Source of the DNA: Patescibacteria group bacterium
GTDB taxonomy: Bacteria > Patescibacteriota > CPR2 > UBA1875 > CAIMLA01
DNA length: 64,000 nt
Reading direction: 5' to 3'
Assembly: GCA_041738615.1 (NCBI GenBank)
Contig: JBGSPL010000001.1
Coordinates: forward strand, 92,071-156,070
Shown: in pieces, positions 1 through 64,000 of the stretch
Numbering within the stretch: the stretch's first letter is position 1
How the letters are laid out: every line of letters starts with the position of its first letter
Made by a program: the position numbers and the translations under genes
Notes under the pieces: generated by a model
What the model saw: the letters and a program-made list of their open reading frames with translations, nothing else
Databases searched by the model: none
Told to the model about the DNA's origin: nothing

Positions 1-1
1 T

Positions 2-244
2 GCTGGAAAAACAGGGACTGCTCAGGTAATCAAGGCAGACGGCACTGGATACGAGGACGGTAAGAATATTGGTACTTTCATCGGCTTTCCAGTCGCACCT
101 GATGCAAATTTTGTGGTTCTCGCCAAGATCGATAATCCAAAAGGAGTCGATTGGGCGGAAAGTACGGCGGCACCTGTCGTGGGACAGATGTTGGATTTCT
201 TGCTAAAGTACTACCAAATCCCGCCGACTGAGCCGGTAAACTAA
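2..244 (+). CDS. ftsI: 3' end of a penicillin-binding protein transpeptidase (FtsI/PBP2-like); partial, truncated at window edge
   Basis: Frame-2 translation ...AGKTGTAQVIKADGTGYEDGKNIGTFIGFPVAPDANFVVLAKIDNPKGVDWAESTAAPVVGQMLDFLLKYYQIPPTEPVN*. The KTG(T) box and the position immediately upstream of mraY fit the end of a PBP transpeptidase. Confidence 0.6.
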   Translation, partial: AGKTGTAQVIKADGTGYEDGKNIGTFIGFPVAPDANFVVLAKIDNPKGVDWAESTAAPVVGQMLDFLLKYYQIPPTEPVN

Positions 245-261
245 TAGTAAATTGTGCTCAT

Positions 262-1356
262 TTGTGGGAAAATACTAATGAAAATGGAGATAAACAGATG
301 ATTAATTCCGCAATATCTTTCAACGAACAGGCGATTATCCCGCAACTAGTTCGCATCCTTACTTTTACTTCGTTGAGCTTTATCTTTGCGCTTCTCGTTA
401 CGCCGATATTTACCTATTTTGCCTATAAGTTCAAATGGTGGAAGCAACCCCGTGAAACAACGATGGGGAAGCACAACGAGATGGCAACTGTGTATAGTAG
501 TCTACACGCCGAGAAGCACCTACGTAACATCCCGACGATGGCGGGGATGATTATCTGGGGAGTGGTGGGAATTATTACTTTATTTTTCAACTTCGACAAG
601 TCGCAAACCCTCCTCCCTGTATTTACCCTGATTTCAGTGGGGCTTCTGGGTCTCATAGATGACTACATTAATATCAATTCGCTAGGTGGCATCGCCGGGC
701 TTCGGGCCAAGGTAAAGTTCTCCTGGCTTACGGCGTTTGCCGCTCTAGGGTCCTGGTGGTTCTTCGTAAAGCTTGGTTGGAATGTAGTACATATTCCGAT
801 GGTGGGAGACTTGAGCATTGGTTGGCTCTATATACCGCTATTTATCTTGGTAGTGGTCTCTACGGCTAGTGCCGTAAATATCACTGACGGACTCGATGGC
901 CTCTCTGGAGGACTTCTCTCGGCATCATTCGGTGCCTATGCAATCATTGCCTTCTTTCAGGGAAACTTTGGGATTGCCGCCTTTTGCGGTACCGTCGTGG
1001 GGGCAGTTCTCGCCTACACCTGGTTCAATGTCTATCCAGCAAGGTTCTTTATGGGAGACACTGGTGCTGTGGCACTAGGGGCTACCCTGGGTGTGGTGGC
1101 AATGCTAACGAATACAGCGCTGGTGTTACCAATTATCGGTTTTGTCTTCGTCGTTGAGACCCTCTCGGACATCATCCAGATTGCTTCGAAGAAACTCCGT
1201 CACGGAAAAAAAGTGTTTCACTCCGCTCCTATCCATCATCATTTTGAAGCCATGGGCTGGCCAGAGACCAAGGTAACCATGCGTTTTTGGATCATCGGCG
1301 CAATAACAGCCTTTATGGGCGTGGTGGTTGCTCTTGTGGGGAGCGGTCCGAGGTAA
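262..1356 (+). CDS. mraY: phospho-N-acetylmuramoyl-pentapeptide transferase
   Basis: 364-aa polytopic membrane protein with MraY signatures (DDYININSLGG, VNITDGLDGL, HHHFE). Lies in a division/cell-wall gene context. The true start may be the internal Met at 298. Confidence 0.9.
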   Translation: MWENTNENGDKQMINSAISFNEQAIIPQLVRILTFTSLSFIFALLVTPIFTYFAYKFKWWKQPRETTMGKHNEMATVYSSLHAEKHLRNIPTMAGMIIWGVVGIITLFFNFDKSQTLLPVFTLISVGLLGLIDDYININSLGGIAGLRAKVKFSWLTAFAALGSWWFFVKLGWNVVHIPMVGDLSIGWLYIPLFILVVVSTASAVNITDGLDGLSGGLLSASFGAYAIIAFFQGNFGIAAFCGTVVGAVLAYTWFNVYPARFFMGDTGAVALGATLGVVAMLTNTALVLPIIGFVFVVETLSDIIQIASKKLRHGKKVFHSAPIHHHFEAMGWPETKVTMRFWIIGAITAFMGVVVALVGSGPR

Positions 1357-2586
1357 ATGGCATTAACAAGAAGTAAAATCAAAGAAGGACGTGAGAGTGG
1401 AGGGACTGGTCGCCCTGATTATTTGTTGATTTTACTTATTTCCGCTCTTCTTGTTTTTGGTATCATCATGATTTCTTCGGCTTCTGTCGTCATGAGCAAA
1501 ACAGGAACCGGCAAAGAGAACTTCTACTTCTTTTCTCAGCTTCAGGCTGCGGGAATTGGGCTCGTACTTCTGTATGTCGCAAGTAGGATCAACTATGGCT
1601 TTTGGCGCAAGGCAGCTCTGCCTTTTTTTGTCCTAAATTTCGCGATGCTCGTGGCTGTTTTCGTGCCAGGTATCAGCTTCAGTCACAACGGCGCGACGCG
1701 CTGGATCCACCTGGGATTCATTAATTTTCAGCCTTCAGAATCGATTAAGCTCGCCCTAATCATCTTCCTAGCCTACTGGCTGGAGAATAAAGGTGATGAT
1801 ATCAAGGATCTCTACAAGGGAGTTTTGCCTTTTGCCGCCATTACGGGCTCTGTCGTCGGTCTTGTTCTCTTGCAGCCCGATATGGGGACTTGCTCAGTAC
1901 TAGCCGTGAGCGCTGCAGTGATGTTTTTCGTTTCTGGAGCAAGATTTCGTCACATCATAACGGCGGTAGGGGCGGGGATCGCTTCACTCACAGTACTTAT
2001 CGCGATGGCGCCGTATCGTATGGCACGTCTTACTATCTTTTTGCATCCGGCCACTGACAAAAGCGGCGCAGGTTATCAGATTTCACAGGCCTTGCTGGCT
2101 ATCGGCACGGGGGGGCTCACGGGCCTTGGTTTCGGACGTAGTCGTCAGAAGTTCAATTATCTTCCCGAGGCAGCCACGGACTCGATCTTTGCGGTGATCT
2201 CCGAAGAGCTGGGCCTCATTCGTGCGGGGCTTGTGGTAGTGGTCTTTTTGCTTTTTGGGGTCAGGGGATATAAAATAGCAAAGGGCGCACCAGATACTTT
2301 CTCGCGTCTCATGGCTACCGGGATTACGACCTGGATTATCGCTCAGGCATTTATAAATATCCTAGCAATCCTGAGCCTAATGCCACTTACCGGCGTCCCG
2401 CTGCCATTTATAAGCTACGGCGGCACATCGCTGGTAATGATTTTATTTGCTTGCGGTATACTACTGAGTATTTCAAGACATGTTGAACAAGGAGGAATGG
2501 ATGCGAATAGTCGTCTCGGGCGGTGGAACTGGTGGTCACATTTCGCCGGTTCTCGCGGTCGTCGCAGAACTGCAAAAGCTAGATAG
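1357..2586 (+). CDS. ftsW: SEDS-family peptidoglycan glycosyltransferase FtsW/RodA
   Basis: 409-aa protein with about 10 TM helices and a SEDS-like central region (PSESIKLALIIFLAYW, QPDMGT). Lies between mraY and murG. Its Arg-rich 3' tail overlaps the murG start by 86 bp. Confidence 0.85.
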   Translation: MALTRSKIKEGRESGGTGRPDYLLILLISALLVFGIIMISSASVVMSKTGTGKENFYFFSQLQAAGIGLVLLYVASRINYGFWRKAALPFFVLNFAMLVAVFVPGISFSHNGATRWIHLGFINFQPSESIKLALIIFLAYWLENKGDDIKDLYKGVLPFAAITGSVVGLVLLQPDMGTCSVLAVSAAVMFFVSGARFRHIITAVGAGIASLTVLIAMAPYRMARLTIFLHPATDKSGAGYQISQALLAIGTGGLTGLGFGRSRQKFNYLPEAATDSIFAVISEELGLIRAGLVVVVFLLFGVRGYKIAKGAPDTFSRLMATGITTWIIAQAFINILAILSLMPLTGVPLPFISYGGTSLVMILFACGILLSISRHVEQGGMDANSRLGRWNWWSHFAGSRGRRRTAKAR

Positions 2587-3700
2587 TACGGTAGAGCTTT
2601 TATATATTGGATCCAAGGAAGGTCTGGAGAGTAAAATTATTCCTCAGACAGGGCTCAAGTATGTCGGCATCAGTGCAGGCAAATTTCGTCGTTACCACAC
2701 AGCCACTTGGCTTAATATTATCGACCCCACCACTTTGTACAAGAATGTTGTCGATTTCTTTCGTTTTGTGAGAGGTTACTTCGAGGCCAAGGAAATCATT
2801 GCTGAATTCGATCCAGATGTGGTCTTCACCAAGGGTGGCTACGTCAGTTTGCCAGTAGGGCTAGCGGCACATTCTCTCGGATATCCGGTAGTGGTGCATG
2901 AAAGTGACAGTGTGATGGGTCTTTCCAATCGCATCCTCGCAAAACGCGCCGACAAAGTTTGTGTTTCGTATCCACTAAAGTCATATACCGAAGTCGAAAA
3001 GGATAAACTCGTGTATACTGGCAACCCAGTAAGGAACGATATTTACGACGGTAGCAAAGAGCGCGCTATCACCGAATTTCGGCTTCACGACAAGTTGCCA
3101 ATACTTTTTGTCATCGGCGGCAGCCAGGGGTCTCTAGTGATCAATCAAGTGGTTTCCGAGTCGCTTGCGAAGCTCCTCGCCAAGTACCAGATTATCCATG
3201 TTTCTGGTGAGAGAGACTATGACTGGTTAGGTTTTCAGGCGAGTAAGCTGGCTCCAGAGCTTTCGGCAAACTATCATTTGTACAACTTTCTTTCGGGGAA
3301 CCTAAAGGATGCCCTTGCAGTTTCCGATCTAGTAATTTCGCGGGCCGGGAACAACGTCATCGCCGAGATTGCTGCCCTCGAAAAGGCGGCAATTCTGATT
3401 CCACTGGCATCATCGGCAAACGGTCATCAGGTTTCAAATGCCAAGATCCTTTCCCGTATGGGCGCAGCTATGCTGGTCCTTCAGGAGAGTCTTACTCCCC
3501 GAATCCTTGAGCGTAAAATCGATTATCTCTTCGAGAATCCAGAGGAGCGTGCTGGCCTGGCAACGAAGCTTTCCAAGCTTGCTTCCCCAGAGGCTGCAGG
3601 CGCCGTCGCCGACATTATCTACGACTTAGGTACCAATTTTGTTCTAGAAACAAAGGCGGAGGAGGAAACCCCTGAGGAAAAGACTGAGGAAACTGAATAG
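2501..3700 (+). CDS. murG: UDP-GlcNAc:lipid I N-acetylglucosaminyltransferase MurG
   Basis: MRIVVSGGGTGGHISPVLAV G-loop, GT28 N- and C-terminal domains. Start chosen at the ATG at 2501, which is preceded by AAGGAGGAA. The ORF track's upstream ATG at 2480 lacks a ribosome-binding site. Confidence 0.9.
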   Translation: MRIVVSGGGTGGHISPVLAVVAELQKLDSTVELLYIGSKEGLESKIIPQTGLKYVGISAGKFRRYHTATWLNIIDPTTLYKNVVDFFRFVRGYFEAKEIIAEFDPDVVFTKGGYVSLPVGLAAHSLGYPVVVHESDSVMGLSNRILAKRADKVCVSYPLKSYTEVEKDKLVYTGNPVRNDIYDGSKERAITEFRLHDKLPILFVIGGSQGSLVINQVVSESLAKLLAKYQIIHVSGERDYDWLGFQASKLAPELSANYHLYNFLSGNLKDALAVSDLVISRAGNNVIAEIAALEKAAILIPLASSANGHQVSNAKILSRMGAAMLVLQESLTPRILERKIDYLFENPEERAGLATKLSKLASPEAAGAVADIIYDLGTNFVLETKAEEETPEEKTEETE

Positions 3701-3806
3701 GCCAGCAAGCGCCAGGAGGCTAAGGCAGCCTTCGATATATTCCCGGACCGAAGAAGTAAAGGAGAGGCGGAGCAGTAAGGGTATTTGGTACCCGCTTCTT
3801 TTTGTT

Positions 3807-4481
3807 TTGCTGCTTGGGGCACTGATCTATCTCGTATTTGTTTCGGGGATTTTTGGTGTCACCCAGGTGGAGTTCTCAGCCACGAAATTTGTAAATAGGG
3901 GAGAGCTAGCGAGCGCTGCTAAGAGTGGCGAGACATTTTTGGATAATAATATTATTACTTATGGTGTTTTTGGCCTCGCTGGCAGGCTGCGAAAGGTGAC
4001 TGGGGTGGATAAAATCTCCGTTACCAGGCTAGGGCAGCATAGCGTTCGTGTGGAGATAGTAGAGAAGAGTCCCCTTCTTGTCTGGCAAACGCTGGATCAC
4101 AAGTACCTTGTCGACGATCTTGGCTACATTTGGGCGAACTACCAGGATAAGTATGCTACTCTGCCGGTGTTCGTAGACACTAAGAACCTCCCTGTGCGGG
4201 TGGGTGACAAGGTCTTGCCTCAAGCCTCCGTGGTCTTCTATAAGGACCTCCAGGGCCTTTTCCCCGAGACTGGTGCCAAACAGGTGCGCTACGAGATTAT
4301 GGACATCATCAGTGACCTCAAAGTTACTACCGACCAGGGATGGTATGTATACTTCGATACGAGCCGTAGTGCCAAAGGCGAGGTGATCAGTCTCAAGCGG
4401 GTTCTTGCCGACGCCAAGAGTAGTGGGGCGAAGTTAGAGTATATAGATCTCCGCATTGCTAATCGCATCTTTTATAAGTAA
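3807..4481 (+). CDS. ftsQ: cell division protein FtsQ/DivIB (POTRA domain)
   Basis: TTG start, N-terminal TM helix (LLGALIYLVFVSGIFGV), then a POTRA-like segment (ISVTRLGQHSVRVEIVEKSPLLVWQ). Positioned after murG. The start codon is uncertain and the in-frame ORF continues upstream. Confidence 0.65.
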   Translation: MLLGALIYLVFVSGIFGVTQVEFSATKFVNRGELASAAKSGETFLDNNIITYGVFGLAGRLRKVTGVDKISVTRLGQHSVRVEIVEKSPLLVWQTLDHKYLVDDLGYIWANYQDKYATLPVFVDTKNLPVRVGDKVLPQASVVFYKDLQGLFPETGAKQVRYEIMDIISDLKVTTDQGWYVYFDTSRSAKGEVISLKRVLADAKSSGAKLEYIDLRIANRIFYK

Positions 4482-4487
4482 TGTCTA

Positions 4488-4511
4488 GATACTTTTGTCC
4501 GTAGTCACAAA
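4488..4511 (+). repeat. direct repeat A, copy 1 (gatacttttgtccGtagtcacaaa)
   Basis: A 24-nt motif 23/24 identical to 10113-10136. It lies 7 bp after the ftsQ stop. Together with repeat B it brackets the 5.6-kb accessory segment. Confidence 0.8.
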
Positions 4512-4692
4512 TCCTTACCACTTTTGGCAGCAAAAGTGGTGCAAAACTGCCGACTCCTTGCAAAATCGCAAGTGTCACTCCTACTTCATTCCCTCATAAA
4601 AACCAAAACTCACTGCGTTCAAACATTGTCTTTTATGATAGTCACTCAGGTCGTCGCTCGCTGTATTTTGCAGGTCGCGGTAAAAGAACTTC

Positions 4693-4729
4693 TACGTCAT
4701 TGCGAGGAGCGCAGCGACGCGGCAATCTC
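4693..4729 (+). repeat. direct repeat B, copy 1 (aagaact..tacgtcattgcgag..gcggcaatctc hairpin element)
   Basis: Matches 10243-10280 (aagaactatacgtcattgcgagcgagccgcggcaatctc). A member of the CGTCATYSC-plus-hairpin repeat family. Confidence 0.7.
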
Positions 4730-5318
4730 ATTATTGAAAATTGAAAACTGTAATTTGAAATTTTGGGGGAGACCTGGGGGAGTGGGCAAGTGGGCAAAAG
4801 AATTAACTAATAATATATTAAATGCTAATTAATTATTATTGTGCTGGCCGCGCTCTAAACTTTCGGTAGGCGAGCGGAAACTGTTTATAGCCCGGGTTCG
4901 TTGGCCGATTTTCATGCCTGTAATTTGACCAAAACTTTGGCACGGAAACCAGCCGACAAAAGGCCTCTTGTTCGCGGGTGCAACCCTTCGATTAAGACTT
5001 ACTGTAGGGAAAATACACGCACAAAACACGTTTTGGATGACCAACTACACCCGGGGATTTCAGAATGCGCAATGTCGTCCAAGATATATTGTGCGACACA
5101 GTATCAATCGCTGAGATGACAGGCTACAAAGCAGTACGGATGTGAAATATTTACTCAAAAATTATATTCCCCTGGGCCTTCCGCTTCCTCGGCGTTGGCC
5201 CCTTCTGTTTTAGTATATATCCAAATATTCACAAATATTGGGCCTCCCGGTTCGGGCCTGTTTTAGACAAAATTACAGCCCATATTGTATGAGCTGTAAA
5301 GATTGCCGAATCGGCAGA

Positions 5319-8300
5319 TTATGGTTTTGTTAGGTGAACAGTCTCCCCTGGCCTTAGCTCTTTGGCGACCACCTTGATTCGTTCGTGAGGTTCTATTGTC
5401 TTTAGGTTGTGAAAATCCTCTGGTGTGATCTGCTTCTCTATTTTTTCACGGTAAATAGGGGTTTCTTTGGGGTGGGAGACAGAGAGTAGCACGTCTTTGA
5501 TCTCGGCCAGGCTCTTCCCTATCGGCTCAGCCTGTACAGGTTTTTCTGGCTTAGGAGTTTCTTTTGGTTCTACTTTTTCGACCACTGCAGGCTGCTCTGC
5601 TGCTACAGGTTCTTTTGGGGTTTCTATTTTCTTCATTGGTGCCTCAGGTGCAGGTTTTCTGGTCTCTTCCTGGGGTTTTTCGGGCACGCTGACGGCCTTC
5701 TTTAGACTAGATAGTGTATCTACCCCAATTTTGTCTGCAATCGTCTCTCGCGCCTTCTCAGAGGGGGTGGCTTTGAGCTTGGTGAGTAGCTCTTCTAGGA
5801 TTGCTTTCGTATCTGTATGGTCCTCAACACCGAGGAACTTGCTTCCGCCTCCAAGACCAGCCCCGATGGCTTGTAGCTGATCGATCATTTCTGCAGTTGT
5901 ACCTACCCAGACGTCTGGAGCGCGACCGTCTCCAAAGAGATCGTGCTCGCGGGGCTCGTACATACTAATCTTTACTTCATAAATCTTCTGGCCATTCTTT
6001 TTGTAGTTATTGCCCTTTTGGCGACCACGCTTATCAGGGATGAGCCCCTCGGGTTTATTGTCTGGCAGGAAGACGTATTTATCGTCCTTATCTTTGTGGC
6101 GGACGATATAGTCGGCACTCTTCTCGAGCTCCGCGATTACTTTTTGTTTCTCGGTCATAGGTTTATCGGCTACTTTCTTCGTATTTTTAGTATTTGCAAT
6201 AATCGCAAGCTGCAAGTCGCTTTTCTTCTGGAGCTCGGAAGGCTTGCTGGCTGGTGGATTAATATTAGTTTCTTTCTTTTCTCGTAGCGGCTGCGTGGGG
6301 GCACTCCCCTGCTCAGATTTTTCGCGGATGATGGTAGGTTTTGGCTTGGTCATGATAGGATCGTCCTTCTCATTGGCGTTGATACCAGCGACCACTGAGT
6401 CCACGTTGTACCAGTGCTTTACCTCTTCCTCTACGATCTCCCGTTTCTTACCGTACTTTTCACGTGATACCGCCTTCACGATTGGAGAGCAGTCCTCTAT
6501 CATCTCAGGCGTGTTTAGGGACATTGCGGAGAAAGGGATACTGGTGACGCCATTGATCAGCATGTTTAGGTACATATGTCTGTTATCTAGGTTTATCAGA
6601 TCGTTTTGGGTAAATACCGGCTCAAATTCCTTCTCTAGGTAGGAGGCGTCAGTAGCCCCGACGCGGAAAGATACTAGCGTACCGACGTTACCAAAGACAG
6701 CGTCACGGACGGTTTCTTCCATCTGGGCAATGTACTGATTGGCTACGCAGAGAGATAAGCGATATTTACGCGCCTCAGAAAGAATAGTCGCAAAGGAGTC
6801 GGTGGCAAAGTTCTGGAACTCGTCGACGTATAGGTAAAAGTCCTTGCGTTCCTCTTCGGGGATGTAGGCGCGTTGCATCGCGGCAAGCTGCAGCTTGGTA
6901 ATAATCAGGCTTCCCAGCAGCTCGGAGTTTACCTCGCCAATCTTGCCTGTCGAGAGGTCCACTAGGAGAATCTTGCCTGTATTCATAATCTCGCCAAAGT
7001 CGATGCTGCTCTTGGGCTGGCCGACGATGTTGCGGATTATCGCAGAAGCCGTAAACTGCCCCACCTTATTTAGGATAGGAGCGACGGTTTCGGTGGCCAT
7101 CTTGTCATTGTAGGTCGAGAATTCCTTGAGCCAGAACATCTGCACTACTGGGTCTGTCACCTGTTCTACGATGCGCTTGCGATAGCCCTTGTCGGTAAGA
7201 AGGCGAACGATACCGAGCATGGTAGAGCCTTCGACTTCAGAGAGCGCTAGTACTGTATGGTTTAGGACGTATTCCAAACGAGGACCCCAGGAGTAGCCGA
7301 ACATACGCTTCAGTACTGAGATAAAGCCCTTGGCCGTTTCCTCGCGCATCCCCTCGGGGCTCTCTAGTGGATTGAATCCGATCGGGAAGTCCTTGTCCGC
7401 AGGGTTTAGGTAGATTACATCATCTATGCGTTCCTTCGGGATGTATTTCATGATCAGCTCTATTAGCTCGCCATGAGGATCCACGACAGCTACACCCTCG
7501 CCATTTATAATGTCGTTAATCGCAAGGTTTGCCATCATGCGTGATTTACCAACACCACTCTTACCGATGATGTACATGTGACGTCTGCGGTCGTCTCGAG
7601 TAATACCGAAGGTACGCTTGCCGTTACGGAAGGTCGTCGTGCCCATCGGAGTAAGCTCTATATCTACAGCATCCTCGGCATCGATTATGTGCAGGCTGCT
7701 TGGTGGCTCGCCCTTTTTGGACGAGGTCCACAAGATGTTTGGAGTCTCTACAGAAACGTGAGGCAAGTGGTATAGGCTGGCCAGCTCCTCGATGTTTAGT
7801 GTGTAGCCGTGGTTATTGAAAAGACGAGCACGGTAGGCGTCCAGAAAGTCCTGGCCTGTATAGAGCCCACTTCCCTGGAAACCGTTTAGATTAGTCGTAT
7901 TGAACTGTTTGAAGGCACCGATTACGGCCTGGATACGTTCCTTGGCCTTCTCGGGGCTCTTGGCGAGATAACAGATGCGGATGATTACCTTGTAGCCAAG
8001 CTTGTTGGCCTTCTCTTCAATTGCAGAGAGCTCCGTTTCCTCTGAGTGGGAAAGCTTCGGTACTTCCTTCTCCTTCTTCTCTTTTTCCTTTTTCTCCTTC
8101 TCTTCCTGCTTTTTCTTTTGCTCGGGGGTCATCGGAGAAATAACCGTATTTATCACATACGGAATCGCTTGCAATGGCATGATGAGGACGTCGATTAGTT
8201 TGTGAACCCAGGTATCTTCACCACCGGCCCCACCCTTTTTGCTAGCGATGTGCCCTAGGGAGCCATCTCTCCATTCGTCATCCACTGGCTTGGCGAGAAT

Positions 8301-8894
8301 TTGAATCCACACTTGCTCGCTCTTCTGCTCAATCTTGGAGAGCATTCCTGTGATTCCGGCTAGCGGGTCTACGTCAAAGTTTAGAAAGGTCTTAATCGGG
8401 TAGATTTCATCCTTCGTGAGGACCAACTCGGTTCCGACCACGGCGTCGTCTACCTTGTCGTCGTCGATATCGATATCTAGTGAGTAGTCAGGGACGGTAG
8501 TAATCTCTGCTGTCGGGTACTGGGCGTATACTTGCCCCTCTACAAAGTCCTTTAGATGGGTTGGTACCCAGATAAAGAACTCGATGGCATTGAGGGTCGA
8601 TACTATCTCGAAGCTCAGGTGCTCCTGTACCGAAAGTCCTTTCTTCTGCTGGCTCTTGGGATGTAAGATACCATGAAGAGCCGCGAGCATCATCTCCGCA
8701 GCTACCGGGCCTTTTTCGTTATTTTTAGGGATTTTGATCGAGAGAACGACCGTTTCAATCGCCTCGACATACTCTGCTTTTTTGTAGTTCTTCCAGGTGA
8801 GGTAGGCCATAATCGGTACTACTATCCACCATGTCCAAACCACGACGGACCACATGCCGCCGAGTATCGCCAGGCTAATATCTTGAATCAGCAC
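5319..8894 (-). CDS. type IV coupling-protein-like DNA translocase ATPase (TraG/VirD4/TraD family, FtsK/HerA superfamily) with N-terminal TM anchor and a roughly 420-aa low-complexity K/E/P-rich C-terminal tail
   Basis: 1191-aa protein. One or two N-terminal TM helices (ILGGMWSVVVWTWWIVVPIMAYLTW). Walker A is IIGKSGVGKSRMM and Walker B is YLYVDEFQNF. A coupling-protein C-terminal motif is present (ARKYRLSLCVANQYIAQMEE..FGNVGTLVSFRVG). There is a (KE)n run (KKQEEKEKKEKEKKEKE) and a PKE/PE-rich tail. Confidence 0.75.
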   Translation of the reverse strand: MLIQDISLAILGGMWSVVVWTWWIVVPIMAYLTWKNYKKAEYVEAIETVVLSIKIPKNNEKGPVAAEMMLAALHGILHPKSQQKKGLSVQEHLSFEIVSTLNAIEFFIWVPTHLKDFVEGQVYAQYPTAEITTVPDYSLDIDIDDDKVDDAVVGTELVLTKDEIYPIKTFLNFDVDPLAGITGMLSKIEQKSEQVWIQILAKPVDDEWRDGSLGHIASKKGGAGGEDTWVHKLIDVLIMPLQAIPYVINTVISPMTPEQKKKQEEKEKKEKEKKEKEVPKLSHSEETELSAIEEKANKLGYKVIIRICYLAKSPEKAKERIQAVIGAFKQFNTTNLNGFQGSGLYTGQDFLDAYRARLFNNHGYTLNIEELASLYHLPHVSVETPNILWTSSKKGEPPSSLHIIDAEDAVDIELTPMGTTTFRNGKRTFGITRDDRRRHMYIIGKSGVGKSRMMANLAINDIINGEGVAVVDPHGELIELIMKYIPKERIDDVIYLNPADKDFPIGFNPLESPEGMREETAKGFISVLKRMFGYSWGPRLEYVLNHTVLALSEVEGSTMLGIVRLLTDKGYRKRIVEQVTDPVVQMFWLKEFSTYNDKMATETVAPILNKVGQFTASAIIRNIVGQPKSSIDFGEIMNTGKILLVDLSTGKIGEVNSELLGSLIITKLQLAAMQRAYIPEEERKDFYLYVDEFQNFATDSFATILSEARKYRLSLCVANQYIAQMEETVRDAVFGNVGTLVSFRVGATDASYLEKEFEPVFTQNDLINLDNRHMYLNMLINGVTSIPFSAMSLNTPEMIEDCSPIVKAVSREKYGKKREIVEEEVKHWYNVDSVVAGINANEKDDPIMTKPKPTIIREKSEQGSAPTQPLREKKETNINPPASKPSELQKKSDLQLAIIANTKNTKKVADKPMTEKQKVIAELEKSADYIVRHKDKDDKYVFLPDNKPEGLIPDKRGRQKGNNYKKNGQKIYEVKISMYEPREHDLFGDGRAPDVWVGTTAEMIDQLQAIGAGLGGGSKFLGVEDHTDTKAILEELLTKLKATPSEKARETIADKIGVDTLSSLKKAVSVPEKPQEETRKPAPEAPMKKIETPKEPVAAEQPAVVEKVEPKETPKPEKPVQAEPIGKSLAEIKDVLLSVSHPKETPIYREKIEKQITPEDFHNLKTIEPHERIKVVAKELRPGETVHLTKP

Positions 8895-9977
8895 TTATTC
8901 CCTCCCGTTAGATACAGTATACGTTGCTCTCGCTACCCTTTTGAAGCGCTTTTTTTGTAGGTTTAGTAAAATAGTTGTTTCTTTTACCATGCGACGCTTG
9001 AGAACCTCAACAATAATGTCGTCCTTGTGCATTGGTCGCCCTGCTTCTACGAGGACAGTTTCGATCACTTCCTCGACCACGCCAGAGGCGTATCCCCACT
9101 CAGAGAGTGCGTAGATACCGCGACCGATCAGGACGAAGCGCTCATCACGAATCAGCTCGTTGTGAACGGCTTGCTTTGTCACATGCTTCTCTTTGCCACC
9201 AAAATTCTGGATATGATCGGCGATGGCTGTATAGTGCAGGGGCTTACTATGTTTCTTTAGAATGTAATAAGTCTTGTCCTTGATGCTCTTGGGGTTGATG
9301 TCACGCCAATGAGAAAGACCTAGATGACCAGACTCGGTACGCAGGATAACCTTGCTGATAGCAACGATAGCAACTATCGTCTTGGGCTCTAGTTCTTGGA
9401 CTACCTTGCGGATCTTGGCAACTAGCGATTTTTCCTCGACAGGTTTATCTTCGCTCTTAAGTATTGCAACTGCTTCCTTTAGGACCTTGTCGACTATCGT
9501 AGCTGTGATTGGCTCCGTGAAGTAGCTGCGATGCGCGTGATTGCTCTCGGTATATAGTGAGATATCACTTGAACAAGCGACGATAAAACTGAGCTGATGC
9601 TTTGCCTTGGCACTAGCGTTCTCCCCGAGGATACTATTGTCTAGAGTGGTGGCACGGACTACCCCGCCCTCGCTCTTTATAGCGCCGAGGATTACGGAAG
9701 AGATCTCCTGACCCCTCATGTCAGTAGAGACAAAGTCAGAGAGCTTCTTCAGGGTATTCTTCTCAATCTGGCGAACACGCTCTCGAGTAATTCCGAGCGC
9801 CTTCCCTATTTCTTCTAAAGTTTTTAGTTTGGCTCCAGAGAGCCCAAAGCGATCAGTGATAACTTCTTGGTCACGCTCTTTTTTTAGCTTTGGAGCAGCA
9901 AAAATAAACTCAACTTCTGCATTTACGTCGAGTTTTTGGCCTTTCATATTTGTATTTTGTGGGTTTGCTGTTTTCAT
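8895..9977 (-). CDS. DNA-binding protein: sigma-70 region-4 helix-turn-helix (N-terminal) plus HARE-HTH winged helix (C-terminal)
   Basis: 360-aa protein. The N-terminal segment [37 protein letters not shown] is a canonical sigma region 4.2 HTH. The C-terminal ..[17 protein letters not shown].. matches the HARE-HTH signature (compare B. subtilis RpoE delta GRFLALSDQTWGLRSW). Its stop abuts the start of the coupling-protein gene, consistent with one operon. Confidence 0.6.
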
Positions 9978-10053
9978 TTACAGTGCAATTATAGCACAAA
10001 AGACGCAATGCGTCAACGATTTTATAACACATTTATTCTATGCATTTTCTCAT

Positions 10054-10079
10054 GTCATTCCTGGTCGTAAGCCAGGAAC
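10054..10079 (+). repeat. hairpin repeat (gtcattcctggtcgtaagccaggaac)
   Basis: 7-bp stem (ttcctgg/ccaggaa) with a GTCATTCC lead. Nearly identical to the reverse complement of 25267-25293. Confidence 0.7.
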
Positions 10080-10112
10080 CCAAACTTTGCCTTGCTAAAG
10101 CAAGGCGCTCTC

Positions 10113-10136
10113 GATACTTTTGTCCATAGTCACAAA
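10113..10136 (+). repeat. direct repeat A, copy 2 (gatacttttgtccAtagtcacaaa)
   Basis: 23/24 identical to 4488-4511. Confidence 0.8.
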
Positions 10137-10242
10137 AGTATCCAAAAAGACACTTTAAATGCGGCGGTCTGCTGACCTTCGCAGTAGGTATTCGTCAATG
10201 TTTTATCTCTATCATAAAGCCATCAAGGCAGACACATCCATA

Positions 10243-10280
10243 AGAACTATACGTCATTGCGAGCGAGCCGCGGCAATCTC
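10243..10280 (+). repeat. direct repeat B, copy 2
   Basis: Matches 4686-4729, including the flanking aagaact. Confidence 0.7.
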
Positions 10281-10311
10281 TTCCCCCGCCATTTCAGCAT
10301 GGGCGGGAATC

Positions 10312-11034
10312 TTATCCCGCAAGGATTGTAGCTAGAAATATGACGGCCATACCGACTACGGTCATGATGGATGTCCATATGGCTGGATGTCGGTGGTGAC
10401 TCTCTGGTATGAGGTCACTGGCGCTAATATATAGATATAGGCCGATAAATACGGAGAGGATAAGTCCAAGGGTTGGCTCAGAGACGGTAAAGAAAAATGC
10501 CGCCGTAACACCTAGGGCTGGAGCTATAGCTACGGCCGCAAGCCACCTTAGGGTTTCCTTTCGGTCGCTCTCTTTGTTGAAAATCATACTTACAGTATTG
10601 ATTCCATCTGAAAAATCATGAGAAAGAACGGCTAATGCGACCACCCAACCGACGGTTGGTGAAACTTGGAATGCTAAACCGATACCAAGACCATCGAGAA
10701 AACCGTGGAGGATGAGGGCCGAGGCACCAAGCTTTCTATTGTGAGCCGGATTTTCACATTCATGGTCTTCAGAGTGTGCATGGATAGAGAAAAATCGGTC
10801 CAGAAGCATGAATATAGAGAAACCAACCGCGATAAGAACAGTTACAAGCTCTATGCTGTATCTGTCCTTTGTCAGATTCAGTGCTTCCGGCAGCAGATCA
10901 AAAAGTGCTACTCCGAGTACCGTACCGGCGCTGAACCCCAGGATCAGGTGGAGCTTGTCTTTTAGCTTAATCGCAAAGAGCCCACCTAGAGTGGTGCTGA
11001 CGATCGCTGCAATAGTAATGATAAATATAATCAT
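10312..11034 (-). CDS. ZIP-family divalent metal (Zn/Fe) transporter
   Basis: 240-aa protein with 8 TM helices, His-rich loop (HAHSEDHECENPAHNRK) and HGFLDGLGIGLAFQ / LSHDFSDGINT motifs typical of ZupT/ZIP. Confidence 0.8.
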   Translation of the reverse strand: MIIFIITIAAIVSTTLGGLFAIKLKDKLHLILGFSAGTVLGVALFDLLPEALNLTKDRYSIELVTVLIAVGFSIFMLLDRFFSIHAHSEDHECENPAHNRKLGASALILHGFLDGLGIGLAFQVSPTVGWVVALAVLSHDFSDGINTVSMIFNKESDRKETLRWLAAVAIAPALGVTAAFFFTVSEPTLGLILSVFIGLYLYISASDLIPESHHRHPAIWTSIMTVVGMAVIFLATILAG

Positions 11035-11103
11035 AGTTTTTTCTTCGCTGATGTTTCGTTCATGGCTTTATTCTACTCCCGTTTTGTGCTTAGGGCAAGG
11101 CAA

Positions 11104-11185
11104 TGAGAAGCGCCCCGGAGGGCGCTCTCGAGATGAGAACGTCCTACGGGGCGTGTGGTTAGCGCGGCTGGTAGGCGCTAGAAGA
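11104..11185 (+). repeat. about 80-bp gene-end repeat, copy 1 (contains palindrome gcgccc-cgga-gggcgc)
   Basis: Aligns with 11786-11868 (4 mismatches over 52 bp, then a degenerate tail). The stop codon of ORF 11178..11717 falls inside it. Confidence 0.8.
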
Positions 11186-11717
11186 AGGTCTTCGCGATAC
11201 GCGGATCGACCTTTCGAGATTCGTCGATACCTCCGAAGTGGGGATTCTCTATTGTGGCCTGATAAGCACCCCAGAGCCTGTTCCCTTCTTCTTCGGTGAT
11301 GCTGACGATGATGTCGCTGGCACTGTAGCCCACTCTACCTATCGTAGTCTTGAATGAGCAGGTTGCGTACCAGACGTCAGTGGTCGGGTAATTCTCCCTT
11401 TCATTGCCAGTGTCATCTATCCGGCTGTAGGCCGGAACGTGGGCTATCTGTTCTACCCGCAGGTGGGTTTCTCGCTTCAACGCTTCGGTGGCATATGCCA
11501 CCGACTTATCGAGTACTTTCTGTGCCCACCGGTTGAAGGCCTTTGCGACTCCCTTCCAGAAGTAGTTTGCCACCACGATCATGCAGATCATGGCGATGAC
11601 GATGAAAGCTGCTTTCGGTGTGAACACGGTTCGACCTCCAGTCGGTCCGAGGATGCTAACAAAGGCACCTGCTGATTTGCTCGGAGATATAATAACATAA
11701 TATTCCAATATAGTCAA
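11178..11717 (-). CDS. hypothetical protein with one predicted TM helix (GC-rich island)
   Basis: 179-aa ORF with a TM segment (AAFIVIAMICMIVVANYFW) and no recognisable domain. GC content well above the window background. Confidence 0.4.
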   Translation of the reverse strand: MTILEYYVIISPSKSAGAFVSILGPTGGRTVFTPKAAFIVIAMICMIVVANYFWKGVAKAFNRWAQKVLDKSVAYATEALKRETHLRVEQIAHVPAYSRIDDTGNERENYPTTDVWYATCSFKTTIGRVGYSASDIIVSITEEEGNRLWGAYQATIENPHFGGIDESRKVDPRIAKTFF

Positions 11718-11785
11718 TACAAAGTAGGCCGCAGCTGCATTGGGCTTCTATCCAGCACGACATGAGTACTTGTGTCGAGATTACC

Positions 11786-11868
11786 ATGAAAAGCGCCCCG
11801 TAGGGCGCTCTCGTGATGAGAACGTCCTACGGGGCGTGATGTGGCCCGGACTTCTAGGCGAAATCCAT
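11786..11868 (+). repeat. about 80-bp gene-end repeat, copy 2 (palindrome gcgccc-cgta-gggcgc)
   Basis: See copy 1. The stop codon of ORF 11854..12231 falls inside it. The stem is preserved while the loop differs. Confidence 0.8.
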
Positions 11869-12231
11869 GGCTTCTTGGTTGTCTCCACTGGCATGCAGAA
11901 TGCGCATCAGGTTTGCGACCATTCCGGTCTCCGGGAACCCCTTCGGCTGGAAGGGACCTTTGGGCCGCAGGTCCGGAGGGAGCTCGTGCGGACCGCTGGT
12001 GTCCTTGCGGACGGTAGGACCGAGAGCTTCCCCACCGATAGCGATGGTAGGGACGATCCGATGTCTCTCGGCAAGGCTGCGACGCTTTTCTTTCCGTGCG
12101 TCGCGACGCGCCTCGGCCGCAAGGTGTTCCCGCCTAGCAGCAGCTACGAAAACCTGCTCGAGCTGTTCCACCGATTTGGCCGGATTCCGATTACTCGGGT
12201 GTCTCGCCTTATTGCGGTTCTTCTTCGTCAC
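11854..12231 (-). CDS. hypothetical basic protein (GC-rich island)
   Basis: 125-aa ORF with a Lys/Arg-rich N-terminus (MTKKNRNKARHPSNRNPAK). GC-rich. Competing overlapping ORFs exist on both strands, so coding status is uncertain. Confidence 0.35.
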   Translation of the reverse strand: MTKKNRNKARHPSNRNPAKSVEQLEQVFVAAARREHLAAEARRDARKEKRRSLAERHRIVPTIAIGGEALGPTVRKDTSGPHELPPDLRPKGPFQPKGFPETGMVANLMRILHASGDNQEAMDFA

Positions 12232-12253
12232 AGCTATACCCCCTCGGTAGAGC

Positions 12254-12631
12254 TTACGATGTCGTGTCGGTAGTCCAGACGCCGATTCCCTTGTTCTTGG
12301 CGTACCAGACCGGCTGGCCAGTGGCCTCAGGCAGCTCGCTCGAGCGAACTAGGCTCCAACGCTCGTTGCCGTTTTTGGCGACTCGACAGTAGGCACTGAC
12401 GTTCACCGAGATGCGGCCGGTCTCATCGGACTGGATGATTGCCACCCTCTCGTTCACGGAAACCAAGGTACCCTCGATGAGGATCAGGTTGTCCTTGTGA
12501 TGGCGGGCCGGCTGCCGACCATGTTGGCTCGCGGGCTCTGCCAGTACTACCTCGGTCTTCGCTGAATCACGCTTGCCGGGGACACTAGATACCCAGCCTT
12601 GGTGCTTTCCCACGAGGAACCTCCTACACAT
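12254..12631 (-). CDS. hypothetical protein (GC-rich island)
   Basis: 125-aa ORF lying 22 bp upstream of the previous one on the same strand. No domain recognised. Confidence 0.35.
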   Translation of the reverse strand: MCRRFLVGKHQGWVSSVPGKRDSAKTEVVLAEPASQHGRQPARHHKDNLILIEGTLVSVNERVAIIQSDETGRISVNVSAYCRVAKNGNERWSLVRSSELPEATGQPVWYAKNKGIGVWTTDTTS

Positions 12632-12707
12632 CGGCTACGGTGTAGGTATTATATACAAAAAAGACGTAATTACAAGAGAATATCTATGTTATATCGGCTA
12701 TTATGGC

Positions 12708-12736
12708 TTGACAAAAGTGTTACAGGGTTGTAATAT
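12708..12736 (+). promoter_or_regulatory. sigma-70-type promoter (TTGACA-17-TAATAT)
   Basis: TTGACA at 12708-12713, a 17-nt spacer, and TAATAT at 12731-12736. It lies about 90 nt upstream of ORF 12827 in an AT-rich divergent intergenic region. Confidence 0.6.
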
Positions 12737-12826
12737 CGGAAGCCTTATCTTGCTTCGTTTGTTGGGGCAGGATCACATATACTTCAGTTACATATTTGTC
12801 GGGACGATGCACGGGAAGGGAATCTC

Positions 12827-13153
12827 ATGTGTGCTTCGGGTAAGACGCTCGCGCAGGTCAATGTCGTGGTACCTATCGCAATCCTCGGGGTTAGAAGCAC
12901 CGCGGTGGCCGCTGCAGATGCTTACGCTTTGCAGCAGTCGATGTGGGGCCGTCACGCCGCCGAGTTTGCGAGGGTTCTCGGAGACGAGGTAACATCTGCG
13001 GATGTTGCTATCAGCGTCGAGCCTACCGACTCGTCCACGATCAGCGCTACCGTGAATCACGGGAACGCGTGCAAGTCGCAGCAGCTCGCCGAGTACGTCG
13101 AGGAGGTCCTGACCTTCGGCTTTGGCCGACCGGTAGCGGTTTTCGCCATCTAG
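12827..13153 (+). CDS. hypothetical protein (GC-rich island)
   Basis: 108-aa ORF with a GGGAAGGGAA ribosome-binding site before the ATG and the consensus promoter upstream. No domain recognised. Confidence 0.35.
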   Translation: MCASGKTLAQVNVVVPIAILGVRSTAVAAADAYALQQSMWGRHAAEFARVLGDEVTSADVAISVEPTDSSTISATVNHGNACKSQQLAEYVEEVLTFGFGRPVAVFAI

Positions 13154-13249
13154 ATCGGCCGCGCAGTAGCTATGGAGTATTTGAGACCCGGAACGGAAGG
13201 AACCTGAACTGGTTTATCCGGTTCGGGTCTCTTTCCGTTAAGCTAGATA

Positions 13250-14338
13250 CTATTGTGACTCGTTTTTCTTGGCCATGGCAATAGCTGGGATACCAGCAAG
13301 TTGTACGATACCGCCAACAAGCCAGGCGAATGGTATACTGATTGCTTTGGACATATAGCCAAAACCAAGCTGACCGATAGTTCCCCCACCGTCTGCAAAA
13401 AGTGCATCCAAAGAGATTAGGGTGGCTCTTTCCGATGATGGTATTACACTATTGAACCAGGTAGCCTTTACTGGTCCCAGAATACCAAAAGCAGTTGTTG
13501 CTAGTATGTAAAGACCGACCGCGAGGTAGAAGTCGCCGGCGATAGCGGCCCCGATTATTGCAACGGCTTGTATAAAGATCAGTATTTTAATTAGGCTTGC
13601 ACGCTCTTTTACGATCTCCGTTGCCTTCTTTACCAGTAGGTTGCCTAGTATCTGGGAAAGGCCTATGAGAGCTGCAATGACTCCGGAGACCCATACCAGG
13701 TTTTGATTCAGAAGGTCTAGAAAATATTTTTGCCAAGAGTAGAAGCCGTAGATGAAGAAGAGGCTTTGCGCGAAGGTGGCAAACATGAGGTAGCGTGCCG
13801 TTTTGTTTTGCAAACCATATTGTGTCCCGACCCTTGCTATCCTGGCAGTCTCAGCTCCGAATTGTGATATTTGGAATTTTTTTGGAGTAAATCCGATATC
13901 TTTCATAAAGAAGAGGCCTAGCAAAAAGGCTGGTATGAGGAGTACGGCTCGTGCTATATAAGGCAATACTAGCTGATATTGCCCAAGCAAGCCCCCCGCG
14001 ACAGTACCAAGTAGCATGGAGATACCAAATACTACACCAGCACGGGCAAAGATTATTTCGATTTTGCCTTTGTAGTCTATCGATTTCAGGGCGTCTATCA
14101 TCCAAGCGTCTACCGCTCCTGTGTAGAAGGTAAAGCCAAGCCCTAGTAGGACTGATGATAGCATAAAGAGTAGAATTCCCCCGTGGACGAACCCAACATA
14201 ACCATACAAGAGAGTGGAGATAAGTATGATGGCAACCGAAAGGAGGTATGAGGTTCGCCGTCCTAGCGTATCTGCCACGACTCCGGTAGGAACCTCGAAA
14301 ACTACCTGGCCTGCGGTAAACGCCGCATTTATAATCAT
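13250..14338 (-). CDS. MFS transporter
   Basis: 362-aa protein with about 12 TM helices. The N-terminal motif VADTLGRRTSYLL (MFS motif A, G-R-R) is present. Confidence 0.8.
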   Translation of the reverse strand: MIINAAFTAGQVVFEVPTGVVADTLGRRTSYLLSVAIILISTLLYGYVGFVHGGILLFMLSSVLLGLGFTFYTGAVDAWMIDALKSIDYKGKIEIIFARAGVVFGISMLLGTVAGGLLGQYQLVLPYIARAVLLIPAFLLGLFFMKDIGFTPKKFQISQFGAETARIARVGTQYGLQNKTARYLMFATFAQSLFFIYGFYSWQKYFLDLLNQNLVWVSGVIAALIGLSQILGNLLVKKATEIVKERASLIKILIFIQAVAIIGAAIAGDFYLAVGLYILATTAFGILGPVKATWFNSVIPSSERATLISLDALFADGGGTIGQLGFGYMSKAISIPFAWLVGGIVQLAGIPAIAMAKKNESQ

Positions 14339-14373
14339 ATCATGTCTACTTTCGTTTATTGCGCGGATCGCAG

Positions 14374-15120
14374 TTATTTATACAGATCTTGGTAATTTAG
14401 CCAACCTGCAAGTTCTCTCTGATTTTGGACGTAACCACGGCATTCTATACCACTGCCGATGTGGATGCCCAGATGTAGGTGCTTTCTTTCTCCTGCGGTC
14501 TGGGTGCTGTATCCAGCACCAAGATTTGCAACGAAATCTCCCCGTACAACGGTATCGCCATTTGAAAATGTAGCGGATGTGACATCAACGTGGCCATATA
14601 GTACAGTTACTACCTGCTCTGAAATAGTACAGCCTAGTATTACAACCCCTCCGTAACCGTCTACAATCCCTTTGTATCTGACAGTTCCATCACAGATGGC
14701 TTTTGTTGGTATGGGTGTGTTCGCTTCTGATATGGTGGCTTCGAAATCCGTCCCTGTATGAAAGCCAGTAAACTTCTCAGGCTGGACAAGAGATTTAGCC
14801 GGGGTGACGTATGTGCCAAAAAGTTTTTTTGTAATCCGGGAGACGGGGTTGTCTATGGGCTCAGATACGGTCTTAATCTCGGCCGGTTTCACAATGGGTA
14901 AGCTCTTCTCCTTGGAAAAAGTCTTGCCATTCACCACGCACTTCGACGGATTTGAATTTTGTACCTGCAGACCAGCGGCAACGCATCCGTCATAGCTGCC
15001 TATCTGGCTCTTCTTGTAGAGCCCGTATCCGTATATAGCAAGCAGGGCCAATGGTATTACTAGGAGTAGAACCACAGCCCTTTTTATGAAGAAATTGTGA
15101 ATATTATTCCTTAGATCCAT
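14374..15120 (-). CDS. M23-family (LytM-like) peptidoglycan endopeptidase
   Basis: N-terminal TM/signal segment, then HTGTDFEA (HxxxD) and HLHLGIH (HxH) metal-ligand motifs. Confidence 0.75.
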   Translation of the reverse strand: MDLRNNIHNFFIKRAVVLLLVIPLALLAIYGYGLYKKSQIGSYDGCVAAGLQVQNSNPSKCVVNGKTFSKEKSLPIVKPAEIKTVSEPIDNPVSRITKKLFGTYVTPAKSLVQPEKFTGFHTGTDFEATISEANTPIPTKAICDGTVRYKGIVDGYGGVVILGCTISEQVVTVLYGHVDVTSATFSNGDTVVRGDFVANLGAGYSTQTAGERKHLHLGIHIGSGIECRGYVQNQRELAGWLNYQDLYK

Positions 15121-15187
15121 ATGTATATTTTACCACTCATTGATAGGGCTTCATCGGCTAGCTCTAAATTCAAGCTGTAAGATATAG

Positions 15188-16495
15188 CTATTTCTTTATG
15201 TCTCTCAGTCCATCTAACCGTTTTTTAATCTCGGCCTCTCCCCCGTTCTCTGTCGGTTTGTAGTATTTCTTGTCGATTAGCTTTGGGGGTAGGTAGTCTT
15301 GTTTCACGTGATGTCCAGGATAGTCATGAGGGTACTTATACCCAGATGATTTTCCTTGCATTTTATCGAAAGTTGTTGGTGCATTTACAATATGCTTCGG
15401 GACGCCGCTAAAGGCTTCGCTTCGCACGTCTCCAAGGGCCGCATCGATTGCTAGATATGAGGCGTTGGATTTGGGGGCACTGGCCAGATAGGTCACACAC
15501 TGGGCGAGGTTGATGCGGGCCTCTGGGAGGCCAATCTTCGTCACTGCCTCGAAGGTAGCGTTTGCAAGAACTAGTGCCATAGGGGCTGCGTTGCCGATAT
15601 CCTCGGAGGCAAATACTAGCATCCGGCGAGCGATAAATTTGGGATCTTCCCCGCCCTCAATCATGCGCGCTAGCCAGTAGATGGCCGCATCTGGGTCACT
15701 GCCGCGCATCGATTTGATAAATGCAGAGATGATGTCGTAGTGATTTGCCCCACCCTTATAGGCGCTAACAAAACGTTTGCTGAGGGCCTGCTCCACAACT
15801 TCTTGAGTAATTTTGTTGTTCACAAGCTTTGCCTTGGCGGCAATCTCTAGAGAGTTTAGGGCGACGCGAGCATCCCCTGCCGAGAAGGCAGCAAGCTGGT
15901 CCACGGCCTTCTTCTCAATCTTCAGTTTCTGCTCCCCGAGACCGCTGATCTTGTTTTTTAAGGCAAGGGCGATAATGTTGCGAATGTCATCTTCTGTGAG
16001 GGGCTTTAGCTCAAAGAGTTTGGAGCGCGACATGATGGCAGAGTTTATCTCGAATCCTGGGTTCTCGGTAGTAGCGCCGATGAGGACGATAGTGCCATTT
16101 TCGATATGCGGCAAGAAGCCGTCCTGCTGGCTCTTGCTGAAGCGGTGAATTTCGTCCACAAAGAGGACGGTCTTTTGCTGGTAGAGCTCACGTCTTTCGC
16201 GAGCTTCCTTGACCACACGGCGTAGGTCTGCAATCCCACTGGTCACAGCGCTAAACTCCTCGAAGTGGCTCTTGGTCTGGTTTGCGATAATCCTTGCAAG
16301 CGTTGTCTTGCCCGTCCCTGGTGGTCCCCAGAGGATGATGGAACCTAATGTGTCATTCTCTATAAGCTGTCGAAGCAAGGCCCCCTCGCCCACAATCTCC
16401 GCTTGCCCATAGAAATGTGCAAAGTCCGTCGGGCGCATCCTCTCCGCCAGCGGTTTGTGGGCATTGTTATTATCAAAAAGTGATTTTGCAGTCAT
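15188..16495 (-). CDS. rarA: replication-associated recombination protein A (AAA+ ATPase MgsA/RarA)
   Basis: LWGPPGTGKTTLARIIA Walker A, DEIHRF Walker B, and a conserved MgsA C-terminal domain. 435 aa. Confidence 0.9.
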   Translation of the reverse strand: MTAKSLFDNNNAHKPLAERMRPTDFAHFYGQAEIVGEGALLRQLIENDTLGSIILWGPPGTGKTTLARIIANQTKSHFEEFSAVTSGIADLRRVVKEARERRELYQQKTVLFVDEIHRFSKSQQDGFLPHIENGTIVLIGATTENPGFEINSAIMSRSKLFELKPLTEDDIRNIIALALKNKISGLGEQKLKIEKKAVDQLAAFSAGDARVALNSLEIAAKAKLVNNKITQEVVEQALSKRFVSAYKGGANHYDIISAFIKSMRGSDPDAAIYWLARMIEGGEDPKFIARRMLVFASEDIGNAAPMALVLANATFEAVTKIGLPEARINLAQCVTYLASAPKSNASYLAIDAALGDVRSEAFSGVPKHIVNAPTTFDKMQGKSSGYKYPHDYPGHHVKQDYLPPKLIDKKYYKPTENGGEAEIKKRLDGLRDIKK

Positions 16496-16649
16496 AAGCT
16501 CATTCTAGGGGAAAGCTTTCGCTGTTTCAAGTAGACAGCGCCAGTCATGCCCCTCATGAATGTATTGACAAAATGTACTCAATATACTATAATGTTGCAC
16601 GATAAGTTGTACCCGCAAAAGCAAGTTCGAGGTCTCGGGGGGAGACAAA

Positions 16650-17261
16650 ATGAACACCAGTAAGCCTGATCTTCAGCTTGTATTGGCTGCCCGCGAGGGC
16701 GACCAAGACGCTTATGACGAGATATTTCGGCGTTACCGGGGGCTCGTTCGATCCAAGACCCGCAGCTACTTCTTGGTAGGTGCAGACCGCGATGACGTGA
16801 TCCAGGAAGGCAATGTCGGCCTTTGCAAGGCCGTTTGGGACTACTCTCCCGACAAGGGAGCTTCGTTCCACAGTTTTGCCGAGCTTTGCGTGACGCGTCA
16901 GGTCATCACGGCGGTGAAAGGAGCGACTCGCAAGAAGCACCACCCGCTCAACGGATACGTTTCGCTCAGTAGAACGGTTGATCACAACGACGAAGGTGAT
17001 CGTGTTCTGAGCGATGTGCTCACAGGTGATTTTCTCGCATTTTCCGCGGAGGATGTCTGCCTGGCGGCGTTGTCACGAGAGGCGGTGTTCTCGGGACTTG
17101 CAGAGTCTCTAACACCTCTGGAGGCGGGCGTACTTCGTCTCTACCGTGCTGGCCGTACCTATGACCAGATTGGCTTGGAACTCAATGCTCCGCCCAAGCG
17201 GGTAGACAACGCCTTGCAGCGAGCCAAACGCAAGATGGAAGCTCTGATAAGAGCAAACTGA
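16650..17261 (+). CDS. sigma-70-family RNA polymerase sigma factor, SigH-like
   Basis: 203-aa protein with region 2 (DDVIQEGNVGLCKAVWDY) and region 4 (LTPLEAGVLRLYRAGRTYDQIGLEL). The FHSFAELCVTRQVITAVKGATRKKH stretch closely resembles Bacillus SigH. Locally GC-rich. Confidence 0.7.
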   Translation: MNTSKPDLQLVLAAREGDQDAYDEIFRRYRGLVRSKTRSYFLVGADRDDVIQEGNVGLCKAVWDYSPDKGASFHSFAELCVTRQVITAVKGATRKKHHPLNGYVSLSRTVDHNDEGDRVLSDVLTGDFLAFSAEDVCLAALSREAVFSGLAESLTPLEAGVLRLYRAGRTYDQIGLELNAPPKRVDNALQRAKRKMEALIRAN

Positions 17262-17325
17262 CCCACTTCTGAGTGGCTCCGAGAGGACCTACCCGGCAGT
17301 GGGTTCTTTCGTATTTAGAGCTCTA

Positions 17326-17544
17326 TTATAGTTCGGGACAAGCGCTAAACTCACACTTAGGACCTGTGCGGCTGACGTAGCTGCCGTCAGGACATTGCTT
17401 CGCCTCCATAGTGCAGGCAACCCCGCCATTTGGCGGCGTAGGGCTTTCTTTGGTTGGCTGTTTCATGAGGAGGATGCCGCCAATTACAAGTAGCAAAAAT
17501 AGCACCGCAGTGAGAAGTGAGAAAAACAGTTTCTTGTAGTCCAT
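17326..17544 (-). CDS. small secreted/membrane-anchored Cys-rich peptide
   Basis: 72-aa protein with an N-terminal hydrophobic helix, then 4 Cys (CTMEAKQCPDGSYVSRTGPKCEFSAC). Its ATG lies 1 nt after the stop of the upstream 32-aa ORF. Confidence 0.45.
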   Translation of the reverse strand: MDYKKLFFSLLTAVLFLLLVIGGILLMKQPTKESPTPPNGGVACTMEAKQCPDGSYVSRTGPKCEFSACPEL

Positions 17545-17545
17545 C

Positions 17546-17644
17546 TTAGCTAGGGTTAACGCTCGAAGTTACCTGGATGCCCTTCGGCTTTTTTGCCTTC
17601 TTTGGTTTCTTCACGTTCTTTTGTGAATCTTTTCCTTTAGCCAT
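17546..17644 (-). CDS. 32-aa Lys-rich peptide (MAKGKDSQKNVKKPKKAKKPKGIQVTSSVNPS)
   Basis: Not in the ORF track. A GGAGGGG ribosome-binding site lies 4 nt before the ATG. The gene is tightly coupled to the downstream 72-aa gene and sits in an otherwise empty 190-bp gap after topA. Confidence 0.3.
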   Translation of the reverse strand: MAKGKDSQKNVKKPKKAKKPKGIQVTSSVNPS

Positions 17645-17731
17645 GTTCCCCTCCAATTGATTAAGTTCAAAATAATTATCTATATTATACGCTTTTCCCC
17701 TCTGTGCGGGAATGGAAGAAAGCGACTGAGA

Positions 17732-19891
17732 TTACGCCCTATGCGGGTTATGCCCGAGACATTCCTTGTCGCTGCAGCGCTCGGGAATGGTCTTGGTCCC
17801 TTCCATCATCAGCGAGCCACAAATCTTGCAAATATTACCGGTAGGCTTGGCCTTAATGGCGTATTTGCACTTAGGGTAATTGTTACATGAGTAGAATACA
17901 CCAAAGCGACCACGTTTCTCTGTCATCTCGCCCTTTTTACATTTCGGACAAGCGACGCCGGTGCCTCCAGCTTTTTCTTCGTTCTCGTCCTTGCGGATGT
18001 ACTTACACTTAGGGTAGTTGCTGCAGGAGATAAACTTGCCGTACTTGCCTTCACGTTCGATGAGGGCTCCACCACATTCTGGGCAGGATTCCCCTATCTC
18101 CTTGGGGCCCTCCATCTCTCGACCCTCCATAGTCAGGGCGCCTTCGCACTCTGGGAACCGGGCGCAACTCATGAATTTTCCATTTTTCCCCAGCTTGATA
18201 ATCATGTCGCTACCACATGTCGGGCACTTGTACTGAGGGTCGGCAGGCACCGGCTCTGCTGGCCGGGCAGTCTCTTCTTTTACTCGATCACGGAAAAGTC
18301 CGTAAAAATCGGATAGTATCTGGGCATATTTTGCCTGACCATTGGAAACTAAGTCTAGCTCGTCTTCCATTTCAGCGGTAAACGTGTCGCTAATGTACTC
18401 GGCAAAGTACTTCTCGAGGAAACTACTGACTACGTCACCAGTGTCTGTAGGAAAGAGGGTTCGCCCTTCTTTGGTAACGTATCCCCTATCTTCGATGGTC
18501 TTCATGATGCTAGCGTAGGTACTCGGGCGGCCAATACCACGTTTTTCGAGCTCCTTGATCAGTCCCGCCTCGGTGTAGCGTGATGGTGGCTCGGTTTGCT
18601 TTGCAAAAGTAATAAAGTCGATAAGTCTCAGCGGTTCGCCTTCTGTTACTACAGGTAGCATCACTTCCTCGCCCTTGGCGGCCGGGTCTGCGAGGAGCCA
18701 TCCCGGAAATTGTAATTGGCTGCCGTTGGCTGTAAATGCCGGCATTAGCTTGTCGGTGGTGTATGTTGCCGTAATCTTGCTGCGTAACATCCTAGCATCT
18801 GCCATCTGACTAGCAACAGTGCGGGACCAGAGGAGCTGATAGAGCTTCTTCTGCTCTTCATTATGTCCAGCGTGCTCATGTTCGAAGTTGGTGGGGCGAA
18901 TAGCCTCGTGCGCTTCCTGGGCATTCTTGCTGTTGGTTTTGTATACATGCGGTGACAGAAATTCCTTACCGTACTTGGCGGTAACTACATCTTTGATCTG
19001 GCCTACTGCTGTCTCGGAGAGATTGGTGCTGTCTGTACGCATGTAGCTGATGAGACCAGCCTCGTAAAGTTTCTGAGCGACTCCCATAGTACGAGAAGGT
19101 GAAAAACCAAGCCTTGTACTCGCTGTCTGTTGCAAGGTAGAGGTGGTAAAAGGTGCCTTAGGGGCGCGTTTTGCCTCGGCACTACTAACCTTGGATACCT
19201 TCCACTCACCAGCAGTTGCTACCCGCTCTATCTCGTCTAGACGCTCTTGGCTCCTCGGCTCCTCGGTACATATAAGTGAAAGTTTGGCGCCGGAGTTAGT
19301 TTTTGTTTCTGCGGTAAGGGTCCAGAAGTCCTCAGAGATAAAGGCGCGAATCTCGCGCTCGCGTTCCATGATGATGCGCAACGCAGGTGATTGTACACGG
19401 CCTGCAGACAGACCATAGCGGACTTTCTTCCAGATCACACCAGAGAGGTCGTACCCAACCAGGCGGTCTAGTATTCGTCGCGCTTGCTGGGCATCCACGA
19501 GATCCATATTGATCTTGCGTGGGTTGGAAGCGGCCTTCTCTACTGCGCCTTTGGTAATCTCGTGGAATTCGATGCGGTCGTAATCTTTATCTTTTAGTTT
19601 TAGAACCTCTGCGAGGTGCCAGGAAATCGCCTCCCCTTCGCGGTCCGGGTCGGTAGCGAGCAGAACCTTGTCTGCTCCAGCAGCCGCGGCTCGAAGCTCA
19701 CGGACTGTTTTGCTCCCCCTGGGAGTCATGATGTATTTTGGTTTAAAACCGTGCTCTACATCTACGGCGTCCTTGTTGCTTTTCGGCAAATCACGAACAT
19801 GGCCAAAAGAGGCCATCACTTTATGTCCTGGTCCGAGATATTTTTCTATTGTCTTTCCCTTTGCGGGTGACTCAACGATTACTAGCTTCAT
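17732..19891 (-). CDS. topA: DNA topoisomerase I
   Basis: TOPRIM N-terminus (MKLVIVESPAKGKTIEKYLG), topo IA core, and four C-terminal C4 zinc ribbons. Confidence 0.92.
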   Translation of the reverse strand: MKLVIVESPAKGKTIEKYLGPGHKVMASFGHVRDLPKSNKDAVDVEHGFKPKYIMTPRGSKTVRELRAAAAGADKVLLATDPDREGEAISWHLAEVLKLKDKDYDRIEFHEITKGAVEKAASNPRKINMDLVDAQQARRILDRLVGYDLSGVIWKKVRYGLSAGRVQSPALRIIMEREREIRAFISEDFWTLTAETKTNSGAKLSLICTEEPRSQERLDEIERVATAGEWKVSKVSSAEAKRAPKAPFTTSTLQQTASTRLGFSPSRTMGVAQKLYEAGLISYMRTDSTNLSETAVGQIKDVVTAKYGKEFLSPHVYKTNSKNAQEAHEAIRPTNFEHEHAGHNEEQKKLYQLLWSRTVASQMADARMLRSKITATYTTDKLMPAFTANGSQLQFPGWLLADPAAKGEEVMLPVVTEGEPLRLIDFITFAKQTEPPSRYTEAGLIKELEKRGIGRPSTYASIMKTIEDRGYVTKEGRTLFPTDTGDVVSSFLEKYFAEYISDTFTAEMEDELDLVSNGQAKYAQILSDFYGLFRDRVKEETARPAEPVPADPQYKCPTCGSDMIIKLGKNGKFMSCARFPECEGALTMEGREMEGPKEIGESCPECGGALIEREGKYGKFISCSNYPKCKYIRKDENEEKAGGTGVACPKCKKGEMTEKRGRFGVFYSCNNYPKCKYAIKAKPTGNICKICGSLMMEGTKTIPERCSDKECLGHNPHRA

Positions 19892-19985
19892 AACTAAGGA
19901 CTAATGGTACTGGTTAAAGCGGGTGGTGTCAAATCTTTGAAAACTTTGTATAAATGTTTTATTCAATTGCTGCTAGCGATTAATC

Positions 19986-21080
19986 TCAAAAGTTTAAGCG
20001 AAAGACGTTGCCACCGAGCTGTTTCACCTTTGCCGATATTTCCATAATGGTGACAGTGGAACCTACCACGCTCTGCGAAAGACCTGTCTCTTTGATGATG
20101 TCATCTATATGTTTCGGCTCAGCACGCAGGCATTCTATAATTATTGTTTCTTCTGGAGTGTTTCCGGCGATTTTGCGGATGGAGGCTACGGCCTCGGGGC
20201 AAGTAATCCCAAATTCGTCCAGGACATCTTGGGCGCTGGTGCAGACATGGGCTCCGTTGCGGATCAAGTTGTTTGTTCCCCTACTGTTTAGGTTGAAGAT
20301 ACTTCCTGGTACCGCAAAGACCTCCCGGTTTTGGTTCAGTGCCGCAAGAGCCGTAATCAAGCTTCCGGAACTCTCCGCGGCCTCTGTAACCACTAAACCT
20401 TGAGAAATGCCGCTGATAATCCGGTTTCTAGCCGGGAAATTGTATTTTGCAGGGATGGTGTCAAAGGGAAACTCGGTAATGATGGCTCCACCTTGTGCAA
20501 TAATTTCTTTGGCCACACCCAAGTTACTACTGGGATAGATTCTACCTAGTCCGCACCCGAGCACAGCTATTGTAATCCCGCCTTCGTTAATGGTAGCTTG
20601 ATGTGCGATAGCATCTATGCCCAGGGCGAGCCCGCTGACTATCGTAATCCCACTAGCGGCAAGGTCGGAGGCTAGCTTCTCGGTAGCGCGAACGCCATAA
20701 TCGGTGAGCCTCCTACTGCCGACAATCCCAACGCAGAGTGCATTTAGATCTGCAGACCCCTTCTTGTATAAGATAAACGGAGGGTCGTATATTTGGAGTA
20801 ATATTTGGGGAAAATCGTTTTCAAAGATAAATATTGGTTCTATTTCGTTGCCACGCAGCTCCTGTAGCACTTTTTCTGGAGTGTATTTCTCGCGGGCAAC
20901 GATCAGCTCGCGCATACAACGTTCGCTGAGACCAAGTGACCCCAGCTTGGCTTTCGGGTAAGAAAAGAGCTCCTCGATAGGAATGTTGAGAGCGTAGAGT
21001 TGGTGAAAAAGAGCAGCGGTAAACCGGACGTTTCTACCTAAAGTAAGCCAATATTTATAGTCTTCCAGTGACTTTTCCAC
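19986..21080 (-). CDS. dprA: DNA processing protein DprA (Smf)
   Basis: Rossmann-like DprA core (GSRRLTDYGVRATEKLASDLAASGITIVSGLALGIDAIAHQ). Start placed at the GTG at 21080, which is preceded by GGAGGG. The ORF track's longer N-terminus (to 21206) looks non-native. Confidence 0.8.
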   Translation of the reverse strand: MEKSLEDYKYWLTLGRNVRFTAALFHQLYALNIPIEELFSYPKAKLGSLGLSERCMRELIVAREKYTPEKVLQELRGNEIEPIFIFENDFPQILLQIYDPPFILYKKGSADLNALCVGIVGSRRLTDYGVRATEKLASDLAASGITIVSGLALGIDAIAHQATINEGGITIAVLGCGLGRIYPSSNLGVAKEIIAQGGAIITEFPFDTIPAKYNFPARNRIISGISQGLVVTEAAESSGSLITALAALNQNREVFAVPGSIFNLNSRGTNNLIRNGAHVCTSAQDVLDEFGITCPEAVASIRKIAGNTPEETIIIECLRAEPKHIDDIIKETGLSQSVVGSTVTIMEISAKVKQLGGNVFRLNF

Positions 21081-21098
21081 AATCCCTCCAAAAAATGC

Positions 21099-21127
21099 TT
21101 GACAAAACCTACGTATGGTGCTAGAAT
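21099..21127 (+). promoter_or_regulatory. strong sigma-70-type promoter (TTGACA-17-TAGAAT with TGn extended -10)
   Basis: TTGACA at 21099-21104, a 17-nt spacer, and tgcTAGAAT at 21119-21127. It is divergent from dprA and fires into the 280-bp non-coding gap before pth. Confidence 0.55.
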
Positions 21128-21134
21128 GATATGT

Positions 21135-21378
21135 CAGCCTAAATCGGGCAGACATTTGACAATAAGTTCCCCTACACAGCACATGTTGCCGTGAGTGTCC
21201 TATCAATGAGTAAGGCCTTAAACACCCTCCTTTAAGCTTACTTGTTGGTAGGGTTCTCCCTGCAACCGCCAGCCAATATTTTGGGCTAGGTCAAGTCTTC
21301 GGGCAGTGTTGCAACCTCGGGAGAACTTTGAAACAAAAGTAAAGGAGTCGTACTTGTACGGCTCCTTTACTTTATTAT
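21135..21378 (+). ncRNA. candidate small RNA (about 240 nt) of unknown class
   Basis: Delimited by the promoter at 21099-21127 and an intrinsic terminator (14-bp stem at 21339-21370 plus TTTATT). No ORF of 40 aa or more with a ribosome-binding site. The 330-bp non-coding gap is unusually large for this genome. Confidence 0.35.
21339..21378. terminator. bidirectional rho-independent terminator
   Basis: gtaaaggagtcgtac-ttg-tacggctcctttac forms a 14-bp stem with one G-U pair. It has a T-run on the plus strand (tttatt) and a T-run on the minus strand (ttttgttt), so it also terminates pth. Confidence 0.7.
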
Positions 21379-21409
21379 AGGTATTTAATTACTACAAGTA
21401 GACAAAATG

Positions 21410-21964
21410 CTAAAGGCTGGTGTGTTCGATTCCCTCTTTGAGGGCTTTCTCCAGCTCTGCTACTGTCTTGTTGATTCCGCTCTCCACAACTTTCAGTTCA
21501 TCTTTGTTGAAACACTTGAGGACCACATCTTCTGTTGATAGGTAGTCACAATGATCGTCCTTGATGCCCATACGGAAGCGCGGGAATTCTTGAGTACCGA
21601 TATTGTCGATAATCGATTGCACCCCTTTGTGACCGGCAGAGCTGCCTGTACGACGCACGCGCACAGTGCCAATTTCTAAATCGATATCGTCGTATAGTAT
21701 CCACACGCGATCTGTCGTAATGTTGAAGTACCCCATCATAGCCTGCACGGAAACGCCTGATTTGTTCATGAATGTTTGGGGCTTAGCTAGAATAATCTTC
21801 TCACCATTGATAAACGTCTCTGCCGTTTCTGCGTTGAATTTCTTGTTCAGGGTAAACTTGGCATCGTATTTTGCAGCGAGTGCGTCAATAGCGGCAAAAC
21901 CGAGGTTATGCCGGGTGCAGTCATATTCTTTACCTGGGTTACCGAGTCCTACTATAAGTTTCAT
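21410..21964 (-). CDS. pth: peptidyl-tRNA hydrolase
   Basis: MKLIVGLGNPGKEYDCTRHNLGF N-terminus. 184 aa. Confidence 0.92.
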   Translation of the reverse strand: MKLIVGLGNPGKEYDCTRHNLGFAAIDALAAKYDAKFTLNKKFNAETAETFINGEKIILAKPQTFMNKSGVSVQAMMGYFNITTDRVWILYDDIDLEIGTVRVRRTGSSAGHKGVQSIIDNIGTQEFPRFRMGIKDDHCDYLSTEDVVLKCFNKDELKVVESGINKTVAELEKALKEGIEHTSL

Positions 21965-21973
21965 GGGTGTTTC

Positions 21974-23368
21974 CTATTTGTGTTTCTTCTTGTCATAATT
22001 ATAGGCGATATTTTTGCGTTTCACAACGATGTTCACGGCGGCTCCTTCGAAGTTCCAACGCTCTCGAATACGGTTTTCGAGATATCTCTTGTATGAAAAA
22101 TGGATCAGCTCAGGATGGTTCGAGAAAAAGACGAAAGTAGGCGGATTCACATCGGCCTGAGTAAAATAGTTTATCTTTGGGAGCTTGCCCTTCACGGCCT
22201 TCGGACTCTTTTTTAGGATATCATCACCCAGCAGCAAATTTAGCTCGGCTGTTGGGACACGGCGATTCCGATTCTCTGCGATTTCAAAGATGATGTCTGG
22301 TAATTTCTGTAGGTTCTTGCCGGTTTTTGCGGAAACGAAGATTACTGGGGCATAGGCTAGAAAAGAAATCTTAGCGTGCAGATAGGCTAGGTATTTAGCC
22401 ATATCCTTGTCGTCTTCCTCCACAGCGTCCCACTTGTTGACCACGATCACGATACCTTTGTGGGTATCGCGGGCAAAACCTGCAATATGTAGGTCTTGAG
22501 CCGTGAGGCCCTCAGTCGGGTCGATAAGAATCAGAACAATCTCGGCGTTTTCTACCGCGCGGAATGAACGTAATACCGAGTACTTCTCGATTTGACCCTC
22601 GGTGCGACCTCCTGTCATCTTGCCTACCTTACCGCGGCGGCGGATACCAGCCGTATCGATAAAGTTTATCGTCCCCTTCTCGTTTGTAAGGGTCGAGATA
22701 GTAAAGTCCCTAGTGGTGCCAGCAACATCAGAGACTACGGCTAACTTTTGGCCCAGGATGGCATTAAATAGGCTAGATTTGCCCACATTTGGACGTCCTG
22801 CAATGGCCACATTGATTCCCTCGCGGGACTCGAGGTTTACCTCCTTGGTCGGTTCTACAGTCTTCGCTGATTTAGCGACAGCGTCTAGTAAATCGCCAGT
22901 ACCGCGGCCGGTGAGGGCGGCAATAGGGATAATCTCCTCTGCGCCCAACTGGTAAAGCTCTGAAATATTACAAAAATACCTTTCACTGTCGTATTTATTG
23001 GCGGCTACAACAAAAGGTTTCTTTGACCTATGTATAATTTTCATGGCGCGCATATCCTGTTCTGTTGGGCCTGTGGTGACATCAACAACGAATAGGAGGA
23101 TGTCTGCTTCGTCGATGGCTAGCAGTACTTGTTCTTGGACGTCTTCATCGAGGTGTTTGTAGCTAGGAACCAATTCGTTGCCTACCTCGATACCGGCAGT
23201 ATCAACAATCACAAAATCAACGCCAGCCCAGGAAGCTTCTGAGTAGAGACGATCACGAGTAGTGCCAGCATAATCCGCAGTAACTGCTTTGCGCTGTCCG
23301 ATAACCCGATTGAAAAGTGTACTTTTGCCGACGTTCGGCCGGCCGATAATAGCGACGATTGGTAACAT
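21974..23368 (-). CDS. der: ribosome-associated GTPase Der (EngA), tandem GTPase domains plus KH-like domain
   Basis: Two G domains (GRPNVGKSTLFN, DTAG and GRPNVGKSSLFN, DTAG) followed by a C-terminal KH-like domain. 464 aa. Confidence 0.92.
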   Translation of the reverse strand: MLPIVAIIGRPNVGKSTLFNRVIGQRKAVTADYAGTTRDRLYSEASWAGVDFVIVDTAGIEVGNELVPSYKHLDEDVQEQVLLAIDEADILLFVVDVTTGPTEQDMRAMKIIHRSKKPFVVAANKYDSERYFCNISELYQLGAEEIIPIAALTGRGTGDLLDAVAKSAKTVEPTKEVNLESREGINVAIAGRPNVGKSSLFNAILGQKLAVVSDVAGTTRDFTISTLTNEKGTINFIDTAGIRRRGKVGKMTGGRTEGQIEKYSVLRSFRAVENAEIVLILIDPTEGLTAQDLHIAGFARDTHKGIVIVVNKWDAVEEDDKDMAKYLAYLHAKISFLAYAPVIFVSAKTGKNLQKLPDIIFEIAENRNRRVPTAELNLLLGDDILKKSPKAVKGKLPKINYFTQADVNPPTFVFFSNHPELIHFSYKRYLENRIRERWNFEGAAVNIVVKRKNIAYNYDKKKHK

Positions 23369-23387
23369 TGTTGTTAATACTCTCTGA

Positions 23388-23412
23388 CGTCATCCTGAAC
23401 TTGATTCAGGAT
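23388..23412 (+). repeat. hairpin repeat (cgtcatcctgaa-cttga-ttcaggat)
   Basis: 8-bp inverted repeat with a CGTCATCC lead. Same family as 38874, 25224, 10054 and 4693. Lies in the intergenic region between dacA and der. Confidence 0.6.
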
Positions 23413-23629
23413 CTCCGGCGTGTCATTTCGACCGCTACGGAGAAATCTCTTAATTATTGTTCTTTTCCATTTTCTCTTGAAAGAAAACGGAGCTAAGTTC
23501 AAGAATAATCGAACTCACAACGACCCGGTACGAAATTTTGCTAAAGCAATAATTTCTAGCATTCGTCGATAGTCGGGTGCGTGGCGCCGAGCGATTTTTC
23601 GAGGAATTAGGAGCGAAGCGACGTATATT

Positions 23630-24526
23630 TTACCATAAAAAGTGGTCGTTTGTCCAGGTATTTAGTGTAGATGTTTCCCCGAATCGGTCAGTACTCCCGA
23701 GTACTACCGTGAGAGTTTCGTGGTCGTTGGTCTTCTTTAGCGAGACTAGGCATTCTAGGGCGCCATAGGTATACCCCGTCTTGACCCCCTCATATCCATT
23801 GCCCCCAAGCAGCTGGTTCGTGGTCGTAAGAGCAATGGTTCTTCCTCCTTCGGTAGCAATAGCAGCGTTACTTTTTGTAACAGTAGCCTTAAAATACTCA
23901 TTTCCCAGTAATATTCTCGTGAGATTGGCAATATCACGAGCACTAGAATAATTATCTGCTGAGTCCCATCCTACTGGGTTCGCAAAATGAGTGTTGGTAA
24001 GACCAAGCTTGGTTGTGGCGAGGTTCATTTTAGCTACGAAGGCTTCTTGCGATCCGGCATCGAGCACCGAGAGCGCTTGCGCCGCGTCTGAGCCCGAATT
24101 TATGAGCATTGCCGTCAGTATATCTTCTTTGGATAGCCTTTCCCCGGCTGAGATTCCCGCAACGGCGTCCCCTTCTCGAAGAGTAAAACTTGGCACAGTC
24201 ACCACTTCTTGCAGGTTTGGGTTATCTTTTAGGTAAACATAGGCTGTCATTAGTTTCGTCAGACTGGCGACCTGAAGCTTGTCGTCTGGGTTTTTGGTGG
24301 AAAGAACGGTGTTTGATGCAAGATCCACACTATAGACGGCTCTTGCGCTGCTCACATAGTCATCGACAGAAGCCTTCCTAGGAGGTACCTTGATGCTAGG
24401 AAGGAGCTGCTCTACCCTAAGTTTCGTAGGGACGGGGCGAATAACATCGTAGGCTGCAGCCCTCAAATTACTCATGTACCCCCAGTTTGGGAGCAAAAGA
24501 AGAGCTAGGACGGCTATCTCACGCAT
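23630..24526 (-). CDS. D-alanyl-D-alanine carboxypeptidase (S11, PBP5/6-like), copy 1
   Basis: Signal peptide, SxxK (ASLTK), SxN-like (NSGSDAA) and KTG motifs. 298 aa. Confidence 0.8.
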   Translation of the reverse strand: MREIAVLALLLLPNWGYMSNLRAAAYDVIRPVPTKLRVEQLLPSIKVPPRKASVDDYVSSARAVYSVDLASNTVLSTKNPDDKLQVASLTKLMTAYVYLKDNPNLQEVVTVPSFTLREGDAVAGISAGERLSKEDILTAMLINSGSDAAQALSVLDAGSQEAFVAKMNLATTKLGLTNTHFANPVGWDSADNYSSARDIANLTRILLGNEYFKATVTKSNAAIATEGGRTIALTTTNQLLGGNGYEGVKTGYTYGALECLVSLKKTNDHETLTVVLGSTDRFGETSTLNTWTNDHFLW

Positions 24527-25229
24527 TCTTGAGCCCTTCTAGCTCCTTTGCGGTGAGGGGGCGGTATTTTCCCTCAGCGAGCCCACTGAGCCCCAGGTTG
24601 CCTATCCTGACACGCGAGAGGTGCATCACCTGCTTACCAAAGTGCTCGATGGAGCGCCTAATAAGTCTGTTCCTCCCTTCGTGAATGATCATCTGGTATT
24701 TTCCTGGCGAAATTTCACTAAACTTATCTGGTTTAAAGGGCCCGTCTTCCAGGGTGATTCCCTTCGTCATCTTGCCTACCTCGGTAGTCGAGAGCGGCCG
24801 ATCTACTGTAATCTGGTATTCTTTTTCCTTGTTGTAGCGCGGATGGGTCATCTTGTTCGTAAAGTCACCGTCGTTACTCATAATAATAAGTCCCGAGGTC
24901 TCACGATCGAGTCTACCGACGGGCCATACAGGAATTTCTTTTGGGACTAGCTCCGCGATTAGTTTCTCTGCATGGAGGTCAAAAACACTACAGGTATACC
25001 CGGTAGGCTTGTTCACTAGATAATAGACTAGCTTGTTTGGCACTACGGGTTGGTCGTCGATGGCAATGGTCTCGCTGCCGATCACGTTTGTCGCCACATC
25101 GGTAACAATCTTTCCATCTATGGTCACATAGCCGCTTTTTATAATGTCCTCCGAGGCGCGCCGAGAGGCGACCCCGCAGGAGGCTAGATATTTAGCTAGT
25201 CTCATGAATTTGTTCACCTTTTTCGTCAT
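24519..25229 (-). CDS. rluB: rRNA pseudouridine synthase (RsuA/RluB family) with S4 domain
   Basis: S4 domain (MRLAKYLASCGVASRRASEDIIKSGYVTIDGK) and catalytic GRLDRETSGLIIMSNDG. Confidence 0.8.
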   Translation of the reverse strand: MTKKVNKFMRLAKYLASCGVASRRASEDIIKSGYVTIDGKIVTDVATNVIGSETIAIDDQPVVPNKLVYYLVNKPTGYTCSVFDLHAEKLIAELVPKEIPVWPVGRLDRETSGLIIMSNDGDFTNKMTHPRYNKEKEYQITVDRPLSTTEVGKMTKGITLEDGPFKPDKFSEISPGKYQMIIHEGRNRLIRRSIEHFGKQVMHLSRVRIGNLGLSGLAEGKYRPLTAKELEGLKNA

Positions 25230-25293
25230 TCCAGCGCAGGCTGGAATCTTGCGAATATTTTAATTGGGTTCCTGGCTTGCGACCAGGGATGAC
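25224..25293 (+). repeat. inverted pair of hairpin repeats (cgtcattccagcgcaggctggaatc ... ggttcctggcttgcgaccagggatgac)
   Basis: Arm 1 is near-identical to arm 1 at 38874. Arm 2 is the reverse complement of the 10054-type unit. Lies in the intergenic region between rluB and scpB. Confidence 0.7.
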
Positions 25294-25297
25294 AAGG

Positions 25298-25840
25298 TTA
25301 TTGGCTTTCGGTATTTTCTTCAAACAGGCTGAGCTCAGAGAGTTTAGGGAGGTTTTCTTCCTTGTCCAGTCCGAAGAACTGCACGAACTCCATAGTAGTA
25401 CCATACATGATCGGTTTACCCACGGTTTCTTTACGTCCAACTTCGGCAATGAGCCCACGAATCAGTAGATTGCGCACGATAGAATCACTGTTCACCCCGC
25501 GGATTTCCTCGATCTCACTGCGAGTAAGTGGTTGTTTGTAGGCAATGATCGCTAGGGTTTCTAGTGCTGCAGTTGAGAGGTCGTGACGAAGTTCTTCATT
25601 GAGCAGCAGGCTTACTTCTTTCGCATTCTCTGGGGCTGTCACAAACGAGAAATACTCCCCCTTGCGGATAAGTCGGATACCGCGTTCGCGGAAGTCCTCT
25701 TCAATCTCTTTGAGATGACGCTGAATCTCCCCCACCATCACACCGGTAGCATCGGCAATTTCTTTACTACTAATCGGTTTCTCGGCGACGAAAAGCAGGC
25801 TTTCAATGATAGATTTAGGGTTTTTTGTTTCGGTTGTCAT
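25298..25840 (-). CDS. scpB: segregation and condensation protein B
   Basis: SLLFVAEKPISSKEIADATG, tandem winged-helix domains. 180 aa. Confidence 0.85.
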   Translation of the reverse strand: MTTETKNPKSIIESLLFVAEKPISSKEIADATGVMVGEIQRHLKEIEEDFRERGIRLIRKGEYFSFVTAPENAKEVSLLLNEELRHDLSTAALETLAIIAYKQPLTRSEIEEIRGVNSDSIVRNLLIRGLIAEVGRKETVGKPIMYGTTMEFVQFFGLDKEENLPKLSELSLFEENTESQ

Positions 25841-25886
25841 GTTTTTATTATATCAGCTAAAGTGTGCGTCGTCATCACGCTCCGCC

Positions 25887-26444
25887 CTACGAGAGCTTAA
25901 ATGTCGTGAGATTCTCAGGGCTCATTCTCTCCTCAGCACTTTCATCGGCAACGATGGCAAGAGTAACCTCGCTGACGTCGACCGTAATAGTCAGGTCGGA
26001 TGGCAGCTCTGCGGTAGCTGCTTCAAATATATTTCTAGAAAGGTCTCTGGCGATGGTAATGTGTGGGACAAACTCCTTTTCGTATGATACGTACTTGTGA
26101 TCTCGAAATTCGTAGCCCGTACCTATAACCGCAACAAGATCCTGCTGAAGGTTTTTTAGCTGTTGCGATTCCTGGGCGGCAATCATGACGCAACCATCAT
26201 TTGTAGCGTCTTGTCTATCTAGGTGTGGGACGTCGCACGTTATTGTGAAAGCCTGGAATTTGTTCCTTTCGAAATATTTGGTGATAGCCTGTTTTAGGTT
26301 TTCGATGTCACATTCTCGTATATATCGTGGCTGTGTCAGTGTAAAGTGCTCGGCGTACGAAATGTCATATTTCGCACGAAAACTATCCAGCCACTCTGGT
26401 TTGTTGACGATTGTCGCATTCGTATAAATGGCGAAAAACTTCAT
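25887..26444 (-). CDS. 2H phosphoesterase superfamily protein (LigT/ThpR-like RNA 2',3'-cyclic phosphodiesterase)
   Basis: Two H-x-T-x motifs (HFTLT, HITIA), each in a half of about 90 aa. 185 aa. Confidence 0.6.
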   Translation of the reverse strand: MKFFAIYTNATIVNKPEWLDSFRAKYDISYAEHFTLTQPRYIRECDIENLKQAITKYFERNKFQAFTITCDVPHLDRQDATNDGCVMIAAQESQQLKNLQQDLVAVIGTGYEFRDHKYVSYEKEFVPHITIARDLSRNIFEAATAELPSDLTITVDVSEVTLAIVADESAEERMSPENLTTFKLS

Positions 26445-26449
26445 AGAAC

Positions 26450-27148
26450 TTACCTTAGACCAGAAACCGTAAAGTCGGCAAAGTTCGCGTCCTGCTCTAC
26501 TTTGATTTCCCTTTGTTTTATCATCTCGAGGATTGCCAAGAATGTCACAATTACATCGGATTTGGTGCGGCTGCTTGCGAGGATTGAACGGAAGCTGGTT
26601 TTCTTGGAGTTTTTGATGTGGGTCAGGATTTCAGTACGCCTTTCCTCTAGGGTAACCTTCTTTTCCGTCTTGATTTCTGTCTGCTCTGGAATTTCCTCCG
26701 CTGCCTTGTTCATGACCTCGGAAAAAATAGCAAAGAGGCCCGCGCTATCCAAATCCTTTGGTGGGGAGAAAGTGGTCACTACTTCTGGTTTTCCGCGTTT
26801 CGTGAAGGAGCGATTCAATGTGGAGAGCATCCCATCGAAGTGCAGAGCGGCTTTCTTGTAGGCCTGATATTCTCGTAGTCGTTCCTCGAGATCAGCAATC
26901 TCCTCTTCTTCTTCCGCAGTTTCTACGCCAGGAATCAGCTCCTTGGATTTGATGTATAGGAGCTTGGCTGCAATCAGGAGAAAGTCGGCGATTTCGGAGC
27001 TTTCGCCTGTCATTTCCCCAATTTTCTCTAGGTAGGCCCCGGTTATCTTTGCTAGGGAGATTTGAGTAATATCAAGTTTCTCCTTCTCGATAAGAGAAAG
27101 AAGAAGGTCTAGCGGCCCCTCGAACTGTTCATCCCTCACGGAGTACAT
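26450..27148 (-). CDS. scpA: segregation and condensation protein A
   Basis: FEGPLDLLLSLIEKEKLDITQISLAKIT N-terminus. 232 aa. Confidence 0.85.
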   Translation of the reverse strand: MYSVRDEQFEGPLDLLLSLIEKEKLDITQISLAKITGAYLEKIGEMTGESSEIADFLLIAAKLLYIKSKELIPGVETAEEEEEIADLEERLREYQAYKKAALHFDGMLSTLNRSFTKRGKPEVVTTFSPPKDLDSAGLFAIFSEVMNKAAEEIPEQTEIKTEKKVTLEERRTEILTHIKNSKKTSFRSILASSRTKSDVIVTFLAILEMIKQREIKVEQDANFADFTVSGLR

Positions 27149-28452
27149 TATGGGGTGAGTCGATTAATGTCTCGTGGGAAGAGGCTGGCCTCCTTGGCAT
27201 TATCGAGACTTAAAATCTTTGCTGTGATGCGTTCACAGCCGATGGCGAGGCCACCATGCTTTGGCATGCCAAACTTAAATGCTACTAGGTAGTCGGCGAA
27301 GTCCTCTGTATTCATCTTTCGTTTTTTCATCACTGCAAGATACTCTTCATACAAGTTTAATCTCTGGCCACCAGTTGTTATCTCGACACCACGGAAAAGC
27401 AAGTCGAAGCTCAGTGTCTCTTCCGGGCTCTTTGGGTCAGGCATAGTATAGAAAGGTCGTTTCGCTACAGGATAGTGAGTGACAAAAACAAATTCACTTC
27501 CGAGATTCTTGGCAGCGTATTCGCAGATCTGACGCTCGTGCAGGGGCTCCAGGTCTGGCTCGCCAAGACACTTCTCTTTGTATTCTTTTTCAAGGATTTG
27601 CTGGACTTCAGATAGCTTGAGTCTAGGTATTTTCTTATCCATGGTCGGCAAGGTAGCACCGAGAAGCTCGAGCTCTTTGGCGCAGGTCTTCACCAGACGA
27701 CTAATAATGTGCTTTAGCATTTCTTCCTCAAGGTCCATGATGTCAGTCCAGGAGTTGATAAAGCCCATCTCGAGGTCGAGACTCAGGTATTCATTGAGGT
27801 GCCTAGAGGTGCTGTGTTTCTCGGCACGATAGATAAAGGCCGTCTCGAAAACACGTTCGTATACTCCGACCATGATTTGTTTGTACATCTGTGGGCTCTG
27901 TGAAAGGTAGGCTTTTTTACCGAAGTATTTGAAGTCAAACATCTCAGCTCCCCCAGTTTCGAGCCCTGCTTCTACAATCTTGGGAGTATTGATTTCGGTG
28001 AAGTGTTCGCCACTCAAATATTCGCGAAATCCTGCCAGGATTTCTCCCTGCACCTTGAAGATGGCTCTCTGGGATGGGGCTCGCAGGGTCAGTGGCCTAT
28101 TATCAAAAAGAGTATCTAGGTTTACGTTTAGGTCCTTCTTGTTTAGGGAAATGGGCACATCCTCGGTCACTGGCGAGATTATGTCCACTGCGGTTACATG
28201 GATTTCGGCTCCTTCAGGAGCGCGCTCCTCGGCAACCACAGAGCCCGTAACGCTAACGACAGATTCGGTAGTTAGGTCTTTTAGTTTGTCGTTTTCGGCG
28301 CCAGCATCAATAATTGCCTGCACTAGTCCGTCACGATCTCGAATCACCAAGAAGCTGATAGCACCGAGTTTACGGAGCTTGTGTACCCAGCCTTTTACCG
28401 TGATTTCTTTGCCGATGTATTTTGATATCTCTGTTGAGTAGACTCTTTCCAT
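27148..28452 (-). CDS. aspS: aspartate--tRNA ligase, archaeal/eukaryal-type class IIb (possibly non-discriminating)
   Basis: N-terminal OB anticodon-binding domain. Motif 2 is YRAEKHSTSRHLNEY (archaeal AspRS-like FRAEEHNTTRHLNE) and motif 3 is GGLAIGCERI. 434 aa. Confidence 0.8.
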   Translation of the reverse strand: MERVYSTEISKYIGKEITVKGWVHKLRKLGAISFLVIRDRDGLVQAIIDAGAENDKLKDLTTESVVSVTGSVVAEERAPEGAEIHVTAVDIISPVTEDVPISLNKKDLNVNLDTLFDNRPLTLRAPSQRAIFKVQGEILAGFREYLSGEHFTEINTPKIVEAGLETGGAEMFDFKYFGKKAYLSQSPQMYKQIMVGVYERVFETAFIYRAEKHSTSRHLNEYLSLDLEMGFINSWTDIMDLEEEMLKHIISRLVKTCAKELELLGATLPTMDKKIPRLKLSEVQQILEKEYKEKCLGEPDLEPLHERQICEYAAKNLGSEFVFVTHYPVAKRPFYTMPDPKSPEETLSFDLLFRGVEITTGGQRLNLYEEYLAVMKKRKMNTEDFADYLVAFKFGMPKHGGLAIGCERITAKILSLDNAKEASLFPRDINRLTP

Positions 28453-28518
28453 GGTTTTCGCTTTCTTGATAAGTTGATTTCAAAGCTTATTCTAACAAAA
28501 AACGACCTTATAGTAAAC

Positions 28519-28550
28519 GAAAAGAGCCAGCATGCGCTGGCTCTTTTCGA
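28519..28550. terminator. rho-independent terminator after the response-regulator/histidine-kinase operon
   Basis: aagagccagc-atgc-gctggctctt forms a 10-bp stem, with a T-rich flank on the minus strand. Confidence 0.55.
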
Positions 28551-28560
28551 ATGCAGATGG

Positions 28561-28929
28561 CTACCGAGCCAGCACTGCCTTTGCCTTATCTATAACATCG
28601 GTCAAAGTGACCTGTGATTTTACTAGGTATTCATCGGCTCCAAGGGACTTACCCTTGTCCACGTCTGTCTCCTGAGAGAGAGCCGTCATCATGATTACTT
28701 TTGTGTCCTTCGTCTCTGGTGTCGCGCGCAAGATGTCGAGCACGTCAAAACCACTAATCTTCGGCATCATCACATCTAAAATAATTAGGTCAGGTTTTTC
28801 TTTAACGGCTTGTGTGAGGGCCATTTCGCCGTCAGAGGCGGTAACTACGTCATACCCTTCTGCCATAAAGCGGGCAGAATAAATGTCCCTTAGGGCAACG
28901 TCATCTTCTACTAGTAATACTTTTGCCAT
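28561..28929 (-). CDS. single-domain response regulator (CheY-like receiver)
   Basis: VLLVEDD...DLIILDVMMPKISGFDVL with a conserved Asp pocket. 122 aa and no output domain. Confidence 0.85.
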   Translation of the reverse strand: MAKVLLVEDDVALRDIYSARFMAEGYDVVTASDGEMALTQAVKEKPDLIILDVMMPKISGFDVLDILRATPETKDTKVIMMTALSQETDVDKGKSLGADEYLVKSQVTLTDVIDKAKAVLAR

Positions 28930-28959
28930 ATTTCCCTCAGTTACTTTCTGTCTTTAATC

Positions 28960-30627
28960 TTAATCCAAACTCCTTGGTATTGTAAAGTAAAACTTGGTCC
29001 CCTTGTTCACCTGGCTCTCAAGCCAGATGGAACCGCCAAACATTTCTACAATCGAACGAGTAATAAAGAGACCTAGGCCGGTACCACCTACCTCACGAGT
29101 CGCGGTATTGTCGTAACGGTAGAATTTCTCGAAGATGTGTTTTTGGCCATCTGCTGGGATTCCCATGCCGGTATCAGCGACACAAACCGTGGCAAAGTCT
29201 TTGTCGTAAGCTATAGAGATTGTCACTTCGCCCTCGCTCGTGTACTTCAGGCCATTCTCCACTAGATTGTATAGAACCTCTCTGGCCTGTTCTTTGTCGG
29301 CAACAACATTCAGCGATCTTCCCACAGCTTTCTCTCCCTTGATTGAGCTGCCAGTAGTCTCTTGTAGTTTTAGACCCAGATTTCGCGACTTGGCATTCTG
29401 CCCCATGGCTTCTACTACCTCGGCCGCAAGTTCGTGGATGCTAAACTTCGTAATGTCAGTTTGAATCTTCCCTTCCTCAATCTTGGTCACCGTAAGCAAG
29501 TTTTTCACTAGGTTCGACATCCCGAGAGCTTGGCCACGGGCCTTGGTGACGTATTCGCGGGCTTTGTCGTCAATCTTACATATCTTCTCATTTTCGATAA
29601 GTTCCATGTAACCTTCCATAGCGGTAATTGGGGTGCGGAGCTCATGCGAGGCCGTAGAAACGAACTCATTACGAAGCCGTTCCACCTCTTTCTTGGAGGT
29701 AATATCACGGAAAACGCAGATGGCACCGGTAAGTTTGCCGTTCTTGTCCTTGATCGGAGAGTAAGAGCTAGAGATTACAATTTTCTTATTACCGCGTTTT
29801 TTGTTGAAGCAAGTATCGTCACGGAGAACGTTTTCGCCCGTGTTCCAGACGTTTAGAGCCGGGCAATCCTTTTGACAGACACTGATGTCGGTTTCGTTTT
29901 TTAGGTTCATTGCGGTCCAGCATTTGAGTCCTATAGCTTCGCTGGCCTTCCAGCCGGTCATTTCCTCGGCAGCGCCGTTGAACATGGTCATGTTACGGTC
30001 CATATCGACTACATATACTCCATCCGCAATGCCAGCGAGTAGCGCCTCTTCCTTGTTTTGTGAGGCAGAGAGCTGCAGATTGGAGCTCTCTAGGTCGCAT
30101 TTTTCTTGCAAGGCCCCGCGATATTTTTCTCCAATGTAATAAAAAAGAATCGATATCATGGCAGCAGCCACAAAAACTGTTGTAGTGGCACTTAGGTCTA
30201 CGCCGAGAAGCACCACGGACAGCACTAGATAAGTAATGAGCAGCAGGTCAAAACCTACCCCCCACCATGGACCAAGGATAAAGCCTGCCACTATCAGCGG
30301 TACAATAATAATGATATAGAGAGAATCGGCCCCACCGAGAAAGTCGGCCAAGAACATTGGCATTAGTGAACCTAGCAAGTAGAGTATGCCGACTGCTAGC
30401 TCCTCGTGTTTTTCTCGCAAAGAAGTAAATACGAGGGAGTACAGAAAAAGCAGGGCTGCTCCACCTACCGCAAACCTCATTCCTTCATAGTAAACTACAT
30501 CCGAGTGAGTAAATATGGCCAGAACCACAAATATCGCTATCAGCGCCGCACTGAAAATCCCGGCTGCGAGCGCCAGCTTATTCTCTACATCTTTTGAAAT
30601 TAAAAGCACTAGTCCCCTCCGTTTCAT
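28960..30627 (-). CDS. membrane sensor histidine kinase (multi-TM N-terminal domain, PAS, HisKA, HATPase_c)
   Basis: About 6 N-terminal TM helices, a PAS-like middle, an H-box (ASHELRTPITAMEGYMELI) and a G-box (GGTGLGLFITRSIVEMFGG). Confidence 0.85.
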   Translation of the reverse strand: MKRRGLVLLISKDVENKLALAAGIFSAALIAIFVVLAIFTHSDVVYYEGMRFAVGGAALLFLYSLVFTSLREKHEELAVGILYLLGSLMPMFLADFLGGADSLYIIIIVPLIVAGFILGPWWGVGFDLLLITYLVLSVVLLGVDLSATTTVFVAAAMISILFYYIGEKYRGALQEKCDLESSNLQLSASQNKEEALLAGIADGVYVVDMDRNMTMFNGAAEEMTGWKASEAIGLKCWTAMNLKNETDISVCQKDCPALNVWNTGENVLRDDTCFNKKRGNKKIVISSSYSPIKDKNGKLTGAICVFRDITSKKEVERLRNEFVSTASHELRTPITAMEGYMELIENEKICKIDDKAREYVTKARGQALGMSNLVKNLLTVTKIEEGKIQTDITKFSIHELAAEVVEAMGQNAKSRNLGLKLQETTGSSIKGEKAVGRSLNVVADKEQAREVLYNLVENGLKYTSEGEVTISIAYDKDFATVCVADTGMGIPADGQKHIFEKFYRYDNTATREVGGTGLGLFITRSIVEMFGGSIWLESQVNKGTKFYFTIPRSLD

Positions 30628-30646
30628 ATGTAACGATACCTTAGAT

Positions 30647-31627
30647 TCAGCTTGGATTCAAGAAAAAGCCCTGTTCTAGCATCGTCGTGGCATCGTAAGT
30701 CTTTGAATTCGCATTAAAGTAAACGATGATTACTCGGCGGCCATCCTTTTTGGCGACACCAATATAGGTGTTTCCAGCCTCGTATGTAAATCCCGTCTTC
30801 GCGCCCTCCATCCCGGTGTAGGTTTTGAGCAGAGTGCTGAGCTGATAGTAGCTATGTGGCTCGTTGTGGCTAGTACCCGCCACACTATAGTCATCTACCC
30901 GCCCCATATACTTCAAAAAATCAGGCTGAGTGCGAATGGCATACTCTGTGATGGCGGCCATGTCGAAGGCACTACTATAGTGCTTCGGGTCATCAAGACC
31001 GTTTGGAGTCACGAAATGGCTATTTGTAAGGCCAAGCTCCTTCACCTTCTGGTTCATTTTGTTCATGAAGGCTGCTCTGCCACCTGGGTCGCACTCGGCT
31101 ATTACCTCAGCTGCGTCGTTGGCGCTGATCATCATCATCCCATAAAGCAGATCTTCGACACTTAGTCTCTCCCCTGCCTTCATCACAATCTTGTAGGGTT
31201 CGGTGTCGGCAGCCTCCTGCGAAACGGTGCAGAGCTTATCGGTTTTGAAAGTTTCTAGCGCCACAACGGCGGTAAGCACCTTGGTGATGCTTGCCGGGGG
31301 TAGCTGGGTATGCATATTGTTGTCGAGAAGTACTTGCCTAGTATCGTAATCTAGGATTACAGCACCCTTTGAGGAGACGGCAAGCGATTGTGGGTTCTTG
31401 GTGAGCCAATCAGTCTTGGGATAATATTTTTCTTTGTTTGAAGTAATAATCTTTGCCAACTCGCGAGCCGAGATGTCATCCCCTCCGGTTTTGTAGCGAC
31501 CTTTGCCGCTGGTACCCTGTGACAGCCCAATTCCGGCGACGATAGCAACTATCAAAAAAGCTCCGGCGACCACTTTCCCCTGCTTGGAGCGGAGGATATT
31601 TGCTAGAGCTGTAAGTACTTTTTGCAT
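30647..31627 (-). CDS. D-alanyl-D-alanine carboxypeptidase (S11), copy 2
   Basis: TM/signal segment, SxxK (ASITKVLTAVVAL), SxN (ISANDAA) and KTG (AKTGFT). 326 aa. Confidence 0.8.
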   Translation of the reverse strand: MQKVLTALANILRSKQGKVVAGAFLIVAIVAGIGLSQGTSGKGRYKTGGDDISARELAKIITSNKEKYYPKTDWLTKNPQSLAVSSKGAVILDYDTRQVLLDNNMHTQLPPASITKVLTAVVALETFKTDKLCTVSQEAADTEPYKIVMKAGERLSVEDLLYGMMMISANDAAEVIAECDPGGRAAFMNKMNQKVKELGLTNSHFVTPNGLDDPKHYSSAFDMAAITEYAIRTQPDFLKYMGRVDDYSVAGTSHNEPHSYYQLSTLLKTYTGMEGAKTGFTYEAGNTYIGVAKKDGRRVIIVYFNANSKTYDATTMLEQGFFLNPS

Positions 31628-31687
31628 GAGTAATATTGTAATGGAAAAGAAGGGTGAGGTAAAGAATCTATTTATAAAAGCAGAAAA

Positions 31688-31954
31688 CTAAAACCAGGAA
31701 TTGGGTCTATGATTCTTTCCCTGCTCGTGATCATGTCTTTTTGTCTCAGCTTCTTGTTCTCTAATTTCAGCCTGAACTTCCTGTTTGTGGCGTTCTAACT
31801 CTCTTTCTGCCCTCCGGGCTTCCTCTTTCTCTTTCTGCGCGTGCTTTTCGGCCTCTCGTAAATCGACTCTAGCTTCTTCTGCGACGAGCTCTGCACGTTT
31901 TCGGGTCTCTTCAGCCTCCTTGTCAAGCAGCCTTTCTTCTTCGGTAATACTCAT
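31688..31954 (-). CDS. small highly charged coiled-coil protein
   Basis: 88-aa protein, mostly E/K/R with a heptad-like pattern. No domain recognised. Confidence 0.4.
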   Translation of the reverse strand: MSITEEERLLDKEAEETRKRAELVAEEARVDLREAEKHAQKEKEEARRAERELERHKQEVQAEIREQEAETKRHDHEQGKNHRPNSWF

Positions 31955-32017
31955 TTTGGCTCCTTTCTTCTATATCTATTATACATCTAGTGCATAGCAC
32001 AGAACTCGAATCTATCC

Positions 32018-32046
32018 TTGAAGTACGCGGCTAATTCTGGTATAAT
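32018..32046 (+). promoter_or_regulatory. sigma-70-type promoter of tRNA-Glu (TTGAAG-17-TATAAT)
   Basis: -35 at 32018-32023 and -10 at 32041-32046. The tRNA 5' end is 15 nt downstream. Confidence 0.6.
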
Positions 32047-32060
32047 TTCTCGGTAATTAT

Positions 32061-32135
32061 GGTCCCATCGTCTAGCGGTTAGGACATCTCCCTCTCACGG
32101 AGGAAACAGGGGTTCGATTCCCCTTGGGACTACCA
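32061..32135 (+). tRNA. tRNA-Glu (anticodon CUC)
   Basis: Cloverleaf: 7-bp acceptor (ggtccca/tgggact), D arm gtct..ggac, anticodon stem tctcc/ggagg with loop cuCUCac, T arm gggg-ttcgatt-cccc, encoded CCA. Confidence 0.85.
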
Positions 32136-32138
32136 AAA

Positions 32139-32181
32139 GAAGCACAAATTTCTTAGCGATATTTGTGCTTCTTTATTTGTT
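32139..32181 (+). terminator. rho-independent terminator after tRNA-Glu
   Basis: gaagcacaaat / atttgtgcttc forms an 11-bp stem, followed by tttatttgtt. Confidence 0.75.
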
Positions 32182-32208
32182 AACTATATAGCCATTTTTG
32201 CCTAATCG

Positions 32209-32631
32209 TTATTCTTCGAAGGAATCAATCTCGTATTCTTGGGCTAGATTGTGTAGGATTTTTCTGACATCTTCATGAACCTTATTATCGTCAGATTCAA
32301 GTCCGAAGGTGTCTTCGAAAACGACTTCTACGTACAATGGGAAGCCTTCAGCGTCCTCTTCCTCGGCCAATCCTTGTTTTTGTGAGTAAATTTCTGCTCC
32401 TAATCGATTAGAAATCTCATCGATATCACCCTGGGCTACTAGATTTGCAAACAGCTGTCGCCTAGTATATTTTGCCAGAGCTAGTATCCTGTCTGATTCG
32501 TTTTGGGTTCGTTTTTCTGCCTTCATACCATCCTGCATGGCAGCTAGTTGTTCGTTGAGATTAGTAATATTAGTTTCTAACGCAAGTTGCTCGCCCCTTG
32601 GGCTCTCTGGTGACAAGATATTTTCACTCAT
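32209..32631 (-). CDS. hypothetical acidic protein
   Basis: 140-aa ORF with a good ribosome-binding-site context and no recognisable domain. Confidence 0.5.
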   Translation of the reverse strand: MSENILSPESPRGEQLALETNITNLNEQLAAMQDGMKAEKRTQNESDRILALAKYTRRQLFANLVAQGDIDEISNRLGAEIYSQKQGLAEEEDAEGFPLYVEVVFEDTFGLESDDNKVHEDVRKILHNLAQEYEIDSFEE

Positions 32632-32716
32632 ATTGGTCTCCTTATTCCATATTTTATCATAAATTAAATAACTCCCCGACGAATCAAGGAGTTATTTATA
32701 AAAGTAAGAAAAGTGA

Positions 32717-32861
32717 CTATGCACCAATCTTGAACATCTTAGTTCCGCAAACAGGACAAGTGCCTTTAGTAGCTGGACGACCATTCTTCATGGTGATCTT
32801 CTCTTCAGCCTTCATTTCCTGTTTAGCTTTGCATTTTACGCAATAACCTACTGTTGCCATT
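32717..32861 (-). pseudogene. DUF5679-type dual CxxC zinc-ribbon small protein gene with apparent +1 indel
   Basis: Not in the ORF track. GGAGGTGG ribosome-binding site, then ATG. Frame 1 gives MATVGYCVKCKAKQGNEG*. The shifted frame continues EMKAEEKITMKNGRPATKGTCPVCGTKMFKIGA*. Only the joined reading has both CxxC knuckles. The extra base is in the a-run aaacaagg near 32818-32824. Confidence 0.4.
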
Positions 32862-33008
32862 CTACGCCACCTCCTTCCATCTGGATTTGTAACACGTGGC
32901 TACAGCTATAATTTGGACCATGCTGCTTAGCTTGTCAAGCACAACCTGTGAATAATCGTGCTCAAAGATTTTCGGAAGACATATATTATGCCTTTGTACG
33001 GGCAAAAA

Positions 33009-33953
33009 CTATTTTTGAGATTTTTTGTCTAAGTAGGCGCCATAAGTAGCTACCGAGCCCTCTGCAGCAGCGACGATAATTTGCTTTAGCTTATTGTTTT
33101 TATTGGTAATGTCGCCTGCAGCCCAAACCCCAGGCACGCTAGTAGATTGGTCGTCGTTGACTACGATGTAGCCCTTTTCGTCAGTTTTGATTCCTAACCC
33201 GGCGGTAATAGCTTTTCCGGGGGTGGTGCCAATCTCGACAAACACGCCATCGGTTTTTAAGGTTTCGCCATTATCAAGCACGAGGCCGGTGACTGTTTGC
33301 TCTCCGATAATCTCTGCAGGATTAACGTTTAACACGAGCTCTATCTTTTCATTTTTCTTCACCTCATCCACCCATGAAGGCTCGGCACGAAGTTCGCCTT
33401 GTCTGTAAACCAGGTATACCTTTTTGGCGATATCAGCAAGCATCAAGGCTCCCGTGCAGGCGCTATCCGAGCCGCCAATAACTACGACAGTGCGCTCGCG
33501 AAAGAAGAATGCGTCACAGGTAGTGCAGTACGAAACACCCTTTCCGAGAAAGGCATCTTCGCCCTTGATGCCGAGCTTATTGCGTTCAGTGCCAATCGCT
33601 AGGATCAGACGTTCTGATTCTATGTTTTCACCGTCCTTTACAACTGTAAAGACTTTGTCTTTCTGGGAGATGCCCCTAACGTCTGTGGTAAAAACATCCA
33701 CCGCCATGCTCTTCACGTGGTCTAGGAATTGCCCTACTAGTACCGGGCCTGTGATGGTCTTGATTCCCAACCAGTTCTCTACTGCATGCGCTTCGTTTAC
33801 ATATCCGCCAGGCAGTTTGCCTACCATGGCCACTTTCATCTTGTATCTGGCTGCATAAACTGCTGCCGACATAGCCGCAGGACCAGCACCCACTATTATA
33901 AGATCATACATATCGTTCTCCTTGCTTATTGTCGTATCAATATATTTTACCAC
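33009..33953 (-). CDS. trxB: thioredoxin-disulfide reductase-like flavoprotein
   Basis: FAD motif DLIIVGAGPAAMSAAVYAAR, redox CTTC, NADPH motif VVVIGGSDSA. 314 aa. Confidence 0.8.
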   Translation of the reverse strand: MVKYIDTTISKENDMYDLIIVGAGPAAMSAAVYAARYKMKVAMVGKLPGGYVNEAHAVENWLGIKTITGPVLVGQFLDHVKSMAVDVFTTDVRGISQKDKVFTVVKDGENIESERLILAIGTERNKLGIKGEDAFLGKGVSYCTTCDAFFFRERTVVVIGGSDSACTGALMLADIAKKVYLVYRQGELRAEPSWVDEVKKNEKIELVLNVNPAEIIGEQTVTGLVLDNGETLKTDGVFVEIGTTPGKAITAGLGIKTDEKGYIVVNDDQSTSVPGVWAAGDITNKNNKLKQIIVAAAEGSVATYGAYLDKKSQK

Positions 33954-33971
33954 AAGGAGAGTCTGAAGCAG

Positions 33972-34097
33972 CTACTCTGTATCGCTACCAGGCGAACCGT
34001 CGCTATCAAGGAGCTGTTCTACGAGAGACACAAACTCCACAGGTGTGATGAGACCTGCCTTGTAGTGGTCGAGAAAACGCTGGATTTTGGCTTTCAT
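33972..34097 (-). CDS. 41-aa small ORF upstream of trxB (MKAKIQRFLDHYKAGLITPVEFVSLVEQLLDSDGSPGSDTE)
   Basis: Not in the ORF track. AGGAAGGAA ribosome-binding site. Coordinates are approximate to about 1 nt. Confidence 0.25.
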   Translation of the reverse strand: MKAKIQRFLDHYKAGLITPVEFVSLVEQLLDSDGSPGSDTE

Positions 34098-34326
34098 CTT
34101 GTTCCTTCCTGCCCTTTCGAAGTCTTAGCGAAGACGGGTCATTTCGCTTAACAAAAAAGAGAGAGTCGTGTACTCTCCCCATTTGTCTCAATGAAGTTTC
34201 TATTCATAATCACAAAAATTAGTGATATCGTTTTCATCTTTGTGACTACAATAATGAAACTATATATTACTAATGTCAATACCCAGATACCCGATAGGCT
34301 GTGCATAACTACCTACTATCCACAGG

Positions 34327-35691
34327 CTAATTTTGAACTAGTTCGTCCCCTACTTTATAGACGGGACCGGCTCCAATCGTAAGGATTATGTCGTTTGACT
34401 GGGTATTTTGAATTAGATACTCCAGAGTTTCTGGAAAATCGGTGAAGAAGAGGGCCTTTCCTGGAGTGGTTACATTGAGGCTATCTACGATATCTTTGGA
34501 GGAAATGCTCGCTACGTCTTCGGCAGTATCACGCACAGCATATATCTCAGGCATGATTACGAAATCAGCAGCACTGAGTGCACTCACGAAGTCACTTTTT
34601 AGTAGTCTGGTACGGCTATGCTGGTGTGGCTGGAAAACTGCCACTATTCTTCTGGACGGATAACGATCTCGGGCGGCACTAATAGTAGCCGCAAGCTCCG
34701 TAGGATGGTGTGCATAGTCATCAATTACCGGAGCCCCCTGGTACACCCCCTTGAGCTGAAAACGTCGCTCAGCGCCCCTAAACACGGCTAGAGAGCCTTT
34801 CACAGCCTCCATCTCGGCCTTTGTCTCCCGAACGGCTGCAATAGAGGCTAGGGCGTTTAGGATATTGTGCTTTCCGGGGACAGAAATAGTAAAATCTCCT
34901 AGTCCCTGGACTGTGAAGCGAGAGTCATTTTCGGAAATTACTACATTCTCGGCCACAAAGTCATTGTTTGAGTTAAACCCGTAGCTAATCTTTATTCCTT
35001 CGTAATGACTCGCGACTTCGCGTGAATTTGTATCATCACCGCAATATACCAAGAAACCAGCTGGATCTACCTGTTCTATAAACTGGGTAAACGCTGCCTT
35101 GATGTCGTCTATATCTTTGTAGCAATCGAGGTGATCAGCGTCGATATTGGTAATGATTGCTGCGTATGGGTGGATATCTAGAAACGCACGCTGGTATTCG
35201 CAGACCTCGGCGACCGAGTACTCCCCTTTCCCCAGGCGACTGTTACTACCAATGCTATCGATTTCGGCGCCCACTACGACCGTAGGGTCGAGACCGGCGG
35301 CAATTAGTGCTTCGGCGAGCATACTAGAGGTGGTAGTTTTGCCATGAGTGCCAGTAACTGCGATTGCCCGGCTTTTGGTAATAATCTCGTTTAGTAGCTC
35401 GGGGCGTTTTACTATATTTAGTCCTAGCTCCGTAGCCTTAGTAAGTTCGGCGTTGTCCGTGGGTATTGCCGCCGAGACTACGACGACGTCGATATCTGGA
35501 GTGACGTGTCCTGCCTCCTGGGAATCATAAAAAGTGGCTCCTATATCAGTAAGAGCTTTGGTTTCCTCGTTTGGGACAGGGTCGGAGCCAGAGACCTTAT
35601 GGCCTTCCTGAAGTAGAATTTTGGCCAGGCCGCTCATCCCGATTCCACCAATCCCGATAAAAAAGTAGTGCTTTCTGTCCATATTAAGCAA
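34327..35691 (-). CDS. murC: UDP-N-acetylmuramate--L-alanine ligase
   Basis: FIGIGGIGMSGLA N-terminal Rossmann, TGTHGKTTT P-loop, Mur ligase middle and C-terminal domains. 454 aa. Confidence 0.9.
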   Translation of the reverse strand: MLNMDRKHYFFIGIGGIGMSGLAKILLQEGHKVSGSDPVPNEETKALTDIGATFYDSQEAGHVTPDIDVVVVSAAIPTDNAELTKATELGLNIVKRPELLNEIITKSRAIAVTGTHGKTTTSSMLAEALIAAGLDPTVVVGAEIDSIGSNSRLGKGEYSVAEVCEYQRAFLDIHPYAAIITNIDADHLDCYKDIDDIKAAFTQFIEQVDPAGFLVYCGDDTNSREVASHYEGIKISYGFNSNNDFVAENVVISENDSRFTVQGLGDFTISVPGKHNILNALASIAAVRETKAEMEAVKGSLAVFRGAERRFQLKGVYQGAPVIDDYAHHPTELAATISAARDRYPSRRIVAVFQPHQHSRTRLLKSDFVSALSAADFVIMPEIYAVRDTAEDVASISSKDIVDSLNVTTPGKALFFTDFPETLEYLIQNTQSNDIILTIGAGPVYKVGDELVQN

Positions 35692-35890
35692 AAATGTAGA
35701 TTAGGGCGCTGAGGCCGTGGATCAAAGCTAGTCCTAGTAGGACAAAGGCTATGATCTTGTGATATTTAAAATCAATTTTGAGCACCCTCGTACCGATCAG
35801 TATTTGGATAATTAGTACGGTGAGGACTGTAAGTCCGCCCCAAGCGACAAGGGGCATTCCAAGTACTGTGCTTGCAACTAGTGTTTTCAT
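35684..35890 (-). CDS. small two-TM membrane protein
   Basis: 68-aa protein with two hydrophobic helices. It sits between the desulforedoxin-like gene and murC. Confidence 0.45.
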   Translation of the reverse strand: MKTLVASTVLGMPLVAWGGLTVLTVLIIQILIGTRVLKIDFKYHKIIAFVLLGLALIHGLSALIYIFA

Positions 35891-35891
35891 T

Positions 35892-36014
35892 TTACTTTTG
35901 AACCTTCATATCTTCACCGCAGCAGACTAGTGTACCACCTCCCGCTACAGTCACGGTGACTTCATTGCCACAGATCTCGCAGATGTATTTTTCACCAACT
36001 TCTTTTACAGACAT
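35892..36014 (-). CDS. desulforedoxin-like rubredoxin-type Fe(Cys)4 small protein (40 aa)
   Basis: Not in the ORF track. Translation MSVKEVGEKYICEICGNEVTVTVAGGGTLVCCGEDMKVQK. It matches D. gigas desulforedoxin (KCELCGQVVKVLEEGGGTLVCCGEDMVKQ), including the CxxCG and adjacent-CC ligands. GAGAGGAG ribosome-binding site. Confidence 0.65.
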   Translation of the reverse strand: MSVKEVGEKYICEICGNEVTVTVAGGGTLVCCGEDMKVQK

Positions 36015-36067
36015 TTTACTCCTCTCGGGCGTTAATGTAATGCAATTATAACCTATATGGGGCGTAA

Positions 36068-37558
36068 TTAAGAGACTAGGGCTGCAAGGTATTCGTATAT
36101 CCGATACATCGCAAAGGTATCGAGTTCGCAGTATTTTAGTAGGTTGTCATAAATCGTCTGGCGTTTACTCTCGGCCATTGGTTTGGCTACGCTCTCGTAC
36201 CACCGCAAAGTCGCGATGCCACCGTTTTGGATTCCTTCCAGGTTCTTGTAGCTGAGATCGGGAGCTAGGACTGGTAGAACGTATTTGATGGAGACGCTGC
36301 CGCGGAAGTCGGGGTGTACGTGAAGCTGGGTAGAGAAAATCTCCATTAGATCATAAACTCGTTCGTTTACACCTAGCAGAAAGTCTGAATACTCTGGATA
36401 ATCCTTTGCCATCTCGCGGTTGCGCCCCATCTCGAAGCCCTTGTTCCAGACGATAACGCTGCCTACGGAGCCTATATCGGTCTTCATTTGAGCCAGAAGG
36501 CCTGGTATCGGGTGTCCGTCTTTCTTTTGTGCCAGATACTCCTTATGAATCAGCTCGGCGCTTGGCTCTTCCTGGATATGAAGCGAGTACTGAAAACATA
36601 CTTGTTGATATGGCCAGGTGCCATCAAATATCGGAACTGCGGTGCTGCAAGTCTCGTAGTCGAGGAAATAGAGTGGGAACTTGAGCTTTCCCAGTTCTTC
36701 GCGGATACGGTCCTTGTCCACTAGGGCCTCCCCTACTTTGTGCGCTGTCACTTGGTTCTGCTGTTTTTCTGTAAGTTCAAAATCCTCGGGGATGTCGGCG
36801 AGATGAAAGACCTCCATATCGACAAGTCCATTCACCTTCTTTTCGCTAATACGAGTGAGGTTATAGATAGAATATTCTGGTACATCAGAATTGTAATAAT
36901 TAAACGTAGGACAGTGATTGGACTTGGTTTTGTGGCGGCAGCTGCAAGTTTTAGGCTCCTCTTCACGATGAATGTAGGCAGCGGCATCCTTGGTCATTGC
37001 CTCAACGTCTGGCTTGAGCTCGCGGAGTTTCTCGGTAACTTCCTCGTTTTCGAATAGGTGTTTCGGATTTACTTTGCCATGTCGGCGGTACTCCTTATTC
37101 AGGTGAATTAAGTTCACGGAGTTTATTTTGTATCCAGCGGCTTCGAAAGCAACTAGCTGAAAAGTACTGTCCATAAGGTGTTCTTTTTTGATCTCAGTGG
37201 TCGATTTAACCTCAAAGATATCCCAGCCATCGCCGTTTTTCTGTATTACGTCTGCCATTGCCAGGAGGCGGTCCCCTGTAATGACGGTTGCTTGAAATAT
37301 GGTCTTGGTTCCTGCGGCAACAAGTTCCTCGGTTTTCGCCTTGGCTGCCTCTAGGCGGTCATTTACAAGTACTCCATCCGGGAAAAGCTTGCGTGCGTAA
37401 TCCTCCACCTCTATACCCTGCTCGATGCGGCGCTCGACGTCTTCGGTCATTTCTTCTGGTACTATATCGCGTTTGTTTTTCCACGCCCAAAGATAAGCCG
37501 GACAGGTCTGGTACTTCAGGAAGTCAGATTTGGATAAGTAGTGCTTATGCTGGGGCAT
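36068..37558 (-). CDS. DUF2779-family protein (predicted PD-(D/E)xK/Cas4-like nuclease fold with Cys cluster)
   Basis: 496-aa protein. N-terminus SKSDFLKYQTCPAYLWAWKNK is typical of DUF2779. A Cys cluster (CSCRHKTKSNHC) is present. The C-terminal domain shows acidic motifs (FLDYETCS). Confidence 0.55.
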   Translation of the reverse strand: MPQHKHYLSKSDFLKYQTCPAYLWAWKNKRDIVPEEMTEDVERRIEQGIEVEDYARKLFPDGVLVNDRLEAAKAKTEELVAAGTKTIFQATVITGDRLLAMADVIQKNGDGWDIFEVKSTTEIKKEHLMDSTFQLVAFEAAGYKINSVNLIHLNKEYRRHGKVNPKHLFENEEVTEKLRELKPDVEAMTKDAAAYIHREEEPKTCSCRHKTKSNHCPTFNYYNSDVPEYSIYNLTRISEKKVNGLVDMEVFHLADIPEDFELTEKQQNQVTAHKVGEALVDKDRIREELGKLKFPLYFLDYETCSTAVPIFDGTWPYQQVCFQYSLHIQEEPSAELIHKEYLAQKKDGHPIPGLLAQMKTDIGSVGSVIVWNKGFEMGRNREMAKDYPEYSDFLLGVNERVYDLMEIFSTQLHVHPDFRGSVSIKYVLPVLAPDLSYKNLEGIQNGGIATLRWYESVAKPMAESKRQTIYDNLLKYCELDTFAMYRIYEYLAALVS

Positions 37559-38271
37559 TACTTTACCAGAGTTCCTATCTGCTTGCCCTTTATGGCCGCC
37601 AGGATGTTTCCTTTTTTGAAGAGGTTTAGTACTATCATTGGGATTTCATTGTCCATACAGAGGGAGGTTGCTGTGGAGTCCATTACGTTTAACCGGTTTC
37701 CCAGGACATCCATGTAGGTAAGATTGGGGCTCATGACAGCGTCTTTGTGCTTCACCGGGTCTTTGTCGTAGACACCATCCACCTTGGTTGCCTTTACGAT
37801 TACATCGCATTCTGTTTCAAGCGCCCGGAGGGCTGCTGCGGTATCGGTAGAGAAGAATGGGTTCCCTGTACCTGCGCCAAAGATCACGACCATGCCCTTT
37901 TGTAGATGGTGGATAGCCCGCCGCCTGATATATGGCTCAGCTATCGCATCAATTTCTAGTGCTGTCATAACTCGAACTTCCTGGCCCATTTTTTCGATAG
38001 CGTCCTGGAGCGCTAGCGCGTTCATGACAGTCGCAAGCATCCCCATATAGTCTGCGGTAGTTCTATCCATCCCGTTTTCAGACGCAGAAAGCCCACGAAA
38101 GATATTGCCCCCACCAACCACTATAGAGACTTGTGCTCCCGCGTCTCTGAGCCCTATAACTTCATTTGCAATATACGTTGCCATCTTGGGGTCAATGCCG
38201 TATTCCCTATCCCCGAGAAGGGCTTCACCCGAAACTTTTAATAGGACTTTTTGGTACTTTAGCTTTGACAA
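37558..38271 (-). CDS. pyrH: UMP kinase
   Basis: [11 protein letters not shown] glycine-rich loop and amino-acid-kinase fold. Start set at the TTG at 38271, preceded by AGGAGA and just after the stop of the upstream gene. The ORF track extends to 38358. Confidence 0.88.
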
Positions 38272-38284
38272 TTTATCTCCTAAC

Positions 38285-38848
38285 TTACTTTTCGATATTC
38301 TCGCGCCCATCCCTAAGAGTCTGAGCCAACCAGATGAGCTCGCGGTAGCTGTTTTCAACGCGTTTAATGTAACTTTCGTCTAATAGTTTACCTTCATCGT
38401 CAAAGATTGTGGTGACTCTAGCAAAGTTTACGTCTGTTGCTGTTGATAGCATGTGGAGTTCGCGGATTACGGGTTGGAGCGCCTCGATGCAACGGGCACC
38501 ACCGAACATCCCGATTGAGACGCCAGCAAGGGCTACTGCCTTGTAAAAGTAGTTCTTGTATTCGGTGTCGAGCATTCGTTTTAGGCTCCCAGGGTAGCCG
38601 TGATTGTACTCCGGTGTGACAATAAAGAAACCGTCTGCCCAAGTAGTAATTTCGGTATAACCTGTGTCCTGAGTTTCAGGGTTGTTACCATCCAGGGAGA
38701 AGCTGAACTCCTTTGGGTCGACATATTTGATCTCGATTTCAGAGATCTGTTCCCCAATCTTTTTTACAAGTAAGGCTGCATTTTCTGAACGACGTCCTGT
38801 ACGAGTAGTGCCAAGAAGAATGGCGATATGAATTTTATCTCTTTTCAT
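38285..38848 (-). CDS. NAD(P)H-dependent FMN reductase-like flavodoxin-fold oxidoreductase
   Basis: [16 protein letters not shown]-terminal FMN-binding loop (SsuE/ArsH/YieF type). 187 aa. Confidence 0.7.
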
Positions 38849-38873
38849 TTTCTACTCTTTCTTTTACCAATCT

Positions 38874-38947
38874 CGTCATTCCAGCGAAGGCTGGAATCTA
38901 GCCTCTCGGCGACTTGTCTCTGGATTCCAGCCTTCGCTGGAATGACG
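38874..38947. repeat. perfect 25-bp inverted repeat (cgtcattccagcgaaggctggaatc ...24 nt... gattccagccttcgctggaatgacg)
   Basis: Each arm is itself an 8-bp hairpin. Lies in the intergenic region between the DUF2207 gene and the FMN reductase gene. Spurious ORF-track calls overlap it. Confidence 0.8.
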
Positions 38948-38960
38948 TGTGTGAGAGGTT

Positions 38961-40748
38961 TTACCAACTTCCGCCCCCGCCGCCCCCGCCGCCACCGCCA
39001 CCAAAGCCTCCAGAACTACCTGCAGCTTCCATGGACGCTTGCGCCATTGCCTCGGTGGCAACACTAGAGAAGTCGCCGATATTGTTGACAAGAGCAAGGA
39101 CAGTGAAAGCTTGTAGGTTCCCGTCGTACCAGGCGGGGTCATCCTTGTAGACATCTTCAAACTGTTTACCCCACTCTTTTTCTAATCCGAAAATAATGGC
39201 ATACGGGAGGAGCTCTTCAAATTTCTGTGGATCTTTCTTTGGCGCATTATGAAACTTGATGCGGTCAATCTCGGCCGTCTTGATATACATCTGAAGCCCC
39301 AGGAGATTTTCCTTCGCAAGCATCCCCTCTCTTGTCTTCACCGGTAAGACTAGAGCAAAGAGCAGTCCCATAGTTCCAGGGAGTGCTAACACGAAGTACT
39401 GGAGCGGTGTGCTGAGCATATAGATAGCAATAAATACTCCTAAAACAAGCAAGATTATTCCGATGGCGGCAAAAATACCCTTTGTGAACCAAGGGTTGAT
39501 TGTGTAGTAGCCCTTCTTCGTTACGTCTTTGTATGCAGCTTGATGGGCGGCGTAGTTTTGCGAGGTAAAGTCAGCGGAGATGTCAGATAGGCTGGTGACA
39601 CTGATTGGTTTGGTTTCTGGAGGCAGCGGCTTTAGGATTGCCTTCAGCACATCAGCGTTTAAATCGTTAGGCAATGTGAATTTGGTGAAAAGAGCAGAGA
39701 ATAGCAAGCTCTGGTTTGTGGATAGCATATCGTCAGGGTTCTTGAGCTTGATCAGCTGGTAGTCATCTTTTGTAAAAGGAAGTTTGAAGCCCGTTCTCTC
39801 GACACGTCTGATTTTGATATAACCCTTTATTGCCAGATAGATGATCTCGGCGGCCAGGGCTTTTTTTTCGACATAGTCGTGCAACACGATTGATGCTTCT
39901 GTCGGGGGTAGGTCACGCGGCGCATCGTAGATGGGTACGATGGTTCCCCTCCCTCTTGCGCCCAGAGCTCGTCGTATCCAAACTGTAAGATACACAATTA
40001 ACGAAATTATCGGAAGGGCGAAGTACCATGGCTGTTCCCAGAAGAAATGCTCAAACCAGCTAGGATCCGGAAAGGTGCCTTTGTTGAAACCGGCATTTAC
40101 AGTAATTCCTTGTGATGGTGAAAGTTTGTTGAGGATTAGGGATATCTTCCCTTCTTCACGGGTCAAGTTGCAGGCGCTCGAGCTCTCGACGGTGCCACGA
40201 AAACACTTGAGATCCGTAAGGGCGGCTGCCACTTCGCTTGGCATCGTGAGTTGCACGGAAACATTATTTAGCGGCACGTCCCAGCCTGTACCAATAGCGT
40301 CCCAAGCGAAGAAGTCCTCGTTTTGGTTACTCGAAATCGCATTCTGTACCAAATAGCTGATTTTGTAAGTTTGGATGCCGCTAACTAGTTTGTCTGGATT
40401 CCCGATTACTAGATTTAGATAGTAGTTATTGTCTTCTATATTTACAGGTTGTATTTTTCCTGCTGTATCAGTTACTTTCAGGCCACTAAGCGATTGCCTG
40501 GGGCTTCCATGACGAGCTCTATAGACTGTGGGTACATAACGGTATATGCCATGTTTCTGATTGTCACCAAAGTCATAATTGATAATCTCGTTTACTGCAA
40601 GCGTTCCGTTGTCCTTGAGATTCATGTCTACAGAAAATCCTGTAATGCGCTCGTTGTAGCCGTTATCGATAGACTCAACAGCTGCGCTTACGGGTGCACC
40701 GAATAGAAGACAAATAGTGATAGCAAGAAGGAGTTGTAGATACTTCAT
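38961..40748 (-). CDS. DUF2207-family membrane protein with C-terminal poly-Gly tail
   Basis: Signal peptide, a DUF2207 N-terminal domain (DNGTLAVNEIINYDFGDNQKHGIYRYVP), TM helices, and a terminal GSSGGFGGGGGGGGGGGSW. 595 aa. Confidence 0.65.
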   Translation of the reverse strand: MKYLQLLLAITICLLFGAPVSAAVESIDNGYNERITGFSVDMNLKDNGTLAVNEIINYDFGDNQKHGIYRYVPTVYRARHGSPRQSLSGLKVTDTAGKIQPVNIEDNNYYLNLVIGNPDKLVSGIQTYKISYLVQNAISSNQNEDFFAWDAIGTGWDVPLNNVSVQLTMPSEVAAALTDLKCFRGTVESSSACNLTREEGKISLILNKLSPSQGITVNAGFNKGTFPDPSWFEHFFWEQPWYFALPIISLIVYLTVWIRRALGARGRGTIVPIYDAPRDLPPTEASIVLHDYVEKKALAAEIIYLAIKGYIKIRRVERTGFKLPFTKDDYQLIKLKNPDDMLSTNQSLLFSALFTKFTLPNDLNADVLKAILKPLPPETKPISVTSLSDISADFTSQNYAAHQAAYKDVTKKGYYTINPWFTKGIFAAIGIILLVLGVFIAIYMLSTPLQYFVLALPGTMGLLFALVLPVKTREGMLAKENLLGLQMYIKTAEIDRIKFHNAPKKDPQKFEELLPYAIIFGLEKEWGKQFEDVYKDDPAWYDGNLQAFTVLALVNNIGDFSSVATEAMAQASMEAAGSSGGFGGGGGGGGGGGSW

Positions 40749-40810
40749 ACAATCATTTTAGCACCGGCAGGAAACAAAAAGAAGCTCCCCAGCGAGTGAG
40801 AAACTTCTTT

Positions 40811-40885
40811 TGGTTCGGGAGGAGGGATTCGAACCCCCGAATGCTGGTACCAGAAACCAGTGCCTTACCACTTGGCGACTCCCGA
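40811..40885 (-). tRNA. tRNA-Gln (anticodon CUG)
   Basis: Reverse complement tcgggag-tc-gccaagtggtaaggca-ctggt-uuCUGgu-accag-cat-tcggggg-ttcgaat-ccctc-ctcccga-a-cca. Canonical cloverleaf with encoded CCA. Confidence 0.85.
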
Positions 40886-41003
40886 TTATTGTACTTTGTA
40901 CGCGGTTAATATTACCATTTTAGCTACATATTTTCAATCAAAACGTGCAACGCCGCCCTCCCCGTACGGGAAAGGCGGCGCCTGTGTGTAGATCGAGCGA
41001 AGC

Positions 41004-41366
41004 CTATGGCTGCGAGCGAATGCCGACAAAGGCCTGAGCGAGCGCCACGGTCATGGACTCTGGCAGCAGTCGGAACCAGGCCAGAAGGCCCTCGTACTCG
41101 TCGTCGCTCGGGAATCCTTCGCACCTCGTGAGTGCAACCGTGAGGTTCACCTCGGCCGCTTCGATGCCCCGGAGCTCACTGACAAACTCGGAGGAAGGCA
41201 CGTCGCCGGAGTCAGAGGCGCTCTTGATTGCGTCAAGGAGTTCCTCGTGGCAACAGGACAATCGAGAACCAGCCTGGGTACCTCGAGACTCGGTTATCCT
41301 TGTTTCGACAAGTTCGAGCAGGATGGCAGTGCGGGCAAGTACGGCCTCAAGGGCATTTTCGCGCAT
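41004..41366 (-). CDS. hypothetical protein in GC-rich islet next to tRNA-Gln
   Basis: About 120-aa ORF (MRENALEAVLARTAILLELVETR...). The ORF track's longer version (to 41588) overlaps gltX and has been trimmed. Locally GC-rich. Confidence 0.35.
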   Translation of the reverse strand: MRENALEAVLARTAILLELVETRITESRGTQAGSRLSCCHEELLDAIKSASDSGDVPSSEFVSELRGIEAAEVNLTVALTRCEGFPSDDEYEGLLAWFRLLPESMTVALAQAFVGIRSQP

Positions 41367-41407
41367 GGCGCACCTCTTTCTAGAGGAAGGAGCGTTGTCT
41401 TGACAGG

Positions 41408-41453
41408 CGTTATTATATAACAAAACAGAGGATTTGTCTAGCAAATCCTCTGT
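41408..41453 (-). terminator. rho-independent terminator of gltX
   Basis: cagaggatttg-tctagc-caaatcctctg forms an 11-bp stem, followed on the minus strand by TTTTGTTATAT. Confidence 0.65.
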
Positions 41454-41463
41454 GAACAGTAAG

Positions 41464-42882
41464 CTATTTGGTGGCCCCGAGCCTTTTGAGTGATTCTTCC
41501 CTGCCGAGGGCCCAGAGTAGCTCTGCGGGACTCGCTGACTTCTCGCAACCCGAAAGGGCGACGCGTACCGGCCAGAAAACATCAGCATTAGTTAGCGAGT
41601 TCGCGCTAACGACTTCAGTAAGGAATTCATTCCACTCCTCTACTGTTTTGGCCGTCCAAGCGGTGCTATTTAGAGCATTAAGGGCCTCAGAAATAGCACC
41701 TAGGCCCTTCTGGGTGGCCTCTGGCGTGCTTTTTTTGAAGACTAGTATATCTGGGCGGTATGTTGGTATCTGCCAGTAGGATGCTGCTATTTCGCCAAAT
41801 TCAGCCAGGGTTTTGATCCGGGTTTGCTCTACAGTTACCACGCGCTCGAGAAGGCCCCTCTCGTGTTTATCAAGGCTAGAATCGAAAGCAATTAGGCGAT
41901 CTGTAAGCTCGGGTACCGTAAGGTTGCGAATGTAAACCCCATTTAGATAATTGAGTCTCTCGACATCAAAGACCGCAGGAGCCCTACCGATACGGTTGAT
42001 TCCAAAGGCTTTCTCTAGCTCAGGTAATGTAAATATCTCCTCGGTTGTACCAGGGTTCCACCCGAGAAATACCAAAAAGTTTAGGAGTGCTTCTGGCAGG
42101 TATCCGTTCTCTTTGTACTCAGTAAGAGCGGTGTCTCCGTTACGTTTCGACAGTTTCTTCATGTCAGAACCAACAATCACAGGTACATGAGCGAATTCGG
42201 GGTGTTTCCAGCCTAAAGCCTTGTATACCAAAATATGTTTTGGGGTAGAGGGCACAAATTCGTCACCACGAATAACGAGATTGATGTTCATTTCGTGATC
42301 GTCGATAACATTTGCGAAGTTGTAAGTAGGCCAACCATCTGACTTGATAAGAATGAAGTCTTCTAACGGACGGGTAGGTATCGCAATTTTTCCACGGACT
42401 TTGTCATTCCAGCTTATTTCTGTAGGGTTTGGTGGTATTCGAAAACGAATAACGTGCTGAGCTCCCGATTTTTCAAACTCCGCTACTTCATCTGGAGACA
42501 ACTTTAGGCACTTCCTGTCGTATACAGGGGGTAACTTATCGGCAATTTGTTTCTCTTTTAACTGCGAAAGTCGCTCCTGAGAACAAAAACACCTGTAAGC
42601 CGCACCAGTTTTTAAGAGGCTGTAAACGTAAGATTGATAAAGAGGTACTCTGTCGGACTGAGAAATCACTTCCCCATCGTAGTTTAGTCCGAGCCATTTG
42701 AGACCTTCGTGAATAGCCTCTACTGCCCCTTCGACAAAACGCTCTCGATCGGTGTCTTCTATCCGGAGATTGAACTCACCATCCGAACCTTTGGCAGCTA
42801 GATAATCAAAAAGAGCGGTTCGGACTCCGCCAATGTGTAACATCCCAGTAGGACTGGGGGCAAAACGAGTTCTATATTCCAT
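41464..42882 (-). CDS. gltX: glutamate--tRNA ligase
   Basis: HIGG motif (FAPSPTGMLHIGGVRTA) and KMSKR (KLSKR) motif. 472 aa. Confidence 0.9.
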   Translation of the reverse strand: MEYRTRFAPSPTGMLHIGGVRTALFDYLAAKGSDGEFNLRIEDTDRERFVEGAVEAIHEGLKWLGLNYDGEVISQSDRVPLYQSYVYSLLKTGAAYRCFCSQERLSQLKEKQIADKLPPVYDRKCLKLSPDEVAEFEKSGAQHVIRFRIPPNPTEISWNDKVRGKIAIPTRPLEDFILIKSDGWPTYNFANVIDDHEMNINLVIRGDEFVPSTPKHILVYKALGWKHPEFAHVPVIVGSDMKKLSKRNGDTALTEYKENGYLPEALLNFLVFLGWNPGTTEEIFTLPELEKAFGINRIGRAPAVFDVERLNYLNGVYIRNLTVPELTDRLIAFDSSLDKHERGLLERVVTVEQTRIKTLAEFGEIAASYWQIPTYRPDILVFKKSTPEATQKGLGAISEALNALNSTAWTAKTVEEWNEFLTEVVSANSLTNADVFWPVRVALSGCEKSASPAELLWALGREESLKRLGATK

Positions 42883-42949
42883 ATGTATATTTTAGCACAA
42901 AATTAGCACTTTGTCACTTGTGCGGAAAGATGAATGACCTTTATTGTAC

Positions 42950-43615
42950 TTAGTTTTTCTTGCTAAAAAAAATCTTTTTCTTTGGCTTTTCTGCGTTTAC
43001 AGCAGCGATTACTTGCTCTTCCAGGTTAGCTGACTTGGTGGTTAGTGGCTGTTCCTGGGTCTCAGAAGGTTTCGCAAGCTCTGGCTTCTTGGCAGTTTGC
43101 TTATTGTTGCCACGATAACCCAAAAGATAGGTGTTGGAGTCTTGGTCCATATCCACAAAGTCATCCGCTTCGTCCTGCAGCTTTGCCGAGGTGCTCTTAC
43201 CAAATGAAATTACCTCCGCTCTGCAGCCCTGGCTTTTGGCGTGATGTAAAAGTATCTGAAAGTCGCCGTCTCCAGAACAAAGCACGATAGCATCTACCTT
43301 TGGTGCCATTGTAAGAACGTCAACTGCAATCCCGACATCCCAGTCGGCCTTCTTCTGGCCGCTGACAAATGTTTGAAGCTCCTTGGTCTTTACTTCTATC
43401 CCCGCTTTTTCGAGTGCATCAAAAAAGTTCTGTTCTTCTGGCATTTCGGCCTTCACGGCGTAGGCGATGGCGCGAACCAGCTTCCTACCAGAGGTGGCGG
43501 TTTCTAGGATTTTACTAAAATTTACTTTATTACCGTATAAAGCGCGAGCTGAGTAATAAAGGTTTTGAACATCGATAAATACGGCTATTCTTTGATCGGG
43601 ATTCTTTAGAGTCAT
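42950..43615 (-). CDS. NYN-domain (LabA-like, PIN-fold) protein
   Basis: IAVFIDVQNLYYS, CSGDGDF and a conserved Asp pattern. 221 aa with a basic low-complexity C-terminal tail. Confidence 0.75.
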   Translation of the reverse strand: MTLKNPDQRIAVFIDVQNLYYSARALYGNKVNFSKILETATSGRKLVRAIAYAVKAEMPEEQNFFDALEKAGIEVKTKELQTFVSGQKKADWDVGIAVDVLTMAPKVDAIVLCSGDGDFQILLHHAKSQGCRAEVISFGKSTSAKLQDEADDFVDMDQDSNTYLLGYRGNNKQTAKKPELAKPSETQEQPLTTKSANLEEQVIAAVNAEKPKKKIFFSKKN

Positions 43616-43627
43616 ATAAGTGCCTTT

Positions 43628-43969
43628 CTAAAATGATAAGTTATCGGTTTTTACTTCTTCCCATTCGTCGCCGTCTTTCTTGAAGACACGAATCTTGGTG
43701 GTGGTTTCTGTATCAGAGAGAACATATTCTACGGTGGTGTGGTTGCCACTGCCGTGAGAGTAGTGGGTCTTTTTGTCCAGGATCATCGGAGTGGTTACCT
43801 TTTCTACCCGAAATTCATTTCCTTCCATCTCGAAATCCACGTAGTCTATATCGGAGACAAGCTCGTTCCCTAGATCGTCAGACCTAGATTCTTGTCGTTT
43901 TTGAACATCTACCTCACCGTGCTTCATTTCTAGCCGGTCCAGTAGGTCATTCCATACTCTGTCTTGCAT
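43628..43969 (-). CDS. hypothetical acidic protein
   Basis: 113-aa ORF lying between the NYN gene and the zinc-ribbon membrane protein gene on the same strand. Confidence 0.45.
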   Translation of the reverse strand: MQDRVWNDLLDRLEMKHGEVDVQKRQESRSDDLGNELVSDIDYVDFEMEGNEFRVEKVTTPMILDKKTHYSHGSGNHTTVEYVLSDTETTTKIRVFKKDGDEWEEVKTDNLSF

Positions 43970-43971
43970 TT

Positions 43972-45849
43972 CTATCCTAACGACAGCGCCATCTTGTATA
44001 GAAGATCCGACGCAAAGTCATATTTTACTGTCTCTATAGTAAAGAGGAAGTCGTCTTTTGTCCAGGCAAGAGCACCCGTGGACAGCTCGGTAAAGGACAC
44101 CCCGTCTTGCTCACGTGAAACATAGGTGGCCTTGTCGTTTGATTTTATGTACTCTGCGAGAGCGTTAGCGGAATCCTTCTGCTGGGTTTGACTATAGGTG
44201 ATACTCTTGTCCTTGTCATTGACGAAAGTGAATTTAACGGTAAGCTTCTTTTTGCCTTCGTTGTAATTGCTGCTAGACATTTCGTAGCCAGGTGGTAGCG
44301 TCGCTGGGATTATCGAATCAAAGTTTGAGACTTCGGCAGCTTGTTGGGTTCTAGATTGCTGCGCGGAAGGTTTATAGAAATAGACCAGCGAAAAAGTGAT
44401 CGTAAGTATTACGAATAGTCCCCCGGCGATAGCTAGGCCTACAAGTAGCCAAAGTGACAGTTTCTTTTTTTGTCCTTTTTCTCTGATTTTCTGAGGTACC
44501 GGTGTTTGTACTGCTTTCTTGCGGGACTTTGGAGATTTCTTGAAAATGCTGTTTAGCAAGCCACTCTTCTTACGCTTTTTTGGACCTTCTATTTTGTCTT
44601 TGAAGAAGGATTTGATGACTTCTTGCTTCACGCCAGATGCTGGTGTCTCAGGTTCGTCTTCCTTTGTGTCCGCGGGCGTCTGTGGCTCGGTAGCCGAGAC
44701 AGTTGGGTGATAATTTGCTACCACTTCCTTTGCCAGTGGTGCTACTGCATCTGGATCGAAGTCCTTAGAATTTGTAACCTCCGGGCCTACTTCTGGGTCT
44801 TCTAGCGTAGCTAGCTTCTTTTCTGCTGCTTCGATTTCTGCGCTTGAAGATTCGTCCGGATGTGTCGCGGCGGTACTACCCAATTCGTGAGGTAATGTAT
44901 AGAGTTCATCGGCAGGTTTGTCGGGTGTGTTTGACTTCTCGGTCTCTTCGTTGGAGACGGTGGTCGCCACTTCCTTCTCGTCTTCTGGCTCTGGTTCGTC
45001 GCTAACCTCAGGCTCGGGTTTTATGGAGTTAGTGGGTTCGGTTATTTCTGGGGCAGCGATTTCGATCGTATCTAGAGGTGAGGCTATCTCTGGGTTTTCG
45101 ATGGGATTTGCGGGTTTATCTAGGAGCACGCCGGCATGTACCTCCGCTTTCACAGGGTCGTGGATTTCGTCCATGAGTTCCTCGGCAGCTTCTAGTGCTT
45201 TTACTTCATCTTCTCGGTCGGCTGCTTGATAGTTTTCGTTCAAGATATCCAAAAGTATGCCGCTGGCGCCTAGGGTATCGACTTCCTTTACCTTTTCGTC
45301 TAGTGACCTTGTGCTCTGAACATCTTCGGCAGGTGCTTCGAAATCATTTTCGGTAGGTATATCAATAGTTTGCCCGAGAGGTGGTATCTCTTCTAGGTCT
45401 TGAATAGGTTTTGGCGCTTCTGGAACCCCAATCGTTTCCTTTGTGGTTTCAGCTTCGGCAGGAGCGGCAGTGTAGAACCCTTTTTGGTCCAGCGCAGGAT
45501 CATCTCCAGTCCCAACAGATAGTTTGACTGGTTGCTGAGGTTCCGCGATATCAGCCACTACCGGCTCAGCCTGGTCGACTTTTGCTATAATCAAATCGTC
45601 AGCCTCATTTACTGGTAGGCCTAGATCTGACTTCATGCCGTCCTTAATCGGTGTTTGCGGTAGGAGTGGAGCTGTAGGCCTGTCAGTCGGCACTGGCGTG
45701 ACTGGAGTGGTGGGCCTGGCAATGTCGGTATTGATCATAACTCTAGCCTGCGAGTTCGCAGCGCCTACTGTGAGACCACAATTAGAGCAGAATGTTTTAC
45801 CACCCAGCTCAATCGGTTCCATATCGGTACTGCAGTATGGACAGACCAA
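43972..45849 (-). CDS. membrane protein: N-terminal C4 zinc ribbon, about 400-aa acidic/Pro-rich disordered linker, basic patch, single TM, extracytoplasmic C-terminal domain (anti-sigma-factor-like topology)
   Basis: MVCPYCSTDMEPIELGGKTFCSNCGL zinc ribbon, long D/E/P-rich linker, KKRKKSGLLNSIFKKSPKSRKK, TM helix LWLLVGLAIAGGLFVILTITFSLVYFY, then a globular domain of about 150 aa. Confidence 0.5.
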   Translation of the reverse strand: MVCPYCSTDMEPIELGGKTFCSNCGLTVGAANSQARVMINTDIARPTTPVTPVPTDRPTAPLLPQTPIKDGMKSDLGLPVNEADDLIIAKVDQAEPVVADIAEPQQPVKLSVGTGDDPALDQKGFYTAAPAEAETTKETIGVPEAPKPIQDLEEIPPLGQTIDIPTENDFEAPAEDVQSTRSLDEKVKEVDTLGASGILLDILNENYQAADREDEVKALEAAEELMDEIHDPVKAEVHAGVLLDKPANPIENPEIASPLDTIEIAAPEITEPTNSIKPEPEVSDEPEPEDEKEVATTVSNEETEKSNTPDKPADELYTLPHELGSTAATHPDESSSAEIEAAEKKLATLEDPEVGPEVTNSKDFDPDAVAPLAKEVVANYHPTVSATEPQTPADTKEDEPETPASGVKQEVIKSFFKDKIEGPKKRKKSGLLNSIFKKSPKSRKKAVQTPVPQKIREKGQKKKLSLWLLVGLAIAGGLFVILTITFSLVYFYKPSAQQSRTQQAAEVSNFDSIIPATLPPGYEMSSSNYNEGKKKLTVKFTFVNDKDKSITYSQTQQKDSANALAEYIKSNDKATYVSREQDGVSFTELSTGALAWTKDDFLFTIETVKYDFASDLLYKMALSLG

Positions 45850-45902
45850 GTAATTCCCTCCTAGTTGTATTGATTATAAAATACTTTTACTTAACTTAAA
45901 AG

Positions 45903-46871
45903 CTAAAATGGCAAATCTTCGTTTACCAGCTCGTCGAGATATGGCGACTTATAGATTTCCGTGCCAAGCTGTCTGTGGTAGGCGCTGAACTCGACTCCGT
46001 CTCCAAGGGTCTGAATCATATGATACGAGGCATTGGTTTTTGCTGAAACATTATCTAGCATGGCGACGGCGAATGCCTCGGGTGTCTTTGGTTTTACGGG
46101 GCTGCCGAACTCCAGCTCTCCGTGATGTGAAAGAATTACATTCACAATCTCGCCTTGTAAATCAGACGGAATCCCCGTTGGCATATTCTGAGCGATATAG
46201 TTTGCTCCCAGGAAGATATGGCCCTGCAGTTTTCCTTGAGTGGTCATTTTGATCGTAAGTCCTGTCTGGTATTCAAATATCTTGCCTATGTCATGTAGGA
46301 TGATTCCCGTGACAAGCAAATCTTTGTTCAGTTTGGGAAAGGTACCACCGAGCCCGTCACTCATTCGCAGCATTTCTAGGGTGTGCTCTAGTAGCCCCCC
46401 GTTATAGGCATGATGGACAGAGATTCCTGCAGCAGAGAGTCGAAAAGAGGCAGCTGTTTTTTCGTCAAAAACACTCTTGAGGAGCTGTCTGAGGTGTTTG
46501 TTTTTAACCTTATCCATGTAATCTACAAGCTCTTGCCACATCTTGTCACAGTCAAAGTCGCTCTTTGCCATAAAGTCGGCGTCGTTATATTCAGTGGAAG
46601 CTGCAAGTGAAGTGATCTTGATTTGAGGCTCGTCTCGGTAGCTCTCGATCGAAGCATTCACGGCGGCGATTTTCCCTTCGGTCGTAATGTCCGTGTTTGG
46701 GAGAGCGTCTGGCCAGATTTTGCCCTTGATGGATCCAGTCTTGTCTGTGAGTTCCACGTTGTAATACGTTCGGCCGTCACGAGAGGTAGCTGCGGCTAAG
46801 CTTTTTACCGCAAAGTCCTCACCAAATACCGACATTCCAGGTTTTAGGTCTGTAACAAATAGGTTCTTCAT
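45903..46871 (-). CDS. OB-fold plus HD-domain 3'-5' exoribonuclease, YhaM-like
   Basis: N-terminal OB fold, then HD motifs (HHAYNGGLLEHTL, ILHDIGK). 322 aa. Confidence 0.75.
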   Translation of the reverse strand: MKNLFVTDLKPGMSVFGEDFAVKSLAAATSRDGRTYYNVELTDKTGSIKGKIWPDALPNTDITTEGKIAAVNASIESYRDEPQIKITSLAASTEYNDADFMAKSDFDCDKMWQELVDYMDKVKNKHLRQLLKSVFDEKTAASFRLSAAGISVHHAYNGGLLEHTLEMLRMSDGLGGTFPKLNKDLLVTGIILHDIGKIFEYQTGLTIKMTTQGKLQGHIFLGANYIAQNMPTGIPSDLQGEIVNVILSHHGELEFGSPVKPKTPEAFAVAMLDNVSAKTNASYHMIQTLGDGVEFSAYHRQLGTEIYKSPYLDELVNEDLPF

Positions 46872-47872
46872 TATTTTGCGAGTACGCTCCTCTTATAATC
46901 ATCTAAATTTTCAAGTGCAATCCCGGTGCCTTTGGCGACGCAATATAGGGCGTCGTCGGCGACGTAGCTAGGGATTCCAGTAGCCTTGGTCAGAAGTTTG
47001 TCCAAGTTTCTCAGGAGTGAACCGCCACCTGTCATGACCATACCGCGGTCGATAATATCCGAGGAAAGCTCCGGTGGAGTTTCAGTAAGGACATTGCGAA
47101 CGGCAAGTACAATCTTCTCGATTTCGTTCTGCATAGCTTCGGTAACTTCATTCGACGAAATCGTAATAGTCTTTGGCAGGCCAGCAATCATATCTCGGCC
47201 CTTGATCTCCATCGTCTTTTCTTTTTCTGTAGGGAGCGCGCTGCCAAGCTTGATTTTGATTTCTTCTGCAGTGCGATCACCGACAGCTAGGCCGTATTTC
47301 TTGCGGATATAGTCGGCAATAGCTTGATCTAGTTTGTCACCACCGATGCGGACAGAATTCTTGGCGACAATCCCGCCAAGTGAAATAACGGCGATTTCGG
47401 TAGTGCCACCGCCGATGTCGATGACCAGGTTTCCGGCAGCTGTATCGATTGGGATATCAGCACCGATGGCAGCGGCTACAGGCTCTGGGATTATGTATAC
47501 TTCTTTGGCACCAGCGGCCTTGGTAGCGTCAATAACTGCACGACGCTCGGTAGAGCTTGCAGTAACGGGTAGGCAAACCATTACTTCAGGGCGAAAAAGT
47601 CGGATGTTTCCACTGACTTTGTTGATAAAGTAATGGATCATGGCTTCTGTCACGCGATAGTCTGCAATTACGCCATCTCGGATAGGACGAAAAGCGGTGA
47701 TGGTGTCTGGAGTACGGCCGACCATTTCTTTGGCCTCGTTACCAACCGCAAGTACCTTGTTGTCCTCTGAGACGGCCACAACTGAGGGTTCATTAATAAC
47801 AATCCCCCTCTTTGGTACGTAGACGAGGATGTTGGCTGTGCCGAGATCGATTCCGATGCGATTATTTAACAT
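46871..47872 (-). CDS. mreB: rod-shape determining actin homologue MreB
   Basis: IGIDLGTANILVYV phosphate-1 motif and DIGGGTTEIAVISLGG. 333 aa. Confidence 0.92.
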   Translation of the reverse strand: MLNNRIGIDLGTANILVYVPKRGIVINEPSVVAVSEDNKVLAVGNEAKEMVGRTPDTITAFRPIRDGVIADYRVTEAMIHYFINKVSGNIRLFRPEVMVCLPVTASSTERRAVIDATKAAGAKEVYIIPEPVAAAIGADIPIDTAAGNLVIDIGGGTTEIAVISLGGIVAKNSVRIGGDKLDQAIADYIRKKYGLAVGDRTAEEIKIKLGSALPTEKEKTMEIKGRDMIAGLPKTITISSNEVTEAMQNEIEKIVLAVRNVLTETPPELSSDIIDRGMVMTGGGSLLRNLDKLLTKATGIPSYVADDALYCVAKGTGIALENLDDYKRSVLAK

Positions 47873-47915
47873 ATTGGCCTTATTCTAGCACGAAACGGCC
47901 TTTGTAACAAGCTGG

Positions 47916-49175
47916 CTACTCTTCGTTGACGCGAACGATTTTTGCGCCAAGTGCATTGAGTCGCTCGTCGATTCTTTCATAGCCACGATCAATAAGCTCG
48001 GCTCGCTCGATTGTGCTCTCCCCCTCTGCGATGAAGGATGCAATAAGGAGGGTGGCACCAGCCCTGAGATCGTAGCTCTCGATAGTCGTTCCGTATAGCG
48101 GGGTTGGTCCGCAAACAATAGCTTCATGCGAATTTTTAACGATACAGTCAGCCCCCATCTTGTTGAGTTCGTTTAAATAATTAAGCCTGCCTTCGTATAC
48201 TGTTTCATATATCTCGCTGATCCCCTCGGCTTGAGTCATGAGAACGCCGAAAGGCGCCTGAATATCAGTAGGAAGACCAGGGTAAACACTCGTTTTAATG
48301 CTTACCGGCTTTATGGCTGTAGTTTGTCCGACAAAAATGGTTTCTTTGTCTAGTATCTCAAAGTTGACGTTCGCTTGTGAAATCTTTTGCAAGAAGGAGT
48401 AGTGGTCATCTTTTACAAATCCTTTGATCTTTAGTTCACCACGAGAAGCTGCCGCCGCAAGGACAAAGGTTTCTGCTTCTATTTGGTCGTAAATGACCTT
48501 GAAAGAAGTCGGTCGCAGCTTTTTCTTGCCTTTTATGAGGAGATTGTGGGTGCCAATACCGCTGATGTCCGCACCCATGCGTCTTAGGAAATAACAGAGA
48601 TTAATGACGTGGGGTTCACATGCTGCTAGGTTGATATGCGTGTAACCCTTGGCAAGAGTGGCCGCCATAATAATGTTTTCCGTACCGGTAACACTAAAAT
48701 CAGCAACAACCTCGGCTCCCACGAGCCCCTTGGTCTTGAACAGGTAGGTCTCCTCATTTTCTTCGAAACTGACCCCTAGCTTCTCAAGTCCATCCACTGT
48801 AATGTCGATCGGCCTGGCACCGATAAAACAACCGCCAGGGTGCGCCAGCTCGACTCTCCCAAACCGTGCGAGAAGCGGACCAGCAAGCAGGATAGAGGCG
48901 CGCATGTTTTTGACCATTCGCTCATTCGGCGTAGTAGAAGTGGCCTTTGTAGTATCAATCTCGACGACGTGGTTCTTGAAAGCTACTTTGGCGCCTAGGT
49001 CTACGAGAATATTCAAAAGGTTCTCAATGTCCGTAATCATCGGTACATTTGTAATTCGATATTTGCCCTTAGCAAGTAAAGTAGCGGCGATAATCGGCAG
49101 GGCGGCGTTTTTGCTACCACTTACTGTTACCTCGCCCTCTAGCTTACAGGGACCTTGTATAATAAATTTGCTCAT
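47916..49175 (-). CDS. murA: UDP-N-acetylglucosamine 1-carboxyvinyltransferase
   Basis: MSKFIIQGPCKLEGEVTVSGSKNAALPIIAATLLA, EPT family. 419 aa. Confidence 0.92.
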   Translation of the reverse strand: MSKFIIQGPCKLEGEVTVSGSKNAALPIIAATLLAKGKYRITNVPMITDIENLLNILVDLGAKVAFKNHVVEIDTTKATSTTPNERMVKNMRASILLAGPLLARFGRVELAHPGGCFIGARPIDITVDGLEKLGVSFEENEETYLFKTKGLVGAEVVADFSVTGTENIIMAATLAKGYTHINLAACEPHVINLCYFLRRMGADISGIGTHNLLIKGKKKLRPTSFKVIYDQIEAETFVLAAAASRGELKIKGFVKDDHYSFLQKISQANVNFEILDKETIFVGQTTAIKPVSIKTSVYPGLPTDIQAPFGVLMTQAEGISEIYETVYEGRLNYLNELNKMGADCIVKNSHEAIVCGPTPLYGTTIESYDLRAGATLLIASFIAEGESTIERAELIDRGYERIDERLNALGAKIVRVNEE

Positions 49176-49221
49176 AAGGACATTTTACCAGAGCGCGATA
49201 CAGCTTGGCAACATCAAATAA

Positions 49222-50679
49222 ATGTTCTATAATTACTTCTTAGAAATGACAAAAAAGACACCTAGTAGAAAGCCTTCCAGAAAAGTTCGATTGATACTTT
49301 ACCCCATCATCGGCACTCTTTTTGTATTTGTGCTGGGCGCCCTACTGATGTTAGCCAATGGGTTTTGGCCAGAGATGAGCGAGGGAAAACTAGCTTTTAA
49401 GAAAACTGGGATGATAATCCTGGCGGCCAGACCGCTCGATGCCAGCATCTATGTGAATGGTAAGTACAAGGAGAAGACCTCTTTCTACCTTCTGCCTAAC
49501 AAGCTAAACAACCTGCTCCCCGGCGATTACAAGATACGCATCGAGAAGAAGGGTTACCGTACATGGGAGAAAACTATCAAGGTGGAGCCGGGCCTTGTTG
49601 CGTGGGCAAACTACATCTTGATGTTTGCTGACAAGCTGGACATTCAGCAGGTAAAAGATTTTAGCGGGACTCCGGCAGCAACGTCTGATAACGGAAGGTA
49701 TCTACTCTATACTGGGACAAAAGAGGGCAAGTTCTTTTCCACCTCCCAGGAGGCAAATGGTTTGTCCACGCGTTCTTTCTGGCCCAAGGACTCATCGACC
49801 TTGCCAGATTGGCTGAAGAGCCCTACAATAACCGCCGCCAGTTTTAGTCAAAACAGCGACAAGGTGCTATACACCATCAAAAACGGAGAAGTAACAGAGT
49901 ATGTGGTCGCTGAGGCCAACGGCAGTGACGTAAAGCTGGTTATTTTGAATGAGCAGTTCAAGGTTGCACCAGTTCGCGCAAGTTGGAACCCGTATGACAA
50001 CGAAGGTCTTTTTGTAACTGTTGCTGAGAAGCTATACCACGCCAAGATTACCGCTTCGACGCTTGGTAACGCGATTGCAACAAACGTCGTTTCGTACAAA
50101 TATGAAGCGAATCGTCAGCTCTACTTTGCGGTAAGGATGGCGAGCGGTAATGTGCAAATAGAGAAATCCAACCTAGACGGCAACAATAAAGTGATAATTC
50201 TGGACTCCATCGTGCCAGCGGCGGGGTATCAATTTACTCATACATCTCAAGGTGATATGCTGGCTGTTCGTAGCGCAGACACAGGGGATCTCTTGCTTGT
50301 ATATCCTGCAAACGGCGAGAATAATGTCGTACTGCGCCTCGGCAAGTCCTATAAAGATATTGCCTGGTCCAAAAATGGTTTGAAGCTCCTTTACTACGAT
50401 GGTACTACCATTTATCGCTATGATTCTGAGAAGAAAAAGGAGAGCCATTTTGCTTCCCTTGGCGCGATTACTTCAGTTCGTTGGTATTATGACGACTGCC
50501 ACTTCCTTGTCAACGGAGATGATGGACTTCGGATTAGCGAATATGACGGAGGGAACCCATTGGCTCTTTCTTTCTCTCCACAAAAGATAGTCGCTCTCGA
50601 CACTCAAAACTACAGCCTGGTCTATGGTGAAACCAAAGACTCCGCGGTGGAGTACTTCCGCTTTACGAGTCAGTACTAA
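49222..50679 (+). CDS. membrane-anchored PEGA-domain protein with C-terminal beta-propeller-like region
   Basis: N-terminal TM helix, PEGA signature (ARPLDASIYVNGKYKEKTSFYLLPN...GDYKIRIEKKGYRTWEKTIKV), then a repeat-rich C-terminal region. Confidence 0.6.
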   Translation: MFYNYFLEMTKKTPSRKPSRKVRLILYPIIGTLFVFVLGALLMLANGFWPEMSEGKLAFKKTGMIILAARPLDASIYVNGKYKEKTSFYLLPNKLNNLLPGDYKIRIEKKGYRTWEKTIKVEPGLVAWANYILMFADKLDIQQVKDFSGTPAATSDNGRYLLYTGTKEGKFFSTSQEANGLSTRSFWPKDSSTLPDWLKSPTITAASFSQNSDKVLYTIKNGEVTEYVVAEANGSDVKLVILNEQFKVAPVRASWNPYDNEGLFVTVAEKLYHAKITASTLGNAIATNVVSYKYEANRQLYFAVRMASGNVQIEKSNLDGNNKVIILDSIVPAAGYQFTHTSQGDMLAVRSADTGDLLLVYPANGENNVVLRLGKSYKDIAWSKNGLKLLYYDGTTIYRYDSEKKKESHFASLGAITSVRWYYDDCHFLVNGDDGLRISEYDGGNPLALSFSPQKIVALDTQNYSLVYGETKDSAVEYFRFTSQY

Positions 50680-51671
50680 TTTTTTGTAGTAAAAAGACCG
50701 ATTAGCCAGTCCACAATTGGGTTGGAGTCGCTGGCCGGTAATTGAGAGGATTGCTTCGAGGTTGTATCTGCAGAGTCTTTTGAATCAGGTTTTGCTACAA
50801 TCGCCGCTTTATAAACTGGTGCAATCTGATCAAAGGATACGATAAGTCTCTTCCAGCTGGTGCCCGGTGGAGTACAGGTCATTAGTGTCATTGTGGGCTT
50901 TATTGTTTGATCCAGCACGCTCATCTCGGTGGGTTCCACTACCTTTACGTTATTTACTTGGTAAAGATATTTGTTCCCTTTGTAATAAATCTTGGCCTGG
51001 TCTCCTACTACCAGCTTATCCAGGTTTGCAAAGATATAGTTGTACGCTCCCTTGTCCCACCAGTAGTTGGAGCTATGCCCTGTAATGAAACTGTTCCCTA
51101 CCTTGCCTGGCTCAGCGGTTTGGTAGTAATGTACGACACCGCTCTGTAGGCCCGTTTGGATGTCTGCCTCCTCGGTACTCTCGGTAAAGACTATAGGTGC
51201 AGTGACACCAATCTTTTGCACCACGAGAGTTGGCGTCTCTGGGATTGTCTCACCCGGTTCCAGTGGGGCCGTAGTCAGGGATGCCGTCTTCTTTAGTTCG
51301 TTTGGCGTGACAACCTGTTTTTTGTAGTCGAGCGGTTTAGACTTAGTGAAATAGAGCGGCAGGTTCGCAAGGCCAAAAATTACACCAAAAACGCCGATAA
51401 ATATAATCGGATATTTTACATACCAACGGCGCCAGGTATTTGATATGGCCTGGTGTAGAGGTTTTTTGCCGTCATTTTTAAATCTAAAAATTTTGTCTAT
51501 ACTTTCGTGGCTGGCTTTTTGAAACACTTTTTCAACTGGACGGACTTCGTCCGGACAGTAATCACGAATAATATCATGCGCCAGGGCACTTATCTCGGCA
51601 TCACTGCCACCCTGTAGGCGAAAAGAATGTAATAGCTGCTCGATTTGATGAATTGTAGGTTCGTCTAACAT
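50676..51671 (-). CDS. sortase-family transpeptidase (membrane anchored)
   Basis: N-terminal cytoplasmic segment plus TM helix, then a catalytic region with TLMTCTPPGTSWKRLIV (TLxTC motif). Confidence 0.75.
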   Translation of the reverse strand: MLDEPTIHQIEQLLHSFRLQGGSDAEISALAHDIIRDYCPDEVRPVEKVFQKASHESIDKIFRFKNDGKKPLHQAISNTWRRWYVKYPIIFIGVFGVIFGLANLPLYFTKSKPLDYKKQVVTPNELKKTASLTTAPLEPGETIPETPTLVVQKIGVTAPIVFTESTEEADIQTGLQSGVVHYYQTAEPGKVGNSFITGHSSNYWWDKGAYNYIFANLDKLVVGDQAKIYYKGNKYLYQVNNVKVVEPTEMSVLDQTIKPTMTLMTCTPPGTSWKRLIVSFDQIAPVYKAAIVAKPDSKDSADTTSKQSSQLPASDSNPIVDWLIGLFTTKN

Positions 51672-51692
51672 GCTCTAATGATACCGTTATTA

Positions 51693-51721
51693 TTGACCAA
51701 AATCTATATCAGCGCTATAAT
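51693..51721 (+). promoter_or_regulatory. sigma-70-type promoter of tRNA-Leu (TTGACC-17-TATAAT)
   Basis: -35 at 51693-51698 and -10 at 51716-51721. There is a leader of about 45 nt before the tRNA. Confidence 0.6.
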
Positions 51722-51773
51722 ACCTGGGTTGCTGGTGCAGTGTTGGGCTCCCAGTTGAGATGAAATATGATGT

Positions 51774-51858
51774 GCCGCTGTGGCGGAACTGGTATACGCG
51801 CACGACTCAAAATCGTGTGGAGCAATCCATGTCGGTTCGATCCCGACCAGCGGCACCA
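51774..51858 (+). tRNA. tRNA-Leu (anticodon CAA), class II with long variable arm
   Basis: gccgctg acceptor (pairs with cagcggc), anticodon stem cacga/tcgtg with loop cuCAAaa, 13-nt variable arm, T arm gtcgg-ttcgatc-ccgac, encoded CCA. Confidence 0.85.
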
Positions 51859-51876
51859 ATAATCGAAAACCCGGGG

Positions 51877-52824
51877 TTATTCTTCCTCGGCTTTTTTAAT
51901 TGACTTTGGTAGATAGCGGACGATGTCCGATGCAATTACGCTCCGTTCCCCTATTTCTTCCTTGGCTATTTTCCCAGCCAGACCATGGAGATAAACAGCA
52001 GTTGCAATGGCTTCCAGGTGATTATCGGGGTTTTGTCCAACAAAGGACCCGATAATGCCAGAGAGGACGTCACCAGAACCCGCTGTGGCTAGTTCTGGGC
52101 CTCCTAGGCGGTTAATTATGACATCCCCCCTACTTGTAGCTATTGTCGTGTCATGGCCCTTTAAAACGACGGTACAGGATAGTTTTTTTGCAATAATCGG
52201 CCCAACTTCTTCTTTGTGATTTTCGATGTAGTGTGAGGTGAATTTCTTGTCTAGACCAAGAGCGCTAGCTACCCTAGCAGCTTCACCTGGGTGAGGTGTG
52301 ATGATTAATTCGCAAGATTTTCCTTGGAAATATTCTATCAAGTAGTCCTCACTTTCTTTAGAAAGCATGACTTCGATTCCTTTGGCCAGAGCCGTAAGTC
52401 CATCTGCGTCAAGAACGACCGCCTTGTCGAGTGCAAAGACGAGTTCCCAGACAAGCTGGATAGTCTCCGCATTTTGCGATAATCCAGGACCAATAACGAC
52501 GACGTCACAAGAGCGAGCATTGTCTAGGATGGGCTTTTCGGCCTTCTTGGCCAGAGAGTGCCCAGGGGTTTCTGGTAACTCCAGGGTCATGGCCTCGGGT
52601 AGGACCCCTCTGTAGATACCCTTTAGGCTTTCAGGAAACCCAAGAAGTAAGATGCCTGTTCCACTACGGAAAACTGCTTCACAGATGAGGATAGCAGCAC
52701 CAGTCATCCCTTTCGATCCCGCAAGGACCAAAATCTTGCCGGCCTCGGATTTGTAAAAGTGTAGTGGCCTGGACCATAGTAGTTTTGGATAAAGTACTTT
52801 GTCTTGGTAAATCGGTTTTGCCAT
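51877..52824 (-). CDS. nnrD: ADP-dependent NAD(P)H-hydrate dehydratase (YjeF C-terminal-type carbohydrate kinase fold)
   Basis: GSGDVLSG motif and ribokinase-like fold. 315 aa, with no YjeF N-terminal epimerase domain. Confidence 0.78.
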   Translation of the reverse strand: MAKPIYQDKVLYPKLLWSRPLHFYKSEAGKILVLAGSKGMTGAAILICEAVFRSGTGILLLGFPESLKGIYRGVLPEAMTLELPETPGHSLAKKAEKPILDNARSCDVVVIGPGLSQNAETIQLVWELVFALDKAVVLDADGLTALAKGIEVMLSKESEDYLIEYFQGKSCELIITPHPGEAARVASALGLDKKFTSHYIENHKEEVGPIIAKKLSCTVVLKGHDTTIATSRGDVIINRLGGPELATAGSGDVLSGIIGSFVGQNPDNHLEAIATAVYLHGLAGKIAKEEIGERSVIASDIVRYLPKSIKKAEEE

Positions 52825-52825
52825 A

Positions 52826-53668
52826 TTAATCCTTTCGGAGAGAACGGATATGGTCTATCATCCCCTTCGTACCGGTACCGTCCTTGATTTCTGGTGTTTC
52901 CATCACAAAGGGGATATCCCTTAGCGCTGGGTGGTTGATGATCCTTGTGAGACCTTCCTCTCCGATAAATCCCTGTCCGTAATTCTCGTGCCTATCGCGG
53001 CAACTGCCGAGCTCGGTCATAGAGTCATTAAGATGAATAGCGCGGAGCCTGTCTAGCCCAACGTTCTCGTCGATTTCAGCAATCATTTTGTCTAAACCTG
53101 CTGCAGTGTGCAGTTCGTAACCCTGTTCAAAGGCGTGCGCGGTATCTAGGCAGATGCCTAGCCTGTCGGAGCCGGATTGCTTGATGATGTTACCAAGTTC
53201 CTTGAAATTCTTGCCTACCAGATTGCCAGCCCCAGCAGTATTCTCTAGTAGTAACAAGCTTTTACCACTATTTTCAGTCAGGATTTGGCCAAGAGCCTCT
53301 ACCACCCTCTCGGTTCCAATTTCTATGCCATTTCCTTGATGAGAACCGATGTGAGTGACAAGACCCACAAGACCTAGTCGTTCAACATTTCTTAGCCCAG
53401 AAACAAGAGAATCTATCCCTTGCTCGCGCAATGTTTCGTTGGGAGACGCAAGATTTATGAGGTATATGCTGTGTGCAAAGGCATCTTGCATTTTGTTTTC
53501 ATCATATTTCTGCCTAAAAGCGGCTACGCTTTCGTCTGGAATTTCAGTGATCTTCCAGCCGCGGGGGTTGGAAATAAATATCTGAAAAGTATTGCATCCG
53601 AGAGCTACCGCCCTGTCGACTGCCTGATCTACTCCCCCGGCTGTTGATACGTGTACACCTAATTTCAT
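52826..53668 (-). CDS. nfo: endonuclease IV (AP endonuclease family 2)
   Basis: MKLGVHVSTAGG start, HSIYLINLASPNE, TIM-barrel metal ligands. The ORF track extends 46 aa further upstream to 53806, which is probably non-native. Confidence 0.85.
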   Translation of the reverse strand: MKLGVHVSTAGGVDQAVDRAVALGCNTFQIFISNPRGWKITEIPDESVAAFRQKYDENKMQDAFAHSIYLINLASPNETLREQGIDSLVSGLRNVERLGLVGLVTHIGSHQGNGIEIGTERVVEALGQILTENSGKSLLLLENTAGAGNLVGKNFKELGNIIKQSGSDRLGICLDTAHAFEQGYELHTAAGLDKMIAEIDENVGLDRLRAIHLNDSMTELGSCRDRHENYGQGFIGEEGLTRIINHPALRDIPFVMETPEIKDGTGTKGMIDHIRSLRKD

Positions 53669-53786
53669 AACATCATTATAGTCTAGATTGGCAATAACAA
53701 AAAGCTCGCCTGATGGAGGCGAGCTTTTGGACGATTTCCATCTTGTTGCTCCAGCAACAACTTTACCACCTTGGTCTAGGACAGGC

Positions 53787-54248
53787 CTATTTGGTGTATT
53801 TTCCACGAATTTGAAAAAGCACGTAGAAGCCGATCAGGGCTCCGATAAGCGCTCCCACGATAGAGCCGCTAACTAAGCTGTATACCAGGCTTACAATCTG
53901 TGAGTAGAATAACAGTGTCCACCCAGAGAGCTTACGCGCAAACAGCCCTGGTAGTGCTGCTACCTGTAGGGCAAGTTGGACAGCCATGATGGCAATGCCA
54001 ACCCAATAAAGACTCGAGAGGCCATATCCGCCCATCATGGCGTACGGTGAAAGCACGGCGGTAAAGCCAAGTGCGGTTAGGATAATAGGGAGTGAGATAA
54101 CGAGTAAAACTACGTTAATCCATGGACCCCATTTTACAATCCATTCTTTGGCGCTCTCAGGAATCTGAAAAGGTGCCTTTTTTACTAACCAAAACTCCAA
54201 AAACCCCATCAGGTCCTTTGGTGCCTGGTCGTTCTTTGTTTCTGCCAT
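53787..54248 (-). CDS. small polytopic membrane protein
   Basis: 153-aa protein with 4 predicted TM helices and no recognisable domain. Confidence 0.45.
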   Translation of the reverse strand: MAETKNDQAPKDLMGFLEFWLVKKAPFQIPESAKEWIVKWGPWINVVLLVISLPIILTALGFTAVLSPYAMMGGYGLSSLYWVGIAIMAVQLALQVAALPGLFARKLSGWTLLFYSQIVSLVYSLVSGSIVGALIGALIGFYVLFQIRGKYTK

Positions 54249-54299
54249 AATATCCCCCTATGACTTAGGTTACTATTAACTTTACTATACGCCTGCCGT

Positions 54300-54785
54300 C
54301 TAGGGCTTGCAAGAGCTCTTCTCGAGTAAATAATAGAGCGCTATTCCTGTAGCGGTAGCCACATTTAACGATTCTTTGGCGCCAAGCATGGGCAGATGTA
54401 CTATCTCGTCACAGATTGCTTGAATTTCTGGGTCTATCCCTTTTATTTCATTCCCCACAACGAGGACTGTGGGGAAGGTAGGCTCCACCTCCCAGATACA
54501 CTTAGATTCAGGCGTAAGCTCCAGACCGTAAATTGTTTTCCCTTGTGACTTGAGATTTTGTAACAACTCTATTGTATTAGAAACATATTCCCAGGAAACA
54601 GTGCTTTCTGCTCCCAGGGAGGTCTTGGCCACTTTCGGGTGCTCTGGGGTAGCAGAGTATCCGCAAAGATATATCTTCTCCGCCCCCATAGCGTCCGCCG
54701 TGCGAAAAATAGCGCCAATATTCATGGCACTCCGAATGTCCGGCAAGACTATGGTAATGGGTGTCTTCTCTTTCATATTAACCAT
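54300..54785 (-). CDS. SpoU/TrmH-family RNA 2'-O-methyltransferase (TrmL-like)
   Basis: SPOUT motifs (NIGAIFRTADAMG, LVVGNEIKGI, LNVATATGIALY). 161 aa. Confidence 0.72.
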   Translation of the reverse strand: MVNMKEKTPITIVLPDIRSAMNIGAIFRTADAMGAEKIYLCGYSATPEHPKVAKTSLGAESTVSWEYVSNTIELLQNLKSQGKTIYGLELTPESKCIWEVEPTFPTVLVVGNEIKGIDPEIQAICDEIVHLPMLGAKESLNVATATGIALYYLLEKSSCKP

Positions 54786-54821
54786 TCTATCAAAAAATCC
54801 CCCTTTCGGGGGATTTTGAAA

Positions 54822-55115
54822 TTACTCAGTGATCGGGGTGATTGGGTCGACGTGTACGATAGTTTTGCGCACGCGGTGGCCTGTGAATTTCATGACGCGT
54901 TTCTGAGTGTAGCGGATAACCCCAGCAACCTTAGCGTAAAGTGAGTCGTCGCCAGAAACAGCTACGTTTGTACCTGGCTCCCATTTGAGGCCACGTTGAC
55001 GCAGAATAATCTGACCAGCATTTGTAGTCTGTCCACCATATAGTTTTACACCCAATCTTTGTGATCTAGAGTCGCGGCCATTTCTAGTGGAACCGCCTGC
55101 CTTTGTATGTGACAT
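54822..55115 (-). CDS. rpmA: 50S ribosomal protein L27
   Basis: [29 protein letters not shown]. 97 aa. Confidence 0.92.
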
Positions 55116-55205
55116 CTTGGAGTCTCCTTAGTAGCTTTTGTTATGCACCTTCGGTGCGAAATACCAGAAAATTATACCTGAAAATGCGTTTCGAGTCAAG
55201 GATTA

Positions 55206-55649
55206 TTATGCTGCGCGCTCGACTGTTATCTTCATGGTGGCATGTACCCCGTGGCCAAGCTTGACGGTAGCCTCATGTTCTCCAAGGTCGTGAATCGGTT
55301 CTAGAATTTCAATATCGTGCTTATCAACTGCAAACTTTTTCGTCGCAAGGACCTCTGCCAGGTCGCGATTCGTGACTGCGCCAAAAAGTTTTCCTTCGTC
55401 TCCTGCCTGGGCGGTAACCGTAAAGGTAGCGGATTCTATCTTTTCTGCAAGAGTAGTAAGCTCTGCGGTAGCCTTCTCCTCCTCCTTCTTGATTTTTTCG
55501 ATCTTGGACTCTAGTTCTTTGACCTTATCTTCACTCGCAGGTACGGCAATCCCCTTTTTCAGAAGGTAGTTACGAGCATAACCGTCTGGAACTTCTTTGA
55601 TGTCCCCCACTTTGTGGTTCTCTTGGTTCTGTAGAAATAATACTTTCAT
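55206..55649 (-). CDS. rplI: 50S ribosomal protein L9
   Basis: MKVLFLQNQENHKVGDIKEVPDGYARNYLLKKGIAVPAS. 147 aa. Confidence 0.9.
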   Translation of the reverse strand: MKVLFLQNQENHKVGDIKEVPDGYARNYLLKKGIAVPASEDKVKELESKIEKIKKEEEKATAELTTLAEKIESATFTVTAQAGDEGKLFGAVTNRDLAEVLATKKFAVDKHDIEILEPIHDLGEHEATVKLGHGVHATMKITVERAA

Positions 55650-55658
55650 GCGTTTCTC

Positions 55659-56918
55659 CTATCTTATCTTGTCTAATAAATAACTAATTGCCTTCGCAAG
55701 TTGAGGGTCCTTATCAGCTTTGGCGTCTTCTTCGCTAAGCTTAACCTCAATATCTGGGCTGATACCTTCCTTGCTTATGTTCTTGCCCTTCGGCGTAAAC
55801 CAGTGTGCAACTGTGATGCGGATGCTCGCGCCTCCTGCTAAAGTATCCACCGTCTGTACCGAGCCTTTTCCAAAGGTCTTTTCTCCTATCAGCGTGCCTC
55901 GTCCGTTGTCCTTAATCGCACCAGCGACAATTTCTGATGCCGATGCTGAGCCGCCGTTTACGAGAACTACTAGAGGAATTTTGTTTTCGATCAGGTTTCC
56001 CTTGCCAGTAGCAAAGTATTTCTGCTCGGTACTGCTCTTTTCTGTTGCCTTCTCTGAAACAACGATTCCAGATTTCACAAACTCGCTCGCCACATCTACG
56101 GCAGCATCTAGGTAGCCGCCAGGATTGTTTCTTAGGTCCAGAATGATAGCCCTCAAGTTTTTGCCAGAAAGGTCCTGTGTCGCTTGCTTGATCTGGGATG
56201 AAGTGTTCGCGTCAAAACGAGTAATCTGGATGTAGCCTACGTTATTTTCTTTTAACTCCCATTTGACACTTTTGGTATCTACCTTGGCTCTAGTAATTTC
56301 GTAGTCAATCTTTGCAAACCCTCTTTGGATAGAAAGCTTTACCTTAGTTCCAACCTCACCGCGAATCTTAGACACAGCAGTGGCAAGGTCCATTCCGGTA
56401 GTATCGGCACCATCTATTGTGAAAATGATGTCGTTTGCCATAATGCCAGCCTTGATTGCTGGGGAGCCGTCAATAGGCGCGATTACGACGACCCTATTAT
56501 CTTTGATACCGACCTCAGCACCGATACCATTAACGCTGCCTTCTAGCTCCTGGCTAAATGATTTGGCCTCCTCGGGAGTCATAAAGACCGTGTATGGATC
56601 TCCGAGTGACTTTACCATTCCGTTTATGGCGCCATACACCATTTCCTGTGCATCTATCTTGCCGTCAAAGTTTTTTGCCAAACGATCCCAAACCTGCCAG
56701 AAAAGTGAGAAATCTACAGAGTTTGTAGTGGCTGTCTTTCCGGCAATATTAATCGAATTTATTCCCTGAGTTTGGAAATCCATATGACCAAATGCCCAGC
56801 CGAAGATAAAGGAAATAAAGATAACAGCACCAATTAATATTTTTGTGTTGCGCTGATCGTTACATTCTTTGGTTTGTTTGGTAGATTTACTAATCATAAA
56901 AGGCGCCTTATTTAGCAC
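55659..56918 (-). CDS. ctpA: carboxyl-terminal processing protease (S41) with PDZ domain
   Basis: N-terminal TM helix, PDZ domain, and S41 catalytic region (GGSASASEIVAGAIKDNGRGTLIGEKTFGKGSVQ). Confidence 0.85.
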   Translation of the reverse strand: MLNKAPFMISKSTKQTKECNDQRNTKILIGAVIFISFIFGWAFGHMDFQTQGINSINIAGKTATTNSVDFSLFWQVWDRLAKNFDGKIDAQEMVYGAINGMVKSLGDPYTVFMTPEEAKSFSQELEGSVNGIGAEVGIKDNRVVVIAPIDGSPAIKAGIMANDIIFTIDGADTTGMDLATAVSKIRGEVGTKVKLSIQRGFAKIDYEITRAKVDTKSVKWELKENNVGYIQITRFDANTSSQIKQATQDLSGKNLRAIILDLRNNPGGYLDAAVDVASEFVKSGIVVSEKATEKSSTEQKYFATGKGNLIENKIPLVVLVNGGSASASEIVAGAIKDNGRGTLIGEKTFGKGSVQTVDTLAGGASIRITVAHWFTPKGKNISKEGISPDIEVKLSEEDAKADKDPQLAKAISYLLDKIR

Positions 56919-56958
56919 CTTTTATTGTAACGTAGATTAAGCGTGGTGGCAATTTGTT

Positions 56959-58119
56959 CTAATGGATGAAGTATGCACCATAACTGTAAGGATTTACCGT
57001 TCTCATCGTGAACGAGTCTGGAGTCCAGTTGTATTCAGAAATATTTACAGTGCCGTCACCGTTGACAGAATCCACGAATGCAACGTGGCCATAGCTCCCA
57101 AGATTTGGGAAGATCATCGCGTCTCCCGACTGAGGCGTGTAGCTTTGAGGATAGCCAGCTGCTCCCCCTGTCCATTCACCCCCATTGCCGATAGCTGGTG
57201 GGATAGGCTTGCCAATCTTTCGTCGTTTCCAGGCGACATAAGAGGTACACTGGCCGATATAGTAACCCATTCCGTCCTCGGTACATGTTCCATAATTACA
57301 GCTAAGAGAACGGGGTACAGGGCTTCCCCATGGATAGTCGCTGGAACCGTTCAGGATTGTCTCCCCGTAGGCTACAGAAAGTCGCGCTTTCTTCTGGTAA
57401 AGGGCATCTTTTTGGCTCGCAAGATCGTTGTTGGAGGCATTTACGCCAGCGATCACGGAGTTCCTATAGGCTTGCTGTGAAGCCAGGGCGTTCTTTTGGG
57501 CAGTCTGTGATGCAAGCAGTGATTCTGCGTTTGCTTTCGTAATCTCGACTTCATTTTTCTGCTTCGTCAGCTCGTCTTTTAGGGCAACAATCTTTTTCAC
57601 AGTATCTGTAACCTTTGCCTGCATAGTATTTAGATACTCAGAGCGATCTACAAAGTCGGAAAAGTTTTTCGCGGTAAGTACCAGCTGAACTTGTGATACT
57701 TGACCGTCTATGTACATCTGACGCACGTACTCACCAAGAAGTGTTTTTTGTTTTGTTATATTATCTTCAGATTCAGTAATCTTCGCGGTCAATGTTGCTA
57801 TTTGTTCGTTGGCTTGGTCTAGCTGCAGCTGGGTAGAGTTTACCTGGAGCCGAATTACCTCTACTTGAGAGTCTATGGTAGCAAGCTCGCTCTCTGCCGT
57901 TTGTTTTTTTGCCAGATTGTCACCGATAGACTTATTGATGCCTTCAATCTGCTGGTTGATTTTATCAATCTCGCTAACCGCCTTTACAGGCTTGGCATCA
58001 TAAAGAGAGACTGGCATTGCTAGAGTAACCATCAAAAATAGCACGCCAATAAATTTGCCGAGCTGCTTAATATTCATTTTTATATTTGAAAGTTGAATTT
58101 TTGAATCACGATGAGGCAT
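56959..58119 (-). CDS. PcsB-like secreted peptidoglycan hydrolase: N-terminal coiled coil plus C-terminal CHAP domain
   Basis: Signal peptide, about 230 aa of heptad-rich coiled coil, then CHAP (GQCTSYVAWKRRK...GHVAFVDS). Lies immediately upstream of ftsX-ftsE. Confidence 0.75.
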   Translation of the reverse strand: MPHRDSKIQLSNIKMNIKQLGKFIGVLFLMVTLAMPVSLYDAKPVKAVSEIDKINQQIEGINKSIGDNLAKKQTAESELATIDSQVEVIRLQVNSTQLQLDQANEQIATLTAKITESEDNITKQKTLLGEYVRQMYIDGQVSQVQLVLTAKNFSDFVDRSEYLNTMQAKVTDTVKKIVALKDELTKQKNEVEITKANAESLLASQTAQKNALASQQAYRNSVIAGVNASNNDLASQKDALYQKKARLSVAYGETILNGSSDYPWGSPVPRSLSCNYGTCTEDGMGYYIGQCTSYVAWKRRKIGKPIPPAIGNGGEWTGGAAGYPQSYTPQSGDAMIFPNLGSYGHVAFVDSVNGDGTVNISEYNWTPDSFTMRTVNPYSYGAYFIH

Positions 58120-58160
58120 TTACCCTCCTACGGGTTATTTTATCACTTTTGACACCCTTG

Positions 58161-59075
58161 TCAAGACTGGAGCTTTAGATGCTTACGAATAGCGAGCCAG
58201 CTGGAGAAAACTCCAATCGCGAAACCGACAACTAGCTGGGCCAGGGTGATAATTACAACGTTATCTCTCATATAATCTGTGAGGCTGGTCCCGGCATCAC
58301 TAAAGTAGTTTGCGAGAGCGGGAGCCGCAAAGTATAGCAGAGATGACATGATCGTTAGCGTAATGAGGGTTGCCACGAAACCGTAGATAGCACCTTCTAT
58401 CAGGAAGGGCCCCTTGATGAAGCTCGGCGTTGCTCCTACCAGTTTCATAATCTCAATCTCTTCCATGCGGGAGAAGATAGCGATGCGAACAGTATTGAAT
58501 ATTATGACCAGAGAAACGATGGTGAAAACAATAGTAATTCCGATACCCAGCTCTCGGCTGAAGTTAGTCGCCTTAAGTAGATTCTGGATAATGACCTTGT
58601 TGTCTTGGTAGCTGATTTTGTCGATGGCAATTTTGTACTTGTTCTGAGCCAGGATATCGCTAATACTGTTTAACTTATCGGGGTTGTAAACCTTGATTTC
58701 TAAGCTAGCAGGCAAAGAGTTGCCGATGCTATCGATAGATTCTATAAGGGCCTTGTTGTTGGCGTTCTGTTTCTTGAATTTTGCAAGGGCATCGTCCTTG
58801 GATATGTACTTTATAGATCTTACATCCGGCAGGTTTGCTAGGTCGTTTTGCATCCCGACGACAACAGACTGCTTCACGTCTTCTTTGAGATAGACGGACA
58901 TGTCAATCTTGTCCTGTATCGTTTTGATTCCGGTATTGAGAGCCATGTTGATAACAAAAAACATAGAGAGCGTTAGTAGGGTTAGTACCATAACGGTTAT
59001 GGAGGCTACCGAGAGCCAACCATTTCGAAAGAAGCTGGAGACGCCGGCTTTAAATACACGTAAAAATGCTTGCAT
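58161..59075 (-). CDS. ftsX: cell division permease FtsX
   Basis: 304-aa protein with TM1, a large extracellular loop, and 3 C-terminal TM helices. Its stop overlaps the ftsE start codon region. Confidence 0.85.
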   Translation of the reverse strand: MQAFLRVFKAGVSSFFRNGWLSVASITVMVLTLLTLSMFFVINMALNTGIKTIQDKIDMSVYLKEDVKQSVVVGMQNDLANLPDVRSIKYISKDDALAKFKKQNANNKALIESIDSIGNSLPASLEIKVYNPDKLNSISDILAQNKYKIAIDKISYQDNKVIIQNLLKATNFSRELGIGITIVFTIVSLVIIFNTVRIAIFSRMEEIEIMKLVGATPSFIKGPFLIEGAIYGFVATLITLTIMSSLLYFAAPALANYFSDAGTSLTDYMRDNVVIITLAQLVVGFAIGVFSSWLAIRKHLKLQS

Positions 59076-59767
59076 TAGTTGTCGTACCTCCCCATTTTTT
59101 CGTCGCGCACAATTTTGCCATCCTGGATCTTTATCACGCGTTTCTTGAGCTTATTTACGATGTGGGAGTTGTGCGTCGTCATGATGACAGTAGTCCCCAT
59201 CTCGTTGATCTTGGTAAGAATCTCTACAATGTCCCACGAAGTCTTTGGGTCCAGGTTTCCTGTAGGCTCGTCGGCAATAAGTATTCGTGGCTGGTGAACA
59301 AGTGCACGCGCAATTGCCACGCGCTGTCTCTCACCACCCGAGAGCTCTCTAGGAAAGCAGTTAATCTTATCGGATAGCGCCACTAGCTCGATGATCTTTG
59401 GCACTCGCTCATTGATTTCCTTAGTTTTTACGCCAGCTACCTCGAGGGCATAAGCAACGTTCTCAAAAACGGTTTTCTTTGGCAATAGCTTATAGTCCTG
59501 AAAAACCACACCGATCTTGCGACGTAGGTATGGGATATCACGTTTTTTAAGTTCGGCATAATCAAGACCACCCACGTAAATACGGCCCTCATCAGGGACT
59601 ATTTCTCGGTTTATCAGCTTTATAAGTGTGGATTTACCGGCTCCAGATGAGCCAACAACACTGACGAATTCGCCAGGTTTTATATGCATTGAGACGTTGA
59701 CGAGAGCATCCGATTGTGTGCCCTCTTTTGTCTTATAAATTTTTGATACTTTCTCAAAATATATCAT
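59075..59767 (-). CDS. ftsE: cell division ABC ATPase FtsE
   Basis: GSSGAGKST Walker A, LSGGERQRVAIARAL signature, ILIADEPTGNLD Walker B. 230 aa. Confidence 0.92.
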   Translation of the reverse strand: MIYFEKVSKIYKTKEGTQSDALVNVSMHIKPGEFVSVVGSSGAGKSTLIKLINREIVPDEGRIYVGGLDYAELKKRDIPYLRRKIGVVFQDYKLLPKKTVFENVAYALEVAGVKTKEINERVPKIIELVALSDKINCFPRELSGGERQRVAIARALVHQPRILIADEPTGNLDPKTSWDIVEILTKINEMGTTVIMTTHNSHIVNKLKKRVIKIQDGKIVRDEKMGRYDN

Positions 59768-59873
59768 TGAGATGTAGTTTCCCTCTCTTGGTTGGTGCGT
59801 TTACATAAATAGTTTAAACTTATCTCTAGTTGAGGTCAAGGCTGAATCTGTATAAGATATTTATTCAAATAAG

Positions 59874-60962
59874 TTACTTTTTACTGTCACGTAGCCAAGC
59901 CTCAATAAACTCGTCGATTCCGCCTTCTAGTACTTTTTGAACATCGGCAGTTTCATAGTTTGTTCGATGGTCCTTCACGAGCGTATAAGGCTGGAGAACA
60001 TAGGAACGTATTTGATTTCCCCACTCGGCTGAGATGTTTTCGCCTTTGATCCTTGCAAGCTCTGCCGCTTTCTCTTTCTCCTCAAGGTCGATAAGCTTGG
60101 CTACCAATACTTTCATGGCTGTTTCTTTGTTTTGGAGTTGGCTTCGCTCGTTTTGGCAGGTGGCAGTAAGTCCGGTTGGAAGATGAGTAATGCGGACAGC
60201 CGAGTCGGTGGTATTCACACTCTGCCCGCCGTGGCCACCAGAGCGGTAAACGTCTATTCGAAGTTCTTTTTCATCCAGTTTGTAGTCCGTAGCAATAATC
60301 TCAGGCACCACCTCTAAGAGGGCAAAAGAGGTGTGTCTGGCTTTTGCAGCATCATAAGGGGAGATTCGTACCAGACGATGAACTCCATGTTCACTGCGTA
60401 GATATCCATAGGCTTGTGGGCCCCTAACCTCAATGGTCATCCCCTTGATTCCCGCTTCATCCCCCGCAGTTTCACTAATGATAACTATTCCAAATCCATT
60501 CTTTTCGGCAAACTTGAGGTACATTCTACCGAGCATCTCGGCCCAATCTTGGGCGTCGACTCCCCCGCTTCCGGCACTGATAGAGAGAATTGCATTCTCA
60601 TGATCATGGGGACCGGTAAATAGTAGTTCAAACTCAAGAGTCTCAAAGGTTTTCTCGGCTTTTTCGATACCAGCTACGATCTCTGATACCATCTCGTGGT
60701 CACTTTCGGTTGTATTGGCTGTTAATTCTGTAAGGTCATTGATATCAGTGGTAATCTGATCCCAGCTCTTAAGTCGGTTCTCTATATTACCAATAAGCTG
60801 CATTGTTTCCTGAGCGGCGGAAACGTTGTCCCAGAAGCCCTCGGTAGAGGCTTTTCCCTGGAGGTCTCCAAGTTCGGTTCGGTCCACTTCAAGGTTCAGC
60901 ATTAAAAATGCTTTTTCGAGTCGCTCGGATAAGTTCTTGAGGCGTTCTTTAATCTCATTCAT
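59874..60962 (-). CDS. prfB: peptide chain release factor 2
   Basis: GGQ motif (RSGGHGGQSVNT) and SPY/SPF-type tripeptide (RISPYDAAKARHTSFA). It is a single uninterrupted ORF with no programmed +1 frameshift site. Confidence 0.88.
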   Translation of the reverse strand: MNEIKERLKNLSERLEKAFLMLNLEVDRTELGDLQGKASTEGFWDNVSAAQETMQLIGNIENRLKSWDQITTDINDLTELTANTTESDHEMVSEIVAGIEKAEKTFETLEFELLFTGPHDHENAILSISAGSGGVDAQDWAEMLGRMYLKFAEKNGFGIVIISETAGDEAGIKGMTIEVRGPQAYGYLRSEHGVHRLVRISPYDAAKARHTSFALLEVVPEIIATDYKLDEKELRIDVYRSGGHGGQSVNTTDSAVRITHLPTGLTATCQNERSQLQNKETAMKVLVAKLIDLEEKEKAAELARIKGENISAEWGNQIRSYVLQPYTLVKDHRTNYETADVQKVLEGGIDEFIEAWLRDSKK

Positions 60963-61011
60963 GAGGGTATTATACGGGAAATGTGCCTCTAATGCGAGCG
61001 CCTAGATATCA

Positions 61012-61041
61012 AAAAGACCCCTCTTGCGAGGGGTCTTTTAG
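61012..61041. terminator. rho-independent terminator (bidirectional)
   Basis: gacccctc-ttgc-gaggggtc forms an 8-bp G/C stem flanked by A-run and T-run. It lies directly after the stop of gene 61049..62047. Confidence 0.7.
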
Positions 61042-61048
61042 TAAAAGA

Positions 61049-62047
61049 TTATTTAATCTTTTTGAGGGCGCCGAGTAAGTTCTTCTTACTTCGGAGGTAA
61101 GCCCATGCGGCACCACCTGTAGAGGTAAGACCGATGGCACCAGCAGCTGCTTCCGCAGGACCAGAGGTTGGCATGTTGCCCTTACCAGTAGTTATCACTA
61201 CTGGTGTCTCTGGGTGCTTAGGCTCTTCTGGTATGACCGGCTTTTCAGTTACGGTTACAGTGGCGTCACAGATGACTGTGCCACCCTCACCGTTGGCTGT
61301 TAGAGTGTAAGTAGTGGTAGACGCAGGAGTAACCTGATTAGAACCAGAACCTACGACCACGTTGCCTACACCTTGGTCGATGCTAGCTGAAGTAGCATTT
61401 GTAGTGGTGTAACTAAGAGTTGAGCTGTTGCCCTTCTTGACTGAGGTCGGGTTAGCCACGAGCGTACAGACTGGCTTAGGCTTTTCAACTTCGATTACTT
61501 TAACCGTAATTACGATTGACTCCTCGAAGTTGTAGCAAGGTTTCTGTGATGCTATGTTGTAACCACCTCCGACAATGCTGTCGTCGACGCTCACTACTTG
61601 CCAGTTTGGAACAGCGTTCGTACCGGTGTTGAACTTGCGTGTAGCAGATCCAGCAACATACTCTAGCTTTGTTTTCACGTTCGTATTGATAACGGCCGTG
61701 TCAACTATAGTGGCGATGTTCGAACCGCTTACAGTAGCGGTAGAAACATGTCCAGTACCTTCAGTCGTTGGTAGAGCTACCTTGATGTTTAGATTCTGGG
61801 CATTGATCCCAGAATTCTCATTTTCTTTGTTGTGGTAGTAAACCATCACCCTCATCTCATCTCCAGGCTTGGCGCTAGCCGCAGCTCTGTAGGTGGTTTC
61901 GTTGTTGGTTTTGTTACGCACCGTGTGCATAGCTTCGTAGGAGATGTTTCCAGCAGCACTAGCTACAGTACTTACACCAAACATGGCGAGTAATGCGTAG
62001 ACCGCTAGAATTCTCTTACCTTTTAGTTTTGTTGGGTTTTTTTTCAT
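61049..62047 (-). CDS. cell-surface protein with signal peptide, Thr/Ser/Val-rich repeat domain and C-terminal sortase-type sorting signal
   Basis: MKKNPTKLKGKRILAVYALLAMFGVSTVASA signal. C-terminal NMPTSG motif, hydrophobic stretch (PAEAAAGAIGLTSTGGAAWAYL) and basic tail (RSKKN). 332 aa. Confidence 0.55.
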   Translation of the reverse strand: MKKNPTKLKGKRILAVYALLAMFGVSTVASAAGNISYEAMHTVRNKTNNETTYRAAASAKPGDEMRVMVYYHNKENENSGINAQNLNIKVALPTTEGTGHVSTATVSGSNIATIVDTAVINTNVKTKLEYVAGSATRKFNTGTNAVPNWQVVSVDDSIVGGGYNIASQKPCYNFEESIVITVKVIEVEKPKPVCTLVANPTSVKKGNSSTLSYTTTNATSASIDQGVGNVVVGSGSNQVTPASTTTYTLTANGEGGTVICDATVTVTEKPVIPEEPKHPETPVVITTGKGNMPTSGPAEAAAGAIGLTSTGGAAWAYLRSKKNLLGALKKIK

Positions 62048-62192
62048 CTTATACCTCCTTAAGGTATATTAATAATTTTGTTGCCTATCCCAGGAACATT
62101 TCAAGCTTTGCCTGTGATGTTCCAACGATACGGAATTTTATTGGGGGTGCCAGGTTGCGCGATTGCGCAACCTGGCGTAGACACCCATGACA

Positions 62193-62951
62193 CTACTCTT
62201 GCCCAGCCCCACCGCTGGTACCGATTGTCTTCTGGACTGTGTCAGCGGTTGACCCGCTGCTCTTCTTGTTGCCACAGCCCTTGACGACTTTCTTGTGCTT
62301 CTTGACCACCTTCTTGATGACCACCTTCTTGATGATCACCCTCCTGGTGATGCGGGTCGGTGCAACGTGCACCGACTTGCGAGGGGTCTTGCCCGCATAG
62401 AAGCTGACGGGGTTCAGGCATCCGATACGGAGGGCCGGGGTTCCATCCGTCCACGTTAGGAACTTCTGCCCCTTGGTGGTCGTGTTATGGAACGGCTTCC
62501 AGCGTCCGTCCTCGCGATTGCTTCCGAGGTCGGTGTCGATGAAAGTCATCCCTGCCCGCGGCGCCTTCCACGTGTGGAAGATGCCGTGGTCGTAGTCGTA
62601 CTCGAGCCGAGCAAGTTCCTTCTTGACGAAGTTCTTGCCTTTGAGCTGGTACATCCTCTTCAGGATGTCCGAGTTCTCCGGGCTGTTGAGAGCCCTGATG
62701 GCTCCTTTCCAGCTACGGACGTCGAGCGTTCCTACAGGAAGCGGCGGGACCGTCTCCGTCGTCGACGCCGGAACTACTGCAGACTGAGTCTGCTGCACCT
62801 GCGTCGCTGTCGTAGACGTCGGCTCGGGAACAACCACCGTAATCGGGGGGTTGTTCACTTTGACGCACCCAGAGGTAAGCAGCAAAGCTGCCACCACCAG
62901 GCCTACAAGAGCGTTCTTGGCCGCGTGGGCGGCCGTTTTGTTGCGTGCCAT
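62193..62951 (-). CDS. putative lipoprotein (GC-rich island) with Lys/Val-rich repeats
   Basis: Lipobox LLLTSGC, Thr/Pro-rich linker, and C-terminal IIKKVVIKKVVKKHKKVVKG repeats. The ATG at 62951 overlaps the stop of a 35-aa upstream ORF (TAATG). A GTG start at 62960 is an alternative. Confidence 0.5.
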   Translation of the reverse strand: MARNKTAAHAAKNALVGLVVAALLLTSGCVKVNNPPITVVVPEPTSTTATQVQQTQSAVVPASTTETVPPLPVGTLDVRSWKGAIRALNSPENSDILKRMYQLKGKNFVKKELARLEYDYDHGIFHTWKAPRAGMTFIDTDLGSNREDGRWKPFHNTTTKGQKFLTWTDGTPALRIGCLNPVSFYAGKTPRKSVHVAPTRITRRVIIKKVVIKKVVKKHKKVVKGCGNKKSSGSTADTVQKTIGTSGGAGQE

Positions 62952-63138
62952 TACTGGCACCCCCTTTCAGGGATCTTGCGACCGCCGGCCGCTTGTTTAG
63001 GATAACTCTCATCGCCTTCGGCAATTTGAGGTGTCAAGGTGTAGGTCGACGAACTCATGGTTACCCAGATTTCTGGTCGACTGAACAATATATCACAAAT
63101 ATTTAAACTTGTCAAGTACTTTTCAGTCGATATGAAAC

Positions 63139-63164
63139 AAAGAAAAGAGAGGGTGTCCCTCTCC
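63139..63164 (-). terminator. rho-independent terminator of the ccdA-like gene
   Basis: gagaggg-tgt-ccctctc forms a 7-bp stem, followed on the minus strand by TTTTCTTTGTTT. Confidence 0.6.
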
Positions 63165-63227
63165 TTACATATATATTATAGCACTGTAGTCAAATAAAGT
63201 GCGGTTTTGCTTGGTATCTTTGTTGCG

Positions 63228-63923
63228 TTATTTCGTAAACCAGAGAATGACAACCCCGAGGATCAGCATCATAAACGCCAGAAATAAGTGAAGTTTGCGA
63301 CCATGCTTTTCTTGAAGGTTGATAAATTTCTCTGTTGTAAGTTTGTTCGTTGTGAGCGCAAAAATACCAATTAGGGGCAAGACAAACATTAGGTTGTAAA
63401 GAAGCAGGTACCCAACTCCTACAAAAAAGTTTACCTGAGTATGCAGGAGGCTGATGATGGCGAGGTATATCGCTCCAGAGCATGGGAATTCGTAGATTCC
63501 GATAAGAAACCCTACCACAACAGCAGATGTAATTGTCGCTTCATAGGCGTATTTGCTCACATAGCCGCGGACCTTTAGTGGAATGCGCACGCTAAATGGT
63601 AGATTCGGGAAAAAGTACTCCTTGATGTTCATTGCACCAAAGAAAAAGACCAGCGCTGCCCCGAGCTTTGCTACGAGGTTTGGAATCGGCAAGCTAGAAG
63701 CCCGCATAAAATCGAGTATTTTGAGTCCAGAGATGCCAATAAGGAAGTATGTAACATAAATAGAAATGATGTAGGCAAGAGCAAAGGCCATGATGTCTTT
63801 GCGGTCCTTCTTGAGAGTAAACATCAAGGAGATATATATCAGTAAAAGTGAGATAGCACATGGATTGAAGCTGTCAACAAAGCCCGAGGTTAGAACGACT
63901 GATAATAATGGTGGCTGAATCAT
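63228..63923 (-). CDS. CcdA/DsbD-family thiol-disulfide transporter (cytochrome c biogenesis protein transmembrane region)
   Basis: 231-aa protein with 6 TM helices and membrane-embedded Cys in TM1 (SFNPCAISLL) and TM4 (YEFPCSGAIYL). Confidence 0.65.
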   Translation of the reverse strand: MIQPPLLSVVLTSGFVDSFNPCAISLLLIYISLMFTLKKDRKDIMAFALAYIISIYVTYFLIGISGLKILDFMRASSLPIPNLVAKLGAALVFFFGAMNIKEYFFPNLPFSVRIPLKVRGYVSKYAYEATITSAVVVGFLIGIYEFPCSGAIYLAIISLLHTQVNFFVGVGYLLLYNLMFVLPLIGIFALTTNKLTTEKFINLQEKHGRKLHLFLAFMMLILGVVILWFTK

Positions 63924-64000
63924 AGTAGCTCCTGTATTTTCTCTAGTGAATCAATTTTACATATACTATCATCGGCTACTTTGTGTTCACGGTCAATAAG

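Follow-up and report, generated by a model that had tools for sequence, protein, structure and literature searches.

In this study, we have characterized a two-gene operon in a 64,000-nucleotide stretch of Patescibacteria DNA (hereafter, the window), which recurs among ultrasmall Patescibacteria and pairs a protein combining sigma-70 region 4 with winged-helix domains (SIG) and a membrane-anchored ATPase related to type IV secretion system (T4SS) ATPases (ATP). Across several classes of Patescibacteria, the pair belongs to the chromosome and is inherited vertically, and the operon is neither a mobile element nor a defence island. Because the pair is phylum-wide and vertically inherited and the SIG counterpart of Southlakia epibionticum is essential, we regard it as core machinery rather than defence. 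Tentatively, and with a little less than even confidence, we favour the explanation that this Patescibacteria-wide core-genome operon couples an accessory, T4SS-docking motor with an essential DNA- or RNA polymerase-binding protein that also serves as the adaptor of the motor. Patescibacteria make up a large share of bacterial diversity, and orphan VirD4-like ATPases are near-universal among them.

The operon is confirmed on the minus strand, with SIG upstream and ATP downstream (Table 1). The operon structure given in the initial annotation is borne out by the gene junction, where the TAA stop codon of SIG abuts the GTG start codon of ATP and a GGGAGG Shine-Dalgarno sequence lies within the last SIG codons. 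This arrangement suggests translational coupling of the two genes. Both genes are bracketed by a single promoter-like site, located 11 nt 5' of the SIG start codon (TTGACG, a 17-nt spacer with TG, and TATAAT; 11 of 12 consensus matches), and a single terminator-like hairpin, located 20 nt past the ATP stop codon (12-bp stem and TTTTGT tail). Neither VirB4, VirB6 nor another channel gene was found among the scanned ORFs of the window. Relaxase and mating-pair-formation genes were not found among these ORFs or in the annotated related loci, the exception being the relative at locus L164 described below. The earlier statement that the ATPase stands alone without a secretion channel holds for the window, but Patescibacteria carry a chromosomal T4SS elsewhere in the genome, and relaxases are almost absent from them (PMC12102498).

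Table 1. Features of the SIG-ATP operon (positions within the window).
Feature	Position	Strand	Details
Terminator-like hairpin	5273..5299	-	consensus match only
ATP gene	5319..8894	-	1191 aa, GTG start, stop codon included
ATP conserved C-terminal motif	5322..5429	-	residues 1156-1191
ATP linker	5430..6404	-	residues ~831-1155; K/E/P-rich, probably disordered, poorly conserved
ATP T4CP-type P-loop motor	6405..7598	-	residues ~433-830
ATP DUF8128 domain	7599..8789	-	residues 36-432; fold like VirB4 N-terminal domain
ATP N-terminal hydrophobic membrane anchor, predicted	8796..8879	-	residues ~6-33; hydropathy
SIG/ATP gene junction	8892..8906	-	GGGAGG Shine-Dalgarno, TAA stop, GTG start
SIG gene	8895..9977	-	360 aa, ATG start, stop codon included
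SIG HARE-HTH winged helix	9096..9287	-	residues 231-294; Pfam
SIG sigma-70 region 4 (4.1-4.2) HTH	9741..9878	-	residues 34-79; Pfam E 2.6e-13
Promoter-like site, sigma-70-type	9988..10016	-	consensus match only

The domains assigned earlier to both proteins were recovered with Pfam scores above the gathering cut-offs. In SIG, these are Sigma70_r4 (49.7 bits; cut-off 24.1) and HARE-HTH (41.9 bits; cut-off 25.9), and the protein consists of sigma-70 region 4 and, C-terminal to it, a chain of three to four winged-helix domains, including a second, very conserved winged helix after the HARE-HTH domain (residues ~300-356). A profile search matched region 4 to that of RpoD and RpoS in the PDB at E ~1e-15, and the recognition helix TRERVRQIE is invariant in the family (T64, R65, E66, R67, R69 and Q70). 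On the one hand, this helix, which contacts the -35 element in region 4.2, is almost identical between SIG and primary sigma factors. On the other hand, SIG is devoid of regions 1.2, 2 and 3, and therefore cannot open promoters. Its identification as a sigma factor was rejected, considering that region 4 is present alone, without region 2, and that the NCBIfam sigma models scored far below their cut-offs. The HARE-HTH domain shows fold similarity to the N-terminal domain of the RNA polymerase delta subunit (RpoE), and SIG reached 40.5 bits against TIGR04567 (RNAP_delt_lowGC), below the cut-off of 42; however, SIG has two to three extra winged helices, and assignment as a delta subunit was rejected because the long acidic C-terminal tail of that subunit is absent. 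The architecture of SIG is constant in 719 clusters (E <= 1e-10), the protein is among the most conserved of the locus, and its conservation is not relaxed in loci without an adjacent ATP. We consider that SIG may be a DNA- or RNA polymerase-binding protein which has retained the -35-reading helix of primary sigma factors, presumably with an essential role of its own at promoters or RNA polymerase, and is a candidate for a transcription-apparatus component specific to the phylum.

ATP matched three Pfam families above their gathering scores, namely TrwB_AAD_bind (30.5 bits; 20.5), TraG-D_C (25.4; 22) and T4SS-DNA_transf (21.8; 20.1). The membrane anchor noted in the initial annotation is predicted by hydropathy (Kyte-Doolittle 1.86, 19 residues), precedes a basic KNYKK segment and carries a conserved WTWW..VP motif. 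Between the anchor and the motor, DUF8128 occupies about 400 residues, and two methods agree that its fold resembles the VirB4 N-terminal domain; this module had been missed in the earlier reading. The Walker A (GKSGVGKS, 444-451) and Walker B (YVDEF, 689-693) motifs and the C-terminal motifs quoted there are present, and the motor carries SEARKYRLSL..ANQ and GNVGTLVSFRVG. Both Walker motifs, ARKYRLSL..ANQ and NVGTLVSFRVG form invariant columns in 38 homologues. The nearest solved relatives of the motor by sequence in the PDB are TrwB and DotL, and its identity is 45-73% across Saccharibacteria and 50-59% to WS5, CPR2 and Howlettbacteria. For the all-alpha domain in the motor, the Pfam match spans profile positions 12-289 of 387. 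Scores against the NCBIfam equivalogs were far lower than required, the best being 43 bits against a cut-off of 366 (SXT_TraD), followed by conju_CD1115 (39 against 250), and a weak match was obtained to CedD, a DNA-translocating ATPase. AAA_10 scored 14.7 bits, below its cut-off of 27.5, and the other VirB4 models in Pfam, including CagE_TrbE_VirB, gave no match. The C-terminal motif (ITPEDF..LK.I.PHE.I ... PGE.V.F) is common to the CPR2 and Howlettbacteria homologues and is found in part in WS5, and a Paceibacteria-like ATPase of the split type described below ends in PGD.I.F, similar to the end of this motif.

In terms of known systems, ATP shares the N-terminal membrane anchor and the P-loop motor with its three Pfam signatures with the T4SS coupling proteins (T4CPs) VirD4, TrwB, TraD and DotL, and T4CPs with accessory partners (TrwA, TraM, PcfF) are likewise co-encoded with a small DNA-binding protein of sequence-specific type. 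In F TraD, a conserved extreme C-terminal motif follows a disordered tail, and this tail binds TraM; ATP also ends in a conserved motif after a probably disordered tail. However, in ATP the VirB4-like DUF8128 separates the anchor from the motor, no relaxase or channel genes are nearby, and the gene is chromosomal, vertically inherited and highly conserved, with about 50% identity across classes, whereas T4CPs are plasmid- or ICE-borne. The partners also differ, being ribbon-helix-helix accessories in T4CPs and a sigma-4/winged-helix protein with an essential counterpart here. On the other hand, the layout of a membrane-proximal N-terminal domain and a C-terminal FtsK/HerA-type ATPase is the same as in VirB4 (TrwK, TraC, PrgJ), and the membrane segment at the N-terminus calls VirB3-VirB4 fusions to mind, but the motor fits T4CP profiles and not VirB4 profiles, Patescibacteria have a VirB4 of their own near dnaA (SEML1_0008), and in most genomes ATP is not adjacent to virB3, virB6 or virB8. 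ATP joins a VirB4-N-terminal-domain-like module to a VirD4/TrwB-type motor, and is probably a membrane-anchored hexameric-type motor of the T4SS ATPase family.

The SIG-ATP pair recurs in dozens of independent genomes, far above chance, and its adjacency is kept in Saccharimonadia, CPR2, WS5, Howlettbacteria and others. The initial annotation had made it a touchstone that homologues of the 360-aa protein should co-occur with ATPases of the FtsK/HerA superfamily, and they do so in conserved gene neighbourhoods of several Patescibacteria classes. In a SIG-centred sample of 80 loci from GTDB species representatives, the recurring order is der-pth-dprA-topA-SIG-(ATP), convergent with ftsQ-murG-ftsW-mraY, and SIG is followed by ATP in 42 loci; the gap has a median of 43 nt and is <=150 nt in 38 of the 41 measurable loci. 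Considering that the whole der-to-mraY block is conserved despite unrelated gene functions, SIG and ATP could be neighbours only through the high synteny of Patescibacterial genomes and share no functional link, as would also be consistent with the different essentiality of their counterparts and with the absence of SIG in about half of the ATP-centred sample (28 of the 57 family members with enough upstream sequence). We think this unlikely. The adjacency outlives a complete change of both flanks, S. epibionticum included; the genes abut or overlap, as in locus L096, where the overlap is 4 nt and an ABC transporter is the downstream neighbour; and the pair is also present in lineages in which the ATPase shares no more than 36-42% identity with the query, the L026 ATPase.

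SIG and ATP are not always linked in an operon. One Saccharibacterial clade has ATP at tilS-ftsH-ATP-murJ and SIG still at the old place, so that ATP appears to have moved while SIG stayed. The module and motor of ATP, fused in Saccharimonadia and relatives, are separate genes in Moranbacteria-like lineages, where a three-gene form (SIG, a DUF8128 protein and a soluble ATPase) occurs in three distant lineages. The splits were verified by TAA stops, the membrane anchor is on the DUF8128 part only, and the flanks (dnaB/recR...groES and secDF...trmB) are unrelated to those of the two-gene locus. The separate N-domain protein and ATPase recall TrsD and VirB4, which are abundant in Patescibacteria (PMC12102498). 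The VirD4-like genes of Patescibacteria are mostly located far from virB4, but one member of the family, if not more, neighbours prgI-virB4; at L164, a divergently oriented member adjoins prgI-x-virB4, and the genuine VirB4 there reaches 87 bits against P-loop_TraG.

By domain architecture and gene order, SEML1_0293 and SEML1_0294 of S. epibionticum were assigned as the counterparts of ATP and SIG. The published order is SEML1_0296 (topA), 0294, 0293 (Wang et al. 2023, PMC10633639). In the Tn-seq data of that study, SEML1_0294 (Sigma70_r4 and HARE-HTH) is essential (ES/ES/ES, 1-2 insertions), and SEML1_0293 (TrwB_AAD_bind) is dispensable (NE/NE/NE, 87-120 insertions), although its normalised reads drop from 5817 to 2940 and 1372 with flat neighbours (PMC10633639). 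S. epibionticum also has a complete essential RpoD besides SEML1_0294. In Tn-seq, antitoxin-like pairs classically combine an essential gene upstream and a dispensable one downstream, and SIG might be essential only as a repressor or protein-level brake on a harmful motor, in which case its sigma-4 HTH could occupy the near-consensus -35 (TTGACG) of the operon. We consider this quite improbable, since SIG is highly conserved with a constant architecture across the 719 clusters, is still present where ATP is gone from the operon, and belongs to a pair that is not sporadic, unlike toxin-antitoxin modules. The essential role of SIG may be entirely unrelated to ATP.

The initial annotation had also proposed a defence or DNA-surveillance module, in which a HerA/FtsK-type ATPase would act against phages or plasmids with a DNA-discriminating HTH sensor. 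HARE-HTH domains are indeed known in restriction and phosphorothioate-associated nucleases, and PADLOC-DB 2.0 weakly matched ATP to mad8/HerA and the sigma-4 part of SIG to MzaA. However, these matches are partial and generic (P-loop and region 4) and point to different systems, no nuclease or other effector domain is present, the pair has a fixed, vertically inherited place beside housekeeping genes across classes (topA upstream, the dcw cluster downstream), and the counterpart of the supposed sensor is essential by itself in culture where that of the ATPase is dispensable. This proposal was abandoned as extremely improbable, and the locus no longer counts as a candidate defence system.

Quinonero-Coronel et al. 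(2025, PMC12102498) reported VirD4-like homologues from 2,918 of 3,035 genomes of Patescibacteria, with just 148 of 5,713 located near virB4. The orphan T4CP gene has already been described as far from virB4, non-essential and possibly exapted (PMC12102498; PMC10633639). By domain architecture and gene order, these orphans belong to the same family as ATP, and SEML1_0293/0294 is the same pair. Neither paper mentions a sigma-like partner of the ATPase or its VirB4-like N-terminal domain, and neither reports the split forms or the conservation of the chromosomal position. In the literature searched, no description of the SIG partnership or of the VirB4-like domain was found, in agreement with the earlier view that the two-gene architecture is undescribed. 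What is new here is the VirB4-like N-terminal module on the ATPase, the occurrence of module and motor both fused and as separate genes, and the persistent co-encoding of this ATPase with a protein of sigma-4 and winged-helix domains, the counterpart of which is essential in S. epibionticum.

In the explanation that we favour, ATP would most likely act at the cell envelope as an accessory, dispensable ATPase with a coupling or energising role, probably docking through its VirB4-like module on the chromosomal, non-conjugative Patescibacterial T4SS. Against this predicted link, the T4SS of S. epibionticum is essential and SEML1_0293 is not (PMC10633639). SEML1_0142, a second T4CP-like gene, is essential (PMC10633639) and could be the real coupling protein. 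SIG is probably also the DNA-binding adaptor or controller of the motor because the two are predicted to be persistently co-transcribed, and it may contact ATP physically.

The motor might also work independently of the T4SS, with SIG recognising -35-like or modified DNA and loading it onto the membrane motor for relaxase-free import or export at the epibiont-host interface. Such a DNA-translocation device would follow the logic of TraM-TraD, TrwA-TrwB and the FtsK gamma domain, and would suit the tight phylum-wide operon with its suggested translational coupling, a motor of the DNA-pumping T4CP type with its weak CedD match, a C-terminal motif that recalls the TraM-binding TraD tail, the near absence of relaxases, and the absence of an annotated ComFA-type uptake motor in S. 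epibionticum. It is nevertheless unlikely. Of the two counterparts, that of SIG is essential and that of the motor is dispensable, SIG persists with no relaxation of its conservation in loci that lack an adjacent ATP, and the operon encodes no channel partner. Moreover, comEC and dprA reads stay flat while SEML1_0293 reads fall (PMC10633639), and therefore ATP is not simply part of ComEC-dependent transformation. More speculatively, and with a low probability, SIG and the motor could form a relaxase-free, Patescibacteria-specific nucleoprotein translocation machine, in which SIG, with its primary-sigma -35-reading helix and perhaps carried by RNA polymerase, directs DNA of the chromosome or incoming DNA to the VirB4/VirD4-hybrid motor. 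If true, promoter or RNA polymerase recognition would be coupled to the transfer of DNA or protein across the epibiont envelope. In a related reading, SIG would be a hitherto unrecognised essential RNA polymerase accessory subunit, a sigma-4/delta chimera, throughout the phylum. The presence of the pair as SEML1_0293/0294 in the genetically tractable S. epibionticum provides a testable handle.

Finally, the logic of a membrane-anchored hexameric DNA pump with a winged-helix DNA reader is the same as in FtsK/SpoIIIE and Streptomyces TraB, but here the reader is a separate protein, SIG, and the motor falls in the VirD4 branch. ATP, a membrane-anchored FtsK/HerA-superfamily member, is convergent to ftsQ-murG-ftsW-mraY in many lineages and might accordingly be a chromosome-segregation pump located where the dcw cluster ends, for which SIG would supply a gamma domain in trans. 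This idea is largely refuted and its probability is close to negligible. No Pfam match to the FtsK_SpoIIIE motor, 4TM region or gamma domain was obtained in ATP, and S. epibionticum has a canonical essential FtsK (SEML1_0096, with 4TM, alpha, motor and gamma domains) besides the dispensable ATP counterpart. The link to SIG persists in L096, L178, L179 and S. epibionticum, where ATP is no longer adjacent to the dcw cluster.

The best-supported reading of the pair formed by SIG, the protein with Sigma70_r4 and HARE-HTH domains, and ATP, the TrwB/TraD-like ATPase encoded next to it, is a core Patescibacterial operon. The two genes abut at ...GGGAGGGAA TAA GTG..., and a Shine-Dalgarno sequence lies within SIG. 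Considering this junction together with the one promoter-like site and the hairpin (Table), the locus reads as a bicistronic operon. The surroundings of the pair in the window are housekeeping genes. On one flank lie mraY, ftsW, murG and an FtsQ-like gene, convergent with the pair, and on the other flank lie genes for a ZIP transporter, MgsA and an ECF sigma factor as well as topA, dprA, pth and der. At 27-62 kb of the window, 21 further ORFs (304 aa or longer) were scanned; they encode tRNA synthetases, MreB, MurA-like and MurC-like enzymes, RF-1/2, peptidases and similar proteins, and the scan found no channel gene of a type IV secretion system (T4SS) among them. The ORF, Pfam, junction and ORF scans confirmed what the initial annotation had observed, namely both ORFs with their domains, the abutting pair and no channel nearby.

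Table. Coordinates of the SIG-ATP locus in the window and of homologous genes in other loci
Feature	Location	Coordinates	Strand	Basis or remark
SIG gene, 360 aa	window	9977-8895	-	ORF
ATP gene, 1191 aa	window	8894-5319	-	ORF
Sigma-70-type promoter-like site, near-consensus TTGACG-17-TATAAT	window	10016-9988		consensus match; upstream of SIG
12-bp hairpin and T tail	window	5299-5273		terminator-like; downstream of ATP
ATPase-only homologue	L088	5956-7254	+	IMG/VR contig; also on L090
ATPase-only homologue	L089	5884-7254	+	IMG/VR contig
Split DUF8128 and ATPase genes	L178	8122-11532		also on JGI 3300050821 contig
Split DUF8128 and ATPase genes	L179	8459-11809		

In SIG, Pfam places Sigma70_r4 at residues 34-79 (E 2.6e-13) and HARE-HTH at residues 231-294 (E 1.4e-10). 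The family alignment showed extreme conservation of the C-terminal third and an invariant TRERxRQ recognition helix (T64, R65, E66, R67, R69 and Q70), at the positions with which primary sigma factors touch the -35 element. SIG has no sigma regions 1.2 to 3 and no delta-type acidic tail, and therefore is not a sigma factor and not a delta subunit either. When the C-terminal module alone was searched, 719 clusters at the 50% identity level were found with E <= 1e-10, nearly all of 330-400 aa and carrying the module at their C-terminus.

ATP is predicted to be anchored in the membrane at its N-terminus, where a hydrophobic segment (residues ~6-33) is followed by KNYKK, with most of the protein cytoplasmic. 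In an alignment of 38 homologues, residues ~36 to ~830 are densely invariant; beyond them the sequence is variable and K/E/P-rich until it ends in a short conserved motif, ITPEDF..LK.I.PHE.I...PGE.V.F. TrwB_AAD_bind, TraG-D_C and T4SS-DNA_transf matched above the Pfam gathering scores and DUF87/HerA and AAA_10 more weakly; the nearest NCBIfam models, TraD, VirD4-like and CedD, all remained far below their cut-offs. Residues 36-432 correspond to Pfam DUF8128, a precomputed annotation present on all listed homologues. When modelled with AlphaFold2 (pLDDT 77.7), this region matches the TrwK/VirB4 N-terminal domain in a structure comparison, and TrwK/VirB4 provided the top 14 matches (probability 0.94-1.00) in an independent Foldseek search. 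The motor (residues ~433-830) has TrwB and DotL, which are coupling proteins, as its nearest relatives by sequence, and not VirB4. Taking the modelled fold and the motor sequence together, ATP combines a VirB4-like N-terminal module with a motor of the VirD4 type. Two features define ordinary type IV coupling proteins (T4CPs), a motor placed right after the anchor and a gene linked to relaxase or mating-pair-formation genes, and ATP has neither. ATP also falls outside the sequence definition of VirB4.

A SIG-centred scan of GTDB species representatives yielded 80 loci, almost all labelled Saccharibacteria, and throughout these the order der-pth-dprA-topA-SIG-(ATP) recurs, convergent with ftsQ-murG-ftsW-mraY. 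ATP lies directly 3' of SIG in 42 of the 80, with 45-73% identity over residues 28-825 and a median gap of 43 nt (41 measurable loci). The 29 loci with SIG and no ATP represent essentially a single clade of the SIG tree, in which relaxed SIG conservation was looked for and not seen. ATP-centred look-ups showed SIG directly upstream of ATP in WS5, CPR2, Howlettbacteria and three more lineages; at one homologous locus, L096, the two genes overlap by 4 nt and the next gene downstream encodes an ABC transporter. An ATP-centred metagenome scan gave 80 loci with 36-79% identity to the query, and among the 57 with enough flank SIG is upstream of ATP in 29 and absent in 28. In the ATP tree, nearly all members of a large clade, to which the window, Saccharimonadia, CPR2, WS5 and Howlettbacteria belong, are SIG-paired; a far more distant second clade is paired too, and other deep branches occur in assorted housekeeping contexts. 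A subclade of copies in the order tilS-ftsH-ATP-murJ is sister to the group of homologous loci L026 and L035. Considering this position, loss of ATP in half of the Saccharibacteria was revised to the likelier relocation, and the tree suggests a move of ATP, not its loss, for the clade in which no ATP lies downstream of SIG.

Three distant SIG homologues were examined, one of them from a Moranbacteria MAG, and in this split form, that of Moranbacteria-like lineages, SIG is followed by a DUF8128 protein (426-447 aa) and then by an ATPase (622-707 aa), and the genes on either side are unrelated (dnaB/recR...groES; secDF...trmB). At the split loci L178 and L179, a genuine TAA stop lies at the DUF8128/motor boundary, and only the DUF8128 protein carries a membrane anchor, the ATPase being soluble. 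That SIG, DUF8128 and the motor stay together although their neighbours differ completely favours a real functional cluster of ancient origin over mere synteny, and it speaks against a main rival reading, in which SIG and ATP would have no functional link at all. The SIG gene of L179 was called fused to secF (659 aa), and this fusion may reflect read-through by the gene caller.

Judging by gene order and domain architecture, we take SEML1_0294 and SEML1_0293 of Southlakia epibionticum as the counterparts of SIG and ATP, respectively. In Wang et al. 2023 (PMC10633639), SEML1_0294 is annotated 'RpoS' (Sigma70_r4 27-72, HARE-HTH 225-283; by DPAM, a sigma-like domain and three winged domains) and is essential in 3/3 analyses with 1-2 insertions; topA, SEML1_0296, is likewise essential (supplementary tables). 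SEML1_0293 (TrwB_AAD_bind 402-719) is non-essential with 87-120 insertion sites, and its normalised reads drop from 5817 to 2940 to 1372 while those of its neighbours are flat. An antitoxin-like brake is another main rival reading of the pair. The same study reports that the T4SS of S. epibionticum has no recognisable coupling and relaxase proteins. This T4SS cluster is SEML1_0008-0014. The genome has another T4CP-like gene, SEML1_0142 ('TraM recognition domain'), which differs from SEML1_0293 in being essential.

These data also bear on other roles. A substitute for FtsK is ruled out by the canonical essential FtsK of S. epibionticum, and a split sigma, in which SIG would lend region 4 to a truncated RpoD, by its complete essential RpoD (regions 1.2 to 4). 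A mobile-element coupling protein is ruled out by the vertical synteny. A purely competence-related motor is weakened, since the Tn-seq reads of comEC and dprA, both non-essential, are flat and those of the ATP counterpart drop; ComFA is not annotated in S. epibionticum. The initial annotation had further suggested, as one candidate beside DNA transfer, a DNA-surveillance module in which SIG would act like the sensor of known defence pairings. We consider an anti-phage or anti-plasmid role very unlikely, because PADLOC returned only generic partial matches for the pair, no effector is present, the locus keeps a fixed place and is passed on vertically, and the counterpart of the 'sensor' is essential in S. 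epibionticum.

Within a core operon, ATP would serve as an accessory membrane motor of the T4SS family, and SIG would be an essential sigma-4/winged-helix protein that binds DNA or RNAP and probably doubles as an adaptor or controller of the motor. We infer the substrate moved by the motor, the docking on the T4SS and the SIG-motor contact. The pair is directly testable in a tractable organism. A further main rival is a T4SS-independent DNA translocation device. Quinonero-Coronel et al. 2025 (PMC12102498) surveyed 3,035 Patescibacteria genomes and counted 5,713 VirD4-like T4CP homologues in 2,918 of them, with virB4 nearby for only 148 of the 5,713, and regarded exaptation as possible; a sigma-like partner is not mentioned there. 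Orphan T4CPs and the essentiality data have been published before, and both gene families are already annotated. In the searched literature, no paper combines 'HARE-HTH' with a Patescibacteria term, and no description was found of the conserved pairing with SIG, the resemblance of DUF8128 to VirB4, the occurrence of DUF8128 and motor in both fused and split form or the apparent relocation of ATP.

Several minor observations concern the window. The 224-aa ORF after murG (3807-4481, +) has no Pfam match but probably encodes a divergent FtsQ/DivIB, since POTRA_1 / FtsQ_DivIB_C is found on the genes at the same position in related loci. The murG ORF as listed (2480-3700, +) shares ~100 nt with ftsW (1357-2586, +), and the true murG start probably lies farther downstream. 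ORFs of 625 aa (43972-45849, -), 332 aa (61049-62047, -) and 125-179 aa (three, 11178-12631) gave no Pfam matches or sub-threshold ones only, and are uncharacterised proteins of the typical Patescibacteria sort.

Other relatives of ATP show further contexts. At L118 and L121, ATP is close to the Saccharimonadales ATPase and sits between ftsH and murJ in the tilS-ftsH-ATP-murJ order, with no SIG upstream, probably as a relocated copy; L134 belongs to the same subclade and has different neighbours. The metagenomic locus L164 (1899-8169) is one of the rare cases in which the ATP family adjoins T4SS core genes: a 728-aa member lies divergently beside prgI-x-virB4, where prgI is VirB3-like, x encodes 233 aa and virB4 is genuine (P-loop_TraG, 87 bits). 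The DUF8128/T4CP family includes paralogues, as L124, L125 and L130 carry two of its genes in tandem with a ~170-aa gene between them (829, 170 and 1043 aa). In the IMG/VR scan, the relatives are ATPase-only and occur in phage-like contigs (L088, L089 and L090, with a holin, an M23 peptidase, a PLD nuclease and a PD-(D/E)XK nuclease). These homologues lack DUF8128 and a nearby SIG; they are soluble, 432-456 aa long and ~50% identical to residues 414-828 of ATP, and it seems that the motor module passes between Patescibacteria and the phages presumed to infect them.

Follow-up and report, generated by a model that had tools for sequence, protein, structure and literature searches.

A GC-rich island of 2.1 kb that carries four small ORFs is found in the window, by which the whole 64-kb stretch of DNA that was analysed is meant. 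The ORFs form three units, o119-o125a, o149, and the divergently transcribed o108, and each unit combines a predicted promoter close to the sigma-70 consensus with a strong Shine-Dalgarno site and, at its end, a GC-rich hairpin. The features of the region, in window coordinates, are as follows.

10193..14373, no strand: variable (hot-spot) region between M23-peptidase and sigma-like genes, comprising the ZIP gene, all four orphan ORFs, and the truncated MFS gene
10312..11034, minus strand: ZIP metal transporter, 240 aa (Pfam Zip, 2.7e-22)
11103-13235: GC-rich island, 2.1 kb, four small ORFs in three predicted transcription units
11103..11177, minus strand: repeat copy 1, terminator-like hairpin (stem 11111-11153) directly 3′ of the o149 stop
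11178..11627, minus strand: o149, orphan ORF with a GTG start at 11627 and a GGAGG site upstream
11689..11717, minus strand: promoter-like site of o149, TTGACT-17-TATTAT with a TG extension, 10/12 matches
11786..11860, minus strand: repeat copy 2, terminator-like hairpin (stem 11794-11836) that begins at the o125a stop codon
11854..12231, minus strand: o125a, orphan ORF with a GTG start at 12231 and a GAGGGGG site upstream
12254..12613, minus strand: o119, orphan ORF with a GTG start at 12613 and an AGGAGG site upstream
12648..12675, minus strand: promoter-like site of o119-o125a, TTGTAA-16-TATAAT, 10/12 matches
12708..12736, plus strand: promoter-like site of o108, TTGACA-17-TAATAT, 10/12 matches
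12737..12826, plus strand: conserved o108 5′ leader, about 90 nt
12827..13153, plus strand: o108, acidic 108-aa protein, the sole island gene with homologues
13183..13231, no strand: hairpin in the gap where o108 and the MFS gene converge
13250..14338, minus strand: MFS transporter, truncated, with about 42 N-terminal residues (the first transmembrane helix) missing

The GC content of the island is 55.9% versus 47.6% for the remainder of the window, with peaks of 0.59-0.62 in 400-nt windows, and no other 2.1-kb stretch of the 64 kb is as extreme, whether in GC (z 3.9) or in tetranucleotide distance (z 5.0). An earlier sequence-only reading had noticed this jump, which stands, and had put the background slightly low, at about 45%. 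The third codon positions of the four ORFs are likewise GC-rich (GC3 0.67-0.73), as compared with a window-wide ORF mean of 0.52 (sd 0.07). A comparable GC3-rich unit is present at 62155-63115 of the same window. Across window positions 10123-22613 the sequence agrees at 100% identity with that of another assembly, Logan SRR28170474, and an assembly chimera is therefore an unlikely source of the island.

Start positions were taken from Shine-Dalgarno sites and from the genes called in an independent assembly. All four ORFs of the sequence-only reading exist, with real starts that make o149 and o119 shorter than the 179 and 125 aa it had assigned to them. The 179-aa version of o149 was rejected because the promoter-like site at 11689..11717 overlaps its TTG start, which favours the shorter 149-aa gene. 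A 177-aa ORF antisense to o125a has similar codon-position GC, so that composition alone cannot tell the two apart; it reads through the hairpin and has no start signals. The o149 product is predicted to have an N-terminal transmembrane helix (residues 6-24) followed by a helical region and then a beta-rich region, and that of o119 (GC3 0.73) a beta-rich core preceded by a basic tail at the N-terminus, the AF2 single-sequence model of o119 being unusable (pLDDT 34). The o125a product is very basic (pI 10.7), has low hydropathy, and looks largely disordered; its gene is the second of a two-gene unit in which 22 nt separate o119 from o125a and a single predicted promoter and a single predicted terminator serve both. 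No significant family was found for any of the four ORFs in Pfam, NCBIfam, PHROG, or PADLOC, in agreement with the previous description of these ORFs as orphans without recognisable domains. Indeed, o119 and o125a match only themselves among 5.8 billion proteins, and a full HMMER search of o149 against 1.84 billion representatives returned itself and repeat-inflated weak matches only. At 90% identity, the protein clusters of o149, o119, o125a, and o108 contain the copies of the window genome only.

Pairs of Shine-Dalgarno sites and starts and a compact spacing of genes are evident in the island sequence, and the promoters and terminators are consensus or folding-energy predictions, from which we infer that the transcription units are used in the cell. 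Three promoter-like sites score 10/12 in the consensus scan, for which the expectation for all sites in the region is 4.0 ± 2.0. The o108 promoter had already been pointed out from the letters alone and was recovered by the scan; the two minus-strand sites (12675-12648 and 11717-11689) and a 75-nt direct repeat had been overlooked. The two repeat copies form very stable hairpins 3′ of the o149 and o125a stops, with RNA folds of -38.7 kcal/mol (z -4.8) for copy 1, which is also the left boundary of the GC-rich stretch, and -40.5 kcal/mol (z -5.8) for copy 2. The hairpin between o108 and the MFS gene, previously noticed and real, folds at -41.5 kcal/mol on the plus strand (z -3.4; minus strand z -2.3) and probably terminates both genes. 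Island hairpins stand directly after stops, with z scores ranging from -3.4 to -5.8; the U tracts are short (CUUUUCAU, CUUCUCAUU), so terminator activity is putative.

The repeat is a hairpin element with a nearly perfect 19-bp stem that also occurs in the closest relative (L057), where the 70-nt element follows an unrelated 129-aa ORF. Copy 1 matches L057 positions 2374-2425 with an identity of 96% in 53 nt and copy 2 matches positions 2358-2426 with 93% in 70 nt, as compared with a core identity of 82% between the two genomes (binomial p about 0.003-0.01).

The o108 unit is conserved as a whole. The protein has a single family of homologues, P0003/P0018 together with a variant in L060, at 48-57% identity, and promoter, leader, ORF, and terminator are all conserved in other metagenome contigs, one of which ties the module to the same hot spot in unchanged orientation. 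Promoter and leader share 83% identity with the homologous module, which is above that of the coding part, and the promoter is kept in L056/L058, from another metagenome, as TTGTCA-17-TAATAT; no Rfam family was found for the leader. With a dN/dS of about 0.3 at a dS of about 1, o108 is under purifying selection, an estimate that applies to this gene only, the other three ORFs having no homologues. The protein has a hypervariable loop and a predicted beta-alpha-beta-beta-alpha-beta (ferredoxin-like) fold (AF2 pLDDT 77, pTM 0.66) for which structure comparison returned generic fold matches only. Composition, place, and orientation of the module are kept in one other lineage, and the genes that adjoin it are entirely different between lineages. 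Persistence at a dS of about 1 fits long residence and repeated import alike.

Comparison with relatives, few of which were sampled, places the island within a hot spot bordered on one side by the gene for the M23 peptidase and on the other by the ArsP/ZIP, sigma-like, and T4CP genes. The ancestral gene order in relatives is MgsA-M23-ArsP-sigma-like-T4CP, nucleotide homology with L057 stops at about window position 10193, and the cargo of the gap between M23 and ArsP/ZIP differs lineage by lineage. This cargo includes a type III restriction-modification system (L057), a type II system (L059), an SNase nuclease, and further small GC3-rich cassettes; the GC-rich stretch of the window was not found at the syntenic place in any relative examined, L057 included. 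The ZIP and MFS genes, between which the island had been noticed, are not stable flanks, and both lie inside the variable region. In most relatives the ZIP position is occupied by an ArsP_2 permease (L057, L059, and L053, and, in L047, L049, L050, and L052, a 281-285-aa ORF taken as ArsP_2 by size and place), and in L048 by a ZIP gene that is 83% identical. The MFS gene is present in none of the relatives examined. The stop of M23 is only 35 nt away from it, its Pfam MFS_1 alignment begins at profile position 37, and its closest relatives are proteins of Thermoleophilia MAGs (56-62% identity) that are about 42 residues longer. The composition of hot-spot cargo deviates from the host in both directions: all ten small cassette ORFs from three lineages fall within a GC3 of 0.67-0.80 and two additional L053 ORFs have values of 0.68-0.69, as against 0.45-0.54 in host genes adjoining the cassettes and 0.28-0.37 in the genes for restriction-modification and the nuclease.

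Collectively, these observations suggest that the GC-rich stretch is probably strain-specific imported cargo, and that its site is a hot spot of recombination in a bacterium with a small genome that looks like a member of Patescibacteria or Saccharibacteria. The earlier suggestion of horizontal acquisition is retained in this form, as foreign-looking cargo by virtue of its composition, its three ORFs that match only themselves, and its absence from relatives; conservation of the island with the same composition in all relatives had been named as an argument against import, and this applies in part, to the o108 module in one other lineage. The cargo would consist of three self-contained, moron-like units, each with an AT-rich sigma-70 promoter, a ribosome-binding site, one or two GC3-rich ORFs, and a hairpin terminator, and would belong to a larger set of cassette genes, small and with a GC3 of 0.67-0.80, that occupy this hot spot in related genomes too and turn over rapidly. 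Arrival and replacement would have taken place when DNA that the cell had taken up recombined with the conserved flanks or with short repeats. An integrase dedicated to the cassettes is unlikely, since no recombinase was found among the Pfam-annotated genes up to about 10 kb away or in the relative's locus, no tRNA lies near the island (the nearest is at 32061), no target duplication is present (the longest word common to both island edges is 6 nt), and the MFS flank is a broken gene. The products, a predicted membrane-anchored o149, a presumably co-transcribed basic pair o119/o125a, and an acidic alpha+beta o108, would be, as a best guess, accessory envelope or conflict proteins, a guess based only on the restriction-modification systems and nuclease at the hot spot in relatives.

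Where the cassettes came from is a question on which several readings compete. No donor or mobile element that bears them was found in phage, plasmid, and IMG/VR searches, which also counts against the preferred reading. The suggestion that they are morons or remnants left by a temperate phage or a plasmid of these bacteria, as yet unsampled and of about 58% GC, which recombines at the hot spot, is an unlikely one, even though the promoter-ORF-terminator design and deviant GC fit the description of morons (PMC3594210), small orphan proteins are typical phage accessory genes, the terminator element is repeated, and GC3 is uniform in unrelated cassette ORFs of several lineages. Phage structural, replication, and integrase genes are all missing within about 10 kb, and there is no match in 50,697 phage records, IMG/VR, BFVD, or 72,556 plasmids; a lone weak IMG/VR match of a relative's cassette is to a contig of 35% GC and looks like chance. 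Less probable again is a recent direct transfer from the high-GC actinobacterial host of an epibiont by uptake and illegitimate recombination, the donor first suspected from the sequence. The MFS gene alone supports it, indirectly, through its affinity to Thermoleophilia (Actinomycetota; loci of 70% GC) and through being cut exactly at the M23 junction, as illegitimate recombination of a fragment predicts; the GC of the island exceeds that of the genome, and a DprA gene is in the vicinity. The four ORFs, however, have no actinobacterial homologue among 5.8 billion proteins (for o149, also 1.84 billion with full HMMER), and the flanks of the Thermoleophilia MFS loci have nothing else in common with the window. 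Moreover, the MFS GC3 of 0.47 is host-like, which implies that this gene and the GC-rich ORFs differ in history, and a GC3 of about 0.7 is well below the expectation for donors of 70% GC, which the AT-rich intergenic promoters do not resemble either. Those promoters, the o108 leader and module, and the hairpin element are common to related low-GC, small-genome bacteria and not to Actinomycetota.

That the ORFs are native, fast-evolving genes of the lineage, whose third positions would be kept GC-rich either through selection or through a mutational process acting locally, is improbable to a further degree: o108 keeps its place, orientation, and GC3 in a lineage at a dS of about 1 and the window contains a second GC3-rich unit, but all four ORFs are missing at this spot in the closest relative at 82% core identity, the 90% clusters hold a single genome's copies, the neighbours of o108 are wholly different across lineages, and the hairpin element is better conserved than the core. 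It is very doubtful that the site belongs to an undescribed cassette system of Patescibacteria, in which modules from a GC-rich reservoir would be shuffled into the place beside the T4CP and sigma-like genes with the 70-nt hairpin and a 150-nt dispersed repeat as recombination handles; their products would then be anti-host or anti-phage effectors or immunity proteins, which would explain the rapid turnover and the hypervariable o108 loop. The lowest probability is given to the reading in which o119-o125a are toxin and antitoxin of a type II system and the island serves for addiction or defence, a possibility that had been raised together with a phage-derived cassette and for which family, phage, and plasmid searches gave no positive evidence. 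The two genes are small, adjacent, and apparently co-transcribed, the second product is very basic, and restriction-modification systems occupy the same hot spot in relatives; on the other hand, searches of Pfam, NCBIfam, PADLOC, and PHROGs for families of toxins, antitoxins, or defence proteins, and of PDB sequences, gave no match, the pair lacks an acidic partner since each product is basic, and o125a is seemingly disordered for the most part.

Imported strain-specific cargo, the preferred reading, does not make the island a new kind of system, as it has parallels in several known ones. Morons are independent promoter-gene-terminator units of deviant GC inside prophages (PMC3594210). The island units resemble them in their own predicted sigma-70-type promoters and hairpin terminators, in GC that deviates from the neighbours, in small products, and in at least one of them, o108, moving or persisting as a discrete promoter-to-terminator module, but lie outside any prophage, with no phage genes within about 10 kb, and several of them adjoin one another in a hot spot of the chromosome. 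Chromosomal integration hot spots, or regions of genome plasticity, defence islands among them, share the fixed site, the conserved borders, and lineage-specific cargo, which here includes restriction-modification and nuclease genes in relatives and deviates in composition up and down from the genome; the site differs from them in that it has no integrase, tRNA, or flanking direct repeats, and in that no defence gene is recognisable in the cargo of the window itself, where the ORFs match no PADLOC model. The same three hallmarks (integrase, tRNA target, and flanking direct repeats) separate it from a classical genomic island, which it resembles in deviant composition and absence from close relatives. 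As in integron arrays, small unrelated ORFs succeed one another, and an imperfect palindrome of 70 nt recurs after two of them; in contrast to integrons, the ORFs have their own predicted promoters, there is no integrase within about 10 kb, and attC core motifs (RYYYAAC / GTTRRRY) were not found on either strand around the three hairpin-element copies. Host-to-epibiont gene transfer is known in Saccharibacteria, and a small genome with an MFS gene nearest to Actinomycetota beside foreign-looking DNA is reminiscent of it, whereas the four GC-rich ORFs have no link to Actinomycetota.

Bacteria with reduced genomes and a dependence on hosts are thought to afford little accessory DNA. Here one precise site has been mapped at which related lineages swap restriction-modification systems, transporters, and small orphan genes. 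The practical value of the finding is modest until a donor or a function is found; it singles out a few strain-specific proteins with a possible role at the cell surface or in conflict with phages or the host, and the hot spot is a concrete place for studying gene acquisition in reduced genomes. A GC3-rich composition that is uniform among unrelated cassette genes of different lineages, together with a terminator element of higher conservation than the core genome, may point to a mobile reservoir as yet unsampled.

At window 11103-13235, between the genes for a ZIP transporter and an MFS transporter, GC content is 55.9% against 47.6% in the rest of the window, which bears out the GC-rich island of the sequence-only reading. 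GC peaks at 0.59-0.62 over 400 nt, and the stretch ranks first of all 2.1-kb stretches (GC z 3.9, tetranucleotide distance z 5.0). Window 10123-22613 is matched at 100% identity by an independent second assembly (Logan, run SRR28170474), which makes an assembly chimera at the island unlikely. GC is also raised, to 53.8%, at window 41001-42000, which adjoins tRNA-Gln, has no Rfam match at gathering thresholds and holds an ORF (41053-41403) of non-coding-like codon-position GC (GC2 0.62).

The four small ORFs of that reading are present, but its 179-aa gene gives way to one of 149 aa (o149), which is favoured because the longer reading would start inside its own predicted promoter. The second assembly's gene calls and the minus-strand sequence itself were used to refine the gene starts. 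A promoter scan returned three promoter-like sites, each matching at 10 of 12 positions, and thereby recovered the TTGACA-17-TAATAT site already described.

Genes and predicted signals of the island
11103-11177 and 11786-11860: 75-nt direct repeat
11178-11627, minus strand: o149, start GTG 11627 with GGAGG in front
11717-11689, minus strand: promoter-like site of o149, 10/12, with a TG extension
11854-12231, minus strand: o125a, start GTG 12231 with GAGGGGG in front, 22 nt past the o119 stop
12254-12613, minus strand: o119, start GTG 12613 with AGGAGG six bases before
12675-12648, minus strand: promoter-like site of o119-o125a, 10/12
12708-12736, plus strand: promoter-like site of o108, 10/12
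12827-13153, plus strand: o108, start ATG 12827 with GGGAAGGGA in front
13183-13231: hairpin 3' of o108, facing the convergent MFS gene

Each copy of the direct repeat is a 19-bp GC-rich hairpin (folds of -38.7 and -40.5 kcal/mol, z -4.8 and -5.8) placed directly 3' of the o149 and o125a stop codons, and folding likewise confirmed the previously noted hairpin behind o108. Rfam had no match in the island, the o108 leader or the hairpins. Given the promoter-like sites, SD starts, hairpins and short AT-rich spacers, the island is predicted to consist of three compact, self-contained transcription units. Codon-position GC of o119 (GC3 0.73) and o108 (0.72) fits real coding in a style of about 60% GC. 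The composition of o125a is also compatible with an antisense ORF; its start signal, spacing and hairpin favour the minus strand as the probable coding strand.

As first described, the four products lack recognisable domains: nothing was significant in Pfam, NCBIfam, PHROGs or PADLOC, nor against PDB sequences (best E 0.55). A single N-terminal transmembrane helix (residues 6-24) marks the o149 product; the o125a protein is hydrophilic and strongly basic (pI 10.7), the o119 protein combines a basic tail with a beta-rich core, and the o108 protein is acidic. Against 5.8 billion clustered proteins, o119 and o125a each found only their own copy, and a full HMMER search of o149 against 1.84 billion representatives returned its own copy and a repeat-inflated artefact. 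The latter, a giant DUF5801/RTX protein (4071 aa, E 1.6e-10), was rejected as a relative of o149: its score adds up over 17 identical repeats with 27% identity to o149 across 51 residues apiece, and o149 itself has no DUF5801 match in Pfam. Matches of o149 to an Rz-like spanin, TrbL and ABC_membrane (E 0.008-0.2) are non-significant, the single transmembrane helix and a helical segment accounting for them. An AF2 model of o119 was discarded (mean pLDDT 34), and the likeness of o125a to an antisense ORF of the related contig L058 (PTIAIGGE/PTITVGGE, pairwise E 0.011) was too short to retain.

For o108 one homologue family was found, in JGI metagenomes, at 48-57% identity. Its pairwise dN/dS is about 0.3 against 0.04-0.13 for the core, which marks o108 as a genuine gene that is under purifying selection yet changes faster than the core. 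Variant differences, together with a 20-residue deletion in the window copy, cluster between the third strand and the second helix. The unit is kept from the -35 box to the terminator, with unrelated sequence on both sides. In the lineage of L059, another related contig, its position and orientation agree with those in the window. The promoter and 5' leader of about 90 nt (window 12737-12826, plus strand) are 83% conserved compared with about 69-73% for the coding region, and a 23-nt identical block takes in the -10 box plus the leader's first 17 nt; the two sequences compared suggest a regulatory leader or operator.

The island lies in a variable hot spot between an M23-peptidase gene and the ArsP/ZIP, sigma-like and T4CP genes. 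Nine informative loci of this region came from look-ups of cluster members and from scanning metagenomes with the sigma-like neighbour as query. The simplest relatives (L050, L052) have the order MgsA-M23-ArsP_2-sigma-like-T4CP, the ArsP side of which is also seen in L047 and L049, with ArsP assigned in all four by ORF size and place. The cargo between M23 and ArsP is different in each lineage.

Hot-spot cargo in related genomes
L057, closest relative: 605-aa protein, 129-aa and 183-aa GC3-rich ORFs, type III restriction-modification system
L059/L058/L056: 148-aa ORF, o108 homologue, 127-aa and 73-aa ORFs, SNase nuclease, type II restriction-modification system
L053: STAS-domain ORF and 113-aa orphan, both followed by similar hairpins ending CTTTCAT
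L048: about ten small genes and Ddl, then ZIP

L057 is 82% identical to the window over 1-10193 at the nucleotide level and lacks all four island ORFs at this site. Homology ends at about 10193, and the ZIP gene is therefore in the variable part, in place of ArsP. A 24-nt inverted repeat (window 4488-4511 and 10119-10142) flanks the gene pair of the T4CP (1191 aa) and the sigma-like protein; its inverted copy in L057 (9547-9718) is 176 nt long. Synteny with L057 breaks off 50 nt past the right arm, within which the Logan contig terminates (window 10123). An invertible segment is one possible reading, a common operator in the two arms another.

Two other repeats recur in the relatives. An inverted pair of 28-29 nt (window 38874-38902 and 38920-38947) is found exactly or near-exactly at L059 6302-6330, where ArsP_2 adjoins the sigma-like gene, in a genome with just 76% core identity. 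A dispersed element, some 150 nt long and 77-79% identical between genomes, lies in the gap between the window's der and D-Ala-D-Ala carboxypeptidase genes (23450-23602), beside the o108 homologue of L056 (819-954) and in the ArsP_2/sigma-like gap of L059 (6351-6498). Compensatory changes occur at four pairs of its consensus fold, and the element belongs to no Rfam family, a CRISPR-DR57 match of 18 bits and E 0.25, below the gathering score of 39, being judged chance; it may be a new small RNA or a recombination handle.

Small hot-spot ORFs have a GC3 of 0.67-0.80 in ten cases out of ten, from three lineages, compared with 0.45-0.54 for host genes and 0.28-0.37 for the restriction-modification and nuclease genes; two further small ORFs in L053 have 0.68-0.69. 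Predicted signals give the same promoter-SD-ORF-hairpin design in L057, L056 and L053. The 70-nt hairpin element of the direct repeat (CACGCCCCGTAGGACGTTCTCNNNNCGAGAGCGCCCTNCGGGGCGCTTT) also stands in L057, behind the unrelated 129-aa ORF, at 93-96% identity against 82% for the core (binomial p ~0.003-0.01). Similar hairpins at L053 7590-7660 and 8960-9030, behind two small GC3-rich cassettes (one STAS), have the CTTTCAT tail in common with the window element. An IMG/VR match of the 129-aa cassette (36% over 59-66 residues, on a 35% GC contig) was judged chance. A second similar unit lies at window 62155-63115 on the minus strand, with an 11/12 sigma-70 promoter-like site and TG extension (63115-63087), a lipoprotein-like orphan ORF (62193-62951/62960, about 252-255 aa, GC3 0.77, LLLTSGC motif, no Pfam match) and a GC-rich hairpin right behind its stop (about 62155-62185).

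The MFS gene at the island's edge (window 13250-14338, minus strand) is in none of the relatives examined. In a set of 185,579 species genomes, the nearest proteins come from Thermoleophilia and other Actinomycetota MAGs (56-62% identity), whose loci have nothing else in common with the window. The window's copy starts at an internal methionine, only 35 nt from the M23 stop, and lacks some 42 N-terminal residues that make up the first transmembrane helix; this junction looks like a recombination breakpoint. The gene's GC3 of 0.47 is host-like, and so it does not share the history of the GC-rich ORFs; it is likely an old cross-phylum acquisition, broken at the M23 junction.

The island is probably strain-specific cargo in a recombination hot spot, its moron-like units (following the definition of morons in PMC3594210) drawn from a GC3-rich cassette pool of related small genomes. 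Insertion would most likely have been by recombination of taken-up DNA, because the annotated neighbourhood holds no recombinase, no tRNA lies near the island, no target-site duplication was found at its edges, an integron reading of the repeat found no attC core sites, and one of the flanking genes is broken. The least unlikely alternative, and one that agrees with the data, is that the cassettes derive from a phage or plasmid of these bacteria that has yet to be sampled; the four ORFs found no positive match among phages, plasmids and IMG/VR, where the sole row, o149 with a phage lipase gene, was non-significant (E 0.2).

Direct import from an actinobacterial host, the high-GC donor of the sequence-only reading, is less probable again: the neighbouring MFS gene is the one point in its favour, whereas the four ORFs have no actinobacterial homologue and their regulatory elements are common to related low-GC genomes. 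Native genes with a selected high GC3 would agree with the kept position of o108 at a dS of about 1, but neither the lack of all four ORFs in the closest relative nor the turnover of their neighbours agrees with this reading, which ranks lower still. Least probable is a toxin-antitoxin pair formed by o119 and o125a, for which the gene arrangement is the only basis.

Because relatives carry restriction-modification systems and a nuclease at the same site, the hot-spot context weakly hints that the island products may have conflict or envelope roles. Genome-plasticity hot spots and moron-like units are known already, and on present evidence the island is not a new kind of system; it is unusual in its setting, with orphan proteins and a uniform GC3-rich signature.

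Follow-up and report, generated by a model that had tools for sequence, protein, structure and literature searches.

A structured non-coding RNA with an invariant C-rich hairpin loop, encoded divergently from dprA in Candidatus Saccharibacteria

Small RNAs with C-rich, anti-Shine-Dalgarno loops include RoxS/RsaE of the Firmicutes, the CcsR ('cuckoo') RNAs of the Alphaproteobacteria with their CCUCCUCCC loops, the pneumococcal csRNAs, the RNAIII hairpins and the cyanobacterial Yfr1. The C-rich loops of RoxS/RsaE, the CcsR RNAs, the csRNAs and the RNAIII hairpins reportedly pair with Shine-Dalgarno regions, and the cia-dependent csRNAs of Streptococcus are said to repress comC and competence. 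Saccharibacteria are episymbionts of the CPR and, like other CPR bacteria, have tiny genomes of about 1 Mb; episymbionts that are unable to make nucleotides are thought to rely on competence. We know of almost no non-coding RNAs described from CPR bacteria beyond rRNA, tRNA, tmRNA, RNase P and SRP RNA. Here we analyzed a stretch of DNA of 64,000 nucleotides (64 kb, hereafter the window) and describe an RNA gene that resembles the C-rich-loop RNAs and is adjacent to dprA, a competence gene of DNA uptake and recombination. The features that mark that class were present: an independent promoter and an intrinsic terminator without an ORF, and a conserved unpaired C-rich motif complementary to the Shine-Dalgarno sequence, which is predicted to be a hairpin loop and is invariant in 20/20 homologs. 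A further likeness lies in the hosts, bacteria in which no dependence on Hfq is known, and with the csRNAs the RNA shares a link to competence. The RNA described here differs in being 2-3 times longer and, where the known RNAs have several short hairpins, in carrying its only C-rich loop at the tip of one invariant helix of 22 bp. It also has a three-way-junction domain and two helices that compete with each other; its gene keeps a fixed head-to-head position relative to dprA, and its target pairing is predicted. Searches of the gap that holds the gene and of close homolog loci returned no RsaE/RoxS, csRNA, CcsR or Yfr1 family at E <= 10, and nothing beyond terminator look-alikes.

The gap between dprA and pth spans positions 21081-21409 of the window and is non-coding. 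These were also the bounds given by an earlier sequence-only reading, and they were borne out by the dprA start and by the pth stop codon at 21410-21412. The dprA gene lies on the minus strand and matches Pfam DNA_processg_A; a long ORF at 19986-21206 was found to be an artefactual 5' extension of it. No ORF in the gap was kept in frame or length on either strand across the 20 homologs, which ruled out a gene for a protein or small peptide. An SD-like GGGAG-N4-UUG AAA mini-ORF was also discarded, its length varying from 3 to >20 codons between homologs. We also rejected a leader or riboswitch acting on a downstream gene, since the next genes on the plus-strand side (pth, der) are convergent in most loci.

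A near-consensus promoter pointing away from dprA, which had been proposed from the sequence, was confirmed by its score and conservation (Table 1). It scored 11/12 and was the only site within 20500-22000 in the promoter scan; the number of sites is by itself not above chance, with 2.5 +/- 1.6 sites in shuffled sequences at the threshold of the tool. The pattern TTGACA-17-TGnTA[GCA]AAT was kept in 18/18 homologs that covered the promoter region, while identity in the 12 variable spacer columns was only 0-50%, except for the near-identical L002 (83%). Since the promoter spacer has been randomized, the RNA body is under selection. At the other end, 98% of the cells in the terminator helix were paired, and compensatory double changes were found in 13 of its 16 pairs across homologs. 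The sequence-only reading had placed a 14-bp bidirectional terminator here. The hairpin itself stood, as it covaries and is present in the MFE fold (though a simple terminator scan did not flag it), while the length of the stem had to be corrected to 16 pairs. Read on the minus strand, the hairpin is followed by UUUUGUUU downstream of pth, so that bidirectional use by pth in the window is plausible.

Table 1. Features of the RNA gene and its surroundings (positions in the window)
Feature	Position	Strand	Details
dprA translation start GTG	21080-21078	minus	364-aa database protein P0001 (100% identical) agrees
dprA Shine-Dalgarno GGAGGG	21089-21084	minus	distance to the RNA promoter's -35 box 9 nt
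RNA promoter	21099-21127	+	TTGACA 21099-21104, 17-nt spacer, extended -10 TGcTAGAAT 21119-21127 (TG 21119-20, hexamer TAGAAT 21122-21127)
Predicted transcription start	~21131-21134	+	
P1, 5' hairpin	21131-21155	+	AUGUCAGCC-UAAAUCG-GGCAGACAU; in MFE folds; 82% of cells paired; double changes in one pair
Segment 0	21164-21172	+	AAGUUCCCC; long type only; complementary to GGGAGAACUU (21319-21328)
Strand X	21185-21195	+	GUUGCCGUGAG; first alternative partner of strand Y
H2 hairpin, 22 bp	21199-21252	+	CCUAUCAAUGAGUAAG..CUUAAA / UUUAAG..CUUACUUGUUGGUAGG; apical loop CACCCUCC at 21223-21230
Strand Y	21253-21266	+	GUUCUCCCUGCAAC; pairs with X or X'
Three-way junction H3, interior	21267-21307	+	junctions CGCC, UCAAG, AGU between hairpins H3a and H3b
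Hairpin H3a	21269-21290	+	CC-AGCC..GGCU-A-GG
Hairpin H3b	21295-21304	+	GUC-UUCG-GGC
Strand X'	21308-21326	+	GUUGC-AACCUC-GGGAGAAC; second partner of Y; closes the three-way junction
Single-stranded linker	21327-21337	+	UUGAAAC 21328-21334, invariant in all homologs reaching the linker
Intrinsic terminator	21338-21379	+	16-bp hairpin 21338-21371, then UUAUUAUA
Conserved motif	21394-21405	unassigned	ACAAGTAGACAA; ~20 nt past the terminator; accompanies the RNA gene even without pth as neighbour

We identified 20 distinct homologs, all of them in contigs of Candidatus Saccharibacteria, and each lay directly upstream of dprA in divergent orientation, even where pth had moved away. The same position beside dprA was taken by a single remote homolog, L042, and by L043 and L022, which are possible analogs. 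Among 17 loci from a metagenome pattern scan, L032, L036 and L039 were chance matches. Identity to the window was 67-98% for the RNA core, as compared to 50-90% for DprA. The plus strand at 21134-21385 folded with -89.3 kcal/mol (z = -5.17 relative to shuffles), while the fold of the minus strand had a z of only -1.88. The covariance model R1 gave 111-185 bits on the plus strand and 18-32 bits on the reverse strand. In the alignment, 94% of the helix cells were paired in register, as opposed to 39-48% when the 3' partners were slid, and compensatory base-pair changes occurred in four separate helices. Three conserved G.U pairs in H2 fix the strand, since in the opposite strand or within a hairpin of DNA they would become A.C mismatches. 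These pairs, together with the z-score and the reverse-strand model scores, ruled out a minus-strand transcript as the structured RNA.

We also considered whether the RNA is non-functional, the conservation being that of a DNA-level element (the dprA regulatory region, or a recombination or uptake site) with an incidental fold. The invariance of H2 and the fixed position beside dprA would fit such an element, which is nevertheless rendered very improbable by the compensatory changes in four helices, the loss of pairing in the slid alignment, the G.U pairs of H2, the large strand asymmetry of the model scores and the conserved promoter and terminator that bracket the region. The comparison shows the gene, its strand, its conservation, its helices and its linkage to dprA. 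The sequence-only reading had put a plus-strand small-RNA gene here, running from promoter to terminator without an ORF, and had suggested an alignment with relatives in search of covariation. The covariation found across homologs, along with the strand-specific G.U pairs and the model scores, supports that gene more strongly than the single sequence did. We are thus highly confident that 21131-21379 on the plus strand encodes an independently transcribed, stable and structured non-coding RNA of ~250 nt, which belongs to a family not catalogued before and, within our sampling, confined to Candidatus Saccharibacteria.

To place the RNA among known families, Rfam 15 was searched at E <= 10 with the 551-nt gap region and the loci of three close homologs, and at E <= 5 with three distant loci. 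Nothing was found beyond terminator look-alikes on either strand of the window gap or of the six homolog loci, and the gathering-threshold scan of the whole window gave 3 tRNAs only. A tmRNA or tRNA-like element was excluded, as ARAGORN also found only 3 tRNAs, elsewhere in the window. An rRNA fragment or extended rRNA complementarity was rejected: comparison with the E. coli rrn operon gave only chance-level 8-10-mers, and the 10-mer complementary to the 16S h45 loop was not conserved in relatives. SRP RNA and 6S RNA had been named from the sequence as candidates, with an Infernal/Rfam scan (SRP_bact, 6S, others) as the check; that scan gave no SRP or 6S match at E <= 10 on either strand of the window gap, and neither identity was supported.

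The words reminiscent of SRP RNA that had been noted from the sequence are indeed present. Local alignment of 21251-21334 with E. coli ffs scored 36, against 18.1 +/- 3.6 for shuffles, and 1/500 shuffles reached that score. H3 shares with ffs two short words in the same order, GGUUCUCCC(U)GCAAC and AGGUCA(A/G)GUC, the size is compatible with the large type, and a stable tetraloop caps a hairpin in the window sequence. On the other hand, the features of domain IV are absent. The loop of H3b, the candidate tip of helix 8, varied freely among homologs (UUCG, UACG, UCCG, GAAAC, AAAU, AAAA, GCAA) with no conserved GNRA, and where the symmetric and asymmetric internal loops of helix 8, which bind the Ffh M domain, would lie, a conserved 5' AGGUYAAG was accompanied on the 3' side only by a varying NGU/NGA (AGU, GGU, CGA), with no AGCA. 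The models Bacteria_small_SRP and Bacteria_large_SRP had no match at E <= 10 in the gap and the three close loci, or at E <= 5 in the three distant loci. The ffs-like 3' words (GCAACC) were missing from the short-type homologs, the matching 5' words are E. coli helix-5 sequence, which to our knowledge is not a conserved SRP feature, and H2, which is better conserved than any other part of the RNA, has no SRP counterpart. Within the window and homolog loci of <=13 kb, SRP RNA was therefore rejected, and even a highly divergent SRP (4.5S/scRNA) RNA is hardly credible.

H2 is a 54-nt hairpin that is invariant except for a few single-base exchanges, all from G.U to A-U or G-C in its arms, and no covariation was seen in its 22-bp stem. 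Its predicted 8-nt apical loop, CACCCUCC, was invariant in 20/20 homologs and, with the UUU that follows, resembles the 3' end of 16S rRNA (the anti-Shine-Dalgarno). A loop motif (A)CCCUCC or UCCUCC persists in the remote homolog and the two analogs, though the surrounding helices differ: L042 has an apical CUACCCUCC loop, L022 has an apical UUUCCUCCU loop, and L043 has ACCCUCCUCC, whose position in the predicted fold is ambiguous. In L022 and L043 only the long hairpin with the C-rich loop is kept, and H3 is absent. The invariance of the loop, and the C-rich loops in L042, L043 and L022, argue that the loop is the functional core. We ruled out that the H2 loop pairs within the molecule with AAAGGAG in the terminator arm, because the arm varies and the loop does not.

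We tentatively propose, at somewhat less than even confidence, that the RNA is a riboregulator that acts via this C-rich loop and whose gene is interlocked with the expression of dprA. Its working end would be the invariant loop and the following UUU, displayed on a long rigid helix. Pairing of the loop with purine-rich Shine-Dalgarno regions (..AAAGGAGGG..) in target mRNAs would block or modulate the initiation of their translation. We infer the targets, the switch described below and the effect on dprA. Loop-complementary sites in the 64-kb window were generic purine-rich hits only and were not enriched at start codons. The Shine-Dalgarno sequence of dprA was complementary to the loop in long-type genomes only. 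A simple seed-loop model does not explain the absence of covariation in H2, which points to a protein partner or a second constraint.

A protein partner is central to a different reading, in which the RNA is a protein-binding housekeeping RNA, either a lineage-specific 6S analog that sequesters the RNA polymerase holoenzyme or a subunit of another RNP, and a protein reads the helix and loop of H2 sequence-specifically. The extreme conservation and the lack of covariation in H2 are features also seen where RNA elements are contacted by proteins; the promoter is very strong, and the genome small. The RNA shares with 6S RNA (SsrS) a strong housekeeping-type promoter, a length of ~200 nt and alternative pairings, and it is probably abundant. 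Moreover, segment 0 pairs with GGGAGAACUU in a helix that had 94.8% of its cells paired, with exchanges of C-G/U.G solely, and that was picked by RNAalifold and by most single-sequence MFE folds. This helix could close the whole molecule in the alternative fold. In that fold of the long type and of L021/L019, the 5' and 3' regions pair to give a closed rod of ~175 nt with a large asymmetric internal bubble, loosely 6S-like. We detected no 6S gene in the 64 kb of the window, which make up a small part of the genome. However, the Rfam 6S models were silent at E <= 10 in the gap and the three close homolog loci. The closing stem, AAGUUYYYC:GGGAGAACUU in the long type, was not consistently present in the short type, and the fold supported by covariation is one of separate domains in series, not the single rod of 6S RNA. 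The terminal stem-loop is not the conserved part of 6S RNA, where the central bubble is; here the terminal hairpin and its loop are conserved most, and L022 and L043 retain just that long hairpin. We conclude that 6S RNA itself is not supported, and that a protein-binding housekeeping RNA is unlikely.

The sequences flanking H2 can pair in more than one way. P1 is found only in long-type homologs; in the short type the 5' end pairs with strand X instead. The helix between X and Y has 11 pairs, four of them with compensatory double changes, and was 83% paired, while the helices between Y and X' were 91% and 98% paired, with double changes in two pairs. In the short type a C to A change in Y is matched by G to U in X and X' alike, and in L014/L035 a C to U change in Y is matched by G to A in both partners. 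Compensatory changes in both pairings suggest two alternative folds; the compensations behind both represent only two or three independent lineage events. The Y:X' duplex was predicted at -15 to -20 kcal/mol in the long type, whereas X:Y duplexes within the family were weak (-5 to -11 kcal/mol) and only ~1-2 SD better than with shuffled Y. In L042 both duplexes beat shuffles, with X:Y at -19.0 kcal/mol against -8.0 +/- 2.4 for shuffled Y. The constrained folds differed by 0.5-6 kcal/mol in each of the 17 homologs tested; RNAs of this size often have alternative folds of nearly equal energy. In the proposed riboregulator, pairing of Y with X would extend H2 into a ~35-bp rod and free the purine-rich X' and UUGAAAC, pairing of Y with X' would close the three-way junction and free X, and the choice between the two could control the activity of the RNA or the binding of a partner.

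With strand Y serving two compensated helices that exclude each other, the RNA could also be a stand-alone riboswitch-like sensor, in which the H3 junction binds a small ligand or responds to a physical cue that stabilizes Y:X' over X:Y and so changes what is exposed. The hairpin helices of H3 had 100% of their cells paired, with double changes in four pairs, and the combination of varying loops with junction bases conserved within the family is the classic architecture of an aptamer whose P1 competes with another helix. Riboswitch-containing or bistable small RNAs such as EutX/Rli55, with its AdoCbl riboswitch, and SreA/SreB are similar in being stand-alone non-coding RNAs with a junction-closing helix set against an alternative helix. 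Here, in contrast, the aptamer is preceded by its competitor strand, an atypical order, no known aptamer model matched, and there is no choice of a premature terminator with an obvious consequence. In addition, most loci have no downstream gene on the same strand, the sequence of the junction differs in L042, and L043 and L022 lack H3. We consider such a sensor improbable. Also improbable is a bistable device specific to Saccharibacteria, in which the invariant helix would display a mimic of the 16S rRNA 3' end (CACCCUCCUUU) and the exchange of X:Y for Y:X' would hide or expose the purine-rich, Shine-Dalgarno-like strand GGGAGAAC and UUGAAAC. Such a device would sense the availability of ribosomes or Shine-Dalgarno sequences, or a ligand at the three-way junction, and would signal to dprA and other mRNAs.

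The RNA gene was adjacent to and divergent from dprA in 23/23 loci, and the linkage held where pth was elsewhere or differently arranged (L001, L012/13, L017, L043). In a Magasanikbacteria locus the distance between pth and dprA was 42 nt and the RNA was absent. As the -35 box lies so close to the Shine-Dalgarno sequence of dprA, any promoter of dprA must overlap the RNA gene or lie within it, and a strong RNA promoter would then be expected to interfere with dprA expression. In the riboregulator model, firing of the RNA promoter would thus interfere with dprA, or the RNA would act as antisense to the dprA leader. We scanned and inspected the stretch from dprA up to and across the RNA promoter and found no convincing sigma-70-like promoter for dprA, and hence we infer this part of the model. 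The motif past the terminator may act on the minus strand as part of a promoter or operator, TTGTCT-N20-TATAAT (TATAAT at 21379-21374 on that strand).

The same arrangement raises the question of whether the control of dprA is purely in cis, with the promoter or the transcript repressing or timing dprA-topA by occlusion, by interference from convergent transcription or by perfect antisense pairing to a long dprA leader whose start lies past the terminator, and with no targets in trans. The head-to-head order kept through several rearrangements, the short distance to the Shine-Dalgarno sequence with no dprA promoter inside it, and the conserved motif and minus-strand TATAAW box that accompany the unit just outside the terminator are consistent with this. 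But antisense or interference imposes no constraint on structure or loop, and yet H3a, H3b and the terminator covary, the G.U pairs are specific to one strand and the loop does not vary. The candidate promoter on the minus strand lacks a good -35 box, its spacer is 20 nt long, and the linkage could also reflect deleterious breakpoints between overlapping control regions. We regard a purely cis-acting role as rather unlikely.

The RNA family is new, with no family in Rfam and no published description found of it or of any Saccharibacteria or CPR non-coding RNA of this kind. Its promoter is among the best in the window, and as the RNA is much better conserved than the neighbouring proteins, DprA among them, it is probably important to Saccharibacteria. 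The alignment and covariance model can be used to annotate the family in Saccharibacteria MAGs, and the gene is a defined candidate for transcriptomics and genetics in cultivable TM7 strains. The RNA may also offer a natural case of an RNA with two states. That it always lies against dprA hints that natural competence in these organisms is controlled at the RNA level. If the bistable device were true, it would be a new stand-alone RNA switch that links translational status to DNA acquisition in nucleic-acid scavengers.

The window is part of the genome of a Candidatus Saccharibacteria member (TM7, Patescibacteria/CPR); its pth-encoded protein was 97% and 71% identical to Pth of two 'uncultured Candidatus Saccharibacteria' MAGs. 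The sequence-only reading had placed a small RNA gene without an ORF on the + strand of the dprA-pth gap (21081-21409). The gap was bounded as claimed, by the GTG start of dprA (21080-21078), which agrees with a 364-aa, 100%-identical database protein, and by the pth stop at 21410. In a mechanical ORF list, dprA (19986-21206) was 42 codons too long, beginning at a TTG at 21206 and thus overlapping both the RNA promoter and the RNA's 5' half. Translation truly starts at GTG 21080 in the window and at an ATG in the homologous locus L002, and automated gene callers could mask the RNA gene through such an overlong ORF. The proposed near-consensus promoter was present and was the only sigma-70-like site that a promoter scan detected within 20500-22000. 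The proposed intrinsic terminator was also found and covaries, with a stem of 16 bp and not 14; its hairpin dominated the predicted fold and was overlooked by a simple terminator scan. The + strand between promoter and terminator had a predicted folding energy of -89.3 kcal/mol, with z = -5.17 relative to dinucleotide shuffles, while the minus strand reached only z = -1.88 in the same test.

Features of the RNA gene, its surroundings and its possible analogs (window coordinates unless a locus is named)
Feature	Position	Strand	Remarks
RNA promoter	TTGACA 21099-21104, 17-nt spacer, TGcTAGAAT 21119-21127	+	11/12 with TG extension
P1, 5' hairpin	21131-21155	+	long type only
Variable linker with AAGUUCCCC	AAGUUCCCC at 21164-21172	+	
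Strand X	21185-21195	+	
H2, long hairpin, 16 + 6 bp	21199-21252	+	apical loop CACCCUCC at 21223-21230
Strand Y	21253-21266	+	
Junction hairpins H3a, H3b	21269-21290, 21295-21304	+	
Strand X'	21308-21326	+	
UUGAAAC	21328-21334	+	invariant, single-stranded
Terminator	21338-21379	+	16-bp hairpin 21338-21371, then U-rich tail
Motif ACWAGTRGACAA	21394-21405; A3 columns about 325-336		about 20 nt beyond RNA terminator
Flanking genes der, pth, dprA, topA		minus	all four
L043 possible RNA analog	2060-2290	minus strand of locus	C-rich motif ACCCUCCUCC
L022 possible RNA analog	2780-2960	minus strand of locus	C-rich apical loop UUUCCUCCU

Syntenic contigs were retrieved via DprA homologs, and one exact-pattern scan of JGI metagenomes on two invariant words identified 14 real and 3 chance loci. 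The combined set comprised 20 different RNA homologs (alignment A3), all in Saccharibacteria-like contigs and all directly upstream of dprA in divergent orientation. Seven of them constitute a short type, which is without P1 and the linker and whose 5' end pairs with X instead; its DprA is about 50-55% identical where the contig includes dprA. The RNA-dprA adjacency persisted where pth had moved or was differently arranged (L001, L012/L013, L017). In one lineage, L012/L013, dprA is inverted relative to pth, the two being convergent, and the RNA moved with the dprA 5' end. The DprA tblastn match beside the RNA in L001 (4544-4888), and in L031, spans only residues 2-112 at 45% identity; dprA in L001 may be truncated, split or replaced. 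Despite this partial match the L001 RNA is intact and 82% identical across its full length. A Magasanikbacteria locus with a pth-dprA spacing of 42 nt had no RNA, and the covariance model found no match in three other Patescibacteria loci.

We assessed selection on the RNA. Wherever a homolog extended into the 5' flank (18 of 18), the pattern TTGACA-17-TGnTA[GCA]AAT was retained. In the spacer, identity to the window over 12 variable columns was 0-50%, essentially random, except in the near-identical L002 (83%). The RNA core (A3 columns 105-266) was 67-98% identical, compared with 50-90% for the DprA protein. Comparative alignment in search of covariation, as the sequence-only reading had advised, revealed changes on both sides at 19 pairs among the 20 homologs. 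Standard pairs occupied 94% of the structure cells in the full alignment and 39-48% when the 3' partners were slid by 1-3 columns. Compensatory double changes occurred in 13 of the 16 terminator pairs, and H3a and H3b, paired in 100% of cells, together contributed four covarying pairs. Three conserved G.U pairs in H2 would be A.C mismatches on the opposite strand. The covariance model of the RNA scored 111-185 bits on the + strand versus 18-32 bits on the reverse strand, a palindromic echo, and no ORF was conserved across homologs on either strand. On the combined evidence of promoter, identity, covariation, G.U pairs, strand bias and lack of a conserved ORF, the gap very likely holds an independent + strand gene for a structured RNA, as had been proposed; a DNA-level element appears highly improbable.

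The GGGAG of X', 4 nt and the invariant UUG AAA (21319-21342) read as a Shine-Dalgarno sequence and start codon. In the window the resulting mini-ORF is UUG AAA CAA AAG UAA, with its stop inside the terminator 5' arm. Since its length varies from 3 to >20 codons between homologs, it is probably not coding, but ribosomes may still load at this site.

Strand Y can pair with either X or X'. The X:Y helix (11 pairs, 83% paired, double changes in 4) stacks under H2, while Y:X' (two helices, 91% and 98% paired, 2 double-change pairs) closes the three-way junction H3. A C-to-A change in Y of the short type was accompanied by G-to-U in both X and X', and a C-to-U change in L014/L035 by G-to-A in both. 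Constrained folding indicated that the two states differ by 0.5-6 kcal/mol in all 17 full-length homologs. X:Y was preferred by RNAalifold and most single-sequence MFE folds; within the family, the isolated Y:X' duplex was stronger than X:Y. For the remote homolog L042, the X:Y duplex gave -19.0 against -8.0 +/- 2.4 for shuffled controls, and Y:X' gave -15.8 against -9.9 +/- 2.3. The pattern is what one expects of two alternative conformations that are both under selection, although no more than two or three independent changes of lineage underlie it. Reading these conformations as a ligand-sensing switch seems improbable to us.

No compensatory double change was found in the 22 bp of H2 across 20 homologs; changes were limited to exchanges of G.U for A-U or G-C, and H2 was otherwise invariant. 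Its loop and 3' flank, CACCCUCCUUU, resemble the 16S rRNA 3' end (GAUCACCUCCUUA in E. coli). L042 (22 bits, E about 2e-4 with the covariance model, filters off; DprA 46% identical) matches the window in promoter type, element order and position. Its H2 arms are different and branched, and the base CCUACC/GGUAGG and apical CUACCCUCC loop are retained; therefore, judged from these sequences, conservation reaches deepest in the long helix's C-rich loop. The more distant Patescibacteria/Saccharibacteria loci L043 and L022 (DprA about 44% identical) had no detectable sequence homolog of the RNA. At the same position, a consensus promoter in both points away from dprA and is followed by a long hairpin, which includes a C-rich motif, and a U run. 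The 5' end of the putative L043 analog also bears five AUUAGUA(G) repeats in tandem, and three tandem tRNA genes (L043 659-932) lie about 1.1 kb from this analog. In the window, GUUCCCCUAC at 21166-21175 is a perfect complement of GUAGGGGAAC, from the loop region of helix 45 in E. coli 16S rRNA; such a match is expected by chance (blastn E = 0.83), and relatives do not keep it.

SRP and 6S RNA had been suggested as identities, and Rfam supported neither. At gathering thresholds, Rfam 15 detected three tRNAs only in the 64 kb, concordant with ARAGORN. A scan of the gap at E <= 10 matched nothing but the terminator hairpin (ohsC, plant/animal miRNA precursors); neither SRP nor 6S appeared. Permissive scans of three close homolog loci (E <= 10) and three distant loci (E <= 5) gave the same outcome. 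The SRP-like segment noted earlier does bear a real resemblance: H3 aligned locally with E. coli ffs at a score of 36 versus 18.1 +/- 3.6 for shuffles, reached by 1 of 500, and the two share GGUUCUCCC(U)GCAAC and AGGUCA(A/G)GUC in the same order. However, every testable defining SRP feature failed. There was no SRP covariance-model score, the candidate helix-8 loop was unconstrained (UUCG, UACG, UCCG, GAAAC, AAAU, AAAA, GCAA), AGCA was missing from the 3' side of this helix, and the ffs-like 3' words were absent from short-type relatives. We regard the resemblance as a coincidence or, at the very most, a vestige, and consider it very unlikely that the RNA is SRP. The model test for 6S also failed, and a 6S-like fold was matched no more than loosely, by part of the members and by a single one of the two conformations.

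The Shine-Dalgarno sequence of dprA, GGAGGG (21089-21084), and the RNA -35 box are 9 nt apart, and the promoter scan found no sigma-70-like dprA promoter in this interval; thus the dprA promoter must overlap the RNA gene or sit inside it. The downstream ACWAGTRGACAA motif occurs at the equivalent place in L001, L002, L013-L018, L023, L026, L033 and L035, and the short type has WATAGTAKAC there. It accompanies the RNA gene even without an adjacent pth, and several independent rearrangements have breakpoints just outside the unit of RNA and motif. On the minus strand it reads TTGTCYACTWGT, about 20 nt, TATAAW (window 21374-21379). The TATAAW box overlaps the terminator U-tract and is fixed in position in all long-type homologs. 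Motif and box could form a promoter of non-canonical type, or an operator, from which antisense transcription would cross the RNA gene in the direction of dprA.

The RNA has a strong promoter, is terminated, structured and highly conserved, carries an anti-SD-like loop as its most deeply conserved element and two competing helices, and is always head-to-head with dprA. The C-rich-loop sRNAs RoxS/RsaE, CcsR, csRNAs and RNAIII provide the basis for a loop-to-Shine-Dalgarno mechanism. By analogy, the H2 loop would base-pair with Shine-Dalgarno regions and modulate translation, the alternative folds would tune this activity, and, since the control regions overlap, transcription of the gene or its transcript would also affect dprA. 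We favor this combination tentatively, as the most economical mechanism; scanning the window for targets gave no informative result. Loop pairing leaves the invariance of the H2 arms unexplained, which keeps alive the rather unlikely alternative of an RNA with a protein partner (an RNP or 6S-analog). A purely cis-acting role on dprA is slightly less likely again. Full-text literature searches turned up no RNA of this sort described from Saccharibacteria or the CPR. The RNA represents a new family of a known general kind, the bacterial structured or regulatory sRNAs, without an Rfam 15 model. Potentially more unusual are the invariant helix with its mimic of the 16S 3' end, its apparent bistability and its obligatory linkage to a competence gene.
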